A DNA stretch of 64,000 bases, from contig CM114271.1 of the NCBI GenBank assembly GCA_050084515.1, forward strand, positions 24,676,001 through 24,740,000, written 5' to 3'. The translations under genes and the position numbers were made by a program. Source of the DNA: Blasia pusilla (Eukaryota). The notes under the pieces were generated by a model. The model was not told where the DNA came from, did not search any database, and was given only the letters and a program-made list of their open reading frames with translations. Shown here piece by piece: positions 1 to 64,000 of this stretch (positions are counted from its first letter, which is position 1; each line of letters opens with the position of its first letter).

Positions 1-3000
1 TTTTCGAAAGTGTGTTTTCTTAGACAAAAAAATCAGGGGTCACATAACCTCCACCTTACATCCTCACGTATATAGAATCAAAATATCCATCATATTTTTG
101 AACGTATCCCCAAAATTCTTATTTAAAAAAAGTTTCGAGTATTTTCATGACTTTTTATTTTCCACTCTAACAATATAATTCTTACTCTATGTGACTATTT
201 TGGAAGCCTCCACATGTTCCATATTGTCTATTCAACTTTAACACTTATGGACGCATGAAAATCTTTCCATTCGCCAATTACTCAATGAAGCTTTTTCCTT
301 CCACATAGGGATGAGAGAGGTGGAAATCTCACCTAAAGACGGTAAAGGCAAGTAACAATTGTGTGGCCCCATGGAGGAAGGGACAAGCCATTGATAGGGT
401 GGGGACCAAGAGGACGATAAGAAGTAGGGAACCCCAACTAGCTGAAGTACTTACGTAATGTAAGATCCTATGGTGTGGGGTCAAGGATATGGATTTTCAA
501 GAATCAACTCCATGGGAAAGTTGGAAGGTACATGTGGTTCTTGTCTATTTGGGAGGGCATGGCAAGTCCATGTCTATACATTCTCGAGTGTCTTATGTAG
601 CCACCAAATATAGGACGTAGTATGGGAAGGGTGGGGCTTCGGTTAACACCTGATTAAGTTTGTGATTAGGCCGTCCATAAGCATCTCTTGGTGTTGGGAG
701 GCACTATAGAATCGAGAAACTCCAGTTTCCATGCGAAGGGAGTGAATGTTAAAGAAAATGCCGTGTCATGAGGTTTAATATTTAATAGTGTGTTAAAATG
801 GGTGTACATGGGAACAAGTCTACATGAGAAGATCACAGTCAGTCATATAATAATGGTGCTGTTAATTCACTCCAACGGCACAAATAAATACGTCTGCAAA
901 TTATTATATGGGAAAGCAATCTCGAGGGGGTAAGACGAGCAACCATTGAAAAAAGAAAAGAAAAAGGAAAATGTAAACTCTACTAACCCATAGCCCATGG
1001 TAACAATCCGTCTAGCTTTGATCGTGTTAAAATGAAGAATTGATTGCCATTAGTTCGTTCTCTCCCAGGTAAAAATCGGTCAACTTCTTAAAATTATGTT
1101 GACACCGGTTCTAATCAAACTATCCAACATAACCCTTGATTGAACATAACAGCTCATTAGAGAGGGTGGGAAGAAGTTCCATAGCAACGTCCAAGGAGGA
1201 TAGGGCCCATGTAGAACCAGTCGGTTTAAAAAATGATTATTATAATTTTACAAAAACGACAAGAAACATTTGTTGGAAAGAAGAATAAACATCCGCTCGG
1301 ATTGGGTAAATACCGTTTAAAAATATAAATTTATTTATTTTTGTCATGGTTTCGCCATGAAAACTCCTAGGGGATAAGAAAAGAGAGTGTGTCGTTAGCT
1401 ACTAGTTAACTCTCCTTGCCACATGACAATAATTACGATCATTGTCAACAACTTAATAGAAGAAATTAACTATCCTACTTAACCATTCAGTTATTAGTCG
1501 TCTACATGCGATAGCTGGGCGAGAAGTTTCAATAAAATGGATTAGAGAAGTGGGCGTACTACAACTAATTATTTCTTCCCGCCATAATCCTTCCATGAGC
1601 TTCTACCAATCATTTTGATCCATCTCAAAAGTCTATTAAAAGACATAAGTGATCTTACTTGACACTTAAATTATAGCCATGGAAAGATCAAGAAGACACG
1701 AAAAAATACCTAGTGGATAAGAGAAGCAATCATGTAATTACAAAAGCCACCATTTACCTCTCCCTCCTAGAGTCCATAAATCGAGTCATAAAGTGGTTTT
1801 CATAACTCAAAAATACTATTAAACCATTAAACTAAATTTACTCTCTTGCTTAAAGACTGAAAGGTCACCATAGAACATGACGAAGTTCCAAGTGGATTAG
1901 AACAGCCAGTAAGTATGGACGGCTCTATTAGCTCTCAAAGCTAGTGAAAAGGAAAATTTACTACTCTCCCTAAAAATCTTATTAAAAGAGAAAAAAATCT
2001 CTTATTGTGAACACATAATCTAGAAAACATTGCAAGGCCATAAGAAGACAAGAAGAAGGTTCCCCACGGATCTTAAAAGCAAAGGAAAAGAAGATATGAG
2101 TGGAATCTAGAGAGGAGAGGGTTTAGGGTCCACACTACACCGACCAACCGACTGCGGTGGTCTAGTTAGGAGTTGAAGCGCACTAGGGCAGTTCTTATCC
2201 TTCCATTGACTTTTGGGAATAATATGTGAGCAACTGCCCCCATTGTGATAATTCCATAGTCCTTTTCCAACCTACTTTCCCAATGTGACGGATTGAACAC
2301 AAGTGACCTTTATTTATAGTCCCCCACCCCCTCTACTTCCACCACCATTATCATCAGCAAGAGAATTCACAAGAATTGCCATATGCGAAATTCCCTCACT
2401 TTTGCCGAAGTTGTGGTGGCAAAGGGAAAAAGTTAAAGCTTTTCTTTCTTGCATCCATGAGAGCTAGCTAAACAAAGCTCCACCATAGATTTATCCTTTG
2501 TTATTATTAGTGGAAATTCCCAAAGGAAAATGAATTTAACTGCTCTGCACTTATTGGAGGCAGAAAGTCTTTCTTCCATTATGGTGGAAACTCTCGACCA
2601 AAATAACATAAGAAAATGTTCGAATTTTGTCTTATTTCGGCCAGGCAAGCAATTTTTTTTTCCCAATTGGCCCTATCAAACAAATACTTGATTTACTATG
2701 TAACGCCCTCTATCTCTCTCTATATCTATTATTAATGTGATGGTATTGGTGGTGGTGAATCTAGAACTTGGTTTTTGGTATATATATCCTTCCGTTCAAT
2801 AAAATCAAAATTTTGCTATTATAATGCCTAGAGAGAGCACTATGCCATGGTCACGTGGACAAAAAGATGGTGGAGATAATATTGCATTATCCAATATCTT
2901 TTGTGTGGATGTTGTGTTATTCAATTCCAATAGTTTGCCTTTATTAGCCGTGTTCTCTCATGCCTTAGGCCCCACATAAATAATCAATTTTAGTGCAACA

Positions 3001-3064
3001 AGTTGCATAGCAATTTTGGAAAACTCTAGGATATTCACTTCTTGTGCATCTCTTAAAGCAGAAA

Positions 3065-3632
3065 ATATAAAAATATAAAAATGTAGAAAAAGGATGGAAA
3101 ACCCATCACGATACAAAAGAGGGGGCATGGAGACCCAAAAAATAGACCTCAAGAGGCCGGAACCGACCCCGAGGAGAAAGAAGGGGGCCTTCCCCCCTAA
3201 CGACCAAAATCACCAACAGCAGAGACAATATCAACAACACCTAGAGAACTATGACTACTACTAAGTGGGCCTCTAGCATTGGCCTCTCCAACCGCCTGAG
3301 CCCACCGCAGAAGCCCATTTTCCTGGGCGCGCTGCAAAGCTATGGAGACCCGTTGCCTACAATAAAGTATCGCAGTGGCTAAGGACAACCCATTTCTCGA
3401 CTGGAGATGATGGGTGCAATCCGTAAGGAACGAGTCAAACCTCTCCCCCATCGCCCCGTACATCTCAATGGCTAGGGGGTTAAATCGATGTCCGTCATGA
3501 AATCGACTATAAATGTGGGTCTTCTTGACTGCCGCCGCCACTCCTTGTAGCAATCTCCCTTGTGCTACCACTTGGGCTCGCACCGCCTCCCGCGTAAGAT
3601 CCGTCACTACAACATCCGCTACCACCACCTCT
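3065..3632 (-). mobile_element. 5'-truncated non-LTR retrotransposon, CRE/R2-group (restriction-like endonuclease C-terminus plus 3' UTR)
   Basis: ORF 3197-3628 reads ADVVVTD...KKTHIY...FNPLAIEMYG...RQRVSIALQRAQ, the layout of an RLE C-terminus. It ends in a T/TA-rich tail and is near-identical to 21525-22140 on the opposite strand. Confidence 0.75.
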
Positions 3633-4497
3633 TAAAGTACCCACTCAATTCTCAAGTGGAATGGCCATCCTACAAACAAGGATTGGATAATGTTGAAGAT
3701 TGCTAATTTAAGATTTTATGCTCACTATATTGGTTCCAATTAGTGATTTTATCATTTGACCCAAAAAATTAGTCTATAATAATAAAAAAAAATTATCCCA
3801 TTACAATGTGATGGTATTGGTGGTGGAAAATCTAGAACTTGGTATTTGACAATAATTCCAAGGAATGTATGTGCAGGTCACTTGTCAAACCAATACCTAT
3901 AACTAATTTTCACTTATATGGTCCTAGTCCAATCTACTAGAATCTCTTGCCTTGATAGAGTGAGATATCTTCGACAAAAGTTCCAAATTGTGTTGTGGGT
4001 TGCCATTGCGTGGATTCCTTACTATACACTGAAAATGGATTAGGACATGGTCTAACTCTCTTAGTTCCATGAAATGATGACATTCGTTGATTTTTCAACT
4101 TGGTAGTTTCATATCGATCAGTGCAATGAGAGATTGGATATAAGAAGATGGAACTAAGGACGATGGACAAGGAGGTAATCAACCATCCATACTACTAGTG
4201 TATATCCCATGCCTATGGATTAATCATATTTCACACAAATTCAAAAAATGAAGATTCTTGTTGCCTCTTAAAGATTCTTTACATGTTTGTAGTATGAATT
4301 GTTTTTCTTGTGTGAGTGTAATGTGTCACTCAAACAAATGCTTGAAAATCAAGAAGGTGTTATCCCATAATAATATACATTATTCTATACCCTTTTTTTT
4401 TTTCGACTTGGAGAGTCGTATATCTATTATTAGTTCAAAATTAAAATTAATTTAAGGTTTTTTCATGTGTATTTATTTCATTTACGTGTTCAAATTT

Positions 4498-4502
<5 letters not shown>

Positions 4503-4528
<26 letters not shown>
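4503..4528. repeat. (TA)n microsatellite
   Basis: Read directly from the sequence. Confidence 0.95.
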
Positions 4529-4529
<1 letters not shown>

Positions 4530-5289
4530 GTTTCTCATCTTCAAAATAGTGCATCAGAGGTATTTATATTATTGTTGGAGAACAGCTTCTTGATGTACAA
4601 ACACTTGTATGTTTGACATGTGGCAATTATGCAACAAGAAAATGTTTCTCATGTGAGGGCGACAAGATTTTTTATTTTTCAATTTGTGTGCAACATTATT
4701 AGTCTCTTCACTCCTCTACATGCCAAGATTTTATACTAATCTCACTAATTTGCAAGAGTGATGAACCACTCTACTTGGTGACCAAAACATATTGCAAGAC
4801 TAGAACTACAGCCGTATTCCACGGGAGTACCATCCTCGTCACGTCACCAAGGGCTTGGTTGAATTTCCCGCGCCCAAAACTTTAGGGCAGAGCAAACGCC
4901 CAACGTATTGGTGACCCTCTTAGTTGGAAAATCAGATTATAAATCAGCTATGCTGTTGGATCATAAAATGGATTATTGTATTATCTATTCGGAAAAATTG
5001 GTGACTAAGCAATGATATTAGTTGCTTCACTAAACAACATTATCCAACCAAAAATCTAAACTATTAAAAGAGGATGGATTTATAGAATCATTTACTTGGG
5101 AGTTCTTCTTGGGAGATTGACACCTATTCTTTGAAAACTTTTATTATCGTGAGTCATTCAATAATTTAAGTTAAAAATTAAATTAAAACAATTAATTTGA
5201 AGAATGATGTAAACTCCCGTGTATGGCGCAAACAAATTACTAATCCTTTTCAAATCTGGAAAATAAGGGGCGGAAATGAATACCTCATC

Positions 5290-6210
5290 AGCAGGGGCCA
5301 AGTCCTAATCGGACGCAATCCGACGGTCTAAAACCAACAATAACAAATAGCGAACTGCGGGAATTTCCGCCGTGAAAGACCGCTAACTACGGTTTTTCAC
5401 GGGACCGGGCCCACTGGTTTGACACGACGCAAATATTATCCCCGTATGCCAAGACATCGCGTGATGTGACCGGGTCCTTATGCCGGCCCCTGTGACCCAC
5501 AGAGGGCGGGCGGGCGGGCGGGCGGGCAGCGTCGCAGCTCGGACGACCTCGTGCGACATAATGGAACCGGGTTCTCACAGTTACGTCCTTCCTTAAAGAG
5601 ACGTGATTTAATTTATTTAACGTGTGGCCTGACGGACGGAAAGTGGAATCGTGGAAGCGAGCCGCAGGACAGAAGTCACAGAGACATTATCCGTGAGATC
5701 AGGGGTCCTGCATGCGGTCCGTCCTCCAGAGTCCAGAGAGGGACGAAAGGTCATGCACGCCGCATGCTTGTCCTGTCCCGTCTACTCCCGCAGCCCTATA
5801 CCGGATCAGACACGTAAGGGCCAGAGGATAGTCACAGTGTGCGAGAATGTCACAGCTGCCGCAGGTGGAGTCTACAAGAGCGAACAGTACCAAACATCCA
5901 TCCAGGCAGACGCGACCGTCCAGAAAGGGCTCGAAAGAGTCAAATTCGGGCGATCCGCTGCCCGACGCTTTATTCTAATTCTAATTCTAATTCTAATTCG
6001 TGCACGCTGTGAGGTTTTCTTGTATCCCGCGGGAGGTCGTGTAGAGCGAGATCGCTGAGGCTGCTGTACGTCGTTAGACGGGATACAGCACGTTCGAACG
6101 GATGCTTCGACTCGCGGAGTTGCGCTTTCGAGCTTGTAAGCTCATCCGGAATCAACGCTGACGAGCGGCAACATTTCTACTGAAAAGAACCGAAGTATTA
6201 TTCTCAGGTG
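5290..6210 (+). promoter_or_regulatory. CpG-rich promoter/first-exon-like island with no recognisable downstream CDS
   Basis: Abrupt GC/CpG rise, (GGGC)n at about 5504-5527 and (TTCTAA)n at about 5973-5998. A donor-like CAG|GTGACT near 6207 is followed by pyrimidine-rich, intron-like sequence. Confidence 0.3.
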
Positions 6211-8258
6211 ACTGACTGTCTTCTGCTCGGCATCGGCTCCCCGTTTCAGGTTTCTTACTAGTCAGCTGCCATGTTGGGTCGTCCGGCACTATCATCTTCC
6301 CGCAGTGTTCGTCAATCCTGGCGTTCTGTCCTGGAAAGTGTCTTCCACGCGTTACTATCTCTAATTTCTACCATATCTCGGATGTGTTGGTTTCTTCTAT
6401 CCATTGGCTTCCCGAGGCCGTTCACGCCTTTCTCTAGTACGGGCTCCATCTTCGTATGTGATTTCCTGTGCAATTTGAATGTGTCTCCTTCTGACTTTGG
6501 AATTCGTGTGAACTGATTAAAATCAGTACCTCTTCGTCACTCTCTCTTCCTGACTTGACCCGTCAATCACTTCCCATGCTGCAATTTCACATGTGACAGC
6601 AGGTTACATTTTTCTTCCTCTTCTTCGGATACGAAGGACACTCGCCAACTTTTTCTTAGTTTTATATAGCCTTGGGAACCTTTCTTTACGACTCTTAAGA
6701 CGTAAGGTTCTTTGATGGGAGAGAACACGGTTGTGTGAACTTGTGTCAGTCATCGGCAACGGACGACACTATCCTGTCAATCTGAGGGAATACGATAGTG
6801 TCATTTACCCATCACCGTTGCCAATACCTTGAGGTCCTTCCTACTCCTTCGCCATCATCATCTTTGGGGCTTGTGACGTAGACCTCCAAAATTCTAGCCC
6901 CACGAAGACATGTTCGAAGAGACTCTACATAGTGAGTTCCAACATCCGCGGGAAATGGCAATGTCAATTCGTAAATGTCAAAACTGTAAGCACACGTCCC
7001 AGGAGCATGCAGAACGGCTGTATGAAGACCACGCATGAATGCTAAGAGCTACTCTCGTACATCAGCACATCCATTTCACATGTAACTCCACATGTATTCC
7101 AGACCACCGGCACCTCGATATATGTGCGTCGGAGAATTAGGCACAGACGGAGACCCCTTAGAGAATCGTGCCTGTGGGGTGGGACAACTCTGGCAACATC
7201 GATGAAAGCGTAATGACCATAAGCATCCAGCAGATGGAACCAAAACAAGCATTAGCATCCAAGAGAGCCTGCGCTGTGGGTCCTCATTGAAGTTCGAGGT
7301 CAGAAAATTAGAGGCATCCAGCGTCGCAAGAATGCTCGAGAAATTTGATGCAAGAAAGTTCGAGGGCACATGCTGCTGGACGCTCACGTTGTTGTGGAGT
7401 TACGAGAATCTACTTCTCGGCATTTCTGCTACACTGATCTTAGTGTTCGATGAGGTTCGCATGGCCGGACAGGCCATAATGGTAATTATGAAAACTATAA
7501 TTTTAACTCCTGCAGGGCTGTTTGATTGAAAACGGGTCAATTGTGATTCTGCTCTTCGTGAGATGCCCGGTTAGCTCAAACAAGCTCGATGAAGATCTCA
7601 TGGACTGGAGAAGCAATTCTTGGAGAAACAGGACATTCTTGCCCAGGAACTTGTTTCTCAAAGTGAGATGAACATCCATCTTGAACAAATTCGTACCAGG
7701 TTTTGTTTGAAGAAATCGGTCTGACACTAGACTCTTCCATGGTTGAGTTTGAAAGATTGCCGTGTCAAGTCAGTTTGAAATCACCACCGGATCAAATCTG
7801 GCATTTACAGATACTCCACCATGGGAATCACATGAACCTAGCAAAGCCTCCAGACTGTTCCAATTTTTTACCTCATAGGGTGTAATATCCTGGCTGAAAA
7901 CTGGGCATCATGAAAAACCTTTCAACCTTCCACACTATTCAATTGCCTTTGAGTTTGTGTTAAGAGCTCCTCTTCAATATGAACGGAGACTGAGCTAACC
8001 TTCTCGGCAATGACATTTGAGCTGCAGACACATGGAGCCGAGAATATCACCAAATTTTGGAAATTAACATTGTTGAGATGACCTGAGACTTTGAGTGCCC
8101 ACTAAAGAAAGGCCATTCTACAGTGGCAGGATGTAGATGTCTATTCAACATTTCTAAGGGCTGATATGTGCCACATATCAATTTCAAGTAATCATTCCTC
8201 TCAGCTGCTACTGCTATTCACAGGTCCAGAACAATGGACCAAAAACCACTGCACATCT

Positions 8259-10751
8259 TCATTCAGTCTTTGCTGGAGTCTCTGGTGAAGGTCCATCATT
8301 TCCATCTGATGACTTGATTTTGGTGAAGTTGATTCCTTCAAAGGAAGGCTTGGAATCGACATATTTGGTTCCATAGCCGAAACCAAAGCCCCATCCGAGA
8401 CCAAGGCCCACTCCACAACCCCCACCTTCCCAACAGTAGAGCACATCAAAGCAACCGTCAGCCAGGGGTAAAGAGACTTTCAGTGACACAATCAAACAGT
8501 AGAATTTAGGCCATGGTTTGACGGACCAAGTAAAAATTTACCAACCCTACAGAGCAAGATTTGTGACTGCACTAATTTTCAGATCCCCACATGTGTTCAT
8601 TCCTGATAGGAAGGTAGGACTTGAAGTAGAGTGGTGCCAGATACGGTGAAATGTGAGAAACTCTCCTTGAGCATCCAAAGTTACGTGCAGCAATAATCAC
8701 TCGATAAGGCACCTCCACATTCACTGTCCAGTCAAAACTATTTTGCCTACCACTCCCTCTTGGAAAAGATTGAATTCACGTCAAATGAGTTCATTGAAAA
8801 TAACCACCCATCCCGTCAGAAGCAGTCTGCCTTGCTTACAACACATTCATAGAGTTGAGCTTTTCCTAGCGCAGTGAAGTTTGCTGTTCTATGTAGGCTC
8901 AGCTCCAATCACCTGCACCAATGCCCAGAGTCTGCAGAGACGATCCTGCCATCATGATGGAATAGAGGCTATCAGAGGAAGCAAAAATCGTCAACTCTCA
9001 CTCATGCAGACAAAATCCTCAGACCAGCCAACCCAGAAGATATCGAGAAGGAAAAACTTCACACAAACTCCAGCAACATGGCAATCTGTAGAAGATTCAT
9101 ATAAAAACCGACTCAATCCTCAATGAAGCTTGCTTAAAATCACAAGAGATTTGCCTGAGAAAAGCCCACACCACAACAAGGTGGATGGTCACACGTTCTT
9201 GACTCTCTGGAGGACAATGCTTCCAGAGGACACTCTGAATGAAGGGATGGGCATTCATTTCCTTCTGAAAGGCTAGTATGAAAGATAGAATCTCATAATG
9301 AAAATCCAAGAAATCATGTTGGCTTGACTTTCTGTGCTTGGAGTCACACCAGTGCTTGGCCCTTAGGATTAGACAATTGCCAAAACAATTGTGCCTGCAC
9401 CATGTTATCCTCAGGGCAGGTCCAAGGATTCTTGTCACGATGTGGTTGAGGGTTTTCTAAACAATACATTTTGTCCCATCTCATATACTTTTGCACTGTG
9501 TGCTGCGTCGTTGGTTGTGATCGTATTCTCCTTGGGTGATTGGAACTACACCCAGATATAAGATCAACCTTGTGTCTCTTCAGTCAGCATGACTTCTATG
9601 ATTTTTCCCGGCTGGACGAACTTCTCAGTTTCCTTGCGCAGTGCAGCAACAACACTTGTCCTTTCTCATATAGTGACATGCGATTTCCTTGCATACATAA
9701 TCGCATTGCCATTGTGCACCACAGGAAAGTCCAAAACCGGATTGGCTCCTCTTTTTTCTTCTTACAGGTAATTTCCAGACTGGAAAATATTTCAATCCCT
9801 TCCTTCATAAAGGTTTGCATAGGACTGTAATAGTCCTGTAAGTAGGAGGATGTTTTTGTAAAGCTTGGACCTAAATCTGGTCATGCCTCGGTGTTACTAA
9901 TCCTATGAGCATGCGAACATTGGCCCAGGTTTCCATGATGGCTCCTTTCTTTACTAGAATCATGCAAAGGCCTAGGTTTTTTGGACTAGAGTTTTACAAG
10001 AAAGATGCCACATTTCAGGCAGTAAGTAGACGAGTTGTGTTCCCAGTCCATTTACTTGCGAAGAGAGTGGCTGCGTAGGAATTCAACCTACACAGTCATC
10101 CAGTAACATCTGTATGTTCTCTTTCAAAACCATCACTTGAACCCACGACAAAGGATTCCTAAGCTCCACACTCCTTGGTTCTCTGAGGGATGCTAATCGG
10201 TGTCTTGACCACTCATCGAGAAAAGGAGCCAGAGAGAGAGACGTGGAGGGTTGGTGATTGATCAACACATGAATGTACGGCACAAAGAGACTGTACTCAT
10301 TAAGTAGTGCCAGTCGTAGCCTTGCGACCATAGACCCCGCGCCCCGGTTGGACGGTGCTTGAGACTGGGATGGGTGTAGAGAGAGGAAGAAGTGAAGAAG
10401 GCACCATATGAGAGGAGGGAGACACTCTCATGTAGAGTGAGTGCTGACCAAACAATGTGTTGGTGCGGAGCTTCCAAGTGTCAACCAAGAAACTCTTCAC
10501 CACACCATCTACTTTACCTGATTGGGATGCCCAATAGACATTACTTAGCAGTGCAGCAGCTTTGGGCAATGAATCAAGGTTACTGAATGTGTTGAACAAT
10601 TGTGGTGTTACCAGCTTAGCAATATCAGCATATGCTCTTGCTCTGTGTGTTGTGAATTTTGTGCAGGAGACCAAGTAGTGACGAGAGACTGTACTCATTA
10701 AGTAGTGCCTGTCGTAGCCTTGCGACCATAGACCCCGCGCCCTAGTTGGAC

Positions 10752-10788
<37 letters not shown>

Positions 10789-10839
10789 ACTCATTAAGTA
10801 GTGCCTGTCGTAGCCTTGCGACCATAGACCCCGCGCCCT

Positions 10840-10875
<36 letters not shown>

Positions 10876-11454
10876 CTCCAAATCCCCAGCCGACTCCAAA
10901 TCCACAACCCGCACCAAAACCTGTCAGGGGAAACATAAGGCGAGACAGCCCACTGAGAGCACTGCAGATCCATTCACCAAACGCGACTGCGAGGCCGAGA
11001 CTTCAACAATTATCGCCAACTGTCCAGAGCTCTGGACAGTTGGAGTTCGGAGCAGATGCCAACTTTCTTGGCAAATGCTCAAAATGAGAGAAACTCGTCC
11101 ACCTAATTTCCATTCCAGAAGGCAGTGGTACCAGTGACACGATCCTAATAGAAAGATGTCTCAAGACCCAAATGTGATTAATTGATTGATTACTCTAACG
11201 ATTGAACCATGGGGTAAGAGCAGCAGCATCCACTCTAATACTCAGCGACTGACCTCAAAATGCTCCAAAGAAATGTGCCCACACATTTCCTTATGGGCAG
11301 TGAAAAATTCCCAACAAGAAATTCTTGCCGTTCAACGCAACCTACTATAGAACACTGCGCAAGGAAGGCCTTACAACACGAAATCTACTGGTGAAGAGCA
11401 GAGAGAGAGCCCACCAAACCCAACTCCGCGACCACTGAACCACGAAACCACCAT
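8259..11454 (-). CDS. TGD5: TRIGALACTOSYLDIACYLGLYCEROL 5-like glycine-rich plastid envelope protein, 94 aa, 4 exons
   Basis: Exons 11454-11415, 10920-10876, 8945-8913 and 8425-8259 (all GT-AG, 285 nt) give [73 protein letters not shown]..., which matches the TGD5 motif pattern. Confidence 0.9.
10286..10838 (-). mobile_element. Three stacked 5'-truncated LINE 3' ends within a (CT)n tract in TGD5 intron 2
   Basis: A ~58-nt terminal motif occurs at about 10286-10344, 10683-10742 and 10781-10838, each ending CAGTCTCT on the minus strand. The longest copy encodes HYLVSCTKFTTHR...FLVDTWKLR, resembling a LINE ORF2 C-terminus. Confidence 0.6.
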
Positions 11455-11953
11455 CCTGGGCCACACAATTCGATTCACCTTCGAATTCTGCACCCGCTTC
11501 GTGTTGCTGCTTGCCTTTGGCTGCAATTACTCATCAATTGGTCTTCACTGGCACGCCTCTCCTCATTTTCTCTTCCCTGCCCAGCGAGCGCATGGCAGAG
11601 GGACGCAAGAAAGGAGGGACAGTCCCCGCTACTCCTGTGGCCTCCTGAGTTCGAAGAACGTGGGTGAAGCCATTACCGGGGGAATGAGCGAAACTGAGAG
11701 TGAGTATTCTTCAGATGCTGCCGAGAAGCCGGTGTCCGGTCGGGGAGGCGAGGCAAGGGCCGGTGATCAGCGGGCAATCACCCGTACGTCGGGACCGGAC
11801 TCTGGGACAGTCCGCCGTATTCGGAGGGGGGGGCCAGTTGCCGTGACCTCTCGCACATGGGACCCGGCTCTAAATTCCACGACTATGGCGGAAAACCTAC
11901 CACGTTGACCACTTTTGGGGCTACCCAGGCCGTATGATCAACCCCATTTTCTT

Positions 11954-12138
11954 TAACGGCAAGTGTCGGTGAGCGACGCTAACACATGGGAGTGACCAAC
12001 CACTCGTGTTCTTGTCAGATTTGTTTCAGGTTATCAATAGTGTTGACCAACCTCATCTTCTCTAACGGCAAGTGTCGGTGAGCGACGCTAACACATGGGA
12101 GTGACCAACCACTCGTGTTCTTGTCAGATTTGTTTCAG
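11954..12138. repeat. Exact 76-bp direct duplication, 109-bp period
   Basis: 11954-12029 is identical to 12063-12138. Confidence 0.95.
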
Positions 12139-12672
12139 ACTATCAATGGTGTAGCTCGTTGAGCCGGTGTTTGCGTTGGCTTGTTGCCATTTTCTTTTTG
12201 CATTCTTTTATGCATTTTTTGACTCCTCTTTTGAGATGTTATTACCTTTCTTTGTCCTCTTCTGAGGTTTATTTTATAATAAAGTGGATATATTAAGATA
12301 AGGCCCTTAGGTATCCCGTTGAAAGAATGTCGGTTCATACTGGACAACGGTTTTGGGGTTTTTCTGCGTACACAAAGGACGAATTTGCATAGCAATGGGG
12401 CGATTTTAGGCCATGTCGGTGGCTCATCCTTCCTTGACATTTCGGTGGTTATCAAGATGCCCTTCCTTCCTTGACGGGGAGTGCCATGCGTCTCCATGGT
12501 TGTGATTTCATATGTCTAGGAACCTCAAGATGTTGGGACTACCCAAAACTTACCGATCTGATTTTGTGAATTATTTGCATCTGAAAACCACAAAAAACCC
12601 TTCAATGGACGTCCACCTTCACGGGAAATCCAAGTGACACGCCCTTATAGGGCATTTGGACGCATCACCGTG

Positions 12673-13700
12673 TGTCGCGACCCTCATAGCAAACAACACC
12701 AAATAGGCGCCAAACGGAACATCATAACTCAAGTGGACTCACCTTGCGATGTTTGCGCTTTGGAGAGGCGTTTGGAAAGGTCTCTTGGAAAAGTCCAAGA
12801 GACGAAACGCGGAATAGAGTTGTGCGTTTTGTGCATTAGTGGTCGCGACCGGGAAACCTAGACCAAACGCGAGCCAAGACTTGAGATGAGTTGAGTCTTG
12901 GAAGGTTGGTTGCCAAGGAGGTGAGAATCAGTTTTGGAACACGACTAGCGTTTAGAGAATTTGACTGTGTTTTGGACCATAACGTTTAGCCCCAAGATGC
13001 GATTGGGACAAGTAAGGGCGCTTTGGAAAGCTTATCTTGAGACGCTTCCAACGCACTAAAGATCTCAAAAATGCATAAGTAGAGACTGAGATAGTGGCCA
13101 AAAACGACGGTGAGAGAAATCGGGTTGAGGGCCAATTGGAGAGGCCCGGGTGTCTTTTCCTAAAGGTAGGGGGACCCCGGAGATCCCCAGAAGTACTAGT
13201 AAGGGAGGAGTCTCTACAAGATGTCTTGGAACACGAATCCCCACTTTGAGCGCCAAACGGCGTCTCAGAGGCACGGGATGGAAGGTGAGTTTGGCGTTGG
13301 AACTCGAAACCCAAACCTGATCCAAGGGAGTGGACTTTGAACGCCACACTTGGATTCCAACCCGAGATTCACTTCGTACAAGTCTCGGTTAGGGACTCAT
13401 TGGATGTCCATCGGAGTGTTGGAACCGCCAAGCGCAAAACGCCGTTTGAGGTTCCTGAACCGACCAGAAAGTCTGTCCCAAGTCTTTCGAGACTTGCCCG
13501 TGTTGGAAACCGTGAAACTAGGAAGGTTGAGCTTGATGAGAGAGTGAGGTGAGAACTTGGAAAGTTAGCCCGCTGATTGATCCAAGACCCGACTAACCAG
13601 AGTGTGTGTTTGGATGCAGATCAGCGTTTAGAGCATGACCTACTGAACGAACGCTTCTGCAACAACAAGATTTACGTTCAAGGAGAGTAGGCGCACGACA
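12673..13700 (+). mobile_element. Solo LTR (Gypsy family)
   Basis: Starts TGTCGCG and ends CACGACA, with a perfect 5-bp TSD CCGTG at 12668-12672 and 13701-13705. Homologous to 36392-37397 and about 63000-63736. Confidence 0.85.
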
Positions 13701-15846
13701 CCGTGGGTCCTCCTGTCAATAGTTATCCCTTTTAAATACCATTGAGTGCTACTAACTTCCAACCCTATGGTTTATCCTCAAAATTTTGTGGTTGAGGATC
13801 GTTATGTATTGTCATCACGTGTACATGTTCCAATTGGACTTTCCTGTGTAATAATATGATTTGTAGGGTAGGAACCATTCCTTAGCTCTTTGATAGCTAT
13901 ATGGTTTAAAGTTATACATGTGTGCATGACTATTGGTGAGGTGCTAATAATCATGTTGTCATAAAATAGTTTATTCCTTGTTCGCCATGTGTCACATGGA
14001 GAGGTTTTTGCAAATTAATAAATGATCATTTTTAATAGTAAAGATGTTCGAAATGGATTTTCATTCATTATCATATGATTTTACAAATATGAACCATTTT
14101 TGGGTGCTTACAACTTGAAAATCAAGTATACCTAAAAGGCTTTACAAATTGTTTTAAGGACATCCTTAGTACCTTTGACTTGAAAATCAAAGCATTGTGA
14201 ATCATAGGTGTTCGGAACTTGTTCTAGAATGAGGGGCAACAACCCAAAGACCATCCTTAATCCTTGCTTTTCAACTTGATCTCACCCATGGGAACTACTT
14301 CTCCATACTTTTTGCCACGTATGACACTAAAATAATCTCCCTCGCAATTTCGGGGAAAATTTGCCATAAGAATCTACCCATCAATCTTGTCCTTGTGTCT
14401 TGAAAGTTACCATTTGGAGAACTAATGTCCTAAAAAAGTGAATCTCATTTTAAAATAGAAGGTCCCTTTAGAAAGTTACGTATATGGCAAAATGAACTTG
14501 GAAAGTAGTGGGTAGTTTTAGTACCTTCCTTTTCTCTTTCTTTTTATGTACATGTGTGGCTCCTTTCAAGTGGACAATATACACCATCGCATATGTAGAG
14601 ACACTTTTTTTCCTTGAGTTGAGGGTTTGTTTAGCATGGTCATAAAGTGATACACTAATTACTAAGACACACCAACTATCCAACATTTGAGTGGCAATGC
14701 GAAAGGTGTTCAATTGATTCTCCTTTGAATCCACTACTGCATTTGACGGGAGTTTGAAAGTCCTAGGAGCCGCTACATATCTTGCGGTTCGCTCCTTGCA
14801 ACTAGGTCAAATTTATACAGAATTTATTTCTTTATATGTGTCGTCGTTGCCATAACAATCGGTAAACCTTATGATCAAACCTTAGATAGAATCAGTTACC
14901 ATCTACTCGCCTAATCATTTGTTTTACCATCTACTTGCCTAATCATGTGTATTCGCATGGGCTGTCGTATAAGGACCTCTCTAGAGTAGGTTCTACGAAT
15001 TCCATTCATCTTATGATTGATAATGAAAATTATTCTTGTAAGATAGGTGTTTATACCATGAACATTGTGTATCATGCTACATTAAAATGTATAGACTAAT
15101 CAAAGTCTGGATTTTCAATGATGCCTTTATGGCCTTGCATTTCATATTTATATTGTGGAAAATTTTACAAGCATTATTTTTAACAAGAGTTGATTGTAAG
15201 GCACCCGCAATCTAATTACCAGAATATTATGTTACACTTCAACTCAAATGCAAAGGAGATATTTCTTCCTTCAAGAAGACTTCTATGATTTTAACACTCT
15301 AAATTGTTAGGACATTTCTTCATTTCCCAAGGGGAATTGGATTCCTCTGTAACTTATAAAGGGCATCTTGTTGCATTACATTTCGGTGTTGACAGAAATA
15401 TAATGCATTGCATGAGTATTTTCAAGAACGCATATCCTCATCAGCTTAAACATATCCCGGCATTGTACACCCACAAATCTTAACAATGGTCTAAGAAAGG
15501 AGAGAAGACATGCCATGAGCAAGAAAGCATCAAAGTTTACATCCCAAGAGGAAATACAAATTTCCACAGAGGCCCGTGCTGTCTTCATGAATAGGTTAAC
15601 AGAAGTAGACATCCACTTCAATCATTCGTGCCTGTCCTTACGCTTTTCTCACTTTACCATAAGGTACATGTAAGACTACCACAACCTTCATGATATAAAT
15701 CCTTGGGCATTACCAAAAACAGATTGTGCATGTCTTGACTAGATTCTCAAACAATTAGAGTACATCTCTTGTAGCCCTAACCTCCCTTCCATCTAAAAAG
15801 TGTCTTTAATGCGCACAGATCTTCCATGAAAATTATTCAAGACTCG

Positions 15847-16091
15847 CTTCATTTACCTTCTCATATCTTCCATGCAAATCGTCACTCAACTCACTTCATG
15901 TACATTCAGCTGCCTTTCACTTCAGAGTCATCACTCCTACACTAATTCAAAAGTTAAGCCTCCTCCACACTTCATTTACCCTCACATATCTTCCATCCAA
16001 ATCGTCAATCAACTCACTTCATGTACCTTCATCTGCCTTCTACTTCCAAGTCATCACTCAAGCTCTAATTCAAAAGTTAAGCCTCCTCCAC
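15847..16091. repeat. Diverged tandem duplication, ~123-bp unit
   Basis: Two units, each running CTTCATTTACC...CAAAAGTTAAGCCTCCTCCACA. Confidence 0.85.
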
Positions 16092-16482
16092 AGGCATGGT
16101 TGACTCTCAAGGCCTCAACCTAGCTCTAAGGGATTTCTCAATCTCCGCTAGTTGGAGAACATCAGTTGCACGAATGCTTCAAGGAAGGGGACACCTTTGA
16201 CTATTGAAGCCTCCACTTCAGAGTAGAACTGAAAGCTCACTCCACAATTTCATCAGTCCAGGATGACTCAAAAGAGAAGAGTCTAACGGATATTGAGCCT
16301 TGCACTCAATGTAAGAGGAATAAAGAAAAGGCGCCTTAGATTTTTTTGAGGTGTACTGCTCACCAAAGATCACTAATTTGGAACTTCAGAAAAGTGATGC
16401 GGAACGTTTGTTGAAATCCAGGTTGAAAGGTGGCATGAAAAGACAAGACTGAGGAATCTTAGGAATTACAACTTCCTTGGAC

Positions 16483-19400
16483 TCATTGATTTGATGACGA
16501 TGTATCGGCAGGTCGTTGGCAATTCTGCCATCCGGCAATCATGCAAACTTTCTTCATAAGATAGTCTCCTGAAGGCTCTAAAGTCCAGTGCGGATAAAAA
16601 GCCTCAGCTTTGAAGACTTCATGAGGGTTTCTTGAAGCTCCTTTAGCCCCATTTAAGAAGGAATCACCCTCAGAGTAGATACTGCCAGACATAGGTTCCA
16701 CCCTATCCCCCGCCTACATTTCAAACCAAGATTTCAGTCATCAATAATGAATTCCATGAACAACTGCATGCGCTAGTCATATTGAAAAGCTTTGAAGTAT
16801 CCGCAAGTTATATATATACTTTCACTTGAGTTTAAAACAGGAGCTTCAACATTTAAGTGGGTATTTTCAGATATCAAAATGTGGGATCGACCAACTCTAC
16901 AAAAACCCAGTGCAACAAGTAGGAAACAAAGTAGGAGTGCTTTCACTTGTGAATGTAGGCAATGTCTCTTGTAGAATTACAATCAAGAACGTTTGCCTGA
17001 GATGAAATTCAAAGTGAACTGCTGTTCCTGTGAGGCAAAAAAAGAAAAAGAAAAAAAGAAGGCCCCTTACACTGAAAGATCAACATACAGCAATCCTAAG
17101 TCTTAATTCCTTGACAACTACCAAAGTGTAATCCAACCTGGGAGAACCACTGACAGAAACCAACAGAAATCTCGAGAGTTGCCATAGTTTTCATACCTTC
17201 TCAGTGTAAAACTCAAAAGCCGTCTTGACCTGTCCTGCTTCATATATATTGCACTGAGAAAGAATCTGCAAAGGAATTGACCCACAGAAAAGCGTCATTA
17301 TAAGATCACAGAGCAGCCAAACTGCACATGTATAACACTCTGCTTGAAGGGGGTAAATTAACCATCTCACCCAGCCATGTGACAAAGCTAATAGCACTGA
17401 ATGGTCTCTTCTTTGCAAATATTCTGAACAGTGTAGCGCTCACGGTTTCCAGTGTTGTGTCGAGTATGCTATATCTTGAAGCACGGATTACATAAGTTCC
17501 AAATATAAAAATTTTCTATTCATAGTCTCGCATGCTTGAAATGCTTGTAGAAGGGAAATTTCGGTCTTAAGAAATATTCCCATGTATACTCCACACAATA
17601 TGTTACCAGCACGTAAACATAAAATGACCTCATATTTGACATTCAGTGAAAAGATGTTGCAAGTCAGAGTGTTCATGTTATCGTTTCCCACATTACTCTA
17701 TCATAAGTAATTCCTTCATAATGAATATTACCTGAGCCTCGACACTTGCACAAACTGCATACAGACCCCAGTTTCGTGTGTAATTGTTGTACAAATGCAC
17801 TTTACCAAACCGAACCCGCGGATGCCGTTGCCTCGTTCCATCGAACAGGCAGTGATGTATCGTAACACGTATGCATCGATCCTCCACATGATTTGGATCT
17901 GCTCCAATTAGCATAGTCTTATCATGCTTTAAAAAATGGCACCTACAGCACAAGCAAGCCAGAGATTGGCCACTGAGATAAAGCAACTTGGAAACTACAG
18001 AGAGGATTGAAGGACTCAGACTTGGCTACCAGATTCTATGATCATCTGCACCTTGGCGAGCATAAACTGCCAACATGTGTTACCAGTGTTCCAAACCAGG
18101 ACTCCTCTACCAACAAAAGGGCCCTGCCTTCTAACAGGAAGTCAATGAAAGCAAGCTCTCCTCCCCTACAGCAAGGTAAGCATCTCTCCCTCCACTCACC
18201 TTATCAACCCCAACAACCTTCCTAAGCTAGAATGGAGATGGACCTTGATATTGTAATATCTGTGCACTTGCGGGTAATATCAATGAGCCCATCGTCAAAA
18301 TCCTGTAGAGTACAACGATCCACCCATATGTGCTTGGAATTGGGCTTCATCTGAATTCCATCTACGTCGTGCCCTCTTCCTCCTTCAAACTCCATATTGC
18401 ATACAATGACGTGCTCGCAGTTCTTCAACTGTAGGCCCTTCCCCATGATTTTCACCCTCTGGCCGCGTCCATCAATGGTCTTGAAAGAGGACACTCTACA
18501 ATAGGTTTTCAGATTTATGACTCCCGAAACATCAAAGACAATCCACATTGGATCAGTCTTCTTGCAACCCTCACGGAGAGTGCCTGGTCCTGAATCTGCG
18601 AGAATCGGAGCAATCAATAACTCCAGTTAGATAGACCAAACTTCTGATTCAGACTGAATGTGTTGAGCTGAAATGTCCCAAACATGGCGAAGAGCAAATG
18701 AACGAGAAATTTTAAATCAAAGGTGGCTGGATAATAGGATCAGAAATCACCACCGCCACGAGACTAACAGATTCCCAAAAGAAACACAGTCAGAGGGATA
18801 ATCACAAATGAGTTGGACTACTGCCATCGGGTACCTGTTCCATGAGGTGAAACTGACCTTTTTGGGACTTTGACATTAACACTCTCACCCAAGAAAAATG
18901 CATGCTCTGGTCACGAATGAGCGATGTTCGGGAACGAGTACCGACACTGATACAGAAAGACTGCACACATAAGGTCCACGGGTTGCAGTGTCTGTACCAG
19001 CCTTGCAGAATATATGGCTGGCTGGTTCTAGGAAATGGAAACTTGATATTGCAAATCTGTCTATGGACCGTCAGAAGAGGGAAAAAAACAGCATCACTGT
19101 GCAGCAGAGGTCGAAACTAAGCCACTACGTTCAAACCCTCTCTGCAGCTCGAACGTATGAGAGAAACTCTTATTGACTAATGCGGCAATTAGACGACATT
19201 CAACCATAGCTTTCAAAATTCCTAAGCTTCCTGACGGTTAGCAGAGTGCGATCCACTTAAAACAGCACCAATTTCAGGAACCGGAAAGCATCCAATAATG
19301 TACCTGCAAGCGACGTGACCCGGTAAGCCCCACCATGCAGGCCACCGATAGAAGATTGACCAAAGCCCTCGGCTGCGCCAGCCAAATTCCTCATGCAGCG

Positions 19401-19508
19401 GTCGAGACCCGCGTATGGCCCCTCCGCCATATCCCAGTGCTGTGACTCAGCTTCAGAAGGTAAGCGAATCTGGGATCCACCTTTGCTCCCAAAACAACAA
19501 CCAAACAT
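16483..19508 (-). CDS. Pectate lyase-like protein (polysaccharide lyase family 1), 355 aa, 5 exons
   Basis: Exons 19508-19304, 18595-18244, 17942-17732, 17265-17197 and 16713-16483 are GT-AG and in frame (1068 nt). Motifs include AEGFG, DSGPGTLR, KTIDGRG, WVDRC, DGLID and QRHPRVRFG...HLYNN. Confidence 0.93.
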
Positions 19509-21360
19509 ACTCGCCACGGCGATCCCTTGAGTTCCCAGAGAGATCTAATTCTTGGAAATGAAGGTTGATCGGAACCCACGTTCTTGCGTGCGTTGAGGGC
19601 GTCGCCTACGCGTCAATGGTGGATGGTCCATGAGCTAAGATCGACAAGCACGCTGCTTGCAGGTTCAGTTTCGTGATTGGTGCATCGCCAGAATGTCAAT
19701 AAAGAGATTTTACTCGATGGGAAAACAGCGAAAACAAAGGGGCCCAAGACTGGTTCAATTGTGAAAGAAATTGTGTGGCGTTTCCTTATTCCCGCTCATC
19801 TCCTCTCGGGCGATGCACGGTACCTGAGCTTCAATTGGGACCGTGCTGTGAGAAATTCGATGTCAACATCTGAGGGTAAATCCTACTATTACCACCTATT
19901 CTTGGAAATTTTTACGCTGAGTTATCTATCCGGATATCAATCCTCATCTACAACCGTTTGCCTTCAACAACAGAGCTCAGAGAAGGCATGAAAATCGGTA
20001 CAGCATAATCGTCCCAGGCTTGAGGTGGATGAGCAAACGTCTTGCGAGGAATAGGTGGAAATCTCAATAAAAATTCATAACGCTAATCCAGCCAATTGAA
20101 TCTAAAGCGTGAGTTTGTTAATGGTGACGGATGAAGTTCGCAGCCAAATCAAAACTCTGCTTAGGCGTCTACAATCCCCGACCGATCGATCGTTCCTTTC
20201 GTCAGCGACAAAACCTCGATCCCGACGACCTTAACACCACAACCAGCTCCCGTTTCAGAATCCGCAGAGCCAACAACCCGAATAAAGCTCCATCCGAGAA
20301 TACCAACGCTTCCGAATAACAAGACTCCCAGTGCAGATATTAACTCCCCCTAACTGTTCCGCTCTTTCTGCACTATCCAGCCACCTGCAACTCTGCGATG
20401 TACAAACTTCTCCTCTCAGGCACGGGTTCGCAGTCTTCCAACACCCGCGAGCACAGTCCCCTCCGATCCCATCACGAGCACCGACCGCGAATTGCCGGAG
20501 TATCGACAAATTCGCAGTAGCGCAGCTACTATACGCAATCCCGCAATCTCAGCTAATCATACAAAACACCATCCCCTCCGATCGGCCCTCCGCGAATTCC
20601 CCCCTCCTGCATTTCTCTCTCTTCCACGAACTTTACCAACACTACAATGAGCGTATTCTAGACCTCCTCCTTCGGTCGCTCGCTCGTCCGCTCCGCAGCA
20701 GCAGCAGCAGCCGAGGACAGCGGGAAACCCGCACCGAAATCGGGACGTCGCAGGCTCCCGATCGCGAATGCGAACCGGTGACCGCAACTCCCGTCACACG
20801 CTGGCTCGACGGGAGTTTGGGAGAAGGTGGGGGAGTCGTGGACGAGGGAGGCGTCCCAATATCGGGGAGATCCGGAGTTACGAGTAATCGTAGCGGGTTA
20901 AAATCCTAAATTCCCGTTTCATTCTAAATCGGTCGGGAAATTACTGGCAGGAATGAAAACCGTTTTTAAATCAGATCTTACCGTCCCAGATTATGAAATA
21001 CAGGCAAAAAACACCCCGGTCCCTGCTCCGTCCGGTGGCGCTGTCGGCGAGCTGAGGCCCTGAGGGTGGCGCGCGGATAGATGGCGTTCGTCCGTTACCG
21101 TTAGCGCACACGACGGGCTGACCTGACCAGTCAACGGAGCTCCTTCCCCCGACTGAGCCGAGATCTTCGAACCCGGATTCTTCGCCGCCGCCTGTCCACA
21201 GCCCACGGGTTCCCTTCGCTTTTCAACCCCCGCCGCTTTCCGCGGGCCACGACTTCCGCCCCTCTCCGCACGATGCGGCGATCGGATCTTCCCTCGGATG
21301 TCGAACTAACGGTGGTTGGTTCGACACACTCGAGTGTCGTCGGAGTTTGGATCCATTCTG

Positions 21361-22150
21361 CGTGCATTTGCTACGATGTCCAGTTGGGGGTGAGAAGATA
21401 ATTATTTACGATGCAGTGCGGATATTATATTCTTTATTGCTCGGGAGAGTGGATTCCATGTACAAAGAGAGACGCACTATTTCATGCGGGATTCTTTTAT
21501 CCGTGTTGATTTCTACATGACGAGGGAATTTGAGATGGTGGTAGCAGATGATATAATGACGGATCCTACGCGGGAGGCAGTGCGAGCCCAAGTGGTAGCA
21601 CAAGGGAGATTGCTATAAGGAGTGGCGGCGGCGGCGGCGGTCAAGAAGACCCACATTTATAGCCGACTTCATGACGGACATCGATTTATCCCCCTAGCCA
21701 TTGAGATGTACGGGGCGATGGGAGAGAGGTTTGACTCGTTCCTTACGGATTGCGCCCATCATCTCCCGCATGGAGTAGTGCCTCTCTCTTTGTACATGCG
21801 GTAGTCCTTAGCCAGTGCGATACTTTATTGTAGGCAACGGGTCTCCATAGCTTTGCAGCGCGCCCAAGCAAATGGGCTTCTGCGGCGGGCTCAGGCAGTT
21901 GGAGACGCCAATGCTAGAGGCCCACTTAGTAGTAGTCATAGTTCTCTAGGTGTTGCTGATATTGTCTCTGCTGTTGGTGATTTTGGTCGTTAGGGGGGAA
22001 GGCCCCCTTCTTTCTCCTCGGGGCCGGTTCCGGCCTCTTCCAGTCTATTTTTTGGGTCTCCATGCCCCCTCTTTTGTATCGTGATGGGTTTCCCATCACG
22101 ATACAAAAGACGATCCTTTTTCTACATATATATATTTTTATATATATTAT
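21361..22150 (+). mobile_element. Second, longer CRE/R2-group LINE fragment (zinc-finger remnant plus RLE domain)
   Basis: Reads HLLRCPVGGEKIII.DAV, then after a frameshift FIARESGFHVQRE...RVD...VVAD...KKTHIY...FIPLAIEMYG. TA-rich tail; paralog of 3065-3632. Confidence 0.78.
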
Positions 22151-22699
22151 CACTCAAAGCGGACGGCGGAAGGGTGCTCCTTTGTCACCTCTGGTTCGCT
22201 CGCACCGTCGGCCTTCCCAGGTCGCAGATTGGAGGTTCCTACCTTCCCACAGAAACCGGCTTGTGCGGGCTGCCGAGGATCTCAGACCTTTAATGGAATG
22301 CCGACGGAAGGAAGGGGCGGCGGAAGGGCAGACGAAACCTTCGGCATCCGATTCCACCTAAGAAAAATGTCACTGATTTCGGTAGCGTAGGTTAACTAAA
22401 GAGTTAGCTTACGATCTTTATTAGCAAGTATTTGCTTAAGTGGCCCTCTGCCCTACTTATGTTGCTTAAGTGGCCCTCCTACCAAATATTTTGCTTGAGT
22501 GGGGCTCTTACCTACAATACCCCGTTCACGGGAGATGAGCTACCGGGAAGTCTGGTAAGTGTTCTAGTACAGGCGTATGGGTACTTACCCATGGTTTTGA
22601 CCAAAGTTGAGTTATGGTAGGAATAGTGGCCGGAAATCCTAAATTTTGAACGGGAGCATGGGCACCATTACCATGGTCGCAAACTTTTGCAATGACCTG

Positions 22700-22859
22700 A
22701 AGAAGTTTCAGACAACCGGGAGAGGAAGGACCGATTTAGCCGCAGGTTTAGGGTGGAAGTGTGTCATAGCATTGCAGTGAGCTGATGAAGTTTCAACCAA
22801 CGGGGAGAGGGAGGACCGTTTTAGCCGCAGGTTTAGGGTGGAAATGTGTCAAAGCATTG
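22700..22859. repeat. Diverged direct duplication, ~85-bp period
   Basis: GAAGTTTCA...TTTAGCCGCAGGTTTAGGGTGGAA.TGTGTCA.AGCATTG occurs twice. Confidence 0.8.
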
Positions 22860-23006
22860 GCTAAGTGAATGTGACATGTCCTTATTACTACATTTCTTCC
22901 TTTGAATAAAAAATGGACGCAAATTCCAACACATGACGTACATTATACAACATGGATGTGGTCACAATTTCACCATAAAACAAAAAAAGAACTTTACCAA
23001 GATTGA

Positions 23007-23471
23007 TTATATGCTTGGACCGGTAGAATCCAACCGCTGCAAGTCAACAATAGCCATTAGAGCCCTCGAGAAACAGGATGCCTCGTCCAAGCCATCCGAT
23101 GACACACCTAGCCTACTCAAGAGATCACGAATAAACTTTGAATTCCTTGTTGCTGAATCTTGCAAGGCTATGACTCTACGCAAGGCCTCTTCCCACCCAC
23201 CTTTGTTGTCATAGCCGGTCACCCCTAACTTTCTAACGAGATCTCCTCTTTCAGCGAGAAGAGTTGCGTGCCTTAGCTCCAAAACTTCAACATACTTGTC
23301 TACTCTAGTTGTGGTTCGTTCGGTGAGATGGATTTTGTCCTCCCAATACTCCAAATGCACCACATCTTCCGCGGGAATCCCCAAATGGTTCATCCATAAT
23401 TGTATGATTCTCTCATCGATCATAAACCCTCCTTGGGGCACACTCGGGTCCTCCTCTGATACTTCTTCCAT
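23007..23471 (-). CDS. Uninterrupted 154-aa ORF of unknown function, possibly transposon-associated
   Basis: Open frame with an ATG start and protein-like composition in otherwise decayed DNA; no family recognised. Confidence 0.3.
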   Translation of the reverse strand: MEEVSEEDPSVPQGGFMIDERIIQLWMNHLGIPAEDVVHLEYWEDKIHLTERTTTRVDKYVEVLELRHATLLAERGDLVRKLGVTGYDNKGGWEEALRRVIALQDSATRNSKFIRDLLSRLGVSSDGLDEASCFSRALMAIVDLQRLDSTGPSI

Positions 23472-26155
23472 TGATCCCTACATCCAAAGACAAACCAAAC
23501 TCTACATCAAATAACCTTCAATAGAAATTAGCCGCCGGTTGTGAATAGCCGTCGGCTGTGATTACTAAAGCTGTGTGAATAGGCGCCAACGACAACCCAA
23601 CAAGTATGCAATAAACCCTCACCTATATCTTGACTCCTCCACTAAGACCCAAAAAAAAAATCCACAAGAACTTACTGCATTTTGCGTAAAACGAATGGAG
23701 AATAGAGGCCATGTTAAAGAAGATGGGCAATTGAAGAGTGCTATAATACCTTATTCGATTTGAGGCCATCTTCTTTTCCCTCCAAACCTTCAGTTCCCAC
23801 AGCGTTAGGGGGTACACCATCTTCACTTGATGGTTTGGGTTGTGGAGCACCGCGTGTTGGTACCATTGCTAGCGCTTTGGACCGCATGTGATTCAACCAC
23901 TGTGTGGAGTCCTCAATCTCCACACAGGTGTTCACATGTTACACATTCTTGTCTGGCATAAGCGGTTGATCATATGCATCTCAGGGACACTATTTGTTTG
24001 CAATTGCTGATCCACCGTGAACACATGCTCAGTTTGACTCATTTTGTTCACAAGCAACTTGTCCATGCTTTGAGAGCCTCGGGCAATCACCACAGGCTCC
24101 ACTAAAAGGTGGGCCCTGCAAGTTGTTATAGGGTGAGCACATGGTGTCCCGCTTGCCATGTTCCCATGAGGGCCCCCTGTAGTGTTCTTCATCGGTGTCT
24201 CTGCCATGCTTTTCCTTGTTGTGCCTAGAGACTCCCTACCGCATTGTGAAGGCCCAAACTGAGAAACATTGGGCACTTCCCAACCTCCTACCTTATGAGT
24301 GTTCCATTCAAGCATGCTCCCAAATTCTTGCCAATCCAAGTCATCGATACCATCCTACCGTTGCTTATTCCCTTCGCTTTTTCCATTCTTCACTCGATCT
24401 AGAGGTCAAAGAAGAAGACCTTTTGACAATTTGAATGCCATAAGACTTACGAGTCTACCTTTCCTTTCTCCTTGGAAAGTTTGTTTTTGTAAATCAAAAT
24501 GATTTGAAGAAATCTGTATTCTCTGTGTATTAACCATATTGTTTTTTGTGCTACGCATCAATTACAAGTGAAACTAAACTGTGGGTGTGGATTAACTAAA
24601 TTGTAAAACGGTGAACCGCATCTCTTCTTCTGAAATGTTTAAATTAATGACATGAAGATTTTTCATGTATGTATTTCTTCTATTAATTTACCATTTAAAG
24701 TTTCATTTGGATTCCTTTCATTAACCGGGTTGTGTTTTCATTATAACATTATTGAATATTCCCTAATCATAGTTAGCCCGGACTAACTATGCTCCCAATA
24801 AAGGCCACATTTGAAACCTTTCAGTTTTTCGATTTTTGTCTAATTTTTCATATACTAAGCTAAAATTTGAATAGAAAAGAGATCTGAACACTTATATTAA
24901 ATTTTATTTGATATATATATTAAATTTTTTAATGGAATTTCCATGAAAACATTGTGAGTCTTTTTCATAATCAATTTATGTTTCATTTTTTTAATTAAAA
25001 TTTTTTTCAAGTTTTTTTAAGAACTAAAACTTTTAATTTCAAGTTGATTTTGGAAGGGAACTTACATATAAGTTTACAAATATGTAATTTAATTTCTTTT
25101 TCAAGCTCCAACTGTGAGAGATTCTTTTTTTTTTTAAATTGAGACAAACTTTGAATCAAAATAGTGATTTGTTTTCTCACTAATTGAGAGACGAGGGTTG
25201 AGAAGAAATACGGAAAATTAATTTCTTTGTAAATTAATAATGGGAAAAAAGCATTTTTAAAACGAAAATTCTAGTCTTATGAATATTCATGTATTTAAGT
25301 GAGCTTACCTTTATTATCTAATTGGCAGCTCTACAATTTCTACTTGTCTGATGTAATGACTTCATCGTATTCTCCATCTGTGAATATTCTCATTTCTATA
25401 AATCCGGTTGAGTGCATCACGGGTTGAGTGACACGAAACTTACTCATCATGTCAATTGGGATGATATATTTCTGATTGAATTCTTTTAATATTAACTCAG
25501 TTTTTTTCATTCAACTAACAAAAATTTTATTTACTTTATTTTACGATTAGAATAGTTAGGGGGGGTGGGGGGAGTGAAAAACACGTTCATTTCATATGGC
25601 AAATTTAAAACAATGCTCAAGTACCCCTCCGGGATCAATGATATATCTCACTACCAGACCAGCGGTATCTCCAAACATCTCCGTTGAGTACGCAGTAGGC
25701 AGCCATTTCCCACAATTATCCAACATTTGAATTGTGATTTCATTGATTTGACAAGAGAAAACCTGAACATAATTACAATGAGAGCAGATGTGGCTTCCAT
25801 GTTCTAGTGCCGCGTGAGAACTGGCTAGGAAAAATGGTTGAATTGAAAATTTTCAGATGCATAAAAAAAGGGTTTGAATGTACACTACAAACTCTAATCA
25901 CTGAAGCTGTAAGGATGGACCGACTGCTCATCGAACTTAGAAAGACACGCACATATGGAGAAGGGCTGCCACAAATTCCAGGCATATCCCAAAGATATTA
26001 CATCACTTTATATCAGAAACCGTCCTCATCAATCCTTCAGCAGCCACATCACTTCAATGTGATCAGCTGTCGGAGAGAAGCTGAAACTTCGCCTCTACCA
26101 AAAATGAGTAAAGTTCTGCATCTGTTGTAGAAGATAGTGCCTCACTAACAGCCAG

Positions 26156-29100
26156 CTAAGCCAGATAGTTGTATATTTGAGGATTGCTCTTGTCCCTTTC
26201 AAGGTACTCCCGATCAATCAAGCTCTCAATTCGCTTCTTTAAATCTGCTGGTTTTATGGGAAACTTCAACTGCACACCAGATTACCAAAGAGTACCAACA
26301 ATCTTGAGTCAGAGCCAGTAAAATAGATCAGGAACAACAGGGAATCTAACATGAATATCTCTACAGCAGGCAAACATCCGATTGAACTACAATGACTGCT
26401 CTGCTGAACTATATCCATACATTCAACACCTCTTATGGACGAAACTACCTGTTGGAAGAGTTCTGTGATCAAAAGTGTGTGACTCAGCATCTTTCGCGTC
26501 TTCATTATTCGTACAATAGCAGCATCAATCTGCAAAACCATAACAAGGTACAGCTCAGTTTTGTAGGTGCTAAAGTGTAATCTAAGATGCACCAGACCTT
26601 AACAGATAACAGATAACTCGGCAACAAATGCTGCAGGGTTTTGACATCCAATCCTCGTGGCATAAATTGGGAAACTTGTGATGACTTTTGAGACTATTGA
26701 TAATTCAATATGGATCATATGAACACTCTCATGCTTAGATTTCATGAGTATGTCATCTGGATTGTTAGCTATGAGGAGATCAGCAATCACCAGTGATACA
26801 AAACCTAGACAGACAGCTCCTTCACACAAGACAGAGACCTAAAGTGAAATCATAAACCAGCTCACTAGTGGAATGTAAAGATACTGCCTATCAGTAGAGC
26901 ATCTAGCCCACAACAGGAATTCTTACCATGAATTCCAAGTGAAGGCAAGAAAATTAATCAATGATAATACGCACTCATCTTTCAGTCAAGCCACATCAAC
27001 ATTCTTGTGAAGTAAACGACCAATCTTCACATGGACTACCTCTGACCAGATCTTGGTCTGTCATTTAGAAGAAAAAGGAAAAGTGAACCATCCAATATAG
27101 CAACAGAGAGAATTCAAACACCAGCATTGGATTAGTTGAAAGACCTGGTATTGTCGATCTTGGAAAACTCTCTCCGTCGTACTGGTGTTTTCTTCAACAG
27201 TTTCCTTCAATTGTATTGCATTTACCTGGGTGGCAGGACAACCAAACTGTAAAGATCCTCCTACAACACTTCTGAATCCAACAAGGCTTAATTAACTATA
27301 AAGCTTAGACTCATCATATTCACGCGTTTTGATATACCTTGATGCGAAACAGTGGAGCTACGAACTCTTCATTGAAAACAAAAGTGTCCTCATCTTCAAC
27401 TTCCCTTCCTTTGGGTTGCTGGAAAAACATGTCCAGATTAACAGCAACTTCCATGAGTATGTGAAATGCTTCACTTGAAGACAATCAAACCTTTTTTTTT
27501 CAATCAAATGCCTTTCTTTGATGCAAGAGGTTTAAGTAGTACCTAACCAACTTGGGACTCATTTTAACACTCACGATAAATAAAGGAGTGACATAACAAA
27601 GGGCTGACTGACTTTTGGTTCAAAATCCAGAAGAGTGACCATCATTGTACTGTGCATAATTTGAATGCGCCATAAAGTCCCACACCAGCCAGCACCATCG
27701 AAGCCCTCACTAGAGCAGATGATTCCTTGCATATCTTCAATAGCCATTAATTTGATGACAACAATTGTACTGCGAATAATTTGAATGTATCATCGAGTCC
27801 CACACTACCCAAGACCAACTAAACCCTGACTAGAGCAGACCATCTTTCACATACCTTTAATAGCAGCCTGACTTTCCCACAAGCCAGAGACTGAAGAGTT
27901 CTGCGCAGTTCTTTATCCTCAATGGCTGTTGTGTCCTTTATTTCTTGAAAACTTAGAGTGTGTGCATCATTAAAGAGCATCAAAACCACCGTCTGCAGTC
28001 ACCCACTTCGAGAATCAGCCCTCGGCCCACGTCATGTTGCCAATTCCCAAGGTACCACAAAAGAAAACAATGATTTCAAGGGAGAGAGTTCAATAAGACT
28101 TCCACTGAATTCATCCAAAAAGCCAGAGAAAAATACAGTTATCGCAGAGCAAACTAGACCTGGAAGAGGGAAACTGATAATTCCTTCTTCCCCTTGGGGA
28201 AATTTGCTTTGAGCACACAGTGGCCCAGTGAATTTTGCCACATTAAACGCCGCCCGCTATGCTTACTCAAATAGAACTCCTTGAATATATCCTGCACACA
28301 TGCACTACCACTCATGAGGTCAACTCTTGGTAAATCAACACAAGGATACAAGGTTTCTTGGAGATTATACATTCAAACCCAGCGGAAGAGACGCTGGAAT
28401 TACAAACTTGGTGAAAGAGAACAGACATCTCAGTTGAGACATTAACATAACAAATATGGCTTATCTTAGGTAGACATACACTAGTCTGAAAGTACAACTA
28501 GACACAGACCCAAAGCTAAAACCTGTCAAAGCAAACAGCCTCCACATACTAACCGACCTGAAAAGAGCCAAAGTAGAGTGGCAGAAGTTATCAAAAGCTC
28601 ACAAGGGAAAAACAACGTTACTTAGTTTGGACAAATATAAGCTCAGAAGTATGTAGATTGCATAGACTAACCTGATAGACATTCAATTCATGAGGAAGCC
28701 TGACCTCCATTGGGGGATATGTTGGCCAGTACCTGCAAACAATGTTTTAGAGGCCACAGACTATTATTTTCACAACATCACAATTCAATATGATTGCTTG
28801 GAGCAAAGGCCAATGGATGTGAAACTTGGCCACCTAATACTTCTCAACATAACTGCAAAATCTTCACCACCTTGCTTCTTATAAGAGAAAAGAGCAAGAT
28901 GCAGGAGGGGAATACCCAGTTGTAAGCACATGGACATTCATCTCGATTCCAGAAGGAAGTTTGGTTCGTGCTTGTGCAGACTGCCGGAATGATTCATTGA
29001 TTTCTCTTGACAGTTCAATGTCCTGCAGTAATATCACTCAACATGAATGGTGTCTAAACTCCAACATAACATGGGGAAGAATAAGGAAGCCATTTTGGTC

Positions 29101-32100
29101 CATGCATGCACCAGGTATCAAAAACTGTAGTGGTGTGTAAAATAGCTAAGGAAATCAATATGTTTACCTTAAACATGCCTTCCAACTTGTTTGTAAACTG
29201 GCTCCCACATTCTGTTTTTAGCTGCATAGAGATTTACCAGAACTACGATCATTTAGGTCAACATAATACGTGCAAACAGCTCATTTCACATGCTGTTTGC
29301 ACAGAAGAAAGGCAGAAATTCACTAATGACATACCAAAAGTTTTCAGATCCTAGAAACAAGCTCTAGCTTTTGCAAGTCCATATGGGAGCAGCCAGAAAT
29401 TTTACATAGCTAGAATCTTCCCACTAAGCTCGACTCCCAAGCACTCAGAAGTACCATGAAACAAGTAGTACCTTGGAGATCATAGACTTCTCTGCGTCAA
29501 TAGACGCACTTTTTCCAAGTAACAATCTCTTTGCCAAGTCTTTTTTGTAGAAAGCTTCGAACACATCTTTCCCCTTCATATTGATTTATATCCACGGTCA
29601 GTACATTGTTGAAACATCTTTTCTCTTTCAGAGAGTCAAATTGTGAACTGGTGCTCACTTTCACTTAGAGACTGGCAGGTTTCTTGATAAGTGCAAATGG
29701 CAGTTGATACATTCCCCAACAAGTTGTATTGAAGACTGGCTCAGATATGTCTAGATTACTTACACAAGGTAGTCCAAAAGGGAGAAATATGCACCTGAAT
29801 GAATCTAAAAAGAACCAAAACTTTGTCAAGAGTTCCTTCCAATTCCTCCTCTGAAGTGCCTTTGTTCCCAGCTCTTAATTTTCCATCAATGAACTTTGCA
29901 ATAAGCTCGGCAGGTCGATTCTGTAAACAGTCAGTGTATCAGAAGTCTTTAGATAAAAAAGAAGGAAGATTAGCTACCCTTCCATCCTTATCAAAAAGTA
30001 CTTGGACTACAAAACTTTGCAAAACTCCATGCATTAGTTCACTAGGACTTTCTCAATATGCACAAGTTCCTTGGAAGGGATCTCAGGGACTCCTGTAGTG
30101 CAAAAACTGAAGGAAAGGATCAGAAAACTGACCTGGCGAAGGTTTATGAGATGCTCACAGGCATCCTTAACAGTGTTAGCAAAGCTTTCGTTTTTTGAGA
30201 AGCTTTCTTCCCAAATAGTGTCTAATCTTGCTTTGAGATCCAGGAGAGAAGAAACCATATCTTTATCCTTCTCTTCATCCATGACAATGTCTTGACCAGT
30301 TGCTTTGATGTATGAACTTAATCCTTGCCTTAAGGATTCCAAAGCACTGACTCTAGCGAACAAGGTGTACATTCGTTGCAGATCACTAACTCGATTGCCA
30401 TCCATAAGGATACTGTATCCCTGGAACCAGGACAGTTCTTTGGCATCAGGAATCTTAGAAAGAAAGGAATTTAATTACAATCATTCAATGCATGCAGAGG
30501 AAGGGCTCAAGAGAGGAACTGACAAGAAATTGAGAAAACCCACATAAAAGAAGCGTACATCAGACTTATCATAGAAGGTGGGTAAAATGAATTAAATATC
30601 AATCAGACATACAGACCAGGAAATGCATCATGCTTCAAAGAAAATGGAAGCCCACATTCACAGACAACAACATTAGCATTGTTGAATACCTCTACACCAG
30701 ATTGCATGGTCGATTTGAATATCAAACAACATAAGAAGACAAAGTGAGGAGAACCACATAAGCACTCAATACCACGTTCGGCAAGCCTACTGGTCAATAG
30801 GGCACATGAAAATGTTCGTTCATACTGTAGCTGGATAAATGTCTAGCAAGTAGTACTCAAGAGGGGTTCAATTTGGACCCAAAAAAGTTGTGTATCAATA
30901 ATCTACTGTAAATCTTGAGGAATAAAACTTGACGGAGTTAAAATTCCATCAAAAAGAGACTTGATCCATCACGTTCTGATGTAACTTACTAATAACAACT
31001 GCTATTCTCAACTTTAAAGCCACTGCATCATTTGGAATATAAGACACACATGAGGCTTGATCGTTAACTAGTACAGCAAATTCACCTTTTCAAGAATTGC
31101 ACTGGTGTGACGATCAAGAAGCTGCTTTTCTGCAGTGGCTACTAGCGGCTTCCTTGTAGAGGCATCGAGGTACAGAAGACACCGCTCATTCTCTTCGTGG
31201 AGTCGCACCTACAAAATCAACACACAAGTAGACATCAACACATAGTGAGAGCCATCTCTATAACAATACCTGAGCTTTCAAAGTTGACAATTGTCAGTAA
31301 CAACATGCATCAAATTCTATACACAAGGAAAGATACCCACATTGCATCACTACTTGAGTCCCTACAGCAAGGGACACTGTCACCTCAACCACTGTTGCCC
31401 AAACAAATATTTCATGCAGATACTGGGGATGTGCGGAATGTTGAGAAGGCTTACATTCCTGCCTCAACAATAGCTGATCCTAAAGACGGCTTTACCAGTT
31501 GTGATGCAAGTGTAAGTCCACCAAGACCTCATGTATTCTTTGGCAACAAATTGTCACAAAGCTATGACATGTCCTTCATAAGTACAAAGTTTACCAACCA
31601 ATAAAGTATCTTATCCATGGTTGAAGAACTTCACAACAACAATTCATCATATGCGACAATGTCCATAAAAGCGGCTTTCTGCTGGCCACAACAGTTGACA
31701 GTCGCTACAGTGCATTGTTACAGTTTTCCCTTGTGAAATTGAAACAGGTTCCTAGAACACACTTTCTAGGTTAATTCAGAGATACCTGTAAGAAGTATTC
31801 CTAATGGTGCAAACAAATACAGGGGGGCAAACACTAAACTAGTTGAACATGACTTGTTGTACACAAAGCAACATTGAGCATAGACACACCAACACAAAGA
31901 AAAGCTGACTGAACTTGAAAAAAGGATTTCTGACAATACCTCGACATGTTTAAGGTAGTCTGGGACATCCGTCTGCTGCATAAACCTCGTGCCCTCAGCA
32001 GTGTAAAAATCTGCTGTACACTCAAGGAACGGCCTTTCAAAGCTCTCTGAATAAATGCCAAGAGCACTGAACATGCGCAACAGATGCTTGAGAAGAGTTC

Positions 32101-34366
32101 GATCAACTGTCTCACCCATTCTGAACATCCAAGACATCACCAAAACGTTACAGATACCTTCAGAGCTAATTGCATCCTCCGAGGGTTGCGTAAATAATGT
32201 GAAAAAAACTTTCTTCTTTCTTGTATTGGACATGGCTGTTGGGAAGATAGCAGAAACAACAATCAACTTGGATGAGGATACTTGTTACAGGCTGTTGAAC
32301 ATCAGGAAAAACTAAAGCTACAAAATCCACCATGATGCACAGTTGGGTATTTCAAGGAGGCAACTACCTCTCTTTCTCAATCAATTTCAGTAATCCAGAG
32401 ACAGTCTTGTTCTCAACTTCAGGACAAGCCGAAAGGTGCTTGCGAAATAGAACCAGACCCATATCCCAGAGTGACCGAATATGTGAGGTTTGAATAACAT
32501 AAGTTCGATCTAGATACAGAGCAATACTTCGTATCATGAGCATCTGATCACAATGGTCTTGCCAGCACTTTTCAACATGCGACAAGAAAACCACAGGATC
32601 AGGACTCTGACCAACAAGGGACCGCAGCTTTGTCATGATATGAGTTTCGCATTCTTGTTGAAGCCTCCGGTACAAGTTACTTGACATCTTGTGCAGACAA
32701 AGGTCTTCAGCTGCCTGTAGGTGACCAGCACTTTCAAATATCAATATCATATAGCAGCAATGCACATCACCTCACAGTTGTAGTATCCTCACACATACCT
32801 TCAGATGACCCAATAATAAGGCATGGATTTATTTCTTTTTCTACTTGACTTCCTCTCAACTTTTACAAGCCATAAACAGACGACCTTTGGAAATTCACCT
32901 AGTTGGCAATGTCTAAAGTCCCAAACCCTTCCATCCGTGAAATATCTTCACAAGCATGGGGAAGTTATGGAATTTTATCCAAATGTCATCATTGTTTACG
33001 CTCATCCAGTGTCAAATGAAAACAGCATCCACCCAACAGCAAGCCGGTTGAATAGCCTTAAGACGTTCAGAGGCACAGGTTGGATCTGAACAAAATATAA
33101 GGATTCCGAGCACCGGGCTACACTAAGCTCTGACCAAGGTTGTAATGACACCTTGATGGCTCGACGTTCAGAGAACTCCAATTGTTGGATAAAACGTTTT
33201 ACGATTGTTTGCCTCAAACCGGAGTGAAATGAAAGATGTTCGAACAGAAAATCATATATTTCAGCACCATCTTGCAGGAATGGGAGATACTAACCCGATA
33301 AAGTTCTTCCAGGCTACAAGATACAGGCTGCTTCAAGTGAATTGCCATGACAGCCTCCTTGATCTTGGCCCAAGTTACTTCTTCGAAGTTGGTTGGTAGT
33401 TTAGGTTTATCTGCACAGTACGAACACAACCAAGAACTAAGTAACTTCTTCAATCGATCCTGTGCAACACTATTAGGTCCATTGAGTGCCAGAGGGCCAA
33501 TCATAACGCACACAAATTGCTGTCACATAAGTAGAATGCATAAACTGGTTATCTATCCGTACTGATACATAATAGGTTGGGGTTAGGGAACAGTGTAATC
33601 AAGAAGCAAACGTCCCCATCTCCGGGGTCTAGGATTTGGGCTTCAGTTTGTCCTACACTGTTCCACCTCGATCAGTTAGGTAGAACTGAGGTGCGCGAAA
33701 ACTACAACCGTAACAGACAGAAACTTCATGTATGCATAAACGATGCAATAGAGGTCTTGATTCAGCAATTTTCACATACAACAGATTCCTGAGTTTCGTT
33801 GGGATAGCTAATTGTGAGTAATTCAGAACCTCTCATAGATTTCAGTCGGAGACTCAAATTGGAAGCGCCTCTTACGCTGTAGATGGATTACATGACGTGT
33901 TACATTCAGCCTCATTCCCGTATCAGAAATTCACAAGGGGATGTTCAACCCAACAAGGTTTTGAATCGGAGTTAATGCCTGGCTTTGATAACGAAGCACG
34001 CTGAATAAGGTGAATTTTCTGCAAGGGTGAGTCACAAACCATCAGTTGATCAGAACATGTACCTTTGAAAGGTTTAATAACTAATTTTCTTGCAGGCTGA
34101 GGAGGTGTGGCCTTCTTCCTAGATAAATTGGCCGTGGTCCCGCCACCGCTAATACTCATGGCCATGGCGGGTGTGGGGGCCGAAAGACCATCCCCTTTCA
34201 GGTCTATCATCAAGAGGTCACCAGAGCTGTCTTCGTCGCCGGTTAGATGTTGTGCACCATTTTTCTCAAAGGTATCCAGGGCAGACTGAGGCTTAGGTTT
34301 CTTTGAAGCGGAAAGCATAGTCGACCCGCCAGTTCCACCACTGCTAAGTCTCTTCTTCTGAGACAT
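26156..34366 (-). CDS. CUL4: Cullin-4 (CRL4 E3 ubiquitin ligase scaffold), about 17 coding exons
   Basis: ATG at 34366 (MSQKKR). Motifs include [71 protein letters not shown] and the neddylation motif [13 protein letters not shown]. The C-terminus [24 protein letters not shown] stops at 26156-26158, and the introns are GT-AG. Confidence 0.96.
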
Positions 34367-36323
34367 TAAACTTTCACACCGAGCAGCTCCTAGTGTCACC
34401 ACTACCTGTTACTCTTATCTCCTCCTCACGCATCTCTGCCTTATGAATCTTGTTTCTCGACTCCCACCGACAGTTTCGCTACACTCGATACGACGGCGCG
34501 CTGTGTCCTCCCTTCATCCACGCTTCGAGTGAGCTCCTCGCACTTCCTCCCTGTAATTAATTTTGCTGTCTATGTACTCGTCATCTATCCCTAATGTTCG
34601 AAAGTGTAGGTCACAGATCCCGCGAGCAAATGGAGGCATGCATCCACGCGCCTGAACTCCATTTTTTTCTCGAGTATCTGTCTAATTGACCCCACACGCA
34701 CCAACGTCCGCACCGATTCCACCGCTGAAACCAAACGAGCGCACGAATCCTGCCAAAAGCCCTCGGAAAGTTTGACACCACCGAAGAAGTCGATACCCGG
34801 GTCACTGCTCGCCGCGGCCTCTCTCCTCCGTTGTGAACGCCTGAAACCACTGCAAATCAGCGCGAACACGCGCACAAAAGATACACGGCACAGTCACAAG
34901 AATCATCCCACAATTGACGCAGACGAAATCATCCACGAAGCCCCGAAACGCAACCAGCATCGGACATCACAATCACCCTCGTCCGCTCGACACCACTCCC
35001 GCTCACTCTCCCGTCCCTCCTTTCCTCCGACTCATCCTCCCCACCTGCACCATTCCAATCCGGCTCTGTCAGCGTCACTCCTCCTCGTCAGTCAGCGGGC
35101 CGGTCAGATCGCAGACCGACCGCAGCCAAAACCCCGCACGCAGCAACCTCCCTCCGCACAGCGAGCGCAAGGAAAAGAGCGATGGCACCCCGACGCTCGG
35201 ACCACCAAAGGGGATGGAAGCACCGTGCATCCGTCCAGCAAGCCTCTCTCCACCCACAGAAGAAGAGAGCAGGATGCTAAGCCAGAGCGACGACGAGGGA
35301 GGAGGTTTGGTCTCGGCTGTGGAGGCGGGGGAGGGCCCATTCCTGGGAGAAGACGGGAGGCCGGAACACCGGCGAGAGGCGACGCGTGACGGGGGGTGGC
35401 AATCCGGCGCGCGAAACAGGCGGATGACGGGTGACGGGAGACGGGACGCATGACGCTCTCGCCCATAAGCTTGCTGGCAGCGTAACATTTGGCAGCAATC
35501 CTCCCAAACGGGAGGTCGACACCGGACAGCGCGACGCGTGGCAGAGCCGGCACTCTCCCGGTGCCGGTTGAAGGGCACGGATTAGGGTTTGGCTATCGGC
35601 CTTCGCCCTCGCCGTGCACATCTCCCTCATTACTTCCGCTAATAATTACTCCAAAACTCACGAGTCGTGCATCCATTTCATTCAAACTCCCGAGACGTGA
35701 GACCGGTACCTCCACTATCATCGAGCTTATTACGAAGTAAGACGAACGCACACCCCAAAGATATATACCCTTTCCATCAAAGCGTTTAGGGGCGTTATGT
35801 GACGAGTATTTTTAAACGCTGGAATCAAGTCCCATAGGACGGGAAATGAGAGGGAAACGAGTTTGAACGCATTCCGATGGGTCTTCTTTCTTTCCTCGTG
35901 GAAAAGGGGAGGGAACCGGAATTCAAATAGGGATGCGTGGCCCCGACGCGAGATATCATAGCGAGTGGAGCGGATATTTATTTCTTAATTTATTTGCGCT
36001 GGACATATTTCATAGCACCTTTTTAACATTCTTGAAATAGTTGTGGATTAGTAGGGGTGCAAGGAGGTAATCTTATGCAGAAAACGGGAAAGGATAGAAC
36101 TTCCTTTAACTTGTGAAGGGGAAATTTGACTAGTCATCTTCAATAATTATGTTGTTGAATACGTGACACATACTCGATTAGATCATTTATGTACCTCCCG
36201 TTGTTCAACTTCGTCTCATATTCCATAATAGCCTATGTAATACCCCTAATAGAAGGAGAAGAAAACCGATGTAGAGCATGGTTTGCATTAATAGGAGAGA
36301 TTATCTTTGTGGTGTAGTGTATA

Positions 36324-36351
36324 TTAGGGGTATGCCCATGCTACGCACGAG
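36324..36351 (-). mobile_element. Helitron 3' terminus
   Basis: The minus strand reads CTCGTGCGTAGCATGGG-CATACC-CTAA|T: a GC hairpin of the CCCGTGC..GCACGGG type, then CTRR, then T. Confidence 0.6.
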
Positions 36352-36391
36352 TGAGATCGTACTTCTAAGCAATTGATTATAGTGATGGAGG

Positions 36392-37397
36392 TGTCGTGTG
36401 CGTATTCCTCTCGAACGTCAAACTCAAGTGTTGCGGAAGGTTAAGTTCAATAGGACACGCTCTCACTGCCAATCTACACCCAAACACACTCGCATTAGTC
36501 AAGTCTGAGTCAATCGGCCTTCCAACCCCTCCGAGTTCTCAACTCGGCACCTCATCAAGTTCAACCTTCCCTAATTCCTAGCTTCCCAACACGTGCAAGT
36601 CTTCCGAGACTTGGGACTGAATTTCTCGTTAGTCCAAGCACCTAAAACAGCATTCACGAGCCTATCGGTCCCAACTGTCCAATGGACCGAGACCCAACAA
36701 TATGAGTCGCGCGTTGGAATCCAAAATAGACCTCCGAAATCCACTCTATTAGACTTGATTCGGGTTTCGAATCCCAACGCCAAAACTCCCAATCCATTCC
36801 GTGCCCTTAGGTCGCCCCGCGGCCCCCCAAAGTGGCGTTCGAATTCCAAGCACTCTTGGAGACCTTCCCCTTTACTAGTACTTATCAGGATTTCGGCCCT
36901 CCCCCTACCTTTGGGGAAGAGACACTTGGGCCCCTCTTTTAGAACCTCAATCGGACTCCTTCTACAATCATTCTTTGCCAATATCTCAGCCTCTAATTGT
37001 GCATTTTCTAAAATCTTTAGTGCGTTGGAACCGTCTTTGCATAAGATTTCCAACTCCACCTTACTTGTCCCAAACGCATCTTGTTGATAGAACTTATGGT
37101 CCAAAATACAATCAAAACCTCAAACACTTGTCACGTTCCAAATCCGATCCTTACCCTTACCTCTTTGCCAACCAACCTTCCTAGACTCGACTCCTCTCAA
37201 GTCTTGGTTCACATTTGGTCTAGGTTTCCTAGTCACAACCATAAATGCATGAAACACTCAATCTTGTTTGCGCCTCATCTCTTGTGTCCTTTGCGTCTCT
37301 TCTAAGAGATCACTCCAACACGCAAACCATCCTAGCGTGAGCCCGCTAGAGTTCATATGTTCTCCTTGCCGCTCGTATGGTTATGAGGGTCACAACA
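36392..37397 (-). mobile_element. Solo LTR, same family as 12673-13700
   Basis: On the minus strand it starts TGTTGTGACCCTCATAACC and ends CACGACA, and it is colinear with the other copies. No TSD is retained. Confidence 0.75.
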
Positions 37398-37606
37398 CAA
37401 AAACTCCCTCCATTGCCTATTCCATTTTCACGAATATCCCATTATAAGTTATTTATGGTAGGAGAAGATAAAATTTAGTGTATTGATAATCTTGTCCTCT
37501 AGTGGCATATGCACTTTGTCTTAATAAAATATGTGAGGATGTCCCAACTTTGCACTTATGTTGCAAAGTTGCAACTCGCGCAAAAAATCCTTTTGGCGGA
37601 TACCAA

Positions 37607-37609
<3 letters not shown>

Positions 37610-37670
<61 letters not shown>
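37610..37670. repeat. (GA)n microsatellite, ~30 units
   Basis: Read directly from the sequence. Confidence 0.95.
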
Positions 37671-37673
<3 letters not shown>

Positions 37674-38479
37674 ACAAAAGCCAGCTGCGGATCCAACAAA
37701 TTGTGCGCAAGAGTGTATCAACCAAGACTCTTCAAATGTGCCATGGACAATAGACACCAATGATGATCCGCATGTCCCGTTAGCTACAACAGACACTACT
37801 CCTCCCACCCCGCCCCGTTCAATTGATCGATCAATCAACTAGCTCCAATCTACTTCATTGCATCGGCTCCCACGTATCTGCGAGCCTCTTGCTTCAGGGA
37901 AATACACAGAAGCACAGAAAAAAGGCTCCGCGGAAGCAACACACAATTACAACACCATCAAAACTCCTTCCACAATCAATTCCAACCGAAATCACTACTT
38001 CAGCTCCCACATGGCACTTGTGCAACTCTCCTTCTCCGCTGAAATGCGCACAGGCGCCGGAAACTTAACTCCATGCACCGCGGGGCAAGAAGAAACGGAG
38101 AGGCAGTACTCTTCGCATGACAACAAGGAGGCCAGGAGAGACAAAAGCGCCGAAAACAAAGCTCCGCGCAAGCATCACACAATCACAATATCATGAGAAC
38201 TCCCGCAAGATGGACTGAACATAGTAGGGAGGCGGTGCAAAGCGAGAGAGAGCCCTTCCCTAAGCCTCGTAACAAGTCTCACGACTGTGGCCCCTCTTGC
38301 TTACGCTCACACTTCCTTGCTCGTTCCCCCCAATCGGTAGCTCCTTCTTTGCTTGCTCGCCATGAGTGCGTCTAGAGGGCGCCATGTCATTTGCCACGTA
38401 GGTATGTGAAATTTTGGAATCCCCATTAATTTTGCTCTTTTTTTTTTCATCTAAGTGTTGGTGTACCTTATTTGTATTT

Positions 38480-38774
38480 AGTTTATGACTTAACGCGTTT
38501 AGTCATTTTTCATTCCTTACACAAGTGAGTCATATAAATTTGTTGTATGACTATACATAGGACTGACTACTTGCTAAGTCATTTATAATATGACTATACC
38601 ATATTCTAAGATTTCTCTATGACTTATTCATATTTGTATATGACTAGAACTTTACTATTATATGGTGTGATATGACTTCTATCCGACCGGCAAACATTCT
38701 AGTCATATGTTTGAGTCATGTAGAACCTCAGTCATTCTAGTACTAGTCATAAAAACCACTATTTTCTTCTAGTG
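38480..38774. mobile_element. CACTA/EnSpm terminus with subterminal repeats
   Basis: Ends ...TTTTCTTCTAGTG (reverse complement CACTAGAAGAAAA), preceded by many ATGACT/AGTCAT motifs in both orientations. The partner end was not found. Confidence 0.7.
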
Positions 38775-38949
38775 TGATATCTCTAGATTAATATTTCTGC
38801 ATGATACAATAAGACTCGTTGTGTGATCTCATCTCTCTCCACGTAAAGGTACCAATATACTAGTGTGCTTGCTTGTAACATCGCATCCAATCCAATGGTG
38901 ATAGTTTTGAAGAGATCGAATACTCTAACACCTTTCTCTAGACACCGCT

Positions 38950-41230
38950 ACACAATGGGTGTGGTATCCAATGGTGTCAACGTCTCCACTCCATAAGCAC
39001 GATCATCACTTGACTCTCTTTTCTTCGAGATAAAAGCACAAGTCCACTTTTGCCTCACAAGGTTGTATGCACACCTTTGCAAATCACGAGTAGTACCCCA
39101 ACAATGAAGAGGTCTCAACAGCATGGGAAGACACACCCGCCATGGCATACCTCTCAATGGGAGTATTCACTATCGGGATATCTTTTGCATGTGTGTTTCC
39201 CTTTAATAACTCTCCTCGCTAGCGAACACCACACGTTAATGCGTCCAACGTTATGAGCGTGTTCTTACGTGGTCGACCACCTCGTTTCAAAAACTGCACC
39301 AATAATCGACTCATCCTTCCATCACGTGATCCCCACCTTGGCCAAAAAGCAACGACCTTCTTCCAAAAATCAAGGATGATTCCTAAGGGATGTAACAAAG
39401 TAGTTCCTACTAACACATTGTACGACTCACCTGGTGTGGTGATCACACATGTGCACACCATAGCACTCGCATACTCTCGCTGGACTTTAACGATTATCTA
39501 CTCGAAAAAGTCTAGTATATGACTTTTTCGAGTCATATACTGCATGGATGCTACAATTCCAACAAAGGTTTGTGTTTGAAAGGGACAAGGCGCAATGTCA
39601 CCTTTTCGTAATCCCAACGCCAAACATGTCGCCTTCCCTAACATCAAGGGCTGCTCCTGAATCAAGTAATGCCATAAGAATGATACATTTTACTTTTTTA
39701 ACTAAACAAGCGAAACATTCCAACTCGATTATCCAATTATACCACACATGATGTCATCGTGGCTTGCTCTATCATTGGCCTAGCTTACATATCTACCAAA
39801 ATTTATGCCGCGGTAACCATGATTGAGTGGGGGACATCATGAGCACCTACTTCAAGGGCATGTCCACCACCTTCTCAACAATCATCTTTGTACGATAGGC
39901 AGTCACCTCTCCACACTCACACAACGAGATGGCCAATTATAATAGTTGTGTTAGTCCCAATCCCATCATCGCCAACTATATGGCTGAAAACAAAGGAGTA
40001 TGGCTCAACTTAATGGCCATCTCCAATAACGTGGATGACGATGGCTCCAACCGAGCTGATAGGAGTTATCTCTCCAACTCCTCGTGATGTCGACACACAT
40101 GGCCCACCTATGGGCACCGCTAGTCTTATAGGCACCATTGATGGTGTGTGAAGTGCCTCTGACAACGTAAATGATCAAGGAACTCGGGTGTGTCGCCCAT
40201 CAATCCCCTCTTGTGGGTCAATCTCAACCCCACCTCTTACTGGCTCGGTCATTTTGGAAACTCGTCGAGTTACTATTGCATCAACCTCTACCTAAGCCGC
40301 ACTACACATAAATCCCATACTAGAGAAATCCTCACTTGTATCCTGATAAGATATAGAGGTGCAACCCGACATAGATGCTCTCCAATTCAACTTCATCCTT
40401 GGTTACGTCGTTGTCATGGTCGCAATTCTCTGCTCCAACTAATGGATGCGTGACAGGAGGGCCGCCTCTTATCCACACACTCGATCTCCTCTAGCAAGTG
40501 GTGGGCCTCTACCACCAAGACCAAAACCTCCGTGATCCCCACCAAGACGACCTTCCCGAGGCCCTCGGCTTACCTGTGGACTTTCCTCTTGACAAAGATC
40601 AAAACACCCATCTCGGGTTTGACCATATTGATGGCAATATACCTATTGCAATTATGGTGGGACCATCTTAGGTGGCTCCTGAGCAATCGGAGTGGCCCTC
40701 AGCGCTCTACCATGTTGTTGTCAGTCCCTCTAACCTATATATGGGGCCCAACAGACCATCTTCTGCCCTTGCTAGGCAATGTATGTCACTACGGGTCGTT
40801 GCCTCATGAACTCAAGATACCCGTCCAACTCTCTAGTCACATCGGCGTGCTCCCGTGGTATTGGTTCCCGCCGAGGCACCTATGGGGCTACTCCATCTCG
40901 TGGACTTGTCGAATCTTGAGAAAAATTCCGTGGGTAGCACTTGCTCTTCATTTATATTGAGCTCAATCCGCTCAAATATCTCAAAGACCACCTTCAATAT
41001 GGGCTTCGCCATGTGAAGCATCATTGCATATCAAATCCTCCTTTGTAGCTTTTGGTCCAAAACCTAAGTGGATCAATGAATGGTTCAATATTAGTATTGA
41101 TACTAGCGGGGAATCCAAGGCAACAATACTATTTCTTGGATTTTTTCCTAACAATGCAAATACCCTATTTGCAATTGTGCAGTTGCTTATGAAGGACCAA
41201 GTCCAGTAAAATATTGTTGGGATTCAGACT
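38950..41230 (-). mobile_element. Heavily degenerate Ty3/Gypsy gag-protease fragment
   Basis: The minus strand shows a zinc-knuckle remnant VYCHQYGQTRDGC near 40605-40645 and the aspartic protease motif ALLDSGA near 39650-39670, with many stops. Confidence 0.5.
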
Positions 41231-41264
41231 AGTAGCAACATGGTCCAACTTTCCAAAGATTGTG

Positions 41265-42700
41265 TCAGGGGTAGGAATGTATGAACATATGGTCAACATC
41301 AGGATGAATCCAAAGTATCATATGACAATGTAAACTCCCCCTACCTTGCAACTCATCACGTAGTAGGTAGTCTTGTACTCTACCCAAGATACGTGGACCT
41401 GAGAAGATAAATCGTGACAAAAAGGTATGAACTCTAGTGTGAAATAAGTGTGCACATTCTGAAGGAGCATCAAACCATGTAAAGTTAGGGTTGAAGTTTT
41501 CAAGAATGGAATCAATATGATCATATTCAATCCACCTAGTTGCAGAAACTTTGTCAAAAGTTAATGTGAGGAATGAATGAGGCATCCCCCATTTGTGTAA
41601 CATAGCTTTGAGATCTTTTAGATGGCGTTGATGCCAAGCGGGATTTCCAAGTATCTATGGGCTCATTGAATATTTGGATAGAGGGTGGTATAGGCTCTCG
41701 TTACTTAAGTGGGGTCTATCTCTGCGTAGACAATCTCACTCTTTATTTAGAATGCATGTTTTTGACATAGAACATAATGCAATATCTTGTCGTAGTTGGT
41801 ACATTAATAAAGGATACGGTTTAAACAAGGAGAATGGACTGAATTGTTGATGGCTTCTTGCCCGAGTAAAGTCAGAGAAAGTAGATGTACATTTGAAGTA
41901 CCCACAATGGAATGGAAATGAAGCAGACTCTTTAGCGAGGTGTGGGTCAAGAGATGCTCCAGAGGTGTCAGTCAATAGTTTGTCAGGAGAAAGTGCATTT
42001 GCTCGCAGGGATATACTACCATTATAAAAAATGTCAGTAGAGGCTCTCCTTTGGACAGGAAGAGAGTAGGCAACATCCTGAAGGATATTCAAGTGAGGAT
42101 GATAGGGGTCTTGACTCATGCTATGGGTAACTTGTCTTTTTTCTTGAGGAGCTTTAATTATCCTTTGGATTGATGATGGAGGAAGTATGACTATCCCACA
42201 GGTAGGATGTGGTGACTCTATAAGAGTCATGTAATCTTTCAATAATGGATTATTCTCAAGATTGATCCTCATGAGTTTTTGAATAGTTGGAGGAAGTATA
42301 ACTCTATTGTAGTTTTTGTTTGGCTAATGATTGAATTCAATAAAAGGAGAATCTAAAAGGGATGTGACCGAGAAGCACCCTCTATGGAAGCCATTGAATT
42401 TTTTTTCTACACCTAAACAAATGCTTGATGTAAACAAGAGTCATATACACGTTTATGTGGGTGCGAGGACAATTTGAAATGCAAAGGTCACATACGTGGA
42501 AGTGGCCTGGACAAGGTATAACATAATGTCTCATAAATCCATTGCACAATGCATATGGTGGATTCTCTGGATCTTAAAGAAGATACGTTTGTGTGCACAG
42601 ATTGCAATATAGCACTGCCCCACAATAACCACAACATTGCATGTTCTTGACATATGACGAGCATGTGGCACCCCATCTACGAAGATATAACCCAACCAAT
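41265..42700 (-). mobile_element. Helitron Rep (HUH endonuclease) fragment
   Basis: GMPHSFLTLT (motif 1) and ELQGRGSLHCHMILW (HUH motif 2), with a Cys-rich remnant upstream. No helicase seen. Confidence 0.85.
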
Positions 42701-45161
42701 AACCAATCCATGCAATGAGGTCTACAACTCAATCTTCTCAGATACGCAACTTTACTACGAGAATATTGGCGAGCTTTTGCTACTTTGGATTTCTTGAGAG
42801 TTGCAGTTTGTTTGTTATGATTCCTTCATGACCTTGGAGTAGACTCTTGAGTCTGTTTCTTTGCCATCAACTAAGAATGAACTTGGTATAGCTAGATAGA
42901 TAAGAGTAGGCTTATGTCGGACTCGTATAACCTATTGTTGTTATCCGAGTTGACACAAGGACCAAAGAGAATTTGGTGCAATAGAGGTCCATTGGATAGT
43001 TGGGACCGCTAGGCGCATGACACATGGTATCAGAGGTAATCCTTGGTGAGCAAGAACTTGGGGTTGTGGGAGCAACCGGACGCTTGGGGAAAACCCAAGG
43101 TAGCAGCGAGGCCCATACGCTCGGGGAGAGATGCAAGAAACACGGAGGAGATCTGAGTGTGGGGGCTTGAAGATGGCGACCAAGGGAGATGAACCACGGA
43201 AACGCGGAATGAAGTGACCCAAACCGAGAGACGAATTGATGTTGGATCGGGAGCCGGTGGAAGAGACTCCGACTCCTGAGGTGCCGAACACCATACATGA
43301 GGGTGTCCTAAACACAGACCCTACCGTGGGGGCAACGGCTCCAAACTCAAGTGAACTGGAATTCCATGTCCAAATGATGGACTATATGAAGATGATGACA
43401 AAGCGAGTGTTCCTGCAAAGCAAGCGGATTGTAGAGCTTGAGTCGGACCAAGCTTTGAGTTCTAGAAAAAAACTCTACAAGATGAACCTGCCCACGCCAT
43501 TCATTGGAGGGGGGCGAGATCGCCCCACTCCAGGTAAAAGATTTCCTTACGGAAATGGAATACTACTTTGAGGCGCAGAGGGCATCGGGGTAGGAGAAGG
43601 TGGCACTAGCGGTCACCTTACTAAATGATCATGCACTACAGTGGTGGACATCTCAACGAGAAAAACATCTAGCCGGTGGTTCACCTCTGAGCTGGGAGGA
43701 GTTCAAGATGCTCATTGGTGACCTAACCAAGCCGGAGTACAAAGAAATCCGCGATAAGATATAGCTCGTGCAACTGCGGCATACTAGGTCCCTCGACGCT
43801 TATGTGAGGGAGTTCAGCGCGAAGTTGAATTCCATTCCTAAGATAGATGAGACATCTCATATAGCAATCTTCATCGGTGGACTCAAACTGAGTGCGAAGA
43901 AGGCCTTGTATAGAATGTCGGAGTTGCCAAACACCTGCGTGGAGCTTTTGAGGATGGCGGATCGGATTGGGGATGATGAGGTCCAAACACCGGAGTCCTT
44001 TGAGACAAATTTTGTTTCCAAGATGTTGAAAAACAAAGGGGCACCCAAGAGAGTCTGGAGTGGAGTTGATCGGGACCAAGGAGATTCTCTCAACCCGGTG
44101 GCAAAGCGACAGGAATGCCATGCTAAGCTGAAGGGAGTGCAACATCAAAAGTCAGGAAATGACAAGGTGGTATGCTAAAACTATGGCAAACCAGAGCACA
44201 TGCCAAAGGGATGCTCCAAATATAAGGTTAGTAATGGGAGTATGATTGCGTTAGCTACTAAGCACTTGTGGACGGGAGGTCCAGAGACCTCCCATCAGGT
44301 CATGAAGAGGATATCCGACTTGGTGTACCTAAGATCCAAGATTGTTGATCTCAATGTGATGTTTCCCGTGAATACAGGTGCTTCACACTCCTTCCTAAGC
44401 CCTAGAATCGTGAAAGAGTTGGTTTTTTCAACCTCTAAGGCGGACTAGCCCATCCGAGTAGGCTTTGTTGGAGGCCTGTCTCATCGAACTTCTGAGTTGG
44501 TGTTGGGTTTGACGATAGGATGCGGTATTCGAGTTGAAGTAGAATTTCACAGTGTGGGAGATGGATGGCATTGATGGAGTCATCGGGAACACATTCCTAG
44601 ATGCATATGAGGTGGAACTGAGACAAAAGGCCATTGAGGTTGAGCATCTTAGTGAAAGGCAAACGATTGCAGGTGAGATTGGTTCTTGAGATGCTCATGA
44701 GAAAAAAGTTGGTGAATGCCATTACGAGGAGGAGTCAGACCGAGTTGGAGGATGGATTTCTTTGCTTAACGAGACAAGTGGAGGACATCACAAGTGAGAA
44801 GCATAGAGATTAGGATGCGACTTCGAGGGGAATCCCAAGGCTGCTACAAAGAGTAGTCAAGGAGTTTGGTGATGTCTTGACGGAGGACCTTCCGAACGAG
44901 TTGCCACCACATACAAAAATCGATCATAAGATAGAAGCCATTACCGGATCTCAATAACCTTCTGAGGCCCCATACAGATTGAATCAGGAGGAGCTTGCTG
45001 AGTTGAAAAAGCATGTAAGTGAGCTCTTAGAGAAGGGCTACATTAGAACTAGCAAGTCACCATATGGAGCGGTTGTTCTCTTTGTGAAGAAGAAGGATGG
45101 AAATATAAGACTCTTTGTGAATGAGGCGCGGTAAGAGGAGAGGAAGAGAGGAGCGAGGAGA

Positions 45162-48100
45162 TATTGAAGATTGATTTAATGTCAAACTCATGAGACACAT
45201 GAATTGCTACATTTGGTACTCACACGAAGTAGGGAAGCTTAATCTTGGTTAGTCACTTAAGCGCCATTATCTTAACTAGGGTTAGTTAATCACAGTTCGT
45301 CTAACTGGAGACTATGCTTAAGATTAGGGTTAGGGTTGCTTGTGTATACCCTCTATAATGGATAAGGGACTAACCTTCATTCATTCTCTCATTGCAAAAT
45401 TTTGTTGTCCATGGTGGTGTGCAAGTGTGAGAACCATTTGCCACCACTTATGCTTCTTTAGCAGTTTTCTACATCCTATCATAGCTCGCTTTTCTCATAG
45501 TGGGTGTAGATTTTACGTGGAGCTTTGACGATGATAAAACTTTGGAGGTGTTTTTAAGGGCTTTCCCGATTGATTTAGCCATTTGTTTCCGCATCGGTTA
45601 GATAAAATCCAAAGGTTGGTTCTAATTGTCTTGTAGAGCTCATTGAGAGCTTCCAACACATTTAAAATCTAAGCTCATGCAGTAGCAATTTCAATGTAGG
45701 AAAGTGCAATTAGTGAAGAAAAGTTCTCTACATAAATATATATAAGGTAGATAAGCATAATTACAATATTTGGAAGTTTTGCATGAAACAATTTCTCATG
45801 GATCAAGAACTATGGGAGCTTGTCACAGGTGATGAGGCCAAGACAGAAGGTCACTCAACAAACTTGAATGTTCGCGCTTGGAACAAACGCACAAGACAAG
45901 TAATCCATTACATAATAATAACTATCGATTCGCCAATAATATGTCACATTCAAGATGTTGATATTCGGAAGGAGACATGGGATGCATTAGAAAAGTTGTT
46001 CCATACATCTACAAAGGCCATAAAGCTTCAATTGAAATAGCAATTGAATGAAGTGAGGAAAGGATTGGAGAGCATCGATGATTATATTTTGAGTATCAGA
46101 TAAATTATTGATAAGTTGAATAGCATTGAAGTGACAGTAGAAGATGATGATCTGATTTTGTTTACTCTTCAAGGCCTTCCAAAGGATTACAAGTCCTTTG
46201 AGACTTCTATCTCTGTCAGAGAGAAGTATCAAACTTTTCAAGAGTTAGTCTCACTGTTAATCAGTGAAGAGTTACGTCGAGTAGGCATCAGTAGCTCGTT
46301 TAGTCTTCAAGAGAGTGTCCTATTTACATGTTATGGATCAAACAGAGGCAGGAGTTGTGGCAGAAGCTTCCGTGGTCGTGGTGGATATAAAAAATATCGA
46401 GGAAGAGGCACTCAATATAATGTCACTCAATCAACTACGAATCAGTACCAAACACAATCACAAGGTGGTGATGGTGGAAATCGTTGGGGTCGAGGTCAAC
46501 AACATAGGGTCCATGGATCTTACAATTACTGTGGGATAAAATATCATTGTGCAAAGTTTTTCTTCAAGAATAAGGAAAATATGAGAACATGAGCCTTACA
46601 TCAACAAAACTATGTGGAGCAACAACAACAACGGCACTACCAAGAACAAAAACATTCACAAACTGAGCATATCTTGGTCATGACTCATCATATGGGAGCA
46701 ATGGTCAAGAAAGATTCGACACCAGATACATTGACTCTAGTGCATCAAATCACATCACCTCATAAGCTAAATGGTTCAATAGTTTGGAGCCGGTGAAAGA
46801 TCCTGCAATTGTGTTGATAAGAGATGACATTGAGCATCATATCACGCATATCGATAAAGTTCCAGTAGCATCAGATGGTCTTTGTGGTCTTGGAATTATT
46901 CTCTATCTTCCTACCATTGCAAGAAACTTGATCTCTACATGATAGATAGTATAGCAAGGTTATCAAGTGAAGTTTAACACAAATGGTTGTTTCATTAAAA
47001 CAATGGATGATCAGACTACGATAGCCAAAGGAACTAGATCTGGAAGAATGTTCAATTTAGATATTTCTATGCCAGACATTCAAACAGCAATGTATGGTCA
47101 AAGAAGCCAACAAGTCACATATTTAAATATGTGGCATAAGAGAATGGAAGATATGAATCTTTAAAGATTACAAAGTCCTTCATCATCTAATCTAGTAATA
47201 GGACTTCCTAAATAAGCAAGTCCTGCTACGTTAGAGGTATGTCCTCCTTGCCAATTTGGAAAATAAACTAGATTTCCATTTCCAAAACAAAGTAGAAGAG
47301 CATTCAAAATATTGGAGTTGATTCACATTAATGTGTGGACAACATCACAACATAGCCTTAATGGTTGCCAATACTTCATTTCATTTATTGATGACTTATC
47401 TAGATATATATGTGTATACTTTATGAAAGCCAAGTTAGAAGTATTCTCAATATTTCAAACATTAAGAGTTCTAGTAGAGAAGCAGACTATAGAGAATATA
47501 TTATGAAATTGTGTTCAGATGGAGGAGGAGAGTATCTTGCAATAGAGTTTGATGATTACTTACATCATAATGACATCCAATGTCGAGTACTTGCCGTTAC
47601 ACTCCACAACAAAATGGAGTGGCTGAGAGAAAGAATCGGCATATTGTTGAGACAGCACGAGCTATGGTGAATGAGAACATACCTAAGGTGTATTGGGTTG
47701 AGGCTATAGTGTGTGCAGTCTTCTTGATCAACCAAACTCCAACAAAAAAATTCATGATAAGACTCCATTCTAAGTTCTTCACATGAAGTAAACGTGGTTT
47801 TTCTTTCATGAAAGTATTTGGTTGTAATTGTTTTGCTCATGTTCCTTCTGAAAGATGTAAAAAATTAGACCCCAAAATTTGAAAGATGAATATTCATCGG
47901 CTACGCTGATGGAACTAAGGGGTATAAGTGCTATATTCCATCATCTAGGAAGCTTATTATTAATCGCGATGTTGTCTTTGATGAGCTAAAGTCATGGTAT
48001 GATACATTTGAGCCTATTCCACCTCTAAACTCGTATGTTTTTTTTTTTTTTGGGGGGGAGATGACTGTAAACCAATTGACAATGCCTTCAAATTCCCCAA

Positions 48101-50139
48101 GTACAAGTGTAGGATTAGGAGAGGTCATAGATTCGTCAGTTAAATCTGTAAGTCCACGGAGGAGAAGAGTACATATTCAATCTGTTGACTCTAGTCAGAG
48201 CTCAAGTCAGGTGTTAGAGGTATCTACCTCTGAACAAAAACTTCGTAGATCAAGTAGAGTCACATATCATGTTCAGAGATTCATATATATATATATATGA
48301 AGGTTTTCTTACGATACATCATGCATATATGATGACTACCCTTCAAGACCATAAGCCGAGTTATTTTAAAGAAGCTGCAAGTAAAGTCGAATGGATTGAA
48401 GCTATGAAGGAAGAGCTTGCTGCATTAAAACATCAACACAATTGGGAGTTTACAAAGTCAAGCGCAATCAAGATGGTATAGTTAATAGATATAAAGCGGG
48501 ATTGGTGGCTAAGGGCTATGCACAAAAATATGGCATTGACTATGGGGAAACTTTTAGCCTTATTGCAAAGATGGCGACTACAATAAAAGTGGTTGCAGTT
48601 GTAGTAAGTAAGAAATGGAGATTACATCACATAGACGTCAAGAATTCTTTCTTGAACGCAGATCTATATGAGGAGGCATATATGACTCAACCACCTAGAT
48701 ATGAGCATCCCAAGTTTTCATTTCGCGTACGTATGTAGGTTGAAGAAAGCTCTATACAAGCTCAGACAAGCTCTTAGAGCCTTAGTATGGCAAGATTACA
48801 TTTATCGTACAAGAGTTGGGTTTTAGGGTATGTGATTATGACTCCTCGTTATATGTCTTGAGAGGACAAGATCATAAGATTATCATTGTGCTGTATGTTG
48901 ATGACCTCTTGATTACTGGGAGTACTAAGGATATGGTACAACAAGTCAAGCTAAAATTATAGGCAAAATTTTATATGAAAGACTTGGGAGAACTCAAATA
49001 CTTCTTTGGTGTTGAGTTTATCAAGGTTGGAGAGACCATGTGGTTACTACAACGATAATATGCTCTTCATATGCTTTCAAAATATGATATGACGGCTTGT
49101 AAGCCAATCTCTACACGGTTGGACCAGAGTGTGAAGCTAAGAGTGGATGAAGGAGAGTTGCTTGCACATTCTAATATGTATAGACGCATGGTTGAAAGTT
49201 TGATCTATCTAACTATAACACGGCCAGATTTGAGCTATGCAGTTGGCCTAGTTAGCCAATTAATGCAAGCACCTCGAAAACCTCATATTGATGCTTTAAG
49301 GAGGATTATGCGATATGTGAAATTATTTATTCAATTCGAGCTTCAATTTGAACCTTCTCCGAGTTAACAATTACATGGATTCACATATGCTGATTGGGCA
49401 TGAAGCGTGTCTGATCGACACTCCACATCTGCTTATTCACTTACTCTGGGAAGCGCCGTTATAAGTTGGGCTTCAAAGAAGCAACCTACAGTGGCTTATT
49501 CTCAACAAAGGCTGAATACACAAGAGCAATCAATGGAGCATGTGAGACGGTGTGGCTTCATCAATTCCTTGTTGAGATTTGTGGTAGTAAATTAGGACCT
49601 ATATGTAGACAATATTAATAACATCAAACTTGCTAATAATCCAGTGTTGAGGTGCACTATCATTTTATCAGAGAGAAAGTGCTTGCAAGAGAAATTGATC
49701 TTGTGTATAAAGGTACAGATCAGCAAATTTCTTACATCTTTAGAAAGGCATTGTCTAGAGATAAGTTTGAGATGTTTAGAAACGATTGCGGCTTGTTAGA
49801 GATATCGATATGAGCTTGAGGGGGAGTATTGAAGATTGAGTTACAGTCAAACTCATGAGACACATGAACTCCTACATTTGGTATTCATACGAAGTAGCGA
49901 AGCTTAATATCGGTTAGTGAGTTAAGCGCGATTATCTTAACTATGATTAGTTAATCATAGTTAATCTAACTAGAGACTATGGTTAAGATTAGGGTTAGGG
50001 TTGCTTGTACATACCCTATATAATGGAGAAGGGGACTAGCCTCTACTCATTCTCTCGTTGCAAAATTTTGGTCTCCATGGTGGTGTGTGAATGTGAGAGC
50101 CGTTTTCCACCAGTTATGCTTCTTTAGCATTTTTCTACA
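45162..50139 (+). mobile_element. Full-length degenerate Ty1/Copia retrotransposon
   Basis: LTRs at 45162-45473 and 49827-50139 (TA...CA), degenerate PBS TCCTATCATAGC, PPT GAGGGGGAG and TSD GGAGA/AGAGA. Order is gag, then integrase (DGGGEY, TPQQNGVAERKNR), then RT (LVAKGYAQ, LYVDD), then RNase H. Confidence 0.93.
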
Positions 50140-50530
50140 AGAGAGAGGAGAGAGGAAACTACCTTCATCCCAAAGAGATACATTTGGTTGAAGAGAGCTT
50201 CATGTGGTTTGAAGAGAGTTTCCGTTGGGTTGAAGAGAGGAAGTTTTTTTGGGGAATATTTTTGCAATTTTGTTCTCTATGCTTAGTCACTCCCACAGAT
50301 TGGCTTGTTCTCTTCCATATTCTGGCAACTCGTCGGAATCCGACGGGTTGCAACTTGCACAAACTAAAAAAAAACTGAAAAATTCATTGGAATCACTAAT
50401 GTGGAACAAATCACTTTTTCCATACAAGGTATGAAAAACACTCATCATTTATCCATAGCTGATAAGGGTACAAGCTCATAGTGAACATTTTGGCACTTCA
50501 GGGTACAATCAAAGACCTCATTCTGCATCC

Positions 50531-51900
50531 TCAAAGTGGTTTGTTTAAAATACTTCGCACTTCTTTGAGAAACAAAATTGGTTGGTGGATTCCTACGCCT
50601 ACCTCCGACTCTCTTAAACAACAAGCAACACATAGTAAATGTGCTTACAAGGGAAATACCTTTTCCCACTTGTCTCTCTTTGGACAAAGTCATCACAAGA
50701 ACATGTGGGGAAAGTAACAGATATGTACCACATACATCCCTATCACACTTGAATTCAAAGTGTTGTTCCTGATCCAATACATCCTTCCTATTCCATTGCT
50801 ACTATGAATGTCTTTTGTGGCGATAATTTTCATGTTTGCATCCCGAGCTTATGCGATTCGCTGTGCTCTCTCCATTGTTCGCCTACACATTCTATTTCTA
50901 TTCACCCCATTTATAGGCTCGAACAGAAATAATGGATTGAGATCATCCACCTTCTCAACATACATGTTGATATCAATCCTGGGTTAAATTCAGAATACAA
51001 AGGTCTCTGTAATGTGAATATGCTCCAAAACTCCGTCCATCTATGAGTTTGAAAATCAAGACTTATAAGATTTTCCACTTTGTCAGGGGTGGAATTGGTT
51101 CCTGCAGCAATGGGCCAAATCATGGGAATATTCCCTAGAGCTCCAATGGTAGTCGGATAAGACTTTCGAAGAGTGCATGATTCATTTGGGCATAAGATGT
51201 ACTTCAATTGATCCTCGGTTCTCGTAAAATGATTAAAGGTTTCCAGCCCCCATAAGCCTAGCAGTGGTTGTCTTATTCTTACATAGTTCTTATTCAGGAA
51301 AGTGCCACATGCTCTCCTAATGCCACCGATCCTGCCTTGCAAGTAGGTATACCTCGAGGGTTGCTTCGAGAAATATGCCACCGCTTGAGGTTGCAATCAA
51401 CCTCAACGATCAGACTCTTAAGTGGGAAGTTCCAGCAAAAGAGGGATTTTCAAATAAAACATTCATTGATTTTGCAGAAGGTACTTCAACTCAAATTGGG
51501 GAGCAGTCCTGTGTCTTTGAATACATGAGCGGGATTATTTCATCATCCAAATCAATCACTGGATTCTTTCCTCGATGCACACGGTTGACTTTCCTGAAGT
51601 CAAATTACTTATCAGGTCTCCAACAGTCTCGTTCAGACTTCTTTACTACCATCTCTATGGGACATTTCGAAACACGCCCACGAATGTCCTTACCAATGTA
51701 AACGTCTTTCTAAAGAGGAGTTTGAGCTACGCACCAATTGAAAGCTTCCACATACAATTTCTCATCCCCAGATCTAACAGCGGCTCTAACATAGAGCTCG
51801 TAAATTGAAGGGTCCTTTCCCTTGGTTACGCCTTTTGTGAGGAAGATGTGGAAGCCTGCAGATTATAGCATTGCTCTTGCCTAGTCTTGTTGGCATGCCT
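50531..51900 (-). pseudogene. SWIM zinc-finger protein pseudogene (MEKK1/ZSWIM2-like SWIM)
   Basis: Frameshift-joined translation QRIA.AR...YVVHICYFPTCSCDDFVQ...PCKHIYYVL...IHQPIL.LKEVRSIL gives CxC...CxH at about 50620-50740. The 5' boundary is approximate. Confidence 0.72.
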
Positions 51901-52058
51901 CAACATATATATTTTTTGACATGTTTATGATGACCTAAAGGAGGAATGAACACTCTCGACTCCGCTTATGTTGGGGCATAGGGCATTTTTGTGAATGTTA
52001 AGTCCCTCCACGGGAAAACTTATCAATTGATGGAGGGAACGCCTAAGTGTTGAATGAT

Positions 52059-53017
52059 TGCAACCCGTCACAATCTGACGGGTTGTGAGAAGCATTGAGA
52101 TGAAAACAACCAACCCGTCGATTGAACCATCGCCGACTGAGTGGACTAGCCAGAAAGGAATATTCGGAAATCATGATTAATGACTAGTGGGAAAGGATTT
52201 GCCGGGCTTCCTTCAACCTATGGGAGCCTGACGGTTTGGAAGGTAGACTCATGGGGGACTCCAACCCGTTGGAGTCCGATAGGTTGGAAACCCTAATGAA
52301 GCATGTCGACCGATAAAACGCACTTCGACGAGTTCAATTGAGTTTGGGTGGGACGATCCGACCCATCCGATTCCATCCTATCATACTCCATGGGAAAGAT
52401 CTACTAGAGGTCCTTCAACCCCTCAAAGTCTGACGGATTGCAAAATGAACAAACTCAAAATGGCGGTCCCTCCCTGGTCCTAGCCCGCGATAACCCATCA
52501 CACTCCCACGGCTTGTACCAGTTAGGCAGCTTGGATTTCGTGCAACTCGTCGGAGTCCGATGGTTGCACAAATCAGTTTGAATGGTCCCCGTGCATCCCG
52601 TCGGACTCCGATGGGATGCACGGGACCTAGGCTGGATGGACCCCATGCACCCCGTCATGGTCCAAAGGGTCACAGGAACCAAGCAGGATCAATGGTCCCC
52701 GTGCAACCTGTCAGACTTCAATGGGTTGCATAGGACCTAGGTTGGATGGACCCCACGCAACCCGAAGTGGTCCGACGGGTTGCAAGAACAGGGCACGATC
52801 AATGGTCCCGTGCAACCCATGGGAGTTCGAAGGGTTGCACGTGACCTAGGCTGGATGGACCCCGAGCAACCCGTCGCCCGTCGGGGTCCAAAGGGGTGCA
52901 AGAATTGGGCAGGATGGACCCCGTGCAACCCGTTGGAGTATAATGGGTTGTAGGTAGAATCCTGGGCATATCTCCCATGCATTGGAGTTGCAACCCATCG
53001 CGCTCCAACAGGCTGCA
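52059..53017. repeat. Palindrome array 1 (~15 copies), between the divergent genes
   Basis: Consensus TGCAACCCGTCGGAnTCCGACGGGTTGCA, for example at 52541, 52592, 52702, 52756, 52811 and 52924. The core has a ~55-bp period with two alternating spacer types. Confidence 0.92.
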
Positions 53018-54588
53018 GGTAGCTCACGCGGAACATGCACCGTAATGGTCCACCATTGTACAACCGGTCCCCTGTCGTACACCAACGGTCCGCCGTCGCA
53101 CCAACGGTCGAGTCCAACGGCTCCGGAAGTACATAAGGACCAGTTTCGAGGCTTCTCACTTTTCTATTCTACAATTTTCCGCGTTGTTTTAAACTCCCGT
53201 GTTAATACAACTACCAAAACTTGCTTTCTATTTACTCGAACATTTTGACGGTTGGTGGTGACGGTTTGAATTGAAGCGATTCTTTTCAGAGTTAATGAAG
53301 ATTTAGGTAAGAACCCCTCGTGAAGCATTTGATTGTTGGCTTATTTTAGGATGACTCGAAAAGATTCCCAAGCCAGCAAGGTCGTGAGCTTCTTTCCCAA
53401 GCCCGACAGAACTCCGTCTTTTGGTACGCGACGCACGGCCGCAAATGTTTGGCGAGAGGAAATCGAGGAGCGCGAGCGAGAAACCGAGATGAGGAAGCAG
53501 GAAATGTTGGAGAAACTAGCTTTGGAGAAGGTCGCAAAGCAAGCGGAGAAGAGAGAAGTGAAATTGCTTGCGGATGCGGAGAAGGCCGAGAAGAAATGCA
53601 TGGAGGCGGAGATCAAGCAGAATAAGAGCTAGGACGCCGGCTTCCCGAAAGCCAAAATTGCAAAAGCCAGGAAGGAAAGGGCATTGGTTGTAGAAGAAGA
53701 ACATGCCCAACAACCCACCGAGAGTGTGGGAATGGAGGATGTCTCATCCATGAGGTCGAGTGGTCCAATGCACGAGACCAATACCAAGGAGCTTCTAGAG
53801 ATCAACAAGGAAGCTGTTAGAACCCCGAGTGTCAAGATAATGGAGATCTCGTAAGGAGAAGGAGGAGAGTCTTCTACATCTCAAAACCATGTTGAAGAAT
53901 TCGTCCTCTTTGCAATTGAAGAGTTTCCAGTAGACTTGCCGGATGAGGCTCCATAGGAGCTCGTTGGACTTGACACTGACCCACTTTTCGAGCGGGTAAG
54001 AATTATTCAATAGTTCTCTCTACACTGCATTACTTCCAGTTGTTCTGAAAATTGGAATTGACAGTGGTAACATTCGCGGAGGTGTTGAAGCAGGAGATAC
54101 TGGTGGATGGCCGGAATGTCCCGAGGATTCTTCTCTACCAACTCTAAACGATGGAATACATTTGACAAATCCAATCGGAGAAAGACATTGACAAGTTGAA
54201 GCAGTCATTGACAACAACGTCATACGTTGACTTCCCACCTTTCTATCTCCGACCGTAGGTTGAGCATGGAACCCAAGCTTTGGTTATGGAGGAAGAATTG
54301 GAGAGTCTAGATGCTTTTTGGAGGTTGAGGGACGTTGAGTTCCGCAAGGCAGTAGCAACTCAATACAAGTGGATGCAAAACTTGTACTTCTTCATCTAGG
54401 ATGACAACCACCAATTCATGGCACGGTCGTAGTTTGCAGCAGAGCGACCAAACTCCCTTGAGGCTCACTTTTGCGTGAGGGCGGTGGTCCTCCATCTCGA
54501 CTCAAATCATATGGCTAAGGTGGAGATGGCTATGCTCTCCATGAACACGTAAGCATCCTCAACAAATTTCCCCAAATAAGAAGCGGTT

Positions 54589-55397
54589 TCAAGCCGTCAG
54601 ACTTCGACAGGTTGGTTCTTAGTAGTAATCATTAACGATAGCAGCCACCCGTCAGAAGGCGACTGGTTGCGATAGGAACAACTTGCTCCCGTATTTGCAA
54701 ATCGTCAGACTCTGACGGATTTATTTTGGCTCTCTATTGAGTTTCCTGGAAACCCGTCGGAGTCCGACGGGTTGCACAATCTCGAGTGTAGCCATCCAAG
54801 TAGGATAGGCCATATAACCCATCAGACTCCGACGGGTTGCATGATCTTTATGGAATGAGTCTTGGTTGGGGTGGATGTGCAACCTTTCAGTCTCCGACGG
54901 GTTGCAAAGGCATGCAAAGCCAGACCATTCAAACCATGGCCTTTCTTACGGCACATGCAACATGTTGGAGTCCGACGGGTTGCAAACCACTCACAACAGG
55001 GCCTTTCTTACCGCATATGCAACCCGTCGTACTCCCACGGGCTGTAGGGCCAATCAAACTCGGCTCTCGAAACTACAGTTCGTGCAATCCGTCGAACCCC
55101 AACAGGTTGGAAGAGGAGGGACCTCTTGCAACCCATCGGACTCTATCGAAGTGCAAGAGAAAAAACTTGCCTTAGAATCCTCAACCACATGTAAATATAA
55201 TACCCGGTGTGGGTGGCTTTGCAACCCCTCGGTTTTTGACAGATTGAATTTTTGAATTTAGGGGCCTGGAGGTGCAACCCATTGGAGTCCAACAGGTTGC
55301 TACCCAACCTAGATTAACGCGGATGCAACCCGTCGGTTTCCGACCGATTGCACCGAGGAAGCTTTTGGAGCAACTGTCAAACTTCGACGGGTTGCAA
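54589..55397. repeat. Palindrome array 2 (~14 copies), in an intron of the methyltransferase gene
   Basis: Same consensus, for example at 54750, 54878, 54956, 55273 and 55324; spacers are variable. Confidence 0.92.
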
Positions 55398-57310
55398 ACA
55401 AGTGCCATTTTGTTCGTCTACTTCCAATCCCTCAGAAACCGACAATTTTATTGTTGTAAGTGTTCTTACTTCTCATTGATGTTTCCAACATCCTGTCGGA
55501 AGGGAATGTTACCCATCATTGGATCGAGGAATGCAACCAAGTGAGGAAGGTTCTTACAACGTACCCGTCGTAATACAAAGGATTCCTTGGAGAGGATTTG
55601 GTGGATGAGATGGTCGCAAAAGGAGCACAAATTAAAAAAATACTTGGGCCAACACATTCATTTCCCAAGATGCATTTGTTACGATTCTCTGTTGGCCAAA
55701 AATACAACCGGCAAAAAGAAGCGCGACACTCGAGTTGGAGCAGAGAGGGAATGTTTTGGATTCTTAGAGAGCGAAGTTCATTAAGGCTGTTGTGTCGGCG
55801 GCGATCATCTACCTCAAGGTTGAGGACGGTGATGCATCGGTTTATCGCCATCCTCAACCCCGAGCTCGGACGTGACTTTTACAAAGAGTTGAAGGCCATA
55901 ATCAAGCGACAACAAAGGAGGGACAAGGATCCTCGTGGACGGATTGTAGAGAACGTGTCATTGGATAGAGCTCACTTGTTCGCCCTCTCAAGGATTTCGG
56001 AATTTAGGCAGATCCAATTGATGAAGATCAGTCTAGTGGGAACAGAGGCATAGAACAAATCGGCACACCATCCCCCTGGGGTGTCGGACCTAGTCATTTC
56101 CCAGTGGCTACGAGAATGGTCCTTCTGGAATGCCTTGCGCTTACAAGGAAAGTCGATGATTGAGTGCCTTCAAGGCGACATGCAGAGAATTCAGCCTATT
56201 TCAGAGGAGACTAGCCTCGATTCGGCGGAGGAGTACAAATTGTGGTTGAATCACATCCGGGATAAGCCGGCAAAGAACCCCAAGTTCAAGACGATGTTCA
56301 AGAGCGATATTTTGCCGGAGGGAGATCTCGATGAGGAGATTGGCGACCCAAAGAAACGAGACTTTGAAAAAAAGAAGAAGGAGCTTCAAGATCAAGCCGC
56401 CGATTCATCCCGCCAACGAGCTGCACAGAGGATGGTGATCAAATTTTTGCCCTCCTGTGTGAACGTAGGAAGATGGAGGAAGTTCCCGGCGGCGCTCAAG
56501 CTATGGGCAAATACTCCGCATGGTGAAGGATTCTTCATGTACCACGTGGAGATGGCACTCGACATGAGCCCTTGGGAAGTGCTGATCAAACTGTCCAATC
56601 TGCTTGGACTTCAACGATCATCGAGGACGGCAACGGGAGGCCCCGAAAATGAATCTTATGGATTGCGACGTCACGGAGACCCCAACAAGCAGGCACCCCA
56701 CTCGCGAGAAGAAAAAGAGGGAGATAACGGGTTCCTCCAAGGGGGGGGGGAACAAGAATGTAGTCTAAACTCCCTCATTTTTGGGGAAGCACAGGGATGG
56801 AGCATCGAAAATTACTATCGCTACTGGAAGAACTAGAGAAGTTCTCCACATAGGAGTCCACGATGGCTTGGAGAAGCTGACACTCTTGGGATGAAAGCTT
56901 TTGCAAAACGGCCATGCCTCATGGACCGTCAATGGGGTACCTGAGGAGGTTGCACTTGACCTCCTCATTGTAGATCTACCGTCGGGGCTTAGATTGTGGG
57001 CAGAGAACCCATGCGACACAGCCCCAGATTGGAACATTCCCTTCACATATGACCAAATCGAGTTGATGTCCTCCTTTGCCAATGCGTATCAAAGTGACAC
57101 GTGATGTTTCCTTGTTCTCACCCGTGGTAGTGAGGATGAGCTCTTAAACTTGCAATGCGCGAAGCGATCATTGAAGTGGCAAACAGTGCAGTCTTGGGAA
57201 GTGAAGAACAACTACCGCTAAGGTCGACTACAAACCAAGTCTTGGTAAGTTCGAAAAAATTATGCAACTTTTTTCTTTTTTTTTCTCGCATCCTGGTTTT
57301 CATTTTTTCT

Positions 57311-57648
57311 TGCAACCCATCGAACGAGTTACACATTGATCCTAACAAGCCTTGTGCAACCTGTCGGAGTCCGACGGGTTGCAGACGGACTATGCGCACA
57401 ACCCGTTGGACTTTGGTGGATTGCAGCACCCACTTGTCGGGTTCTTGGGTGTGTCTAGCAATCCGTCGGATTTTGACGGGTTGCTGATAGGCCCTGTGAC
57501 TGCCTGTGCAACCCGTTGGAACCCAACGGGTTGCATATCCACAATTGGTGAGTAACCCGTCTGAGTCCTACAGTTCGGATCCCCCACTAAACGCAAATTG
57601 CCTCGGTGACATCTGACATTTGCAACCCGTCGGATTCCGTCAGGTTGC
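57311..57648. repeat. Palindrome array 3 (~7 copies), in the intron splitting the methyltransferase domain
   Basis: Same consensus, for example at 57355, 57507 and 57621, between the donor at 57245 and the acceptor near 57709. Confidence 0.9.
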
Positions 57649-58952
57649 TCCTAGAAGACTTCTTCCTCCCATTGATTCTTAGCTGATTTGTACGGTTCTA
57701 TTCTTTGCAGATCGAATACTATTACGTCTATTTTTTGTCAAACCAGAGCACGGTTTCGAGGTTTTTGAGGTACAGGATCCTGTTGATCCAGGTTCAGATG
57801 GATTCACTCTTACCAACCTCTTTAATTCATCCCCATAAATCGTCGTTGAGGAAGGAATGATTAGAGGGAGAGGAAAATCACCCGCACTCATGCATACCCT
57901 CATGGAGCTCTGTTCGAGGCCAGGTGATTTGGTGCTCGATTTGGTGGGTTTTTCTCGGGCAACTGTTAGAGTTGCTTGGCAGAGTGGCCAAAATATTCTC
58001 TGCCTTGAGTCTCGAAACACCTTGTTTGCACTTTTATCGGAGGCAAAGTCTGACTACGAGAGGGATATGGGCGTTTACAAGTCGCCTGCACGGATCAATG
58101 AACCTGCACTGGAGCCAGTGGTTGTGACGCCATCCTCACTACCAGTGATCCTAAAAATCGGAAGGGCAAGGCCACCGGTGATTCTAGAGGAGTTGTCAGA
58201 TGATGATGAGTGAGTGCATGTGCCTTGGATTTGAAGCGTTTTGGAGTTGACATGTGTTGGTTCTTGGGAAGTAGGAAATATTGATATCAATGGGTTTCCA
58301 TTTGCAGAAGCTTCAAAATCAGTTGTCGAAGTAGGCGTTGGGACTCTTCTTGTGTCACATGGGACCGATACGGGGTACCTAGGGGGACAAGGGTCTCGGA
58401 TCCTCCTTCCTTCTCTGTTCCAATCAACAATCACGTAGAAGAGCCTCTGACTAGTCTGAGAAGTCTCTTGTCGAGGAACCGGCAAGAGTTAGGAACATTT
58501 GTTAAGATGACGAGGCTGAAGAGATCATGGAATATATTTTATTGTTAAGGAAATCAAATGTAAATGACCGATTTGCAAATGGTTTTAAATAAAGTGGTTT
58601 TTTTAACGCAACCAATTCTCTTCATGCTTATGGTCTGATATTATTTTTTATCACATTTCAAAATTGAGGTGAGGCTTTTGTGCTTTTGTAATGTGTCGAA
58701 AATCGACGGGTTGCCTGCTGTCTTTTCACATTTACATTTTTCCTGGAAAATATCTTTTCCCATTTATAGTTTTCATGATGTTCTTTCTCTGTACCGAGAC
58801 CAATTTATTCTCTTCGTTTCTTTTGGTCTTGTATACGTGCTTTCTTGGACTCCTATCTTTGGTTTGAGGCGTTGGTAACTCATCTTATTCCAAAAGGTTG
58901 AAAACCACTCCAACCGAAGAGTAGAATCAATTTTTGCAGAATATCCAGTCTT

Positions 58953-59115
58953 ACAACCCGTCGGAGTCCAATGAGTTGCAAGATAATCAAAATGAGAGAC
59001 AATACAATCTTGCAACCCGTCGGATTTTGACGTGTTGCAAGAGGTGCAACCTGTCGGCTTCCGACAGGTTGCAAGGGATGCAACCTAAACCTGATGCAAC
59101 CTGTTGCAGGTTGCA
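58953..59115. repeat. Palindrome array 4 (~4 copies), downstream of the methyltransferase gene
   Basis: Same consensus at about 58953, 59011, 59045 and 59095. A lone copy also lies at 50325-50352 near the other end of the element. Confidence 0.85.
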
Positions 59116-62100
59116 ATAAGTTGTGGAGAATCCCATCTGATGGAATAGTATTGATCAGATGGGATATTTCATGCTTTTTTACATGAAGAGACCTCCTACC
59201 CAACATGGTGAGGATGGGAGTCCTACATTAACAGTCCATAATTTCAACCATATCTTTTGAGAAGTTAAAACGTAAAGGGCACATGAGTCTATTGACACCA
59301 TAGACAGAGTCTTTATTAGAACCTTTCATTGAGATCATTTTTTTTGTACTCATCAAATTATCTACCGATGGTCCTCCAACAACAATATCCCTCAATCGGC
59401 CTTACTATAGAGCTGGCTTAGACAAGCAATGTGAAGAAAATTAGGCTCACATGGAGAGTGTTGGAAGGATGTTTGCAGTGGTTCTTCTGATGTCATCTTG
59501 TTTTTCCAAGCCTGGAAGAAGAAGGTTAGTTTAGGCCCGAATGTGGTCTACTTGCTACTCTTCTCTAAAGATTTTTGAATTTGAAACCATCTTTTTTTTT
59601 CAAAAATGTCAAAAAGTTTTAAAGAAAGGAGGCGGATTCAACCTCTTTTTTTTTAATAGAAGAGAGACTCCCCTCTCTTCCTCTCCTCTCTTACTCTCTC
59701 CTGCTATAATACTAGCCCCCTCTTTGGAATATTGTGAGCTGAATAAGGTAACGGTGAGAAATAGTTACCCTTTTCCAAGGATTGATGACCTCTTCGATAG
59801 ACTATCAGGGGAAAACTACTTCGATAAAATTCTTTTAAAATCAAAATATTACCATATTCGGATTGCCGAAGTGGATGTGGAAAAGACTACGTGTAGAACG
59901 AGATATGGCTTGTTCAAGTTTGTGGTGATGCCCTTCGGTCTATGTAATGCGCCTCTAGCATTCACCACATTGATGGACTCCATTTTCCACGAGGAGACAC
60001 ATGAGTATGTGATCATCTACATAGATAATATACTCATCTATTCGAAGTCACTAGAGGAGCACACTCGACACTTGAGAGCGATGTTGTTGAAACTAAGGGC
60101 GAACAAGTTGTACGTGAAGATGGAAAAGAGTGAGTTCGGGTTGGGCAAGATCAAGTTCTTGGGTCATGTGGTTAGCAAAGATGGAGTTAGTCCAAATATG
60201 GACAAGGTGAAAGCCATCGTCGAGTGGAAACCGCCTTCCACAGTGAAGGGAATGAGGAGATTTATCAGCGCGGTGCCGTTCTACAGAACCTACGAAAGGA
60301 ATTTTTCGGGGTTTGTGAGATCTCTCACATCTTGGATTGCAAAGTATGCTAACACAACCTGGATCCAAGAAGTGAATGACGCGTTCAATCGAGTCAAGGA
60401 GATCCTATTGCAGGAGGTAGTGTTGAAGCTGTTGGAGTTCGACAAGCCGTTCAAGGTGCATACTGATGCTAGTGATTTTGCAATTGCAAGAATGTTGGTA
60501 TAGAAACGAAGACTTGTAGCGTACCAGAGTAAGAAGCTCAATAACACTAAGAGGAGATGGCCCACTCATGAGAAAGAGTTTTTCTTGTGGTCCATTGGTT
60601 GAGGAAGTGGCGTCACTATTTGGGACTTCACAGGATTTGAGTGTTCATCTAAAACGTATCACTCAAGTATTTTGAGACCGAGGATCGAGTGACACCGAAA
60701 CAACTGCGATGGCATGATACCTTGGCGTTGATGAATGTGGAACTGATCCACAAGCAAGGGAAGGATGATGTCATTCGAGATGTATTGAGTTGCAGGGATG
60801 AAGACATGCCATCGACAACACAGGTCTTGAGAGCAATGTTCCCTAAGGAAACAGATCTGGAAAGAAGGATTCGTGAGGGATACATGAAAGACATCCAGAC
60901 GAGTGAGTACCTAAGGAAGTTGAAGCAGGGTGAGAAGGTGGCCAACATAAATTTGAGGCAAGGTTTGCTAAGGTTCAAGCAGAGCAGGATCTATGTGGGC
61001 AAATGCAGATTGCGAACCAAGGTGTTAGTGGAATGTCATGACGGACCCTTGTCAGGACATAAAGGGGAAAAATTGACGTTGGCTGTTTTGGCTAAGAGGT
61101 TCTTCTTGCCCAACATGAGAGAGGATGTTGCTTAATATGTGAAGACCTGTGTGACCTGTCAGGCGAGCAGATTTTCTTATGGGAAGAAACAAGGCTTGCT
61201 ACAGCCTTTGCCAATTCTGGATGGACCCTTGTAGAGTGTGAGTATGGACTTCATAAAAATTATTCCAGAGTGTGAGGGATAAAACGCCATACTTATGATA
61301 GTTGATTGGTTTGGTAAGTTTGGGAGATTCGTGCCGATGGTGGATTAAGCGACGAGCTTACGACTTCTCGACTCTTCCTGGATAGTTGGTGGTGTGCGCA
61401 TGGGTTGCCTAGTTGCATTGTTTCAGATCAGGATCCAAACTTTACATGTGCCTTTTGGTAGCATTTGTTCAAGAGGTTCAAGACCAATCTGAGTTTTAGC
61501 ACGGCCTTCCATCTGTAGACAGATGGGCAGACGGAAAAGCTAAACTCCCTCGTGAAGCAGTTCTTAAGGAATTACACACAAGCAAGATTAAGCGAAGTGG
61601 CTGAGTATGTCCAAGTTCTCCTAGACCTCAACCAAGCATTCTGCAATTGGAGAATCTCAATTTCTCTTGGCTTATGGACGTGAGCTAGAAGAGCCCCTTG
61701 ACCTAGCCCTTTGAAGGGCACTACATCAGCACAGACTCGACAAGCGACGACAGAAGTTTTGTTAGCGGAGATGCGAGAATGGGAGGAGCGAGCAAGGAGA
61801 AACCTTTCAAAGTCTCAACCAAGGTCTGTGGAGCATGCTAACAAGAGCAAGCGCCAAGTGAGATTCCGAGCTAGGGAACAAGTGTGGTTCACTGTGAAGA
61901 ATCTCACTCTTCCGAAGGAGTTACCTCCGAAGCTATCTGCCAAGTATGCTCGATCCTATGTGATTAAGCAAACCCATTTGAGGACATGTATACCTTGGAG
62001 CTACCATAAGAGTTTAGGATACATCCCACTTTCCATCTGTCATTGTTGAAGAAGTATCTTCAAGATAATGAGCGTCTGAGCGCAAACAGACGTTGAGACC

Positions 62101-64000
62101 ACAACCAATAATTGTGAATGAAGAACCGGAGTTTGAGGTGGAGACCATTTTGCATTCGAGGCATAGGGCCAAAAAGTACAAGTACTTGGTCAAGTGGAAG
62201 GGCTACCATGTGAAAAAAGGGACTTGGATTGTGGAGGCAGACCTCGAACACGCGGAAGAGGTGTTGCAAGACTTCAAACGGTTGTAAGGGAAGCACATGC
62301 GTTAATTCACGGAGTAGCTAGGGACATGACTTGTGACCATAGGAAGCTTGGGCCAAAGGCCGTTGTAACTAGAGTAGGCTAGTGTTGCAATAAAGAAATG
62401 CATGAATTTGGAGATTCATTGCTTGTGTGGTTTGCAATTTGTCTTTGGTAGTGCATGGCAATGAGTAGTTCCTCATATGCTTAGGATGTAAGTCAAGATG
62501 ATAGACAAGGAGTATTTGAGGTGAGACCTTGTATTCATATAAGTACATAGAACATGGACAAGTGTTGAGTAACTAACACTTGGGTTTGCCCTAGCGTCGG
62601 CAAGGAAAATCACTTTTTCTTGGGGCTTGGGGTGATCTTACTCGTGAGTGCATGAGTGAACTTAGTGACGCGTCCAAGTCGAGTACAAGAGCGACCCAAA
62701 AGTAGTACGAATTGTGTATCGTGTAAACAGGCGAGATGTTTACGAGTTGTGAGCAAGAGAAGCCATAGGTAGCAAACTTAGTTAGCTTATTTGATAGGTT
62801 AGACCGGTTGAGAATCAGTCTACACTCTTCAAAGAGGAGATGCTAAATGATGCTAAGTGTTGCAAGCGATAACCTAAGACTTAAGCCAAAAGAGGAAGTG
62901 CGGGTTAGCTACCAGAACGCAATTCGATGTCAAGGGGTCGGCTTCCCCAAAATGACTTGACATTAAAAGGTTTGCGTTGATGAGGGCATCAACGCAAACC
63001 TCATAACCAAACGAGCACCAAGCGGAACATTTGAACTCTATCGGCTCATGCTAGGATGGTTTGCGCTTTGGAGTTAGTGAAACACAAGGGTGAGGCGCAA
63101 GTGTGGCGAGCATTTAAAATTTTTCATGCGTTTATGGTTGTGATTTAGGAAATCAAAACCAAACAAGGAACCCACACTTAAGAGAAGTTGAGTCTTGGAA
63201 GGAGACGTGGCCAAGGGGGGAGAACCGGACTTGGGATGCAACTAGCGTTTGGAGTTGTTGATTGTACTTTTGACCATAACTTTTAGTCCCAAGAAGCGTT
63301 TGGGACAACTAAGAAAGCGTTGGAAAGCTTATGCAAAGCTGGTTCCAATGCATTAAAGATATTGGCACATGCTTAAGCAAAAGCTAAGATATGGGCCAAA
63401 AAAATTTGTAGGGAGAGCTGATTGAGGGCCAAAAAGAGGGGTCCGAGTGCTCTTCTCCAAAGGTAGGGAGATTCCGAGAATCCCCAAAGTACTAGTAAGG
63501 AGGAAGGTCACGAAGGGTGCTTGGGACTCAAACCCCACTTTAGGCGCCGCGGGGCGACTCAAGGACACGGAATGGATCGAGGGTTTTGGCGAGTTGGGAT
63601 TTGAAACCCAAACCAAGTCCAGTAGAGTGGATTTCGGAGGTCCCTATTGGATTCCAACTCGCTACTCATATTGTTGAGTCTCGATTTGGGCTCTTGCGAG
63701 GTCCATTGGACAGTTGGGACGGCTACGCTCACGACAATCATGCCCAAGTTACTCTCCGAAGAGAGGTAATCCACACTCATTGGAAGAACAAGAAAGCCCA
63801 ATGCCATCCACTCAAGAGTAACAAGAGAAAACTTCAGAAATGAAGTTGAAGGTGATAAATTCCTGAAGGTCCCTTCACTTTATACACGAGGCTAATCCTA
63901 TCTTGTGCCACATGATTTCCTCTTAAGGCTTGGCCAATCCCATTTTGATAAAAGTTGATTACATGTTATCTTCTCCTAAAATATCCTCATAAACTCATTT

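Follow-up and report, generated by a model that had tools for sequence, protein, structure and literature searches.

We analyzed a 64-kb window of Blasia pusilla contig CM114271.1, in which a 14.6-kb insertion at 45123–59719 interrupts a Gypsy reverse transcriptase (RT). The RT reading frame runs to 45122 and is picked up again from 59726, and its right flank matched RVT_1 in Pfam (E 5e-23). The insertion is flanked by a direct repeat resembling a target-site duplication, with CTCTTTGTGAAT in the RT at 45111–45122 and CTCTTTGGAAT at 59720–59730; the copies are 11–12 nt long and differ by one indel. An AG-rich left terminus (45123–45161) is separated from the remainder by a nested, plus-strand Copia LTR retrotransposon (45162–50144; repeat families D7 and D12), whose LTRs at 45162–45473 and 49827–50139 share approximately 86–88% identity and enclose Retrotran_gag_2, RVT_2 and SH3_retrovirus domains. 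Copia-free copies exist, as seen from a 45152→50141 joint in the run X1 contigs. The right arm (59101–59719; GC 0.39, CpG o/e 0.22) finishes in a CT-rich end, and a contig from run X2 that was 84% alike stopped matching at 59721 and continued into a different flank. The discrete insertion, direct repeat and nested Copia described in an earlier note on this DNA were all recovered, and the insertion looks mobile. The imperfect inverted ends of that note held in part: an AG-rich core of approximately 22 nt and a GGTTGAA motif are present, but the ends are weak and, because the sequence is of low complexity, constitute modest evidence.

The left arm (50145–51950) contains 21-nt subterminal repeats (50174–50239), an isolated palindrome (50324–50352) and, on the minus strand, a SWIM zinc-finger pseudo-ORF (50560–51396). 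The finger (CSCDDFVQRETSGKRYFPCKH, 50620–50718; CSCDDF...CKH) matched PF04434 with E 6.7e-4 and 19.6 bits, exactly the Pfam cut-off. The finger of the SWIM gene proposed earlier was retained, but the gene is broken by 10 in-frame stops from 51396 to 50560 and its proposed partnership with the ParB-methylase gene is uncertain. No transposase core was recognizable in the pseudo-ORF, and a Pfam domain search of all frames of the insertion yielded no transposase domain, in agreement with the earlier observation that none was visible.

The ParB-methylase pseudogene lies on the plus strand. A putative Lys/Glu-rich first exon with a Met start (53351–53950) would fall where relatives do not align. The exon block of the ParB-like N-domain (54073–54564; tblastn with residues 136–306 of P0018, E 6e-8) carries six in-frame stops, and the family motif F..WDGNHR appears there as FFI*DDNHQ. 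Beyond an intron-like homology gap (54549–55486, GTAAGC donor at 54549), a second block (55487–56833; tblastn with P0002, E 5e-13) encodes a conserved, helical middle region resembling a ParB helix-turn-helix (HTH), with the motifs NP.LG..F, D/ER..F, HHP, WL.EWSFW and RAAQRMV.KF and two in-frame stops up to 56578. The block of methylase motif IV (56910–57212; DLLIVDLPSGLRLW...PDWN) reads in a different frame from the preceding one and has one in-frame stop. After a second intron-like gap (57245–57865, GTAAGT donor at 57245), the block of methylase motif I (57866–58210; PGDLVLDLVGFSRATVRVAWQSGQNILCLE) reaches the stop codon and matched PF01555 (E 0.001), phrog_3008 (E 5.8e-4) and residues 1107–1184 of P0023 (E 1e-5). 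Canonical GTAAG donors are present at both homology breaks. The gene is real, but this copy is dead, as the earlier note had stated: its homology blocks contain at least nine in-frame stops, and the reading frame shifts several times.

A 29-nt CpG-rich palindrome surrounds this gene. At a threshold of ≤9/28 mismatches to TGCAACCCGTCGGAnTCCGACGGGTTGCA, we counted 39 copies, all in 50324–59073, with none elsewhere in the 64 kb and none in 20 shuffles, in keeping with the approximately 40 insertion-specific palindromes claimed earlier; at ≤3 mismatches, there were 11 matches against 0.00 expected. All but one (38/39) lie within 52059–59073, and none of the 39 overlaps an exon homology block. Array 1 (52059–53017, 14 copies, partly in a 110-nt tandem unit) is upstream of the gene, array 2 (54588–55396, 14 copies) fills the first intron-like gap, array 3 (57355–57649, six copies) lies in the second and array 4 (58687–59073, four copies, partly in a 34-nt tandem unit) is downstream. 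The palindromes are restricted to the non-coding DNA of the gene, two arrays being intronic and the others flanking it on either side, and are tightly associated with it at this one locus from which they are known.

The insertion had been regarded as a self-contained module of two divergent genes. The data did not support this: the SWIM arm and the ParB-methylase part differ in summed contig word depth (~900–2,600 against 10–140) and in CpG o/e (0.48 against 0.68–0.91), and the former may come from a different repeat of far greater abundance. Accordingly, there is a serious chance, if somewhat short of even, that the locus is a composite, in which an abundant non-autonomous outer repeat (left arm 45123–45161 and 50145–~51950 with SWIM, right arm ~59100–59719) provides the termini and the duplication and encloses the ParB-methylase/palindrome unit (~51950–~59100) as an independent, less common element or cargo, SWIM then not being its partner. 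In run X1, the summed depth, which is not a copy number, was 931–2,565 over 50237–51937, 10–141 over 51938–59308 and 705 over 59309–59875; a contig ends loosely at 51954, and GC is 0.41 in the left arm and 0.41–0.53 in the interior. However, the very high depth of the left arm is patchy (10.7 at 50894 against 2,211 at 50571), the left arm holds a well-kept palindrome (two mismatches) at 50324, and the regions around 51880–52070 and 59075–59420 yielded neither an inner inverted repeat nor a duplication. Abundant deletion derivatives retaining only the ends of one element would look alike.

Relatives of the protein were found in the liverwort Riccia sorocarpa. A HMMER search of 1.84 billion proteins with P0001, a 420-aa read-through, gave 19 matches (E 2e-7 to 1e-3), comprising 15 R. 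sorocarpa hypothetical proteins and four ENA/Logan/JGI records. Similarly, all 24 matches of P0018 came from R. sorocarpa; they were 34–88% identical and located on contigs of eight different lengths, indicating a multicopy family. Its proteins are approximately 1,100–1,240 aa long and are collinear with the plus strand of the window at 54073–54564, 55487–56578, 56910–57212 and 57866–58117 by tblastn, and the window retains every one of the 12 columns that are invariant in alignment A4. From these relatives and a structural model, the cargo protein is predicted to have three parts: an N-domain of the ParB/sulfiredoxin fold with the family motif WDGNHR, then a helical region that binds DNA in the manner of ParB, and at the C-terminus a domain resembling beta-class (N6/N4) DNA methylases.

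Neither the window nor any of the 25 scanned family proteins showed a ParB domain in Pfam, and no Foldseek match reached E ≤ 0.001. The ParB-like domain of the earlier note was instead supported by the fold of relatives. In the AlphaFold model of P0003 (mean pLDDT 62), the top 12 of 372 re-aligned chains were all ParB, Noc or sulfiredoxin and spanned model residues 167–540. The Z-scores were all below 8, a range that the tool itself calls common: 7.4 for Noc 7ol9_B (203/203 residues), 6.5 for ParB 7bnr_B (185/196 residues) and, in a separate wide fold search, 5.0 for sulfiredoxin (89/89 residues), 4.8 for PadC and 4.7 for KorB. In the ESM Atlas, the closest clusters bearing a name consisted of phage ParB_N + N6_N4_Mtase proteins, with a score of 0.84 that serves as a lead only.

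The beta-class methylase-like domain was weak in the window alone (19.5 bits for PF01555, where the cut-off is 26.7) and was confirmed through its relatives. The family aligned with three phage adenine methylases by hhalign (Prob 95.5%, E 1.4e-8, 187 columns, 25–237 of 255 covered) and matched PHROG DNA-methyltransferase families with E down to 8.7e-7. PF01555 was matched by 9 of 23 family members at E ≤ 0.1 (best 9.4e-6), although no single sequence scored as high as the gathering threshold of 26.7 bits, the best one listed having 23.7. The AlphaFold model of this part was poor, with pLDDT <50 over 255–487 and 539–599. Active enzymes have (D/N/S)PP(Y/F/W) at motif IV, whereas the family has D-[LIM]-P-[ST]-G, intact liverwort copies included. 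Because this motif is not DPPY and lacks the aromatic residue, catalysis by the domain appears doubtful, and so does the earlier claim that the element marks DNA with 6mA or 4mC. We consider it unlikely that the protein is an active N6-adenine or N4-cytosine methyltransferase writing these marks on the element. In its favor, homology to the phage enzymes spans the whole domain, motif I (DIVIDFAGGWGAT) is retained in intact relatives (11/48 proteins), and all three phage enzymes carry D-I-P-Y at motif IV, so that a non-proline second position is tolerated. However, the fourth residue is Ser/Thr in the window and in every member showing the motif, and the family does not conserve the HPTQKP stretch seen in the phage enzymes. 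GANTC is the site of the beta-class CcrM/HinfI enzymes. The palindrome centre is GAnTC in 14/39 copies, a lead only, and such a centre is expected by chance in 1/16 of odd-centred palindromes.

Most likely, the palindromes would be cis sites at which the ParB-like protein encoded by the element binds as a dimer, by analogy with ParB and palindromic parS. We find it rather improbable that they are unrelated to this protein, as sites of an unseen transposase (cf. CACTA/hAT subterminal repeats) or as a self-propagating foldback or satellite expanded in non-coding DNA. The arrays are partly plain tandem repeats (110-nt, 62-nt and 34-nt units), and one copy is approximately 220 nt inside the left end, with others 650–770 nt inside the right. 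However, with the Copia removed, 34 of the 39 copies are >2.5 kb from either end, and copies wrap one gene, including its two introns. Palindromic sites also suit a dimeric ParB-type HTH binder, and a like arrangement occurs beside the ParB-like gene PAG3 in the available account of red-algal transposons (bioRxiv 10.1101/2025.02.11.637652). That the gene is a host fragment captured by a Pack-MULE-like element, or derives from part of an integrated virus, rather than being dedicated cargo of a transposon, is very improbable: the nearest named look-alikes are phage proteins and no transposase adjoins, but one liverwort genome holds >35 diverged paralogues, many truncated, in a repeat-family pattern, the gene contains introns and viral contigs gave no match.

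The earlier note had proposed a new kind of mobile system; this cannot be maintained, as ParB-like and methylase accessory genes of algal DNA transposons are already published (PMC12477816; bioRxiv 10.1101/2025.02.11.637652). According to the available text of the latter, red algae have Plavaka, Mutator and Zisupton transposons in which a ParB-like gene adjoins tandem inverted-repeat arrays and an N6-methylase gene is also present. In that account, the PAG2/PAG3 cassette resembles the present locus: the ParB-like protein is proposed to bind its own element, the methylase is an N6-adenine enzyme (PF01555), and the best structural match quoted for PAG3, 7BNR_B, is the second-best here. There, however, two genes are involved, one joining the ParB-like part to a 2OG oxygenase and the other joining the methylase to a SET domain, whereas ParB and methylase form one protein here and two arrays are intronic. 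Compared by description, brown-algal Sola1 (PMC12477816) also encodes a single long protein of 1,104 aa in which a DNA-binding part resembling ParB is combined with a methylase domain of the N4C/N6A type, inside a DNA transposon and on the strand opposite to the other gene; the protein was suggested to bind the transposon that carries it and to modify it, and the available text mentions no palindrome arrays. Sola1, as described there, differs by its host, the lineage here being that of land plants, with an 11–12-nt duplication and no transposase seen. Sola1 transposons as a group make a 4-nt duplication.

Phage ParB_N + N6_N4_Mtase fusions likewise place the ParB fold before the beta-class methylase (PMC12704722; PMC4738411, the available part of which treats ParB-terminase loci). 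Unlike the liverwort family, they are approximately 400–490 aa long, without a long helical and disordered middle, and their genes are intronless. We know of no cis palindrome arrays for these proteins. VANC of VANDAL elements, compared by the description in the two algal-transposon papers, is a Mutator-superfamily accessory protein presumed to recognize short motifs that recur in its element's non-coding DNA and to alter the methylation state of the element. To our knowledge, VANC has no ParB or methylase domain, and its motifs are short and not palindromic. Marchantia, likewise a liverwort, also has N4/N6 DNA methylases of prokaryotic type, MpDN4MT1a/b; in the available text, they are sperm-expressed host N4-cytosine methyltransferase genes with a canonical TSPPY, and no ParB part is mentioned (bioRxiv 10.1101/2021.02.12.428880), whereas the family here behaves as a repeat family with D-[LIM]-P-[ST]-G.

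On balance, we favor, with moderate confidence, a decayed cut-and-paste-type DNA element that was put into a Gypsy RT and later struck by a Copia, its cargo being an intron-bearing, three-part ParB/methylase-like pseudogene and the palindromes being probable sites of its own ParB-like protein. Our best guess for the superfamily is Mutator-like, from the 11–12-nt duplication and the SWIM finger. Our literature search found no land-plant report of ParB-like plus methylase transposon cargo or of inverted-repeat arrays beside it; since this kind of cargo is already described in algae, the locus is a new land-plant example and not a new system. Once bound to the palindromes, the protein would place its methylase-like domain on the DNA of the element itself, which may thereby be marked or shielded from host silencing.

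The earlier note had described an insertion at 45123–59719 that splits a Gypsy reverse transcriptase (RT) and has a flanking direct repeat, a nested Copia and imperfect inverted ends; both the coordinates and the description were correct. The Ty3/Gypsy polyprotein frame was readable to 45122 and was picked up again from 59726, where the right half of the RT gave an RVT_1 match in Pfam (E = 5e-23); RNase H and an integrase zinc-binding domain come after it. The two RT halves are separated by 14.6 kb, and the surroundings in the window are repeat-rich plant DNA. A direct repeat of 11–12 nt, with one indel between its copies, is placed exactly at the frame break (left copy CTCTTTGTGAAT, 12 nt, 45111–45122; right copy CTCTTTGGAAT, 11 nt, 59720–59730). 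The ends of the insertion are weakly inverted, with an AG-rich core of approximately 22 nt and the motif GGTTGAA in inverted order; there is no more terminal inverted repeat than that. The nested Copia occupies 45162–50144 and has LTRs that are 86–88% alike, with gag and RVT_2 between them.

We compared the window with contigs of X1, a low-coverage DNA sequencing run; 680 of its pieces matched at ≥99% identity, and the species is evidently the same. In the X1 contigs, 45152 was joined directly to 50141, indicating that Copia-free copies exist. A related contig was 84% alike over 59426–59721 and then continued as different sequence, and its break there supports 59719–59721 as a true terminus. 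The status of the insertion as a transposon rests on the split RT, the flanking duplication and these related contigs. Within the window, BLASTN of the element gave no matches outside the element itself, and no second copy of the Gypsy flanks was found. A retroposed or LINE-mediated origin was rejected because the gene in the insertion contains introns and an A-tail is lacking.

Three 21-nt subterminal direct repeats (TTGGTTGAAGAGAG core) were observed just within the left end, at 50174–50239, and a single inverted GGTTGAA near the right end, at 59634–59640; these are possible transposase-binding sites. One X1 contig linked Copia position 46649 to 59720 with the strands opposite, and elsewhere in the genome a related Copia may occupy this Gypsy RT position or one close to it. 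On the minus strand, at 31769–32284, a 172-aa open frame matched the Cullin family (PF00888, E = 6.4e-14), indicating a host gene or gene fragment amid the repeats.

The plus-strand gene in the window alone gave an N6_N4_Mtase Pfam match at 57839–58210 (E = 0.001) of 19.5 bits, below the cut-off of 26.7. Its longest frame, at 55574–56833, was read through with one stop taken as X (P0001). Word-index protein searches found no relative of P0001 among 2,670 candidates and, with the motif I exon against longer proteins, none among 473 candidates; sequence searches of the PDB gave no meaningful E-value, whether with P0001, with the family profile A1 or with protein P0048. A HMMER pass with P0001 over 1.84 billion proteins returned 19 matches (E = 2e-7 to 1e-3), 15 of which were hypothetical proteins from Riccia sorocarpa, a liverwort, and four of which were metagenome or Logan records. 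With the full-length family protein P0018 as the query, 24 proteins were retrieved, all from R. sorocarpa and 34–88% identical; they were spread over contigs of eight distinct sizes, and many were truncated. The R. sorocarpa set is a diverged multicopy family, as expected for transposon-borne genes; members whose genes look intact include P0023 (R1sor_027256), P0040 (R1sor_024992), P0026 (R1sor_007218) and P0018 (R1sor_008990). Metagenome contigs scanned with the family alignment A4 and with P0025 gave 130 and 31 pattern matches, respectively, none of which was confirmed by tblastn. The family protein P0023 had no match in viral contigs and only 15 weak tblastn matches in phages (E = 0.03–1), all on motif I.

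By tblastn, the family was collinear with the window on the plus strand. Residues 136–306 of P0018 aligned to 54073–54564, residues 300–528 of P0018 and 32–260 of the family protein P0002 to 55487–56578, residues 931–1026 of P0018 and 372–473 of P0002 to 56910–57212, and residues 1107–1184 of P0023 to 57866–58117. All 12 invariant columns of A4 were kept in the window, and both large homology gaps open with a canonical donor (GTAAGC at 54549 and GTAAGT at 57245). The first, second and third blocks contain six, two and one in-frame stops, respectively, and the frame shifts between blocks; the copy is dead, in agreement with the earlier note, and has no function. X2, a presumed RNA run, put next to nothing on the ParB-methylase gene.

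The assignment of this gene as ParB-methyltransferase cargo held, through the R. sorocarpa family, its hhalign match to phage methylases and its probable ParB/sulfiredoxin fold. ParB_N (PF02195) matched none of the ORFs of the window, none of the six read-through frames, none of 25 scanned family proteins and none of three phage records. The AlphaFold model of the family protein P0003 had a mean pLDDT of 62, with 81–93 across most of its helical part. Foldseek with this model gave a best E-value of 0.098 and nothing at ≤0.001, and its list was headed by Noc, sulfiredoxin and ParB. Upon re-alignment to the model, the best 12 of the 372 top-ranked Foldseek chains were all ParB, Noc or sulfiredoxin, with Z of 4.4–7.4: Noc (7ol9_B) reached 7.4 over 203/203 residues, Myxococcus xanthus ParB (7bnr_B) 6.5 over 185/196, Bacillus subtilis ParB (6sdk_B) 6.2 and Arabidopsis sulfiredoxin 5.0 over 89/89. 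The ParB/Noc alignments covered model residues 167–540, corresponding to the N-domain and the next helical DNA-binding region. An independent all-against-all structure search returned the same families at Z of 4.2–5.0 (sulfiredoxin 5.0, 89/89 residues). As no Z reaches 8, the tool's threshold of comfort, the ParB/sulfiredoxin fold is probable and not proven; the model points to an N-terminal half that probably comprises this fold and an HTH (helix-turn-helix) of the ParB type.

The motif W[DE]GN[HQ][RQ], mostly WDGNHR, was present in 22 of 48 stored proteins and has decayed to *DDNHQ in the window. ParB proteins have a conserved Gly-x-x-Arg nucleotide-binding motif (GERR), and WDGNHR would sit at this motif (box II). 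In the ESM Atlas, the nearest entries to the family protein P0040 were two Streptophyta clusters (0.93 and 0.92), followed by phage clusters with ParB_N and N6_N4_Mtase (0.84), the latter being a lead only.

The C-terminal domain was compared with A5, an alignment of three phage adenine methylases (L001:943–1707, L002:940–1686 and L003:931–1686). The family alignment A3 matched A5 in hhalign with a probability of 95.5% and E = 1.4e-8 over 187 columns (template 25–237 of 255). PF01555 matched 9 of 23 family members at E ≤ 0.1, the best at 9.4e-6; all single-sequence scores were under the 26.7-bit cut-off, the best among the matches listed being 23.7 bits, and P0038 bears a precomputed PF01555 label. 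PHROG DNA-methyltransferase families matched the family (best E = 8.7e-7) and also the exon in the window itself (E = 5.8e-4). Taken together, the hhalign, PF01555 and PHROG matches indicate a beta-class methylase homologue, in which motif IV precedes motif I. The UniRef label "Trimethylguanosine synthase", carried by P0021, P0023, P0024 and P0026 among the R. sorocarpa members, finds no support in the Pfam, PHROG and hhalign results, which point to a beta-class DNA methylase homologue. In 11 of 48 stored proteins the AdoMet motif I (FxGxG) was of the DIVIDFAGGWGAT type; the window has it in the decayed form DLVLDLVGFSRAT. AlphaFold modelled the methylase half (P0015) too poorly for a structure search.

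The earlier note had further proposed that the module marks DNA with 6mA or 4mC, which was over-confident. The canonical catalytic motif IV, (D/N/S)-P-P-(Y/F/W), was absent from the family and the window; in its place the relatives have LD[LMI]P[ST]G and the window VDLPSG, and hhalign sets this stretch on the D-I-P-Y of the three phage enzymes. In beta-class enzymes, the aromatic residue of motif IV stacks on the flipped target base. This residue is missing throughout the family and the window, and DNA methyl transfer is therefore doubtful; on its sequence, the methylase-like domain may instead have a regulatory role or serve for binding. The three phage comparators all have D-I-P-Y and not D-P-P-Y at motif IV, indicating that a non-proline second position occurs in annotated phage enzymes.

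Every non-coding part of the ParB-like gene is packed with one palindrome. Scanning the whole window with a 29-nt consensus (TGCAACCCGTCGGAnTCCGACGGGTTGCA, ≤9/28 mismatches), we found 39 copies, all within 50324–59073, and none in the other 54 kb or in 20 shuffles; their restriction to the element was thus as first reported. At ≤3 mismatches, 11 copies were found against 0.00 expected. Fourteen copies lie upstream of the gene (52059–53017), 14 fill the first homology gap (54588–55396), six fill the second (57355–57649) and four lie downstream (58687–59073), while one isolated and well-kept copy is in the left arm at 50324. None of the 39 overlaps an exon homology block. Their spacing is mostly 42–93 nt, and parts of the arrays are plain tandem repeats. 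Each unit contains four CpGs, and 68 of the 209 mismatches to the consensus were C>T or G>A at its eight CpG positions, losses that resemble the decay expected from cytosine-methylated, silenced DNA. The dyad centre is GAnTC in 14 of 39 copies. The palindrome pattern had no match in viral contigs.

The earlier note had also counted a SWIM gene as part of the module. The minus-strand segment 50620–50718 encodes CSCDDFVQRETSGKRYFPCKH, which matched SWIM at E = 6.7e-4 with a score of 19.6 bits, the same as the cut-off. No transposase core precedes it; the preceding 161-aa open frame has no recognisable family and, in the ESM Atlas, this intact ORF scored ≤0.78. In Mutator/MULE elements, a SWIM zinc finger follows the transposase core, the terminal inverted repeats are long and the target-site duplication is approximately 9–11 nt; SWIM occurs in Zisupton/KDZ transposases and host proteins as well. 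As in the earlier note, no transposase was seen: neither the MULE DDE core (PF10551) nor any other transposase core was detectable in 122 ORFs, six read-through frames and the three frames of 50449–52102. This copy is decayed and may be non-autonomous.

Including the SWIM gene in the module was over-confident, as depth and CpG content set the left arm (50145–51950) and the final 0.6 kb at the right end apart from the interior, and a loose end of the X1 contigs lies at 51954. Summed X1 contig depth, which is patchy and not a copy number, was 931–2,565 over 50237–51937, 10–141 across the interior and 705 for the final bin. The observed/expected CpG ratio was lower in the arms (left 0.48, right 0.22) than in the interior (0.68–0.91). 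The depth step, the loose end and the CpG contrast fit either of two readings. In one, many deletion derivatives of the same family would have these arms in common. In the other, a short element present in abundance would have been invaded by, or have captured, the ParB-methylase unit; however, no inner inverted repeat or duplication was found at the depth and CpG breaks, and one well-kept palindrome sits in the left arm. Within this arm, a few X1 contigs covered 50571–50709, almost exactly the SWIM-coding piece, at a word depth of 1,600–2,200; loose ends lay at positions 50616 and 50709, and the depth at nearby 50894 was 10.7; the short segment around 50571–50709 seems to be common to a very abundant repeat.

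The proposal that the system is new in kind was wrong, as ParB-like and methylase cargo, and inverted-repeat arrays beside ParB-like genes, have already been described in algal transposons. The 21.5-kb Sola1-1_Ec32 transposon of Ectocarpus carries an accessory gene for a 1,104-aa protein with ParB-like and DNA methyltransferase parts (PMC12477816). Red-algal Plavaka, Mutator and Zisupton elements carry a PF01555 + SET gene and a gene for a ParB-like protein with a 2OG-oxygenase; tandem inverted-repeat arrays flank the latter gene, and self-binding has likewise been proposed (bioRxiv 10.1101/2025.02.11.637652). By description, the present element shares with Sola1-1_Ec32 and the red-algal PAG2/PAG3 cargo a ParB-like part plus a PF01555-type methylase in a DNA transposon, and with the red-algal cargo inverted-repeat arrays beside the ParB-like gene. 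ParB-linked methylases are also described in chlorophytes, chytrids and haptophytes (PMC4738411), and the available part of a report on retrotransposon-borne methylases does not mention ParB (10.64898/2026.05.21.726589). A link to the DN4MT1 enzymes of Marchantia was rejected, because these have a different motif, TSPPY, and are host genes (bioRxiv 10.1101/2021.02.12.428880). A full-text literature search, with the algal supplements and the R. sorocarpa genome paper outside its scope, found no land-plant transposon reported to carry such a gene. The window copy belongs to a class of transposon accessory systems that has been described before, of which it is a dead land-plant example.

ParB dimers bind palindromic parS through their HTH domain, as is well established (summarised in PMC12704722 and the Bostrychia preprint). 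In the simplest reading, the palindromes would be the loading sites of the ParB-like protein itself, which, once loaded, could coat its own element, mark it or protect it. Intronic placement would keep the sites within the transcription unit and leave the protein undisturbed. The methylase-like domain might serve adenine methylation, for which the GAnTC centre is suggestive, CpG cytosine methylation or a non-catalytic role. We tentatively propose, as a possibility that we do not favour over its negation, that land plants, at least liverworts and the present plant, host a DNA-transposon lineage in which a ParB-CTPase-fold protein acts on parS-like arrays in its own promoter, introns and 3′ flank. 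The beta-class methylase domain of this protein, with a re-tooled active site (D-x-P-S/T-G), would either write an unusual mark at GAnTC-centred CpG-rich sites or be a SAM-dependent shield against host 5mC; the whole would be a self-recognition and anti-silencing device of bacterial or phage origin in embryophyte chromatin.

With this element, ParB-methylase transposon cargo, known from brown, red and green algae, also reaches embryophytes, and two of its details are notable: palindrome arrays that lie in introns, and a catalytic motif that is non-canonical. The liverwort proteins, together with a palindrome like those found here, form a concrete, testable protein–site pair. Should intact relatives work in the proposed way, land plants would have a transposon system whose bacterial partition-type protein recognises the DNA of its own element and changes the epigenetic state of that DNA. 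It could also be where genuine non-5mC DNA marks come from in bryophytes, in which reports of 6mA and 4mC are debated, and, if true, it would give plant transposons a second route, besides VANDAL/VANC, to escape silencing.

Follow-up and report, generated by a model that had tools for sequence, protein, structure and literature searches.

A 29-bp palindrome in the non-coding parts of a decayed transposon-like element of Blasia pusilla: candidate target sites for an element-encoded protein

Within a 64-kb stretch of Blasia pusilla DNA (the window), a 29-bp palindrome, TGCAACCCGTCGGA-N-TCCGACGGGTTGCA, with 14-bp arms and a one-base centre, is present in 40 non-overlapping copies, all 40 of which lie in 50324-59073 (8.75 kb). 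The copies are found upstream of a plus-strand pseudogene, in its two intron-like gaps, and downstream of the gene (Table 1). The locus is a dead copy of a transposon-like element, with genes interrupted by stops and a frameshift and with sites that are decaying, and all findings on the locus come from this one decayed copy. The best-supported reading, held tentatively but quite possibly correct, is that the palindromes form arrays of target sites to which an element-encoded dimeric protein would bind; its support is the anatomy of the locus and analogy with known elements.

Table 1. Positions of the palindromes, gene remnants and intron-like gaps, counted from the first base of the window
Feature	Position	Strand	Remarks
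Left singleton palindrome	50324-50352		2 mismatches to consensus
Decayed transposase-like gene remnant	50617-51950	-	SWIM zinc finger (C-x-C ... C-x-H) at 50617-50739
Array 1, 14 copies	52059-53017		upstream of plus-strand gene
Exon-like stretch 1	53340-54548	+	charged, low-complexity start; in-frame stops; without palindrome
Intron-like gap 1	54549-55502	+	GT at 54549-54550, candidate AG at 55501-55502
Array 2, 14 copies	54588-55396		in intron-like gap 1; partly a 62-65-bp tandem repeat
Exon-like stretch 2	55503-57244	+	421-codon frame with one stop (55574-56836), then frame change; without palindrome
Intron-like gap 2	57245-57710	+	GT at 57245-57246, AG at 57709-57710
Array 3, 6 copies	57355-57649		in intron-like gap 2
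Exon-like stretch 3	57711-58213	+	weak match to the end of N6/N4 DNA methylases in 57839-58213
3' flank, 5 copies	58687-59115		copies at 58687, 58874, 58952, 59011 and 59045

Distribution, boundaries and decay of the palindrome

The copies are the matches to the 29-mer with at most 10 mismatches in 28 positions, after removal of overlaps: 25 have 6 mismatches or fewer, 15 have 7-10, and the same scan finds none in the remaining ~55 kb of the window. At 3 mismatches or fewer, the full 29-mer gives 10 matches (0.00 expected from 100 shuffles), and the 14-nt half-site with 2 mismatches or fewer gives 37 (0.23 expected), every one in 50324-59073. The original prediction of about 40 copies, in four clusters plus singletons and absent from exons, is borne out: the layout is one of four local tandem arrays plus singletons, and the three exon-like stretches (the start of the second being approximate) contain none of the 40 copies and none of the 37 half-sites.

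Array 1 is a tandem repeat with a unit of ~55 bp and a higher-order period of 110 bp, and tandem repeats are reported by TRF with periods of 110 (2.7 units, 52581-52873), 62 (1.9 units, 54924-55041) and 34 (2.2 units, 59011-59086). The left singleton is ~185 bp to the right of the end of a copia 3' LTR, and intron-like gap 2 also holds a lone half-site at 57311. In the 3' flank, the copies at 58687 and 58874 are isolated and weak, those at 59011 and 59045 are 34 bp apart, and truncated remnants follow at 59079-59115, beyond the last full copy.

The palindrome has sharp edges. Information content is 0.7-1.7 bits per column at positions 1-14 and 16-29, ~0.2 bits at the centre, and mostly below 0.25 bits in the flanks, reaching 0.3-0.4 at three columns beside the palindrome; blastn similarity between different arrays ends at 26-38 bp. 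Since conservation is limited to 14 + 14 bp and between-array similarity to 26-38 bp, the four arrays have the palindrome in common and not a longer unit. As the arrays are local tandem repeats, the spacers inside any one of them are related, whereas those of different arrays are unrelated, in agreement with the earlier description of a conserved repeat with variable spacers. The centre-to-centre spacings (n = 32, 34-93 bp) show weak phasing, with a best period of 10.4-10.6 bp in a scan of 5-20 bp (R = 0.33, P about 0.03-0.05), a P-value which is optimistic because the arrays have grown by duplication and the spacings are non-independent.

The symmetry of the sites is at the level expected by chance, contrary to the earlier hint that it is maintained. 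Among the 40 copies there are 13 symmetric double changes (12.6 ± 2.9 expected, P = 0.50), mirror identity holds in 374 of 560 cells (378 expected), and pairing cells amount to 76.6%, as in shuffles (76.6 ± 0.8); the covariation analysis proposed at the outset thus gives no covariation or pairing beyond shuffles. The 25 best copies have 9 symmetric double changes against 5.8 ± 2.0 expected, which is not significant (P = 0.096). The symmetric changes originally quoted at 57507 and 59045 are both real, but such changes are not in excess, and these two are CpG transitions, the commonest change among the copies. The lack of an excess of symmetry-preserving changes had been named beforehand as a point against the prediction, and no such excess is found.

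The palindromes decay mostly by C>T/G>A changes, and 78 of their 160 CpGs survive. Non-CpG columns (positions 4, 5, 7 and 10) are off consensus in only 4-9 of 80 arms, compared with 20-23 of 80 for CpG and adjoining columns, and the two arms of the palindrome decay independently. This column pattern fits sites that would have been near-identical at insertion and have since decayed neutrally. Observed/expected CpG is 0.68-0.89 across the locus, compared with 0.48 in the neighbouring copia element and 0.34 in a cullin gene; the idea that the locus has decayed unusually heavily was dropped, as it is not strongly CpG-depleted overall.

Gene remnants, class and other copies of the element

The third exon-like stretch of the plus-strand pseudogene has a weak methylase-like match covering the part that includes the cofactor-binding motif. 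Pfam family PF01555 matches with E = 0.001 and 19.5 bits (below the gathering threshold of 26.7), M.RsrI (PDB 1eg2) with E = 0.002, and phrog_3008 (DNA methyltransferase) with E = 0.0012, all three on the same ~50 residues, which two PHROG methylase families match weakly. The region 56895-57245, where the N-terminal half with the catalytic motif is expected, has no family or PDB match, and alignment to M.RsrI shows that this copy has not retained the glycine-rich cofactor loop. No relatives of the methylase-like ORF were found by word search, no matches in the NCBIfam scan, and no DNA-binding domain in the plus-strand gene in scans of Pfam, PHROGs or NCBIfam. Used as protein queries, 56054-56836 and 55574-56836 have no homologue in the protein libraries searched, and two pseudogene queries of the ESM Atlas gave only sub-threshold, unnamed clusters. 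An exhaustive search of representatives returned two matches at E ~3e-4, both to internally repetitive proteins, which were taken as chance. AlphaFold2, run on a single sequence, gives the 260-residue ORF of exon-like stretch 2 a mean pLDDT of 38. A run of 10 G is located at 56741-56750, ~90 bases before the end of the 421-codon frame.

The element is not confined to this locus. Diverged paralogues of exon-like stretches 1 and 2 are present in at least nine same-species contigs, with 11-17% of letters different; parts of the window with little contig cover were left aside as evidence. Contigs of the same species also join palindromes by other spacers, of 5, 13, 21, 38 and 39 nt, so that occurrence of the motif elsewhere in the genome, raised beforehand as a point against the original prediction, is in part what is seen. 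The contig with the 5-nt spacer has a depth of 243, a hint of a satellite-like array that could exist without a protein. The exact 23-nt core of the palindrome was found in no stretch of the viral, metagenome and genome contig collections; 26 metagenome stretches matching a CpG-degenerate core have a single site each and no array, are about what chance would give by estimate, and were set aside as unrelated. A 13-nt piece of the half-site occurs in no paper in a full-text search (main texts, supplements aside), and 11-nt pieces occur in literature on unrelated topics, by chance as judged by listing. A literature search for palindromic arrays in Mutator-like elements gave one relevant paper (PMC10342631).

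The gene on the left, described earlier as divergent, is probably a high-copy remnant of a Mutator-like transposase, since it carries a SWIM zinc finger: PF04434 scores 24.1 bits on 50617-50739 (cut-off 19.6, E = 2.6e-5), or 18.6 bits within the long minus-strand read-through, the frame of which has 13 stops in 327 codons. SWIM zinc fingers, a feature of the C-terminal end of Mutator transposases, also occur outside transposases, and are not proof on their own. A MULE catalytic domain (PF10551) was found neither in the three minus-strand read-through frames at E ≤5 nor in P0001. Summed same-species contig depth is 876-3087 on the left remnant and 4-112 further right, and contig homology of the remnant ends near 50616 and 51905-51954. 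The transposase remnant exceeds the arrays and the plus-strand gene 10-100-fold in contig abundance and may therefore be an unrelated nested fragment. A SWIM match above the Pfam cut-off, in a high-copy coding remnant adjoining array 1, favours the target-site reading; among the points against that reading are the lack of any sign of selection for symmetry, the lack of a DNA-binding domain in the scans, and the possible nesting of the remnant.

The family is a moderately repeated, DNA-transposon-like plant element, probably of the Mutator kind. Mutator elements are marked by long terminal inverted repeats and a target-site duplication of 9-11 bp. A search of the flanks gave no convincing target-site duplication and, apart from the palindrome, no terminal inverted repeat to mark the ends of the element: only the palindrome itself matches in inverted orientation between them (33 nt, 88%), and the best direct repeat is 11 bp with one mismatch, in a locally repeated word. 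A scan for CACTA terminal repeats with a 13-nt consensus gave 39 matches with 3 mismatches or fewer (29.2 expected), all away from the edges of the region, and domain scans found no CACTA transposase domain. A 12-nt word at 50605-50616 resembling the maize En/Spm motif was rejected: it occurs once, and such matches number 4 against 4.0 expected.

Alternative explanations for the arrays

The main rival explanation, possible but rather unlikely, is that the arrays are functionless minisatellites, amplified by slippage or unequal exchange, surviving only outside coding sequence and read by no protein. Replication slippage and unequal exchange are favoured by palindromes, the arrays here are local tandem repeats that differ in unit length (55/110, 62-65 or 34 bp), the arms change independently of each other, and the depth-243 contig suggests satellite-like expansion elsewhere. 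Arabidopsis transposons, MuDR/VANDAL included, are described as rich in short repeats with diverse spacers (PMC10342631). However, amplification accounts for the number of copies within an array and not for the seeding of each array, and leaves unexplained why the same sharp-edged 29 bp stands in at least five separate places with unrelated neighbours and reappears between different spacers in other parts of the genome.

A role at the RNA level is improbable. Transcribed arrays would form hairpins, and 29-bp duplexes between copies, that feed small RNAs and RNA-directed DNA methylation or affect splicing. Gap 2 has a predicted fold of -169.6 kcal/mol (-126.8 ± 7.1 in shuffles, z = -6.0), in which palindrome copies pair with themselves and with one another, but a palindromic sequence folds in this way by construction; stems of 13-14 bp, taken singly, are generally too short for Dicer-like enzymes. 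The non-coding regions of VANDAL elements are reported as efficient targets of RNA-directed DNA methylation (PMC10398659), and the predominance of C>T/G>A changes, with about half of the CpGs (78 of 160) surviving, fits heavy cytosine methylation. Such a role would nevertheless be a consequence of the arrays rather than the reason for their conservation, and the RNA hairpins suggested at the outset find no backing in pairing or covariation, which do not exceed shuffles, or in Rfam, where no family reaches threshold (the best, MIR844, scoring 26.3 bits against a gathering score of 70).

It is very unlikely that the palindromes are targets marked or bound by the element's own methylase-like protein, which was another of the original suggestions. 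GA-N-TC is the site of some N6-adenine methylases in PF01555, the centre of the consensus reads GGA-N-TCC and thus includes GA-N-TC, and exon-like stretch 3 has its methylase-like stretch. This centre, the sole support for methylation targets, is intact in only 14 of 40 copies; 22 and 13 of 80 arms differ from the consensus at positions 13 and 14, respectively, columns that are no better kept than others, and the two-base coincidence has a chance of ~1 in 16. The domain match is itself below cut-off (19.5 against 26.7 bits) and spans only ~50 residues, with no methylase match in the N-terminal half and the cofactor loop lost. A bolder proposal is hardly less speculative: a Mutator-like transposon would have recruited the accessory gene as a methyltransferase-derived reader or writer (active or dead) of the GA-N-TC-centred, CpG-rich arrays, marking or shielding the element's non-coding DNA from host cytosine methylation, an anti-silencing system independent of VANC and built on a bacterial-type N6/N4 methylase fold. 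Scarcely credible is the idea that each palindrome inserted as a minimal MITE-like unit made of nothing but its two 14-bp terminal repeats, and that such units moved about inside the element. The palindrome does have the form of a perfect inverted repeat around a single central base, at many places with unrelated flanks. Yet spacing inside the tandem units is regular, the remaining ~55 kb and the exon-like parts are free of copies, and there is no target-site duplication (identical flanks in 0-4 of 40 copies, best P = 0.066, for lengths of 2-5 bp at three offsets against shuffled pairs).

Target sites for an element-encoded protein and comparison with known systems

The proposal that the palindromes are sites for a dimeric, element-encoded protein therefore survives from the original prediction in its anatomical and analogical part, and not in its evidence of selection from symmetry. 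The sites, their confinement and sharp edges, the growth of the arrays by tandem duplication, the pattern of decay and the multi-copy state are all observed, and it is from them and from the analogy that we infer that a protein binds the sites, which protein this would be and what its binding would do. The reader would be a transposase or an accessory regulator of the element family, probably dimeric and sequence-specific. The active ancestor would have had the same 29-bp site ahead of the gene, within two introns and also at the 3' end, and at each place the site would have been multiplied by tandem duplication together with its local neighbouring sequence; duplication of this kind explains why each array has its own spacer and only the palindrome is shared. 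Dense arrays could then recruit many dimers to the non-coding parts, leaving the coding sequence untouched, and the protein might act on the element's own copies as VANC (VANDAL) or TnpA (CACTA) do, to counter silencing, control transcription or take part in transposition.

Arrays of a private motif read by the element's own protein have so far been documented in detail for VANDAL (VANC) in Arabidopsis and for CACTA (TnpA), where they explain escape from silencing with little harm to the host and rapid change of specificity through repeat turnover. If the reading is true, this locus is a second, unrelated-looking case, set apart by the length and palindromic form of its site, by its accessory gene and by its plant lineage; it would point to a general strategy that evolved more than once, and would offer a new protein-site pair for targeted chromatin control. 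Should the arrays be inert minisatellites, this is repeat debris of an ordinary kind.

The parS/ParB-like arrays of plasmids and episomal viruses, the analogy first proposed, consist of tandem units, each with a palindromic site for the replicon's own dimeric protein. The tandem units here are alike in each having a palindromic site, but the locus is chromosomal, has spliceosomal-type gaps, lies inside nested retrotransposons, and has nothing that suggests an episome; scans of Pfam, PHROGs and NCBIfam found no ParB-like or other partition domain.

The short interrupted repeat cassettes (SIRCs) of Arabidopsis are 10-29-bp repeats with diverse spacers, found frequently in MuDR/VANDAL and Helitron elements and in many cases inside tandem repeats of these; they are described as having 2-8 repeats, and a minority contain palindromes, whose arms measure at most 4-9 bp (PMC10342631). 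The likeness is descriptive, in short repeats separated by diverse spacers, whereas the arrays here have up to 14 copies and 14-bp arms, and SIRC is a structural label without a mechanism.

In the maize En/Spm motif, inverted pairs bind best. CACTA (En/Spm) elements have a repeated, family-specific motif in direct and inverted orientation and an element-encoded DNA-binding protein that differs between families (PMC2613891; 10.64898/2026.08.24.746577), the subterminal motifs being bound by TnpA (PMC2613891). Reiterated direct and inverted copies are shared with the present locus, where the reader protein is putative. Unlike CACTA elements, the locus has no CACTA terminal repeat at or near its edges and no CACTA transposase domain, and its arrays are also in introns, kilobases from any possible end.

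VANC proteins, which have the domains DUF1985 and DUF287, target a short motif in fast-evolving tandem repeats of the non-coding parts of VANDAL elements, absent from exons (PMC5735166, with which PMC10398659 agrees on this anatomy); the motifs are non-palindromic and of 8-9 bases, YAGTATTAY and AGTTGTCC/AGTTGTAC (PMC5735166). The present motif, in contrast, is a CpG-rich palindrome of 29 bp. No VANC homologue was found, DUF1985 and DUF287 being absent from Pfam scans of the decayed plus-strand frames at E ≤0.1 and 1, and the accessory gene here has a weak methylase-like stretch and is without relatives in the protein libraries searched. The likeness is in the plan of the element: a Mutator-type transposase plus accessory genes in VANDAL and a probable Mutator-like remnant here, and, in both, tandem arrays of a motif that occupy introns, upstream or intergenic sequence and terminal non-coding regions, and no exons.

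Number and layout of the palindromic sites

The palindrome is a 29-bp site with the consensus TGCAACCCGTCGGA-N-TCCGACGGGTTGCA, in which two 14-bp arms (half-sites) flank a one-base centre. In a scan of the window, the full 29-mer was matched 10 times with up to three mismatches (0.00 expected) and the half-site 37 times with up to two (0.23 expected). Allowing up to 10 mismatches in 28 positions, there are 40 non-overlapping palindromes, of which 25 have six or fewer mismatches and 15 have seven to 10. All 40 lie within 50324–59073, and none is found in the remaining ~55 kb of the window. The repeated palindrome described in the original prediction is thus borne out by these counts.

A plus-strand stretch, 53340–58213, reads as a pseudogene in three exon-like parts, set apart by two gaps with GT...AG ends, which contain arrays 2 and 3. 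A 21-bp tandem repeat (3.2 copies, 50174–50239) lies between the LTR of a copia element and the first palindrome; by eye, the end words of its units look like a decayed outer half-site. Also by eye, an inverted repeat of 10 bp around a 12-nt loop (59132–59163), distinct from the palindromes, can be seen immediately to the right of their last remnants.

Coordinates of the palindromes and of neighbouring features in the window
Feature	Position	Strand	Remarks
Pectate lyase gene exons	17696–18626	-	host gene
Multi-exon cullin gene	26269–32771	-	host gene
Helitron Rep fragment	41268–41654	-	Helitron_like_N, E = 5e-17
Retrotransposon gag match, weak	43765–44175	+	E = 0.007
Copia element	45157–50139		gag, SH3-like domain, RVT_2; left of palindrome locus
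Single palindrome	50324		n = 1
Array 1	52059–53017		14 palindromes
Tandem repeat	52581–52873		period 110, 2.7 copies (Tandem Repeats Finder)
Pseudogene part 1	53340–54548	+	
Array 2	54588–55396		14 palindromes; inside first GT...AG gap of pseudogene
Tandem repeat	54924–55041		period 62, 1.9 copies (Tandem Repeats Finder)
Pseudogene part 2	~55503–57244	+	421-codon frame with one stop, then frame change
Array 3	57355–57649		6 palindromes; inside second GT...AG gap of pseudogene
Pseudogene part 3	57711–58213	+	
Last palindrome group	58687–59073		5 palindromes
Tandem repeat	59011–59086		period 34, 2.2 copies (Tandem Repeats Finder)
Truncated palindrome remnants	59079–59115		after last palindrome group
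Gypsy RT, RNase H, integrase	59535–61132	+	right of palindrome locus

The element, its neighbours and its relatives

The window is plant-like nuclear DNA; the CpG observed/expected ratio of the cullin region is very low (0.34). The helicase part was not detected in the ORFs around the Helitron Rep fragment, which has no evident link with the palindrome locus. The copia element sits in a GA-rich tract, and its LTRs (45157–45473 and 49823–50139) have 87% identity over 318 bp (blastn); within the 3′ LTR there is a telomere-like short run, GGTTAG ×3.7, at 49981–50002. Same-species contigs connect ~45150 straight to ~50141 at single-copy depth, and so represent an empty site or else a paralogue that lacks the copia insertion. 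The gag match on the left and the gypsy domains on the right are on the same strand, and a single old gypsy element may enclose both the copia element and the palindrome locus.

Between the first palindrome and array 1, the minus strand carries a heavily damaged remnant of coding sequence (50617–~51950), with 13 stops across the 327 codons of a single frame. Its last ORF matches the SWIM zinc finger (24.1 bits, cut-off 19.6), while profile scans of its frames did not detect the MULE domain. The SWIM finger, together with the high copy number, points to a Mutator-like transposase, of which this would be the decayed gene.

Domain signal in the plus-strand pseudogene is confined to ~50 residues that match the end of N6/N4 DNA methylases: 19.5 bits against PF01555 (below the cut-off of 26.7), E = 0.002 against M.RsrI and E = 0.0012 against phrog_3008. 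The presumed N-terminal half of this methylase-like protein had no match in family and PDB searches. For the large middle ORF, word-based protein searches gave no relatives and the ESM Atlas nothing above 0.9; HMMER, run against 1.84 billion representatives, gave two hits, rejected as chance matches to repetitive proteins, and a single-sequence structure prediction was unusable (pLDDT 38). Part 2 also contains a run of 10 G at 56741–56750, some 90 bases upstream of the end of its long reading frame; this run is a possible frameshift site.

Contigs of three DNA runs, from one organism, were aligned to 44001–64000 at ≥80% likeness. Two contigs, of 388 nt and 352 nt, each have one letter other than the window; such near-identity indicates that the runs are from the same species. 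Summed contig depth is 876–3087 over 50004–52004, 222–2790 over the other retroelement bins and 4–112 over 52005–59341, where single contigs have ~3–6. Among the best-supported matches listed, at least nine contigs have 11–17% other letters on the exon-like parts. Depth and diverged contigs together show that the plus-strand gene is a moderately repeated family, estimated from the depths at roughly 5–30 copies at ≥80% likeness. Several contigs, again among the matches listed, connect palindromes via stretches that the window does not contain (5, 13, 21, 38 or 39 nt); thus, palindrome arrays with other spacers exist elsewhere in the genome of this species. One such contig, with a 5-nt spacer, has a 34-bp unit like that at 59011–59086, at a depth of 243.

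The 23-nt palindrome core had no exact match in viral, metagenome and prokaryote collections, and no 13-nt piece of the half-site was found in the main texts of the papers searched. The 26 metagenome contigs that match a CpG-degenerate core have one isolated site each, and were treated as chance. Three unrelated metagenome contigs have one identical 29-mer, with six mismatches to the palindrome, as a single site each (L007:4190-4218, L008:4063-4091, L018:289-317); this is probably a conserved element of another organism.

Bounds, growth and decay of the palindromes

When the 40 palindromes are aligned with 25-nt flanks, information content is 0.7–1.7 bits per column at positions 1–14 and 16–29, 0.2 bits at the centre (G 15, C 13, T 7, A 5), and mostly <0.25 bits outside, with 0.3–0.4 bits at three columns just beyond the edge. 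Similarity between arrays consists of 26–38-bp matches only (blastn, region versus window), i.e., the palindrome itself: the 29 bp are all that the arrays have in common. Within array 1 there is a 277-bp match (75%, 110-bp offset), and within array 2 a 62-bp match (77%); an alignment of eight units from array 1 gives a unit of ~55 bp carrying its own conserved spacer. Since matches between arrays end at the palindrome and tandem units are found inside arrays, every array expanded locally through tandem duplication. Such growth is what inert, palindrome-seeded minisatellites would show, but they leave unexplained why one 29-bp sequence was seeded again and again, and we regard them as a possible, rather doubtful, explanation. 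Centre-to-centre distances (n = 32) range from 34 to 93 bp, and a scan of periods between 5 and 20 bp has its maximum at 10.4–10.6 bp (R = 0.33; P ~0.03 in the Rayleigh test and 0.05 in the jitter control). This hints weakly at helical phasing, and the hint loses further weight since units that arose by duplication do not count as independent.

The symmetry of the palindromes was compared with a null in which right arms were shuffled among copies. Mirrored cells are alike in 374 of 560 cases (378.2 ± 6.3 expected, P = 0.76), and symmetric double changes number 13 in the 40 palindromes (12.6 ± 2.9 expected, P = 0.50) and nine in the 25 best (5.8 ± 2.0 expected, P = 0.096). By pair counting, 76.6% of cells are paired, against 76.6 ± 0.8 in shuffles (260 of 500 equal or higher), and covariation is 0.180 against 0.172 ± 0.013. 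The original prediction had taken some symmetric changes as a hint of maintained symmetry; the data do not support this, and the two examples quoted are both CpG transitions. A role as RNA or small RNA draws on the strong fold of the second intron-like gap (z = -6.0), but covariation does not exceed that of the shuffles and the role is more readily seen as a side effect; no Rfam family is near its threshold, and such a role is unlikely.

The palindromes depart from the consensus 219 times, by C>T in 57 cases and by G>A in 58. Changes cluster where each arm has its two CpGs and at the adjacent G (20–23 of 80 arms per column), whereas positions 4, 5, 7 and 10 are changed in just 4–9 of 80 arms; 78 of 160 CpGs are kept. 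The pattern is that of palindromes which were once near-identical and whose arms have since decayed independently, we infer under cytosine methylation. As the element copy in the window is dead, this decay speaks neither for nor against a past function. Methylase targets are suggested by the GA-N-TC centre of the palindrome, but this centre is kept in only 14 of 40 copies and the methylase domain match is sub-threshold, making them a very improbable explanation; mobile mini-palindromes, which lack target duplications, are the least credible of all.

A binding-site reading and known systems

The sharp 29-bp bounds, near-identity before decay, seeding at several places, growth in place and avoidance of coding sequence are most simply accounted for by a binding site. 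The palindrome would serve in cis as the site of a sequence-specific protein that the element family supplies and that acts as a dimer; the same 29 bp would have been seeded at no fewer than five distinct non-coding positions within a single repeated element, amid unrelated neighbouring sequence, and the copies multiplied there by tandem duplication. The binding sites first proposed thus remain the best account of the bounded palindrome, its seeding and its avoidance of coding parts; they are unproven, and the argument from symmetry falls away. By analogy, a VANC- or TnpA-like target array of a dimeric protein, in a probable Mutator-like element, is our tentative preference, held at nearly even confidence. 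The SWIM finger is the one feature suggesting MULE membership, and searches for terminal repeats and target duplications left the element ends undefined.

VANC, the anti-silencing protein of Arabidopsis VANDAL transposons, targets a 9-base motif in fast-changing tandem repeats, which lie in introns of both VANC21 and VANB21 and, for VANA21, upstream of the gene (PMC5735166; PMC10398659), and has the domains DUF1985 and DUF287 (PMC5735166). Pfam scans of the plus-strand frames did not find these domains, nor did a scan with a CACTA terminal consensus find CACTA ends at the locus. The locus may be likened to the VANC and TnpA systems in its way of working, rather than counted as a member of either. 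The TnpA protein of CACTA elements acts comparably on reiterated motifs, which are subterminal in that case (PMC2613891; 10.64898/2026.08.24.746577). VANDAL/VANC offers the closest documented anatomy to the palindrome arrays.

Follow-up and report, generated by a model that had tools for sequence, protein, structure and literature searches.

The stretch at 54082..54547 of the window – the whole 64,000 nucleotides of Blasia pusilla DNA that we analysed – is a real, mutation-riddled exon of a ParB/sulfiredoxin-type (ParB/Srx) domain in a dead gene copy. It is very probably an exon of a pseudogene at ~53.3-58.2 kb (+ strand), itself a copy from a multi-copy eukaryotic gene family in which a ParB-like domain is joined to a methyltransferase-like domain. 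The family is many-copy, liverwort-type and so far unnamed: searches of the literature on ParB-like proteins, liverworts and bryophytes, methyltransferases, transposons and Plavaka returned no description of it.

Intact members run from a ParB/Srx-fold N-domain carrying DGNHR, through a conserved middle and a charged linker, to a beta-class methyltransferase-like domain of the CcrM / M1.HpyAVI-like N6/N4 type, in which the SAM-binding motif I (GDIVID..GGWG) is kept. In such proteins the ParB-like module may act as a nucleotide-binding and/or DNA-associating unit, and could place or control the methyltransferase-like domain on DNA, as has been proposed for phage ParB-methyltransferase fusions. 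The window copy itself is dead and has no function.

The decayed exon and its gene copy

The initial annotation had quoted a plus-strand read-through interrupted by stops, and this is indeed found in the DNA. Read in the 54067/54160 frame, it runs ...PRILLYQL(stop)TMEYI(stop)QIQSEKDIDKLKQSLTTTSY...YFFI(stop)DDNHQFMARS(stop)FAAERP...VRAVVL...AMLSMN, and five in-frame stops fall within the block (TAA 54145, TGA 54163, TAG 54256, TAG 54397 and TAG 54430). A frameshift near 54180 was ruled out: one frame aligns from 54121 on. The block is bounded on its 5′ side by an AG at 54063-64 or by the in-frame AG at 54080-81, and on its 3′ side by GTAAGC beginning at 54548.

That the block derives from a protein-coding exon is evident from its relatives. 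Comparison of 54160-54549, with X at the stops, against 1,835,955,588 proteins (phmmer) gave 16 matches at E <= 1e-3, the best at 8.2e-8 and none at E <= 1e-10, and the block aligns with these 16 relatives end to end with hardly any gaps. A profile built from 22 family proteins matches 54103-54555 with an i-E of 2.5e-14; on the minus strand its sole row (12133-12267, i-E 6, negative score) is non-significant. No second copy of the block was found within the 64-kb window.

Codons 54397-54414 read TAG GAT GAC AAC CAC CAA, so that the stop, the second D and the Q each lie a single transition away from the W, G and R that are typical of the family, as had been proposed in restoring WDGNHR. The accompanying suggestion of checking DGxHR against a consensus of paralogs was followed with protein relatives in their place, which have DGNHR at the predicted place in 14 of 16 cases (DGNHH and DDNHR account for one each); among the stored family proteins a motif pattern that misses some cases gave 28 of 31 instances of a DGNHR-type motif. 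With DDNHQ in place of DGNHR both the conserved G and the conserved R are replaced, and the motif is lost from the window copy. CpG observed/expected ratios are unremarkable, at 0.57-0.84 in the blocks versus 0.65-0.68 in the rest of the window.

The features of the copy and of the repeats around it are as follows.

53333..53996, + strand: tentative 5′ part, a charged, low-complexity N-terminal region ending at GT (53997), placed by position and partly open frames
53997..54081, + strand: intron-like gap, GTAAGA at 53997, AG at 54063-64 and 54080-81, the latter keeping the frame; splice sites read from sequence
54082..54547, + strand: exon-like block, decayed ParB/Srx-fold N-terminal domain (54065-54548 in the initial annotation), profile positions 131-287
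54394..54414, + strand: degenerate GxxR (P-motif / Box II-like) site, I(stop)DDNHQ in the window versus [FIV][WFLC]DGNHR in relatives
54548..55488, + strand: intron-like gap with palindromic repeat units inside, starting GTAAGC and ending without AG (reads AA)
55487..56266, + strand: conserved middle block, no known domain, two in-frame stops, profile positions 284-546 (i-E 1.1e-16), tblastn E to 1.3e-15
56267..56866, + strand: charged linker, frame open to 56836, matching the relatives' K/E-rich variable linker, no profile match
56868..57212, + strand: methyltransferase-like N-terminal half, two in-frame stops, VDLPSG at 56970-56987, profile positions 856-970 (i-E 4.8e-5)
57213..57790, + strand: intervening stretch (intron or insertion) with palindromic units
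57791..58213, + strand: methyltransferase-like C-terminal half, motif-I remnant GDLVLDLVGFS at 57923-57955, profile positions 1008-1089 (i-E 6.6e-4)
50321..59073, no strand assigned: locus of clusters of a ~29-bp palindromic unit, core CCGTCGGAnTCCGACGG, at 50321-50353, 52058-52896, 54594-55353, 57350-57648 and 58951-59073

The first of these parts is assigned by position only, since it has no significant match to the family profile (i-E 6); the N-termini of the relatives are charged in a comparable way. At the other end, 57791..58213 closes with an acidic tail and a stop at the family's usual end (compare the tails of the family proteins P0048 and P0051). The whole copy contains at least ten in-frame stops.

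Fold and motifs of the two domains

The attribution of the exon to a ParB/Srx-like domain, central to the initial annotation, stands at the level of fold – matched with Z up to 6.6, and with DGNHR intact in 14 of 16 relatives – and does not extend to detection by PF02195. That Pfam family (ParBc / ParB_N) has no match at E <= 10 either to the window read-through or to any of the 17 rows of our N-domain alignment (A1), and the N-domain family falls short of its curated threshold. Other weak matches centred on DGNHR were found in A1 rows: DUF1015 in 2 of 17 (best 0.0056) and DndB in 1 of 17 (0.066). The PHROG 'ParB-like partition protein' matched 3 of 17 rows (E 0.13-1). The A1 profile gave nothing below E 0.58 in the PDB.

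The case for the fold comes from structure. An AlphaFold model of P0014, an intact relative and not the window's own sequence (134 residues, pLDDT 82.4, pTM 0.68), was compared with 48,161 PDB representatives, and ranks 1-7 were all ParB/Srx-superfamily chains (Z 5.1-4.1). Foldseek returned a list rich in ParB, Noc and Srx in which every E exceeded 1.7 and none was significant; when that list was re-compared, the best 15 entries were ParB, Noc, KorB, Srx, SbnI and Spo0J (Z 6.6-3.6), and the entry after these scored Z 2.2. Noc 7ng0 heads the list (Z 6.6; 81 residues superposed with rmsd 2.6), with the limits that all Z values lie below 8, in the 'middling' range, and that about 80 of the 134 residues align. 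This three-dimensional similarity places the modelled domain in the ParB/Srx fold at superfamily level, and the lack of PF02195 detection, together with Z values below 8 throughout, points to kinship at the level of fold rather than to family membership.

The GxxR phosphate-binding motif, which takes the form DGxHR in nuclease and Srx-like members, is present in the relatives and absent from the window copy. In sulfiredoxins the motif is G-C-H-R, with the catalytic cysteine before HR; in each of the 16 relatives this place is taken by N (the invariant N87). Canonical ParB proteins carry a helix-turn-helix parS-binding domain, a C-terminal dimerisation domain and a ParA partner, linkage to ParA being not applicable in a eukaryote. 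The family N-domain itself carries a ~45-residue insertion, and a search of 14 long members gave no Pfam domain in their middle part at E <= 0.01.

The C-terminal domain was compared through a model of P0048. Taken in blocks of ten, residues 220-495 of this model mostly have a pLDDT of 77-96, falling to 34-66 at three places. Foldseek gave 41 PDB matches at E <= 1e-3, led by CcrM (6pbd, 9.9e-8) and including M1.HpyAVI (2.0e-7), M.MboIIA (3.7e-7), M.BceJIV, RsrI and the rotifer N4CMT; those listed at this threshold comprise N6A/N4C DNA methyltransferases together with a Type III Mod subunit. The model has a beta-class fold of Rossmann type with motifs in the order IV ... I, and the profile of a second alignment (A2) matches M1.HpyAVI with an E of 0.0013. 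Matches to PF01555 (N6_N4_Mtase) are all below its 26.7-bit cut-off: 19.6 bits for the window (E 9.5e-4), 25.9 for P0051 (E 1.1e-5), 23.6 for P0048 and 20.6 for P0058. They cover profile positions ~161-218 only, on the motif I side, and 11 of the 14 long members have no match to it.

Motif I takes the form GDIVID[FL]..G.WG in nine models, aligns with DPFMGSGTT of M1.HpyAVI and conforms to the FxGxG pattern; the corresponding site in the window reads LVGFSRAT and is lost. At motif IV, the canonical (D/N/S)-P-P-(Y/F/W) is absent from all 19 family sites and DPPY occurs in none: each has instead D[LMI]P[ST] followed by G (DLPSG 7, DMPTG 5, DLPTG 4, DIPTG 2, DMPSG 1), DLPSG being the form in the window. 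In the P0048 model the D closes strand 293-299, which is where motif IV normally lies. With a tetrapeptide of this non-canonical form, the intact domain may or may not still methylate a base.

Copies, palindromes and competing explanations

All named members of the family come from the liverwort Riccia sorocarpa and are uncharacterised. At least 52 family models lie there on 8 contigs, with 31-78% identity to one member and many of them truncated. In three low-coverage DNA runs of the source organism, 535, 236 and 193 contigs match 53300-58300, mostly less than 90% alike and with transitions dominating the differences; a fourth run, presumed to be RNA, gave four short partial contigs, again less than 90% alike, and no RNA run was listed as containing the stretch. 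So many diverged and truncated copies form a pattern typical of repeats and not of host gene families. The copies keep their intron-like gaps and were thus not made by retroposition.

The palindromic unit matches at 22 places, where 0.07 would be expected by chance, and 21 of these lie between 50330 and 59067, in clusters around the gene and within its intron-like gaps. Depth bins that contain palindromes are among the deepest in the read runs. In the DNA runs the palindromes are far commoner than the gene and are joined there to unrelated sequence, and so may be independent small repeats.

A search of 49001-59500 in six frames found no transposase domain, and the locus yielded neither terminal repeats nor target duplications. 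The interval gave one extra domain match, to a SWIM zinc finger (minus strand, ~50.6-50.7 kb), which fell below threshold (E 0.0063); a Mutator-like element spanning 50.3-59.1 kb, for which this match was the sole support, was rejected. The minus-strand ORF at 50911-51396 had no useful neighbours in a protein atlas (best score 0.78). The region is flanked by copia LTRs at 45162-45473 and 49827-50139 and, from 59541 on, by a gypsy reverse transcriptase.

One explanation is a lineage-specific, non-mobile host gene family spread by segmental duplication, of which the window would hold a dead duplicate with palindromes as unrelated intron inserts. The locus, with no transposase, terminal repeats or target duplications found by these searches, its position within a nest of other repeats, and the excess of palindromes over gene copies in the DNA runs are all in keeping with such a history; the number, divergence and truncation of the copies in Riccia and in the low-coverage runs are not, and red-algal transposons offer a precedent for mobile elements that carry such genes. 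We regard this explanation as unlikely, albeit deserving of some weight. We put at about even odds the view that a DNA-level mobile element carries the family as an accessory gene. Most likely the window copy would be a decayed accessory gene of this kind, analogous to those of red-algal Plavaka elements, its mobile character being inferred.

The initial annotation placed the exon in the same gene as the methyltransferase, a view that our analysis supports. The four window blocks lie on one strand in the order of the profile (131-287, 284-546, 856-970, 1008-1089), and tblastn with family proteins gave 47 segments, all on the + strand and all within 55487-58006. This order is collinear with that of full-length models from Riccia sorocarpa – computational gene models – in which the ParB-like domain comes first and the beta-class N6/N4-methyltransferase-like domain last, so that the ParB-like exon and the methyltransferase-like blocks would constitute one gene. 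DGNHR and the motif-IV-like site occur together in single models (P0026, of 873 aa, and P0022), and in both of these the blocks flanking 54548..55488 are contiguous; P0051 and P0040 combine the start of the ParB-like region (IPLCRL-type) with the whole methyltransferase-like domain. P0021, with the ParB-like part, and P0043, with motif I, bear neighbouring locus tags and look like one element split over two models.

It is thus very improbable that the ParB-like and methyltransferase-like blocks are two separate neighbouring genes. The blocks do lie in three frames with gaps of 0.6-0.9 kb, and 12 of the 16 proteins related to the ParB-like part are short and stop at the block end; these, however, end where the window has a 5′ splice-site-like GTAAG and then an in-frame stop, as is expected if ORF callers stop within the intron. 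Word-indexed searches for longer proteins were negative: one with ORF 56081-56836 gave no match, and one with A1 (proteins of 810-2310 residues) found none, a result that constitutes no evidence given that the known member P0026 was missed as well.

A recent viral or bacterial insert or contaminant, derived from the ParB-methyltransferase of a phage or giant virus, is suggested by the fact that ParB-fold/PF01555 fusions are typical of phages. As leads, the protein-language-model clusters nearest to the family protein P0018 (score 0.92) consist of phage hypothetical proteins, and 8 of 30 P0018 matches fall in a set with 11% PF02195 carriers. We nonetheless think this scarcely credible: the gene has GT-starting intron-like gaps and is flanked by plant-type copia and gypsy elements, its named relatives sit on Riccia contigs of 5-56 Mb, and no match was found in viral contigs (with P0018) or, by tblastn with P0048, in 50,697 phage records. 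A metagenome locus found with P0007 was a false lead, its ORFs being unrelated. Finally, the failure of Pfam to see ParBc might invite appeal to chance resemblance or to a live gene with recoded stops, but the E values (phmmer 8.2e-8, profile 2.5e-14) exclude the first, while all three stop codons in frame, replacement of the motif G and R and stops in every other block argue against the second, leaving a negligible probability.

Known systems and the reach of the family

The pseudogene copy of a fused gene, which we prefer to these alternatives, invites comparison with several known systems. Closest in layout are the fusions of ParB-N (PF02195) and PF01555 in phages and bacteria (PMC12704722, PMC4738411), described as enriched in phages (PMC12704722). 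As there described, these share with the liverwort family the order of a ParB-type N-domain followed by a beta-class amino-methyltransferase fold, a GxxR-type motif at what would be the Box II place and, putatively for the liverwort family, a tie to selfish DNA. The liverwort family differs in being eukaryotic, in its intron-like gaps, long conserved middle and charged linker, in an N-domain that is too diverged for PF02195 and carries the ~45-residue insertion, and in having D[LMI]P[ST] where these fusions have DPPY/SPPY.

Red-algal giant DNA transposons are reported to carry a PF01555 gene and a ParB-like gene adjoining inverted-repeat arrays (bioRxiv 10.1101/2025.02.11.637652). In that account the Plavaka/Mutator accessory gene PAG2 combines PF01555 with SET, and PAG3 a ParB-like N-domain with a 2OG oxygenase. 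Compared by description only, the two systems have in common a PF01555-type methylase, inverted-repeat arrays beside the gene and high copy number; the ParB-like domain of PAG3, like that of our family, is reported as seen by remote methods only, and 7BNR_B, given as its best HHpred match, is also among our best structural matches (Z 6.2). PAG2 and PAG3, however, are described as separate genes with other partners, in elements with a known DDE transposase, whereas the liverwort-type domains are fused and neither transposase nor element ends were found at the locus. By analogy with these genes, the arrays of palindromes that surround the gene and lie within it could be its binding sites, which we judge unlikely. 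We are still more doubtful of a fuller scenario, a liverwort-type mobile element whose fusion protein would recognise its own 29-bp palindromes in the manner of parS and so mark or shield its own DNA, as a fused counterpart of PAG2/PAG3 and possibly the stock that gave rise to the sperm 4mC methyltransferase of liverworts.

That last enzyme is represented in Marchantia by MpDN4MT1a/b, sperm N4-cytosine DNA methyltransferases encoded by two tandem genes and having a TSPPY catalytic motif (bioRxiv 10.1101/2021.02.12.428880). Both these and our family are of liverworts and of the prokaryote-type, beta-class amino-methyltransferase kind; on a comparison by description only, our family differs in being multi-copy and in its D[LMI]P[ST], and ParB goes unmentioned in that description of MpDN4MT1a/b. 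Fusions of a ParB-derived module with a prokaryote-type DNA methyltransferase are also described from chlorophytes and chytrids, as 'ParB-HTH + Dam-type' N6A enzymes (Iyer et al. 2016, PMC4738411). These are likewise eukaryotic and are of adenine type; as described they pair the ParB helix-turn-helix with a Group-2 Dam-type domain, whereas the liverwort family pairs the ParB N-terminal (Srx-like) part with a beta-class PF01555-type domain. With sulfiredoxin, the common eukaryotic ParB-fold protein, the modelled domain appears to share its fold (Arabidopsis Srx 6ky4, Z 5.0; human Srx 1yzs, Z 4.1); it differs in having N for the catalytic cysteine before HR, in fusion to other domains and in being multi-copy.

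Eukaryotic ParB-fold proteins are thought, in the account given by PMC12704722, to be essentially sulfiredoxin. That survey, as described, searched with PF02195 at the curated threshold, and since our family falls below this threshold it would have escaped notice there. The conserved exchange of DPPY for D[LMI]P[ST] raises the question of whether the domain is without activity, acts as a binder that depends on SAM, or catalyses a new chemistry. To our knowledge, liverworts are the sole plant group in which N4-methylcytosine has been reported. Present in many copies and bearing introns, this union of a ParB-like domain with a prokaryote-type DNA methyltransferase fold extends the reach of such fusions from phages to a land-plant lineage.

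The ParB-like exon and its gene

A ParB/Srx-like domain belonging to the same gene as the methyltransferase was proposed upstream of it in the initial annotation. The read-through on which this rested – plus strand, frame of 54067/54160 – is present in the window sequence, and the block has exon-like borders: AG precedes it at 54063-64 and GTAAGC follows from 54548, with an alternative AG at 54080-81 that would hold frame with an upstream stretch ending before GT at 53997. Five in-frame stops interrupt it (TAA 54145, TGA 54163, TAG 54256, TAG 54397 and TAG 54430), of which TGA 54163 occupies the conserved R position of a V-R-P motif. There is no second copy of the block within the window.

When the read-through of 54160-54549, with stops as X, was compared by phmmer with 1.84 billion representative proteins, 16 proteins were recovered at E <= 1e-3 (best 8.2e-8, none at <= 1e-10; identity 27-35%). 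The alignment of the domain (A1, 17 rows) spans the entire block and is almost gap-free; the window's FFI*DDNHQ faces DGNHR in 14 of 16 relatives, and DGNHH and DDNHR in one each. A profile of 22 longer family members finds the block again, as the first of four collinear matches, all on the plus strand; on the minus strand of the window the same profile returned a single non-significant row elsewhere (i-E 6).

Matches of the family profile in the window
54103-54555, plus strand: profile positions 131-287, i-E 2.5e-14
55487-56266, plus strand: profile positions 284-546, i-E 1.1e-16
56868-57212, plus strand: profile positions 856-970, i-E 4.8e-5
57791-58045, plus strand: profile positions 1008-1089, i-E 6.6e-4

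Searches with family proteins (tblastn) gave 47 segments, all on the plus strand and within 55487-58006, and the gene copy ends in an acidic tail with a stop at 58211-58213, as in the predicted proteins P0048 and P0051.

All relatives with a name come from the liverwort Riccia sorocarpa, where they are annotated as "hypothetical proteins"; a search with the family member P0022 (663 residues) revealed 52 more gene models from this species, spread over 8 contigs (5.4-56 Mb), at identities of 31-78%. P0026 (873 aa) displays the complete order: first the ParB-like domain, containing DGNHR, then a conserved middle region and a linker rich in K and E, and finally the motif-IV-like ILDLPSG and the motif-I-like GDIVIDFAAGWG. 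P0051 and P0040 combine the start of the ParB-like region with a complete C-terminal domain; P0021, carrying the ParB-like part, and P0043, carrying motif I, have adjacent locus tags and resemble a single element divided between two models. No precomputed ParB domain exists among the Riccia models P0022-P0077; in practice the family carries no annotation, and many of its models seem to be truncated or split. P0041 and P0048 carry the UniRef name "Trimethylguanosine synthase".

Together, the collinear plus-strand blocks and the full-length Riccia models that join both parts place the ParB-like exon and the methyltransferase fragments in the same gene copy, as originally suggested. Both large gaps, 54548-55488 and 57213-57790, are intron- or insertion-like. 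If 54547 were joined to 55489, the frame would hold and the relatives' ...LN-ASSH.. junction would be restored, with the expected AG reading AA; this splice junction is putative.

Folds of the two domains

Judged by sequence profiles, the ParB-like domain is not a recognisable ParBc. Pfam found nothing on the window's read-through, and PF02195 was found in none of the 17 A1 rows at E <= 10. Weak Pfam matches centred on the DGNHR site comprise only DUF1015 (2 of 17 rows) and DndB (1 of 17); the PHROG "ParB-like partition protein" matched three of 17 rows at E 0.13-1, and no PDB sequence came below E 0.58 in a profile search. In a protein-language-model atlas, the family protein P0018 has as neighbours hypothetical proteins of phages (score 0.92) and, in addition, a set of which 11% carry PF02195; we regard this as a lead only.

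Structure was more informative. For P0014, an intact relative, AlphaFold2 with A1 gave a model of mean pLDDT 82.4. Foldseek returned no significant match to it (all E > 1.7), and much of its list consisted of ParB, Noc, Spo0J, KorB and Srx chains. A search independent of Foldseek, across 48,161 PDB representatives, placed exclusively ParB/Srx-superfamily chains at ranks 1-7.

Top-ranked PDB chains for the P0014 model; all Z values, here and in the re-alignment, are too low to be trusted on score alone, according to the tool's notes
Rank 1: KorB 8qa8, Z 5.1
Rank 2: Arabidopsis sulfiredoxin 6ky4, Z 5.0
Rank 3: PadC 6ryk, Z 5.0
Rank 4: Atu1540 2hwj, Z 4.7
Rank 5: pNOB8 ParB-N 5k5d, Z 4.5
Rank 6: serine kinase 5x0b, Z 4.5
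Rank 7: human Srx 1yzs, Z 4.1

When the 65 usable chains from Foldseek were re-aligned, Noc 7ng0 came first (Z 6.6, rmsd 2.6 over 81 residues), and ParB, KorB, Srx, SbnI and Spo0J chains filled the places down to Z 3.6; the top 15 all belong to the ParB/Srx superfamily, and the next entry stands at Z 2.2. Some 80 of the 134 residues of the modelled domain align with ParB/Srx structures, the remainder being a family-specific insertion (~45 residues) that separates the first strand region from the strand bearing DGNHR. Because the match list is exclusive and the GxxR-type motif is present, a ParB/Srx fold is well supported for the modelled N-terminal domain.

For the C-terminal domain, PF01555 scores fall below the cut-off of 26.7 bits in the window (19.6), P0051 (25.9), P0048 (23.6) and P0058 (20.6), and 11 of 14 long members have no match. 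The model of P0048, built with a second alignment (A2), is poor overall (pLDDT 58.4); in residues 220-495 most ten-residue blocks reach 77-96, with three loops down to 34-66. Foldseek gave this model 41 PDB matches at E <= 1e-3, headed by CcrM (9.9e-8) and then M1.HpyAVI, M.MboIIA, M.BceJIV and RsrI; the rotifer N4-cytosine enzyme follows at 3.1e-4, and PvuII (1.6e-3) lies just over the 1e-3 level. The A2 profile also matches M1.HpyAVI (E 0.0013), with GDIVID..G.WG aligned to the enzyme's DPFMGSGTT. As modelled, the C-terminal domain has the fold of beta-class DNA amino-methyltransferases. Its catalytic tetrapeptide site is non-canonical: D[LMI]P[ST]G in 19 of 19, although the search pattern admitted DPP[YFW] too. 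The window reads VDLPSG at this site (56970-56987), and in the P0048 model the motif-IV-like D ends strand 293-299, where motif IV normally lies. Such conservation suggests a constraint other than for standard base-amino methylation.

Decay, copy number and palindrome arrays

The window copy is a pseudogene. In addition to the five stops of its ParB-like block, two interrupt the middle block, two more the first methyltransferase block, and one lies inside the second; other residues replace the motif I glycines as well as the G and R of the DGNHR motif. Three low-coverage DNA runs of the source organism (X1-X3) match parts of 53300-58300, with 535, 236 and 193 contigs, respectively, at 80% likeness. 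The majority are less than 90% alike (332 of 535 in X1), so the source organism, too, has many diverged copies of the gene or of parts of it. Transitions dominate the differences between window and paralogous contigs (in X1, C>T 195, G>A 197, A>G 138, T>C 133; each transversion 56-70).

The deepest bins are mostly palindrome-bearing, plus one in the ParB-like block (54135-54301). Allowing up to 3 mismatches, the window contains 22 units of the palindrome, which is ~29 bp long and near-perfect with core CCGTCGGAnTCCGACGG (0.07 units expected); 21 of the 22 units lie between 50330 and 59067, with at most one elsewhere, partly in tandem arrays of 110, 62 and 34 bp.

Palindrome clusters
50321-50353
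52058-52896, including the 110-bp tandem array
54594-55353
57350-57648
58951-59073

These clusters flank the gene and occupy both its large gaps. In the DNA runs the palindromes are far commoner than the gene and are joined to many other sequences; they are therefore a high-copy repeat in their own right.

Genomic setting and known systems

The window is eukaryotic and plant-like, and the gene copy sits between two retroelements. One is a copia-type LTR retrotransposon at 45162-50139 (plus strand), with LTRs at 45162-45473 and 49827-50139 (~312 bp, 86-88% alike), a gag-like ORF at 46116-46592 and polymerase remnants to ~49.9 kb. The other is marked by a gypsy-type reverse transcriptase ORF (59541-60503, plus strand, 320 aa), which starts abruptly 1.3 kb past the end of the methyltransferase-like gene; since neither gag nor protease is evident upstream, this element is probably 5'-truncated or nested. 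Farther away, minus-strand ORFs at 31766-32266 and 33923-34402 resemble exons of an ordinary host gene, and one of them reads as what we take to be cullin-type sequence; if host-gene exons, the repeat nest would lie ~15 kb from normal genes. Repeated SLSLSLSL stretches in the minus-strand ORF 10300-10917 point to a CT/GA-type microsatellite duplicated within ~200 bp.

A six-frame Pfam search of 49001-59500 detected no transposase, and element ends were not found at the locus. The one further hit there was a sub-threshold SWIM zinc finger (PF04434, ~50600-50720, minus strand; E 0.0063, 16.5 bits against a cut-off of 19.6) of the C-x-C...C-x-H type, as in Mutator-like transposases, with no transposase core detected; the adjoining minus-strand ORF 50911-51396 had no informative neighbours.

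According to the available part of a survey, proteins joining the ParB-CTPase fold to PF01555 are enriched in phages and prophages, and sulfiredoxin is said to be the common eukaryotic representative of the fold (PMC12704722). As described there, that survey searched by PF02195 at its curated cut-off, which the present family fails. Some chlorophytes and chytrids fuse a ParB helix-turn-helix to Dam-type enzymes, and haptophyte enzymes derive from phage ParB-terminase loci; on the portion of that account available these differ from the present family in module and class (Iyer et al., PMC4738411). In Marchantia, the sperm 4mC enzymes MpDN4MT1a/b belong to the beta class and have TSPPY; ParB goes unmentioned in the available text (bioRxiv 10.1101/2021.02.12.428880). 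The nearest analogue, from the available part of the description, is in red algae, where inverted-repeat tandem arrays, the proposed binding sites of PAG3, adjoin this Plavaka/Mutator accessory gene (bioRxiv 10.1101/2025.02.11.637652); the family described here unites the two modules in a single protein, and inverted-repeat arrays surround it.

Our literature search found no published description of the family. It represents a hitherto undescribed eukaryotic form of the ParB-methyltransferase fusion, one whose catalytic motif is non-canonical, and is probably, if with chances close to balanced, tied to a DNA-level mobile element.

Follow-up and report, generated by a model that had tools for sequence, protein, structure and literature searches.

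In the accessible papers, amino-DNA-methyltransferases of prokaryote type are uncommon among land plants. Land plants have few N6A-methyltransferases according to the accessible part of the survey by Iyer et al. (2016, PMC4738411), and functional eukaryotic 4mC enzymes have been described from Marchantia and from bdelloid rotifers (bioRxiv 10.1101/2021.02.12.428880; PMC8885841, accessible portions). In Marchantia polymorpha the sperm 4mC methyltransferases MpDN4MT1a/b are reported to be of bacterial origin; their two tandem genes are intact and expressed and carry TSPPY motifs, and activity has been demonstrated (bioRxiv 10.1101/2021.02.12.428880, accessible text). In the bdelloid enzyme N4CMT a chromodomain accompanies a PF01555 domain (Rodriguez et al. 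2022, PMC8885841), and the accessible part of that paper describes it as a conserved, active, allelic single gene for which the authors report no eukaryotic homologues. A methyltransferase domain is also found on the mobile element DIRS1; Iyer et al. (2016, PMC4738411), in the part available, place it in the M.EcoKI/TaqI-like group, say that it stems from cellular PCIF1, and judge it inactive, its catalytic and substrate-binding residues being substituted. An earlier note on the 64-kb stretch of DNA analysed here (the window) had pointed to a beta-class amino-methyltransferase gene, and the background that it gave on the bdelloid and Marchantia 4mC enzymes agrees with what is accessible of these papers (PMC8885841; bioRxiv 10.1101/2021.02.12.428880).

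We judge the locus to be the pseudogenised remnant of a methyltransferase-like domain that derives from prokaryotes and is borne on a repeat; its features are collected in Table 1. It is best compared with the PF01555 enzymes (type II subtype beta and type III Mod-like), among which M.RsrI (PDB 1eg2), the BT-TP2 enzyme and rV5-like phage adenine methyltransferases align with one block of it at 33-39% identity over 58-78 residues, and that block is C-terminal at the locus as it is in those enzymes. Unlike them, the locus scores below the family cut-off, has VGFSR in place of FxGxG and DLPS in place of (D/S)PPY, and has no detectable catalytic half; it is also interrupted by a putative intron, preceded by more than 400 unassigned residues, broken by stops and frameshifts, multi-copy, and in a plant. 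Compared by description only, from the accessible text of the Marchantia report, it resembles MpDN4MT1 in that its amino-methyltransferase lineage is prokaryote-type and its host a land plant of bryophyte grade, and differs in being a dead, DLPS-bearing member of a dispersed repeat family. Judged in the same way, by description and from the available part of the rotifer paper, it is like N4CMT in that a horizontally acquired PF01555-type domain seems to have gained introns and extra eukaryotic sequence, and unlike it in being repetitive, decayed and devoid of the diagnostic motifs. With DIRS1, as far as the accessible account goes, it shares an inactive methyltransferase-derived domain on a mobile-element protein; the DIRS1 domain, however, is not PF01555-derived and follows RT/RNase H within the polyprotein of a retrotransposon (PMC4738411), whereas no RT belongs to the present element, other copies of which keep the 3' end of an intron-like interval.

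Table 1. Features of the locus (positions in the window; reading frame is the start position modulo 3)
Feature	Position	Strand	Basis or remark
Span of all palindromic repeat copies in the window; probable extent of the element (or element cluster)	50320-59075		Repeat search
Putative initial coding exon, belonging to this decayed multi-exon gene	53352-53990	+	Three-frame translation
Palindromic repeat cluster, 29-32 nt, consensus TGCAACCCGTCGGAGTCCGACGGGTTGCA	54584-55396		Between coding-like stretches, non-coding
Upstream open frame, 420 codons, frame 2	55574-56836	+	ORF translation; one TAG at 56051-56053
Exon part expected to hold the catalytic half, frame 0	56769-57244	+	Translation; methyltransferase homology undetected; includes LHIGVHDGLEKL, DLLIVDLPSG and WEVKN
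LHIGVHDGLEKL	56844-56879	+	Frame 0
DLLIVDLPSG	56958-56987	+	Frame 0
Putative spliceosomal intron, 466 nt	57245-57710	+	GTAAGT donor, pyrimidine tract, CAG acceptor
Putative last exon	57711-58213	+	IEY in frame 0, LLRLFFVK... in frame 2; frame 2 stop TAA 57836-57838; terminal TGA 58211-58213
IEY	57711-57719	+	Frame 0
LLRLFFVK	57719-57742	+	Frame 2
KSPALM...SRPGDLVLD...SGQNILCLE	57875-58009	+	Frame 2
Block with homology to beta-class N6/N4 DNA methyltransferases (their AdoMet-binding half)	57875-58072	+	Profile and alignment searches

The methyltransferase ancestry is carried by the C-terminal block, which comprises motif X (KSPALMHTLMEL), the motif I region (GDLVLDLVGFSRAT) and the next strand, NILCLE, and is followed by about 65 residues and a stop, in agreement with the order of parts in PF01555 proteins. 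A profile comparison with PF01555, which the earlier note had proposed for the spliced, frame-corrected protein, was made with the ORF and its read-through: the 124-residue C-terminal ORF is recognised at E=0.001, only profile positions 166-215 of 221 being matched, and its 19.5 bits fall below the gathering cut-off for family membership, 26.7 bits (the 176-residue read-through gave 18.5 bits, E=0.002). M.RsrI was matched in the PDB at E=0.0021 (residues 65-111 of P0001 aligned with chain residues 227-273), three DNA methyltransferase families in PHROGs at E=0.0012, 0.01 and 0.15, and hhalign returned a probability of 80.7% (E=1.3e-5, 54 columns). By blastp the block is 33-37% identical to its matches over 67-78 residues (40.4 bits), and it shares 33% identity with the C-terminal 78 residues of the Bacteroides phage BT-TP2 enzyme, which is 224 residues long. 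Phage tblastn found 151 records; among the matches listed, 28 of 30 lie under annotated DNA methyltransferase genes and the other two are in unannotated records. Within the window the block outscores every other site for this family by 12 bits (42.0 bits in a six-frame tblastn vs about 30 bits for the top chance matches elsewhere), and an HMM built for the study placed the C-terminal ORF at E=0.024 among 1307 ORFs, the next having E=4.8. A weak tblastn match of the methyltransferase set at 35213-35284 was set aside as a chance 'VHPSSKP' likeness.

These similarities support homology of the block to beta-class N6/N4 DNA methyltransferases, and a prokaryote- or phage-type, PF01555-derived sequence is thus present as claimed. 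In its motif I, L-V-G-F-S-R-A-T is aligned with F-G/A-G-S-G-T-T, and both glycines of FxGxG are replaced; the observation that both diagnostic motifs deviate, with DLPS standing for (D/S)PP(Y/F) and VGFSR for FxGxG, was correct. A single-sequence AlphaFold2 model of the 124-residue ORF was unusable (mean pLDDT 36.7, pTM 0.27). The closest detectable relatives of the block are phage and bacterial enzymes, with no eukaryotic relative among 1.84 billion protein representatives; in that set HMMER found no true relative of the 176-residue read-through from any organism at E<=0.001, and loci related to the 124-residue ORF were absent from viral (2.9 million), prokaryote-genome and metagenome contigs. 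The sole HMMER match (E=9.1e-07), to a 1181-residue tandem-repeat protein, consists of nine stretches at 21% identity and is repeat-inflated, and a fibronectin chain in the PDB (E=0.015) that takes up the same part of the query is regarded as chance. The domain may have entered horizontally; its match to phage and bacterial enzymes is neither long nor strong enough to carry a tree.

The beta-class assignment as first proposed also included a catalytic motif IV ahead of motif I, and this half found no support. Against Pfam, PHROGs, NCBIfam and the PDB the motif IV half had no match at E<=5-10 (NCBIfam has no family for either half), its HMM forward score was -2.9 bits, blastp gave no colinear match, hhalign gave a probability of 0.2%, and the stop-free 69-residue piece with DLLIVDLPSG had no usable match in the ESM Atlas. 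The sole motif IV candidate is LDLLIVDLPSG at 56955-56987, which departs from the canonical (D/S)PP(Y/F/W); three phage enzymes have DPPY, SPPY and DPPF. With a motif IV PSSM the DLPS site ranked 38th among 75,377 11-mers, about 0.25 such sites being expected by chance in the relevant zone, and when five blocks were tested as a chain, 6.9% of null anchors did as well as the motif IV half. The claimed order, motif IV before motif I, is therefore a resemblance at the level of motifs that failed every statistical test. The sequence 'SDPPSF' at 58381-58413, in another frame and past the stop, had PSSM rank 6; it was judged to be chance because no hydrophobic strand precedes it and it lies on the wrong side for the PF01555 order.

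The four peptides quoted in the earlier note are all found, by sequence and by translation, on the plus strand in the order given there, split over two reading frames without a single open frame. Frame 0 is stopped by TGA at 56892-56894, TGA at 57102-57104 and TAA at 57219-57221. One frameshift is required near 57205-57219 or directly past the acceptor at 57719, and another between the upstream open frame and frame 0. The methyltransferase-like coding region of about 325 codons is thus broken by three in-frame stops, all of them substitutions and not length changes, and at least two frameshifts. A G10 run occupies 56741-56750, and five of the aligned public DNA contigs have a 1-nt length difference at 57214. 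The locus copy is a pseudogene that is unable to encode an enzyme; the proposed 'eukaryote-adapted gene' is, in this copy, not a functional one. The upstream open frame directly abuts the methyltransferase-like part and has no match in Pfam or the PDB; a homologue search with its 420 residues among proteins of 231-735 residues gave 0 of 2670 candidates at E<=0.01, and an upstream 260-residue ORF matched, weakly (0.80-0.88), hypothetical-protein clusters alone in the ESM Atlas. The putative first exon is Lys/Glu-rich, begins with ATG at 53352, contains in-frame stops, has no Pfam family at E<=1, and occurs as diverged copies in public DNA contigs.

As had been noted, the coding region is split by a canonical GT..AG interval, and on sequence grounds its identity as an intron is plausible. 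The methyltransferase-like peptides (IEY, LLRLFFVK) resume at 57711, right after the acceptor; whichever of two readings is taken, the flanking frames of this copy join only via a further frameshift. The interval carries about 5-6 palindromic repeat copies and folds much better than shuffled sequences (z = -7.9). Two diverged public DNA contigs span the acceptor, which means that in other genomic copies this intron-like interval persists, if only at its 3' end.

The locus is a decayed copy from a diverged repeat family with many members; it is neither a single-copy host gene nor a lone gene that the host acquired horizontally. Four public sequencing runs from two studies, all of them DNA among the matches listed and with small matching shares (0.05-0.19), contain 771, 303, 345 and 193 contigs that match 52000-59500. 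These contigs are mostly 80-95% like the locus, methyltransferase-like exons included (pieces reach 56824-57216 and 57798-58268), and show about 2300 differences from it, transitions predominating; within the window itself the methyltransferase-like gene has one copy only. Contig depth in the palindrome-cluster bins is far above that of coding bins. The palindrome family D1 has 36 copies, and a search with GCAACCCGTCGG at <=1 mismatch gave 28 matches, all within 50325-59072, vs 0.10 expected. Rfam had no match on 50000-59600, and three metagenome contigs (57-67% G+C) with a 19-nt palindrome half have nothing else in common with the element. The locus is flanked by copia and gypsy remnants, the gypsy RT at 59535-60500 being a separate remnant. 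The label 'mobile element' is used here solely because of copy number and the repeat-rich setting: no transposase, no target-site duplication and, the palindromes apart, no terminal inverted repeats were identified. All that emerged in this respect is a SWIM zinc finger at 50620-50718, in a minus-strand gene at 50.4-52.0 kb, whose 18.5 bits (E=0.0014) are below its 19.6-bit cut-off.

We think it probable that the locus holds a dead gene copy, carried by a repeat family of many copies (most likely a mobile element at the DNA level), whose C-terminal domain comes from a beta-class (PF01555) methyltransferase. The family's gene would have several exons with the intervening intervals packed with the 29-nt palindrome, and its C-terminal domain would descend from a bacterial or phage N6-adenine/N4-cytosine DNA methyltransferase of that class, presumably acquired through horizontal transfer; the stretch upstream of motif X would be a very diverged catalytic half. 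With its broken frame, DLPS tetrapeptide and VGFSR AdoMet loop, the locus copy retains nothing functional. Judging from the one copy read, the domain may already have been non-catalytic before the family spread, because loss of both motif I glycines takes several base changes, and the inactive DIRS1 domain, in the account available to us, offers a possible parallel for such early loss of catalysis. The locus is in any case a decayed relic in which half of the domain is verifiable.

Did the family ever carry the other half? The upstream stretch may be unrelated, because the catalytic half, which among genuine PF01555 members is as conserved as the C-terminal half, shows no similarity here; the repeat family would then have taken or kept an AdoMet-binding C-terminal fragment only, and the likeness to motif IV would be coincidental. 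Identical tests were negative upstream and positive for the C-terminal half, and the chance expectation for the motif IV site is in keeping with coincidence. We nevertheless regard this as unlikely, since the candidate motifs (GD-LE-L-like, D-PS, W-K, hEY/LFFVK) follow the PF01555 family order, their spacings, counted post hoc, are near those of BT-TP2 (about 73 vs 70 residues from motif IV to W-K, 17 vs 15 from W-K to hE), and the coding-like frame runs on upstream without a visible junction. That even the C-terminal resemblance is accidental, with no methyltransferase ancestry whatever, seems very improbable. Taken one by one, the library matches reach E-values of only about 1e-3 and do not attain the Pfam cut-off, the window offers about 1000 comparable segments in six frames, and the 1.84 billion representatives hold no significant methyltransferase match; against this, the 50-78 residues in question draw this one family from every library, the ORF leads the top chance match by the 12 bits given above (E=0.024 vs 4.8 for the next), and the alignment, which extends right up to the C-terminus of the phage enzyme, falls where a long coding-like region has its own C-terminal end.

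The remaining alternatives accept the ancestry and dispute what kind of sequence this is. Bryophyte genomes contain giant-virus insertions, and the closest matches of the block are phage genes, so the locus might be an endogenised fragment of a large DNA virus or virus-like element and not a cellular transposon. Enzymes of the PF01555 type are often encoded by viruses of this kind, and PF01555 methyltransferases are described as abundant in chloroviruses in the available part of one report (PMC7248222). We give this little credence, because further viral hallmark domains were absent from six-frame Pfam scans of 48.4-59.5 kb, intron-like intervals interrupt the gene, the family resembles a transposon in its high copy number and divergence, and none of the 2.9 million viral contigs matched. 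Least credible of all is a working host methyltransferase gene whose breaks stem from faulty sequencing or assembly, or from introns that were modelled wrongly. The G10 run and the 1-nt difference at 57214 are indeed error-prone types of site, but the three in-frame stops are not length errors, both diagnostic motifs are non-canonical, and the copy is one among many that are 80-95% alike and lies between copia and gypsy remnants. The dead gene copy on a repeat family thus remains our preferred reading.

The value of the locus is as a lead to the remaining repeat family and not as evidence on 4mC or 6mA biology. No repeat-borne PF01555 domain in plants was found in the accessible text of the papers searched, and a PF01555-derived domain that travels with a plant repeat of many copies would join the two contexts described as a third, one borne by a mobile element. 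We see a slim chance that the palindrome-rich family is an undescribed bryophyte mobile element with an intron-bearing beta-class amino-methyltransferase gene of phage or bacterial type, and that intact copies of it, elsewhere in the host genome or in related plants, retain N4-C or N6-A methylation of DNA. It would then provide a transposon-borne route for prokaryotic amino-methyltransferases into, and through, early land plants, and might have a link to how the liverwort sperm 4mC enzymes arose. The family would be a concrete place to look, in bryophyte genomes, for copies that are intact and perhaps active. As to the host, the window also contains a Cullin-4 exon that shares 95% identity with proteins of Marchantia, Calypogeia and Sphagnum, a context that would place the locus in a land-plant, bryophyte-like genome.

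The peptides that the earlier note had quoted as signs of a prokaryote-type methyltransferase domain are all present on the + strand within 56769-58213 and in the order it gave (table below), but they are spread over more than one frame and there is no single ORF. The first part (frame of 56769) contains the stops TGA 56892-56894, TGA 57102-57104 and TAA 57219-57221, and the last part (frame of 57683) has an internal TAA at 57836-57838 and its terminal TGA at 58211-58213. The two sides of the putative intron can be joined in frame under only two readings: that of the earlier note, which retains a family-like "EY" and needs two 1-nt shifts (near 57214 and just after IEY at 57719), and one in which a lone shift near 57205-57218 moves the reading to the third frame, which then splices directly to DRILLRLFFVK. 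An extra C behind 57214 is found in 5 DNA contigs, and the majority of the depth there is without it. The upstream frame 55574-56836 (420 codons, with one TAG at 56051-56053) enters the region in yet another frame, overlapping the first methyltransferase-like frame at 56769-56836. Just upstream of this overlap lies a G10 run (56741-56750), a site likely to be prone to changes in length or to sequencing errors. No protein can be encoded by this copy.

Features of the locus and its surroundings
Feature	Coordinates	Strand	Basis
Ty1/copia remnant, left flank	46104-49200 (gag 46104-46589, RVT_2 ~48.4-49.1 kb)	+	domain matches
Ty3/gypsy remnant, right flank	59535-61132 (RVT_1 and RNase H; RT at 59535-60500, integrase zinc finger at 60653-61132)	+	domain matches
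Cullin-4 exon	31769-32284	minus	95% identical to Marchantia, Calypogeia and Sphagnum proteins
Palindrome cluster	50320-50351		palindrome copies
Palindrome cluster	52055-53016		repeat finder
Palindrome cluster	54584-55396		repeat finder
Palindrome cluster, inside putative intron	57351-57653		repeat finder
Palindrome cluster	58949-59077		repeat finder
LHIGVHDGLEKL peptide	56844-56879	+	translation
DLLIVDLPSG peptide	56958-56987	+	translation
Putative intron (466 nt)	57245-57710	+	GTAAGT donor, pyrimidine tract, CAG acceptor
IEY peptide	57711-57719	+	translation
LLRLFFVK peptide	57719-57742	+	translation
KSPALM...SRPGDLVLD...SGQNILCLE peptide	57875-58009	+	translation

The PF01555 (N6_N4_Mtase) profile, the family named in the earlier note, matches the C-terminal half, though under the family cut-off: PF01555 is the sole Pfam match of the 124-residue ORF 57839-58210 (E = 0.001; 19.5 bits, below the cut-off of 26.7), whose residues 13-62 align with profile positions 166-215 of 221, and P0001, the 176-residue read-through, matches it with E = 0.002. 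Separate libraries point to these same residues. The best solved structure in the PDB is that of M.RsrI, a beta-class N6-adenine enzyme (E = 0.0021; KSPALMHTLMELCSRPGDLVLDLVGFSRATVRVAWQSGQNILCLESR aligns with its residues 227-273), and three PHROGs families annotated as DNA methyltransferase were found (E = 0.0012, 0.01 and 0.15). By tblastn 151 of 50,697 phage records matched (best E = 0.02); among the 30 matches listed, 28 fall under DNA or adenine methyltransferase genes and 2 in unannotated records, and three of these phage methyltransferase genes have the canonical motif IV DPPY, SPPY or DPPF. The window piece is 33% identical (40.4 bits, blastp) to the C-terminal 78 residues of the Bacteroides phage BT-TP2 enzyme (224 residues), and a profile of 40 relatives of that enzyme aligns with the piece over 54 columns (hhalign probability 80.7%, E = 1.3e-5). 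Because about 1000 such segments per 64-kb window make an E-value near 1e-3 unimpressive, the whole window was scanned: with 110 methyltransferase queries the best tblastn match is 57875-58072 (42.0 bits; the best elsewhere reaches about 30 bits), and with our own HMM this ORF gives E = 0.024 among 1307 stop-to-stop ORFs of at least 30 residues, the next best giving 4.8. On these alignments the motif X/motif I block is very probably homologous to PF01555-type methyltransferases; by its sequence it is a descendant of the AdoMet-binding half of those enzymes and would work like it.

The target-recognition part of these enzymes sits between the W-K motif and motif X. The stretch 57770-57870 (P0001 residues 30-64, SDGFTLTNLFNSSP*IVVEEGMIRGRGKSPAL) gives weak, repeat-inflated matches to fibronectin-type-III-like repeat proteins (PDB 1mfn, E = 0.015; a 1181-residue tandem-repeat protein), which we judged to be chance.

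The C-terminal block carries a methyltransferase signal, but is there a catalytic half upstream of it? The main alternative, which we consider unlikely, is that the C-terminal half-domain alone is present. The 150-residue read-through holding LHIGVHDGLEKL and DLLIVDLPSG has no Pfam family at E ≤ 10, no PHROGs or NCBIfam family at E ≤ 5 and no PDB chain at E ≤ 10; its forward score with our HMM is −2.9 bits, blastp gives no colinear match, and hhalign gives a probability of 0.2%. Our own profiles come from one narrow subfamily and so have limited reach; the broad Pfam model is equally negative. LDLLIVDLPSG ranks 38th of the 75,377 window 11-mers with a position-specific matrix for motif IV, and the chance expectation is about 0.25 such sites over the ~500 positions in which motif IV ought to fall. 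Five N-terminal conserved blocks chained with family-like spacing score 16.7, which 6.9% of null anchors reach. The motif IV half claimed in the earlier note therefore finds no backing in any of the homology tests (Pfam, PHROGs, NCBIfam, PDB, HMM, blastp, hhalign, matrix and chain). By eye, the candidate motifs do follow the family order, with motif IV to W-K at ~73 residues (70 in the BT-TP2 enzyme) and W-K to hE at 17 (15), a spacing comparison made after the fact that does not amount to a test. A further candidate, RGTRVSDPPSF at 58381-58413 (+, frame of 58285; sixth of the 75,377), lies downstream of the gene's stop and is probably chance, because beta-class enzymes have motif IV on the other side of motif I and this site has no hydrophobic strand.

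Both motifs are deviant, as had been noticed from the sequence: DLPS stands for (D/S)PP(Y/F), and the aligned motif I is L-V-G-F-S-R, with both FxGxG glycines replaced. At least one of these replacements requires more than one base change, a hint that the divergence is old and not the product of recent decay. As an enzyme the locus falls outside PF01555 on score, motif IV and motif I.

We think it probable that the locus is a decayed copy, a pseudogene, of a gene carried by a repeat. The C-terminal domain of that gene would derive from a beta-class amino-methyltransferase of prokaryotic or phage origin, and the family probably carried it in an inactive state already. The window holds a single copy of the locus; contigs matching 52000-59500 number 771, 303, 345 and 193 in the four public DNA runs compared, which come from two studies under one organism label, and most match at 80-95% likeness, with transitions two- to three-fold above each transversion class. 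Pieces over the methyltransferase-like exons (e.g. 56824-57159, 56961-57216, 57798-58035, 57872-58105 and 57964-58204) differ by ~12-18%. The locus belongs to a repeat family and is no host gene, and the "horizontally acquired, eukaryote-adapted gene" of the earlier note gives way to a broken pseudogene copy in that family; the note's interpretation is supported in part, for the prokaryote/phage-type ancestry of the C-terminal part but not for the catalytic half. Two diverged DNA contigs bridge the acceptor 57710/57711 with more than 31 letters on either side, so other genomic copies retain the intron-like interval, at least at its 3' end, which points to spread at the DNA level and not via spliced RNA. 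Although itself dead and half-verifiable, the locus leads to a family open to direct checking in the full genome.

No true relative emerged from HMMER against 1.84 billion protein representatives. For the upstream 420 residues, none of the candidates scored is a homologue, and neither Pfam nor the PDB has a match. The 124-residue ORF is without a relative in the viral, prokaryote-genome and metagenome contig collections, and the protein collections that were searched thus do not show the family at all. Three metagenome contigs with a 19-nt half-palindrome are unrelated high-G+C DNA.

Passages of Rodriguez et al. 2022 (PMC8885841) present bdelloid N4CMT as a PF01555 enzyme of permuted order that has acquired introns and a chromodomain and lacks homologues in eukaryotes, and those of Walker et al. 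(10.1101/2021.02.12.428880) describe two intact sperm-expressed Marchantia enzymes with TSPPY; as far as these passages go, the present locus resembles both in ancestry. In its setting, a methyltransferase-derived and apparently non-catalytic module on a repeated element, it resembles the DIRS1 retrotransposon, whose methyltransferase domain, in the passages of Iyer et al. 2016 (PMC4738411) that also report few N6A-methyltransferases in land plants, is probably inactive in all copies but belongs to a lineage different from the PF01555-type block. In the literature searched, we found no plant repeat described as carrying a PF01555-type domain.

A perfect to near-perfect 29-32-nt palindrome, TGCAACCCGTCGGAGTCCGACGGGTTGCA, densely fills the locus's non-coding intervals; Rfam has no family for it. 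The 12-nt core of the palindrome is matched 28 times when one mismatch is allowed (0.10 expected), always within 50325-59072, and the repeat finder gives at least 36 copies, ~50-65 nt apart within clusters and, within the window, confined to one ~9-kb span (50320-59075). A tandem array at 52581-52873 (110-nt unit, 2.7 copies, 79% matches) has two palindromes per unit, and the repeat stretch inside the putative intron has a folding z of −7.9. Contig depth in the palindrome bins is several-fold above that in the coding bins; the palindromes may serve the element as sites for protein binding, or may represent a miniature element derived from it. No terminal inverted repeats besides the palindromes were found, nor a transposase, the sole hint being a sub-threshold SWIM zinc finger (CSCDDF...PCKH, minus strand 50620-50718; E = 0.0014, 18.5 bits against a 19.6-bit cut-off). 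SWIM fingers are typical of Mutator-like transposases. This one lies in a decayed minus-strand coding region, with ORF 50914-51396 upstream of the finger and no MULE domain detected. The region and the + strand gene are divergently oriented, with the 52.0-53.0 kb palindrome cluster between them.

The window, which is eukaryotic, has a G+C content of 43.6% and contains no N, and the 95% identity of the Cullin-4 exon places the host as a land plant nearest bryophytes. In the compared runs, contig depth peaks by a wide margin over the gypsy part.
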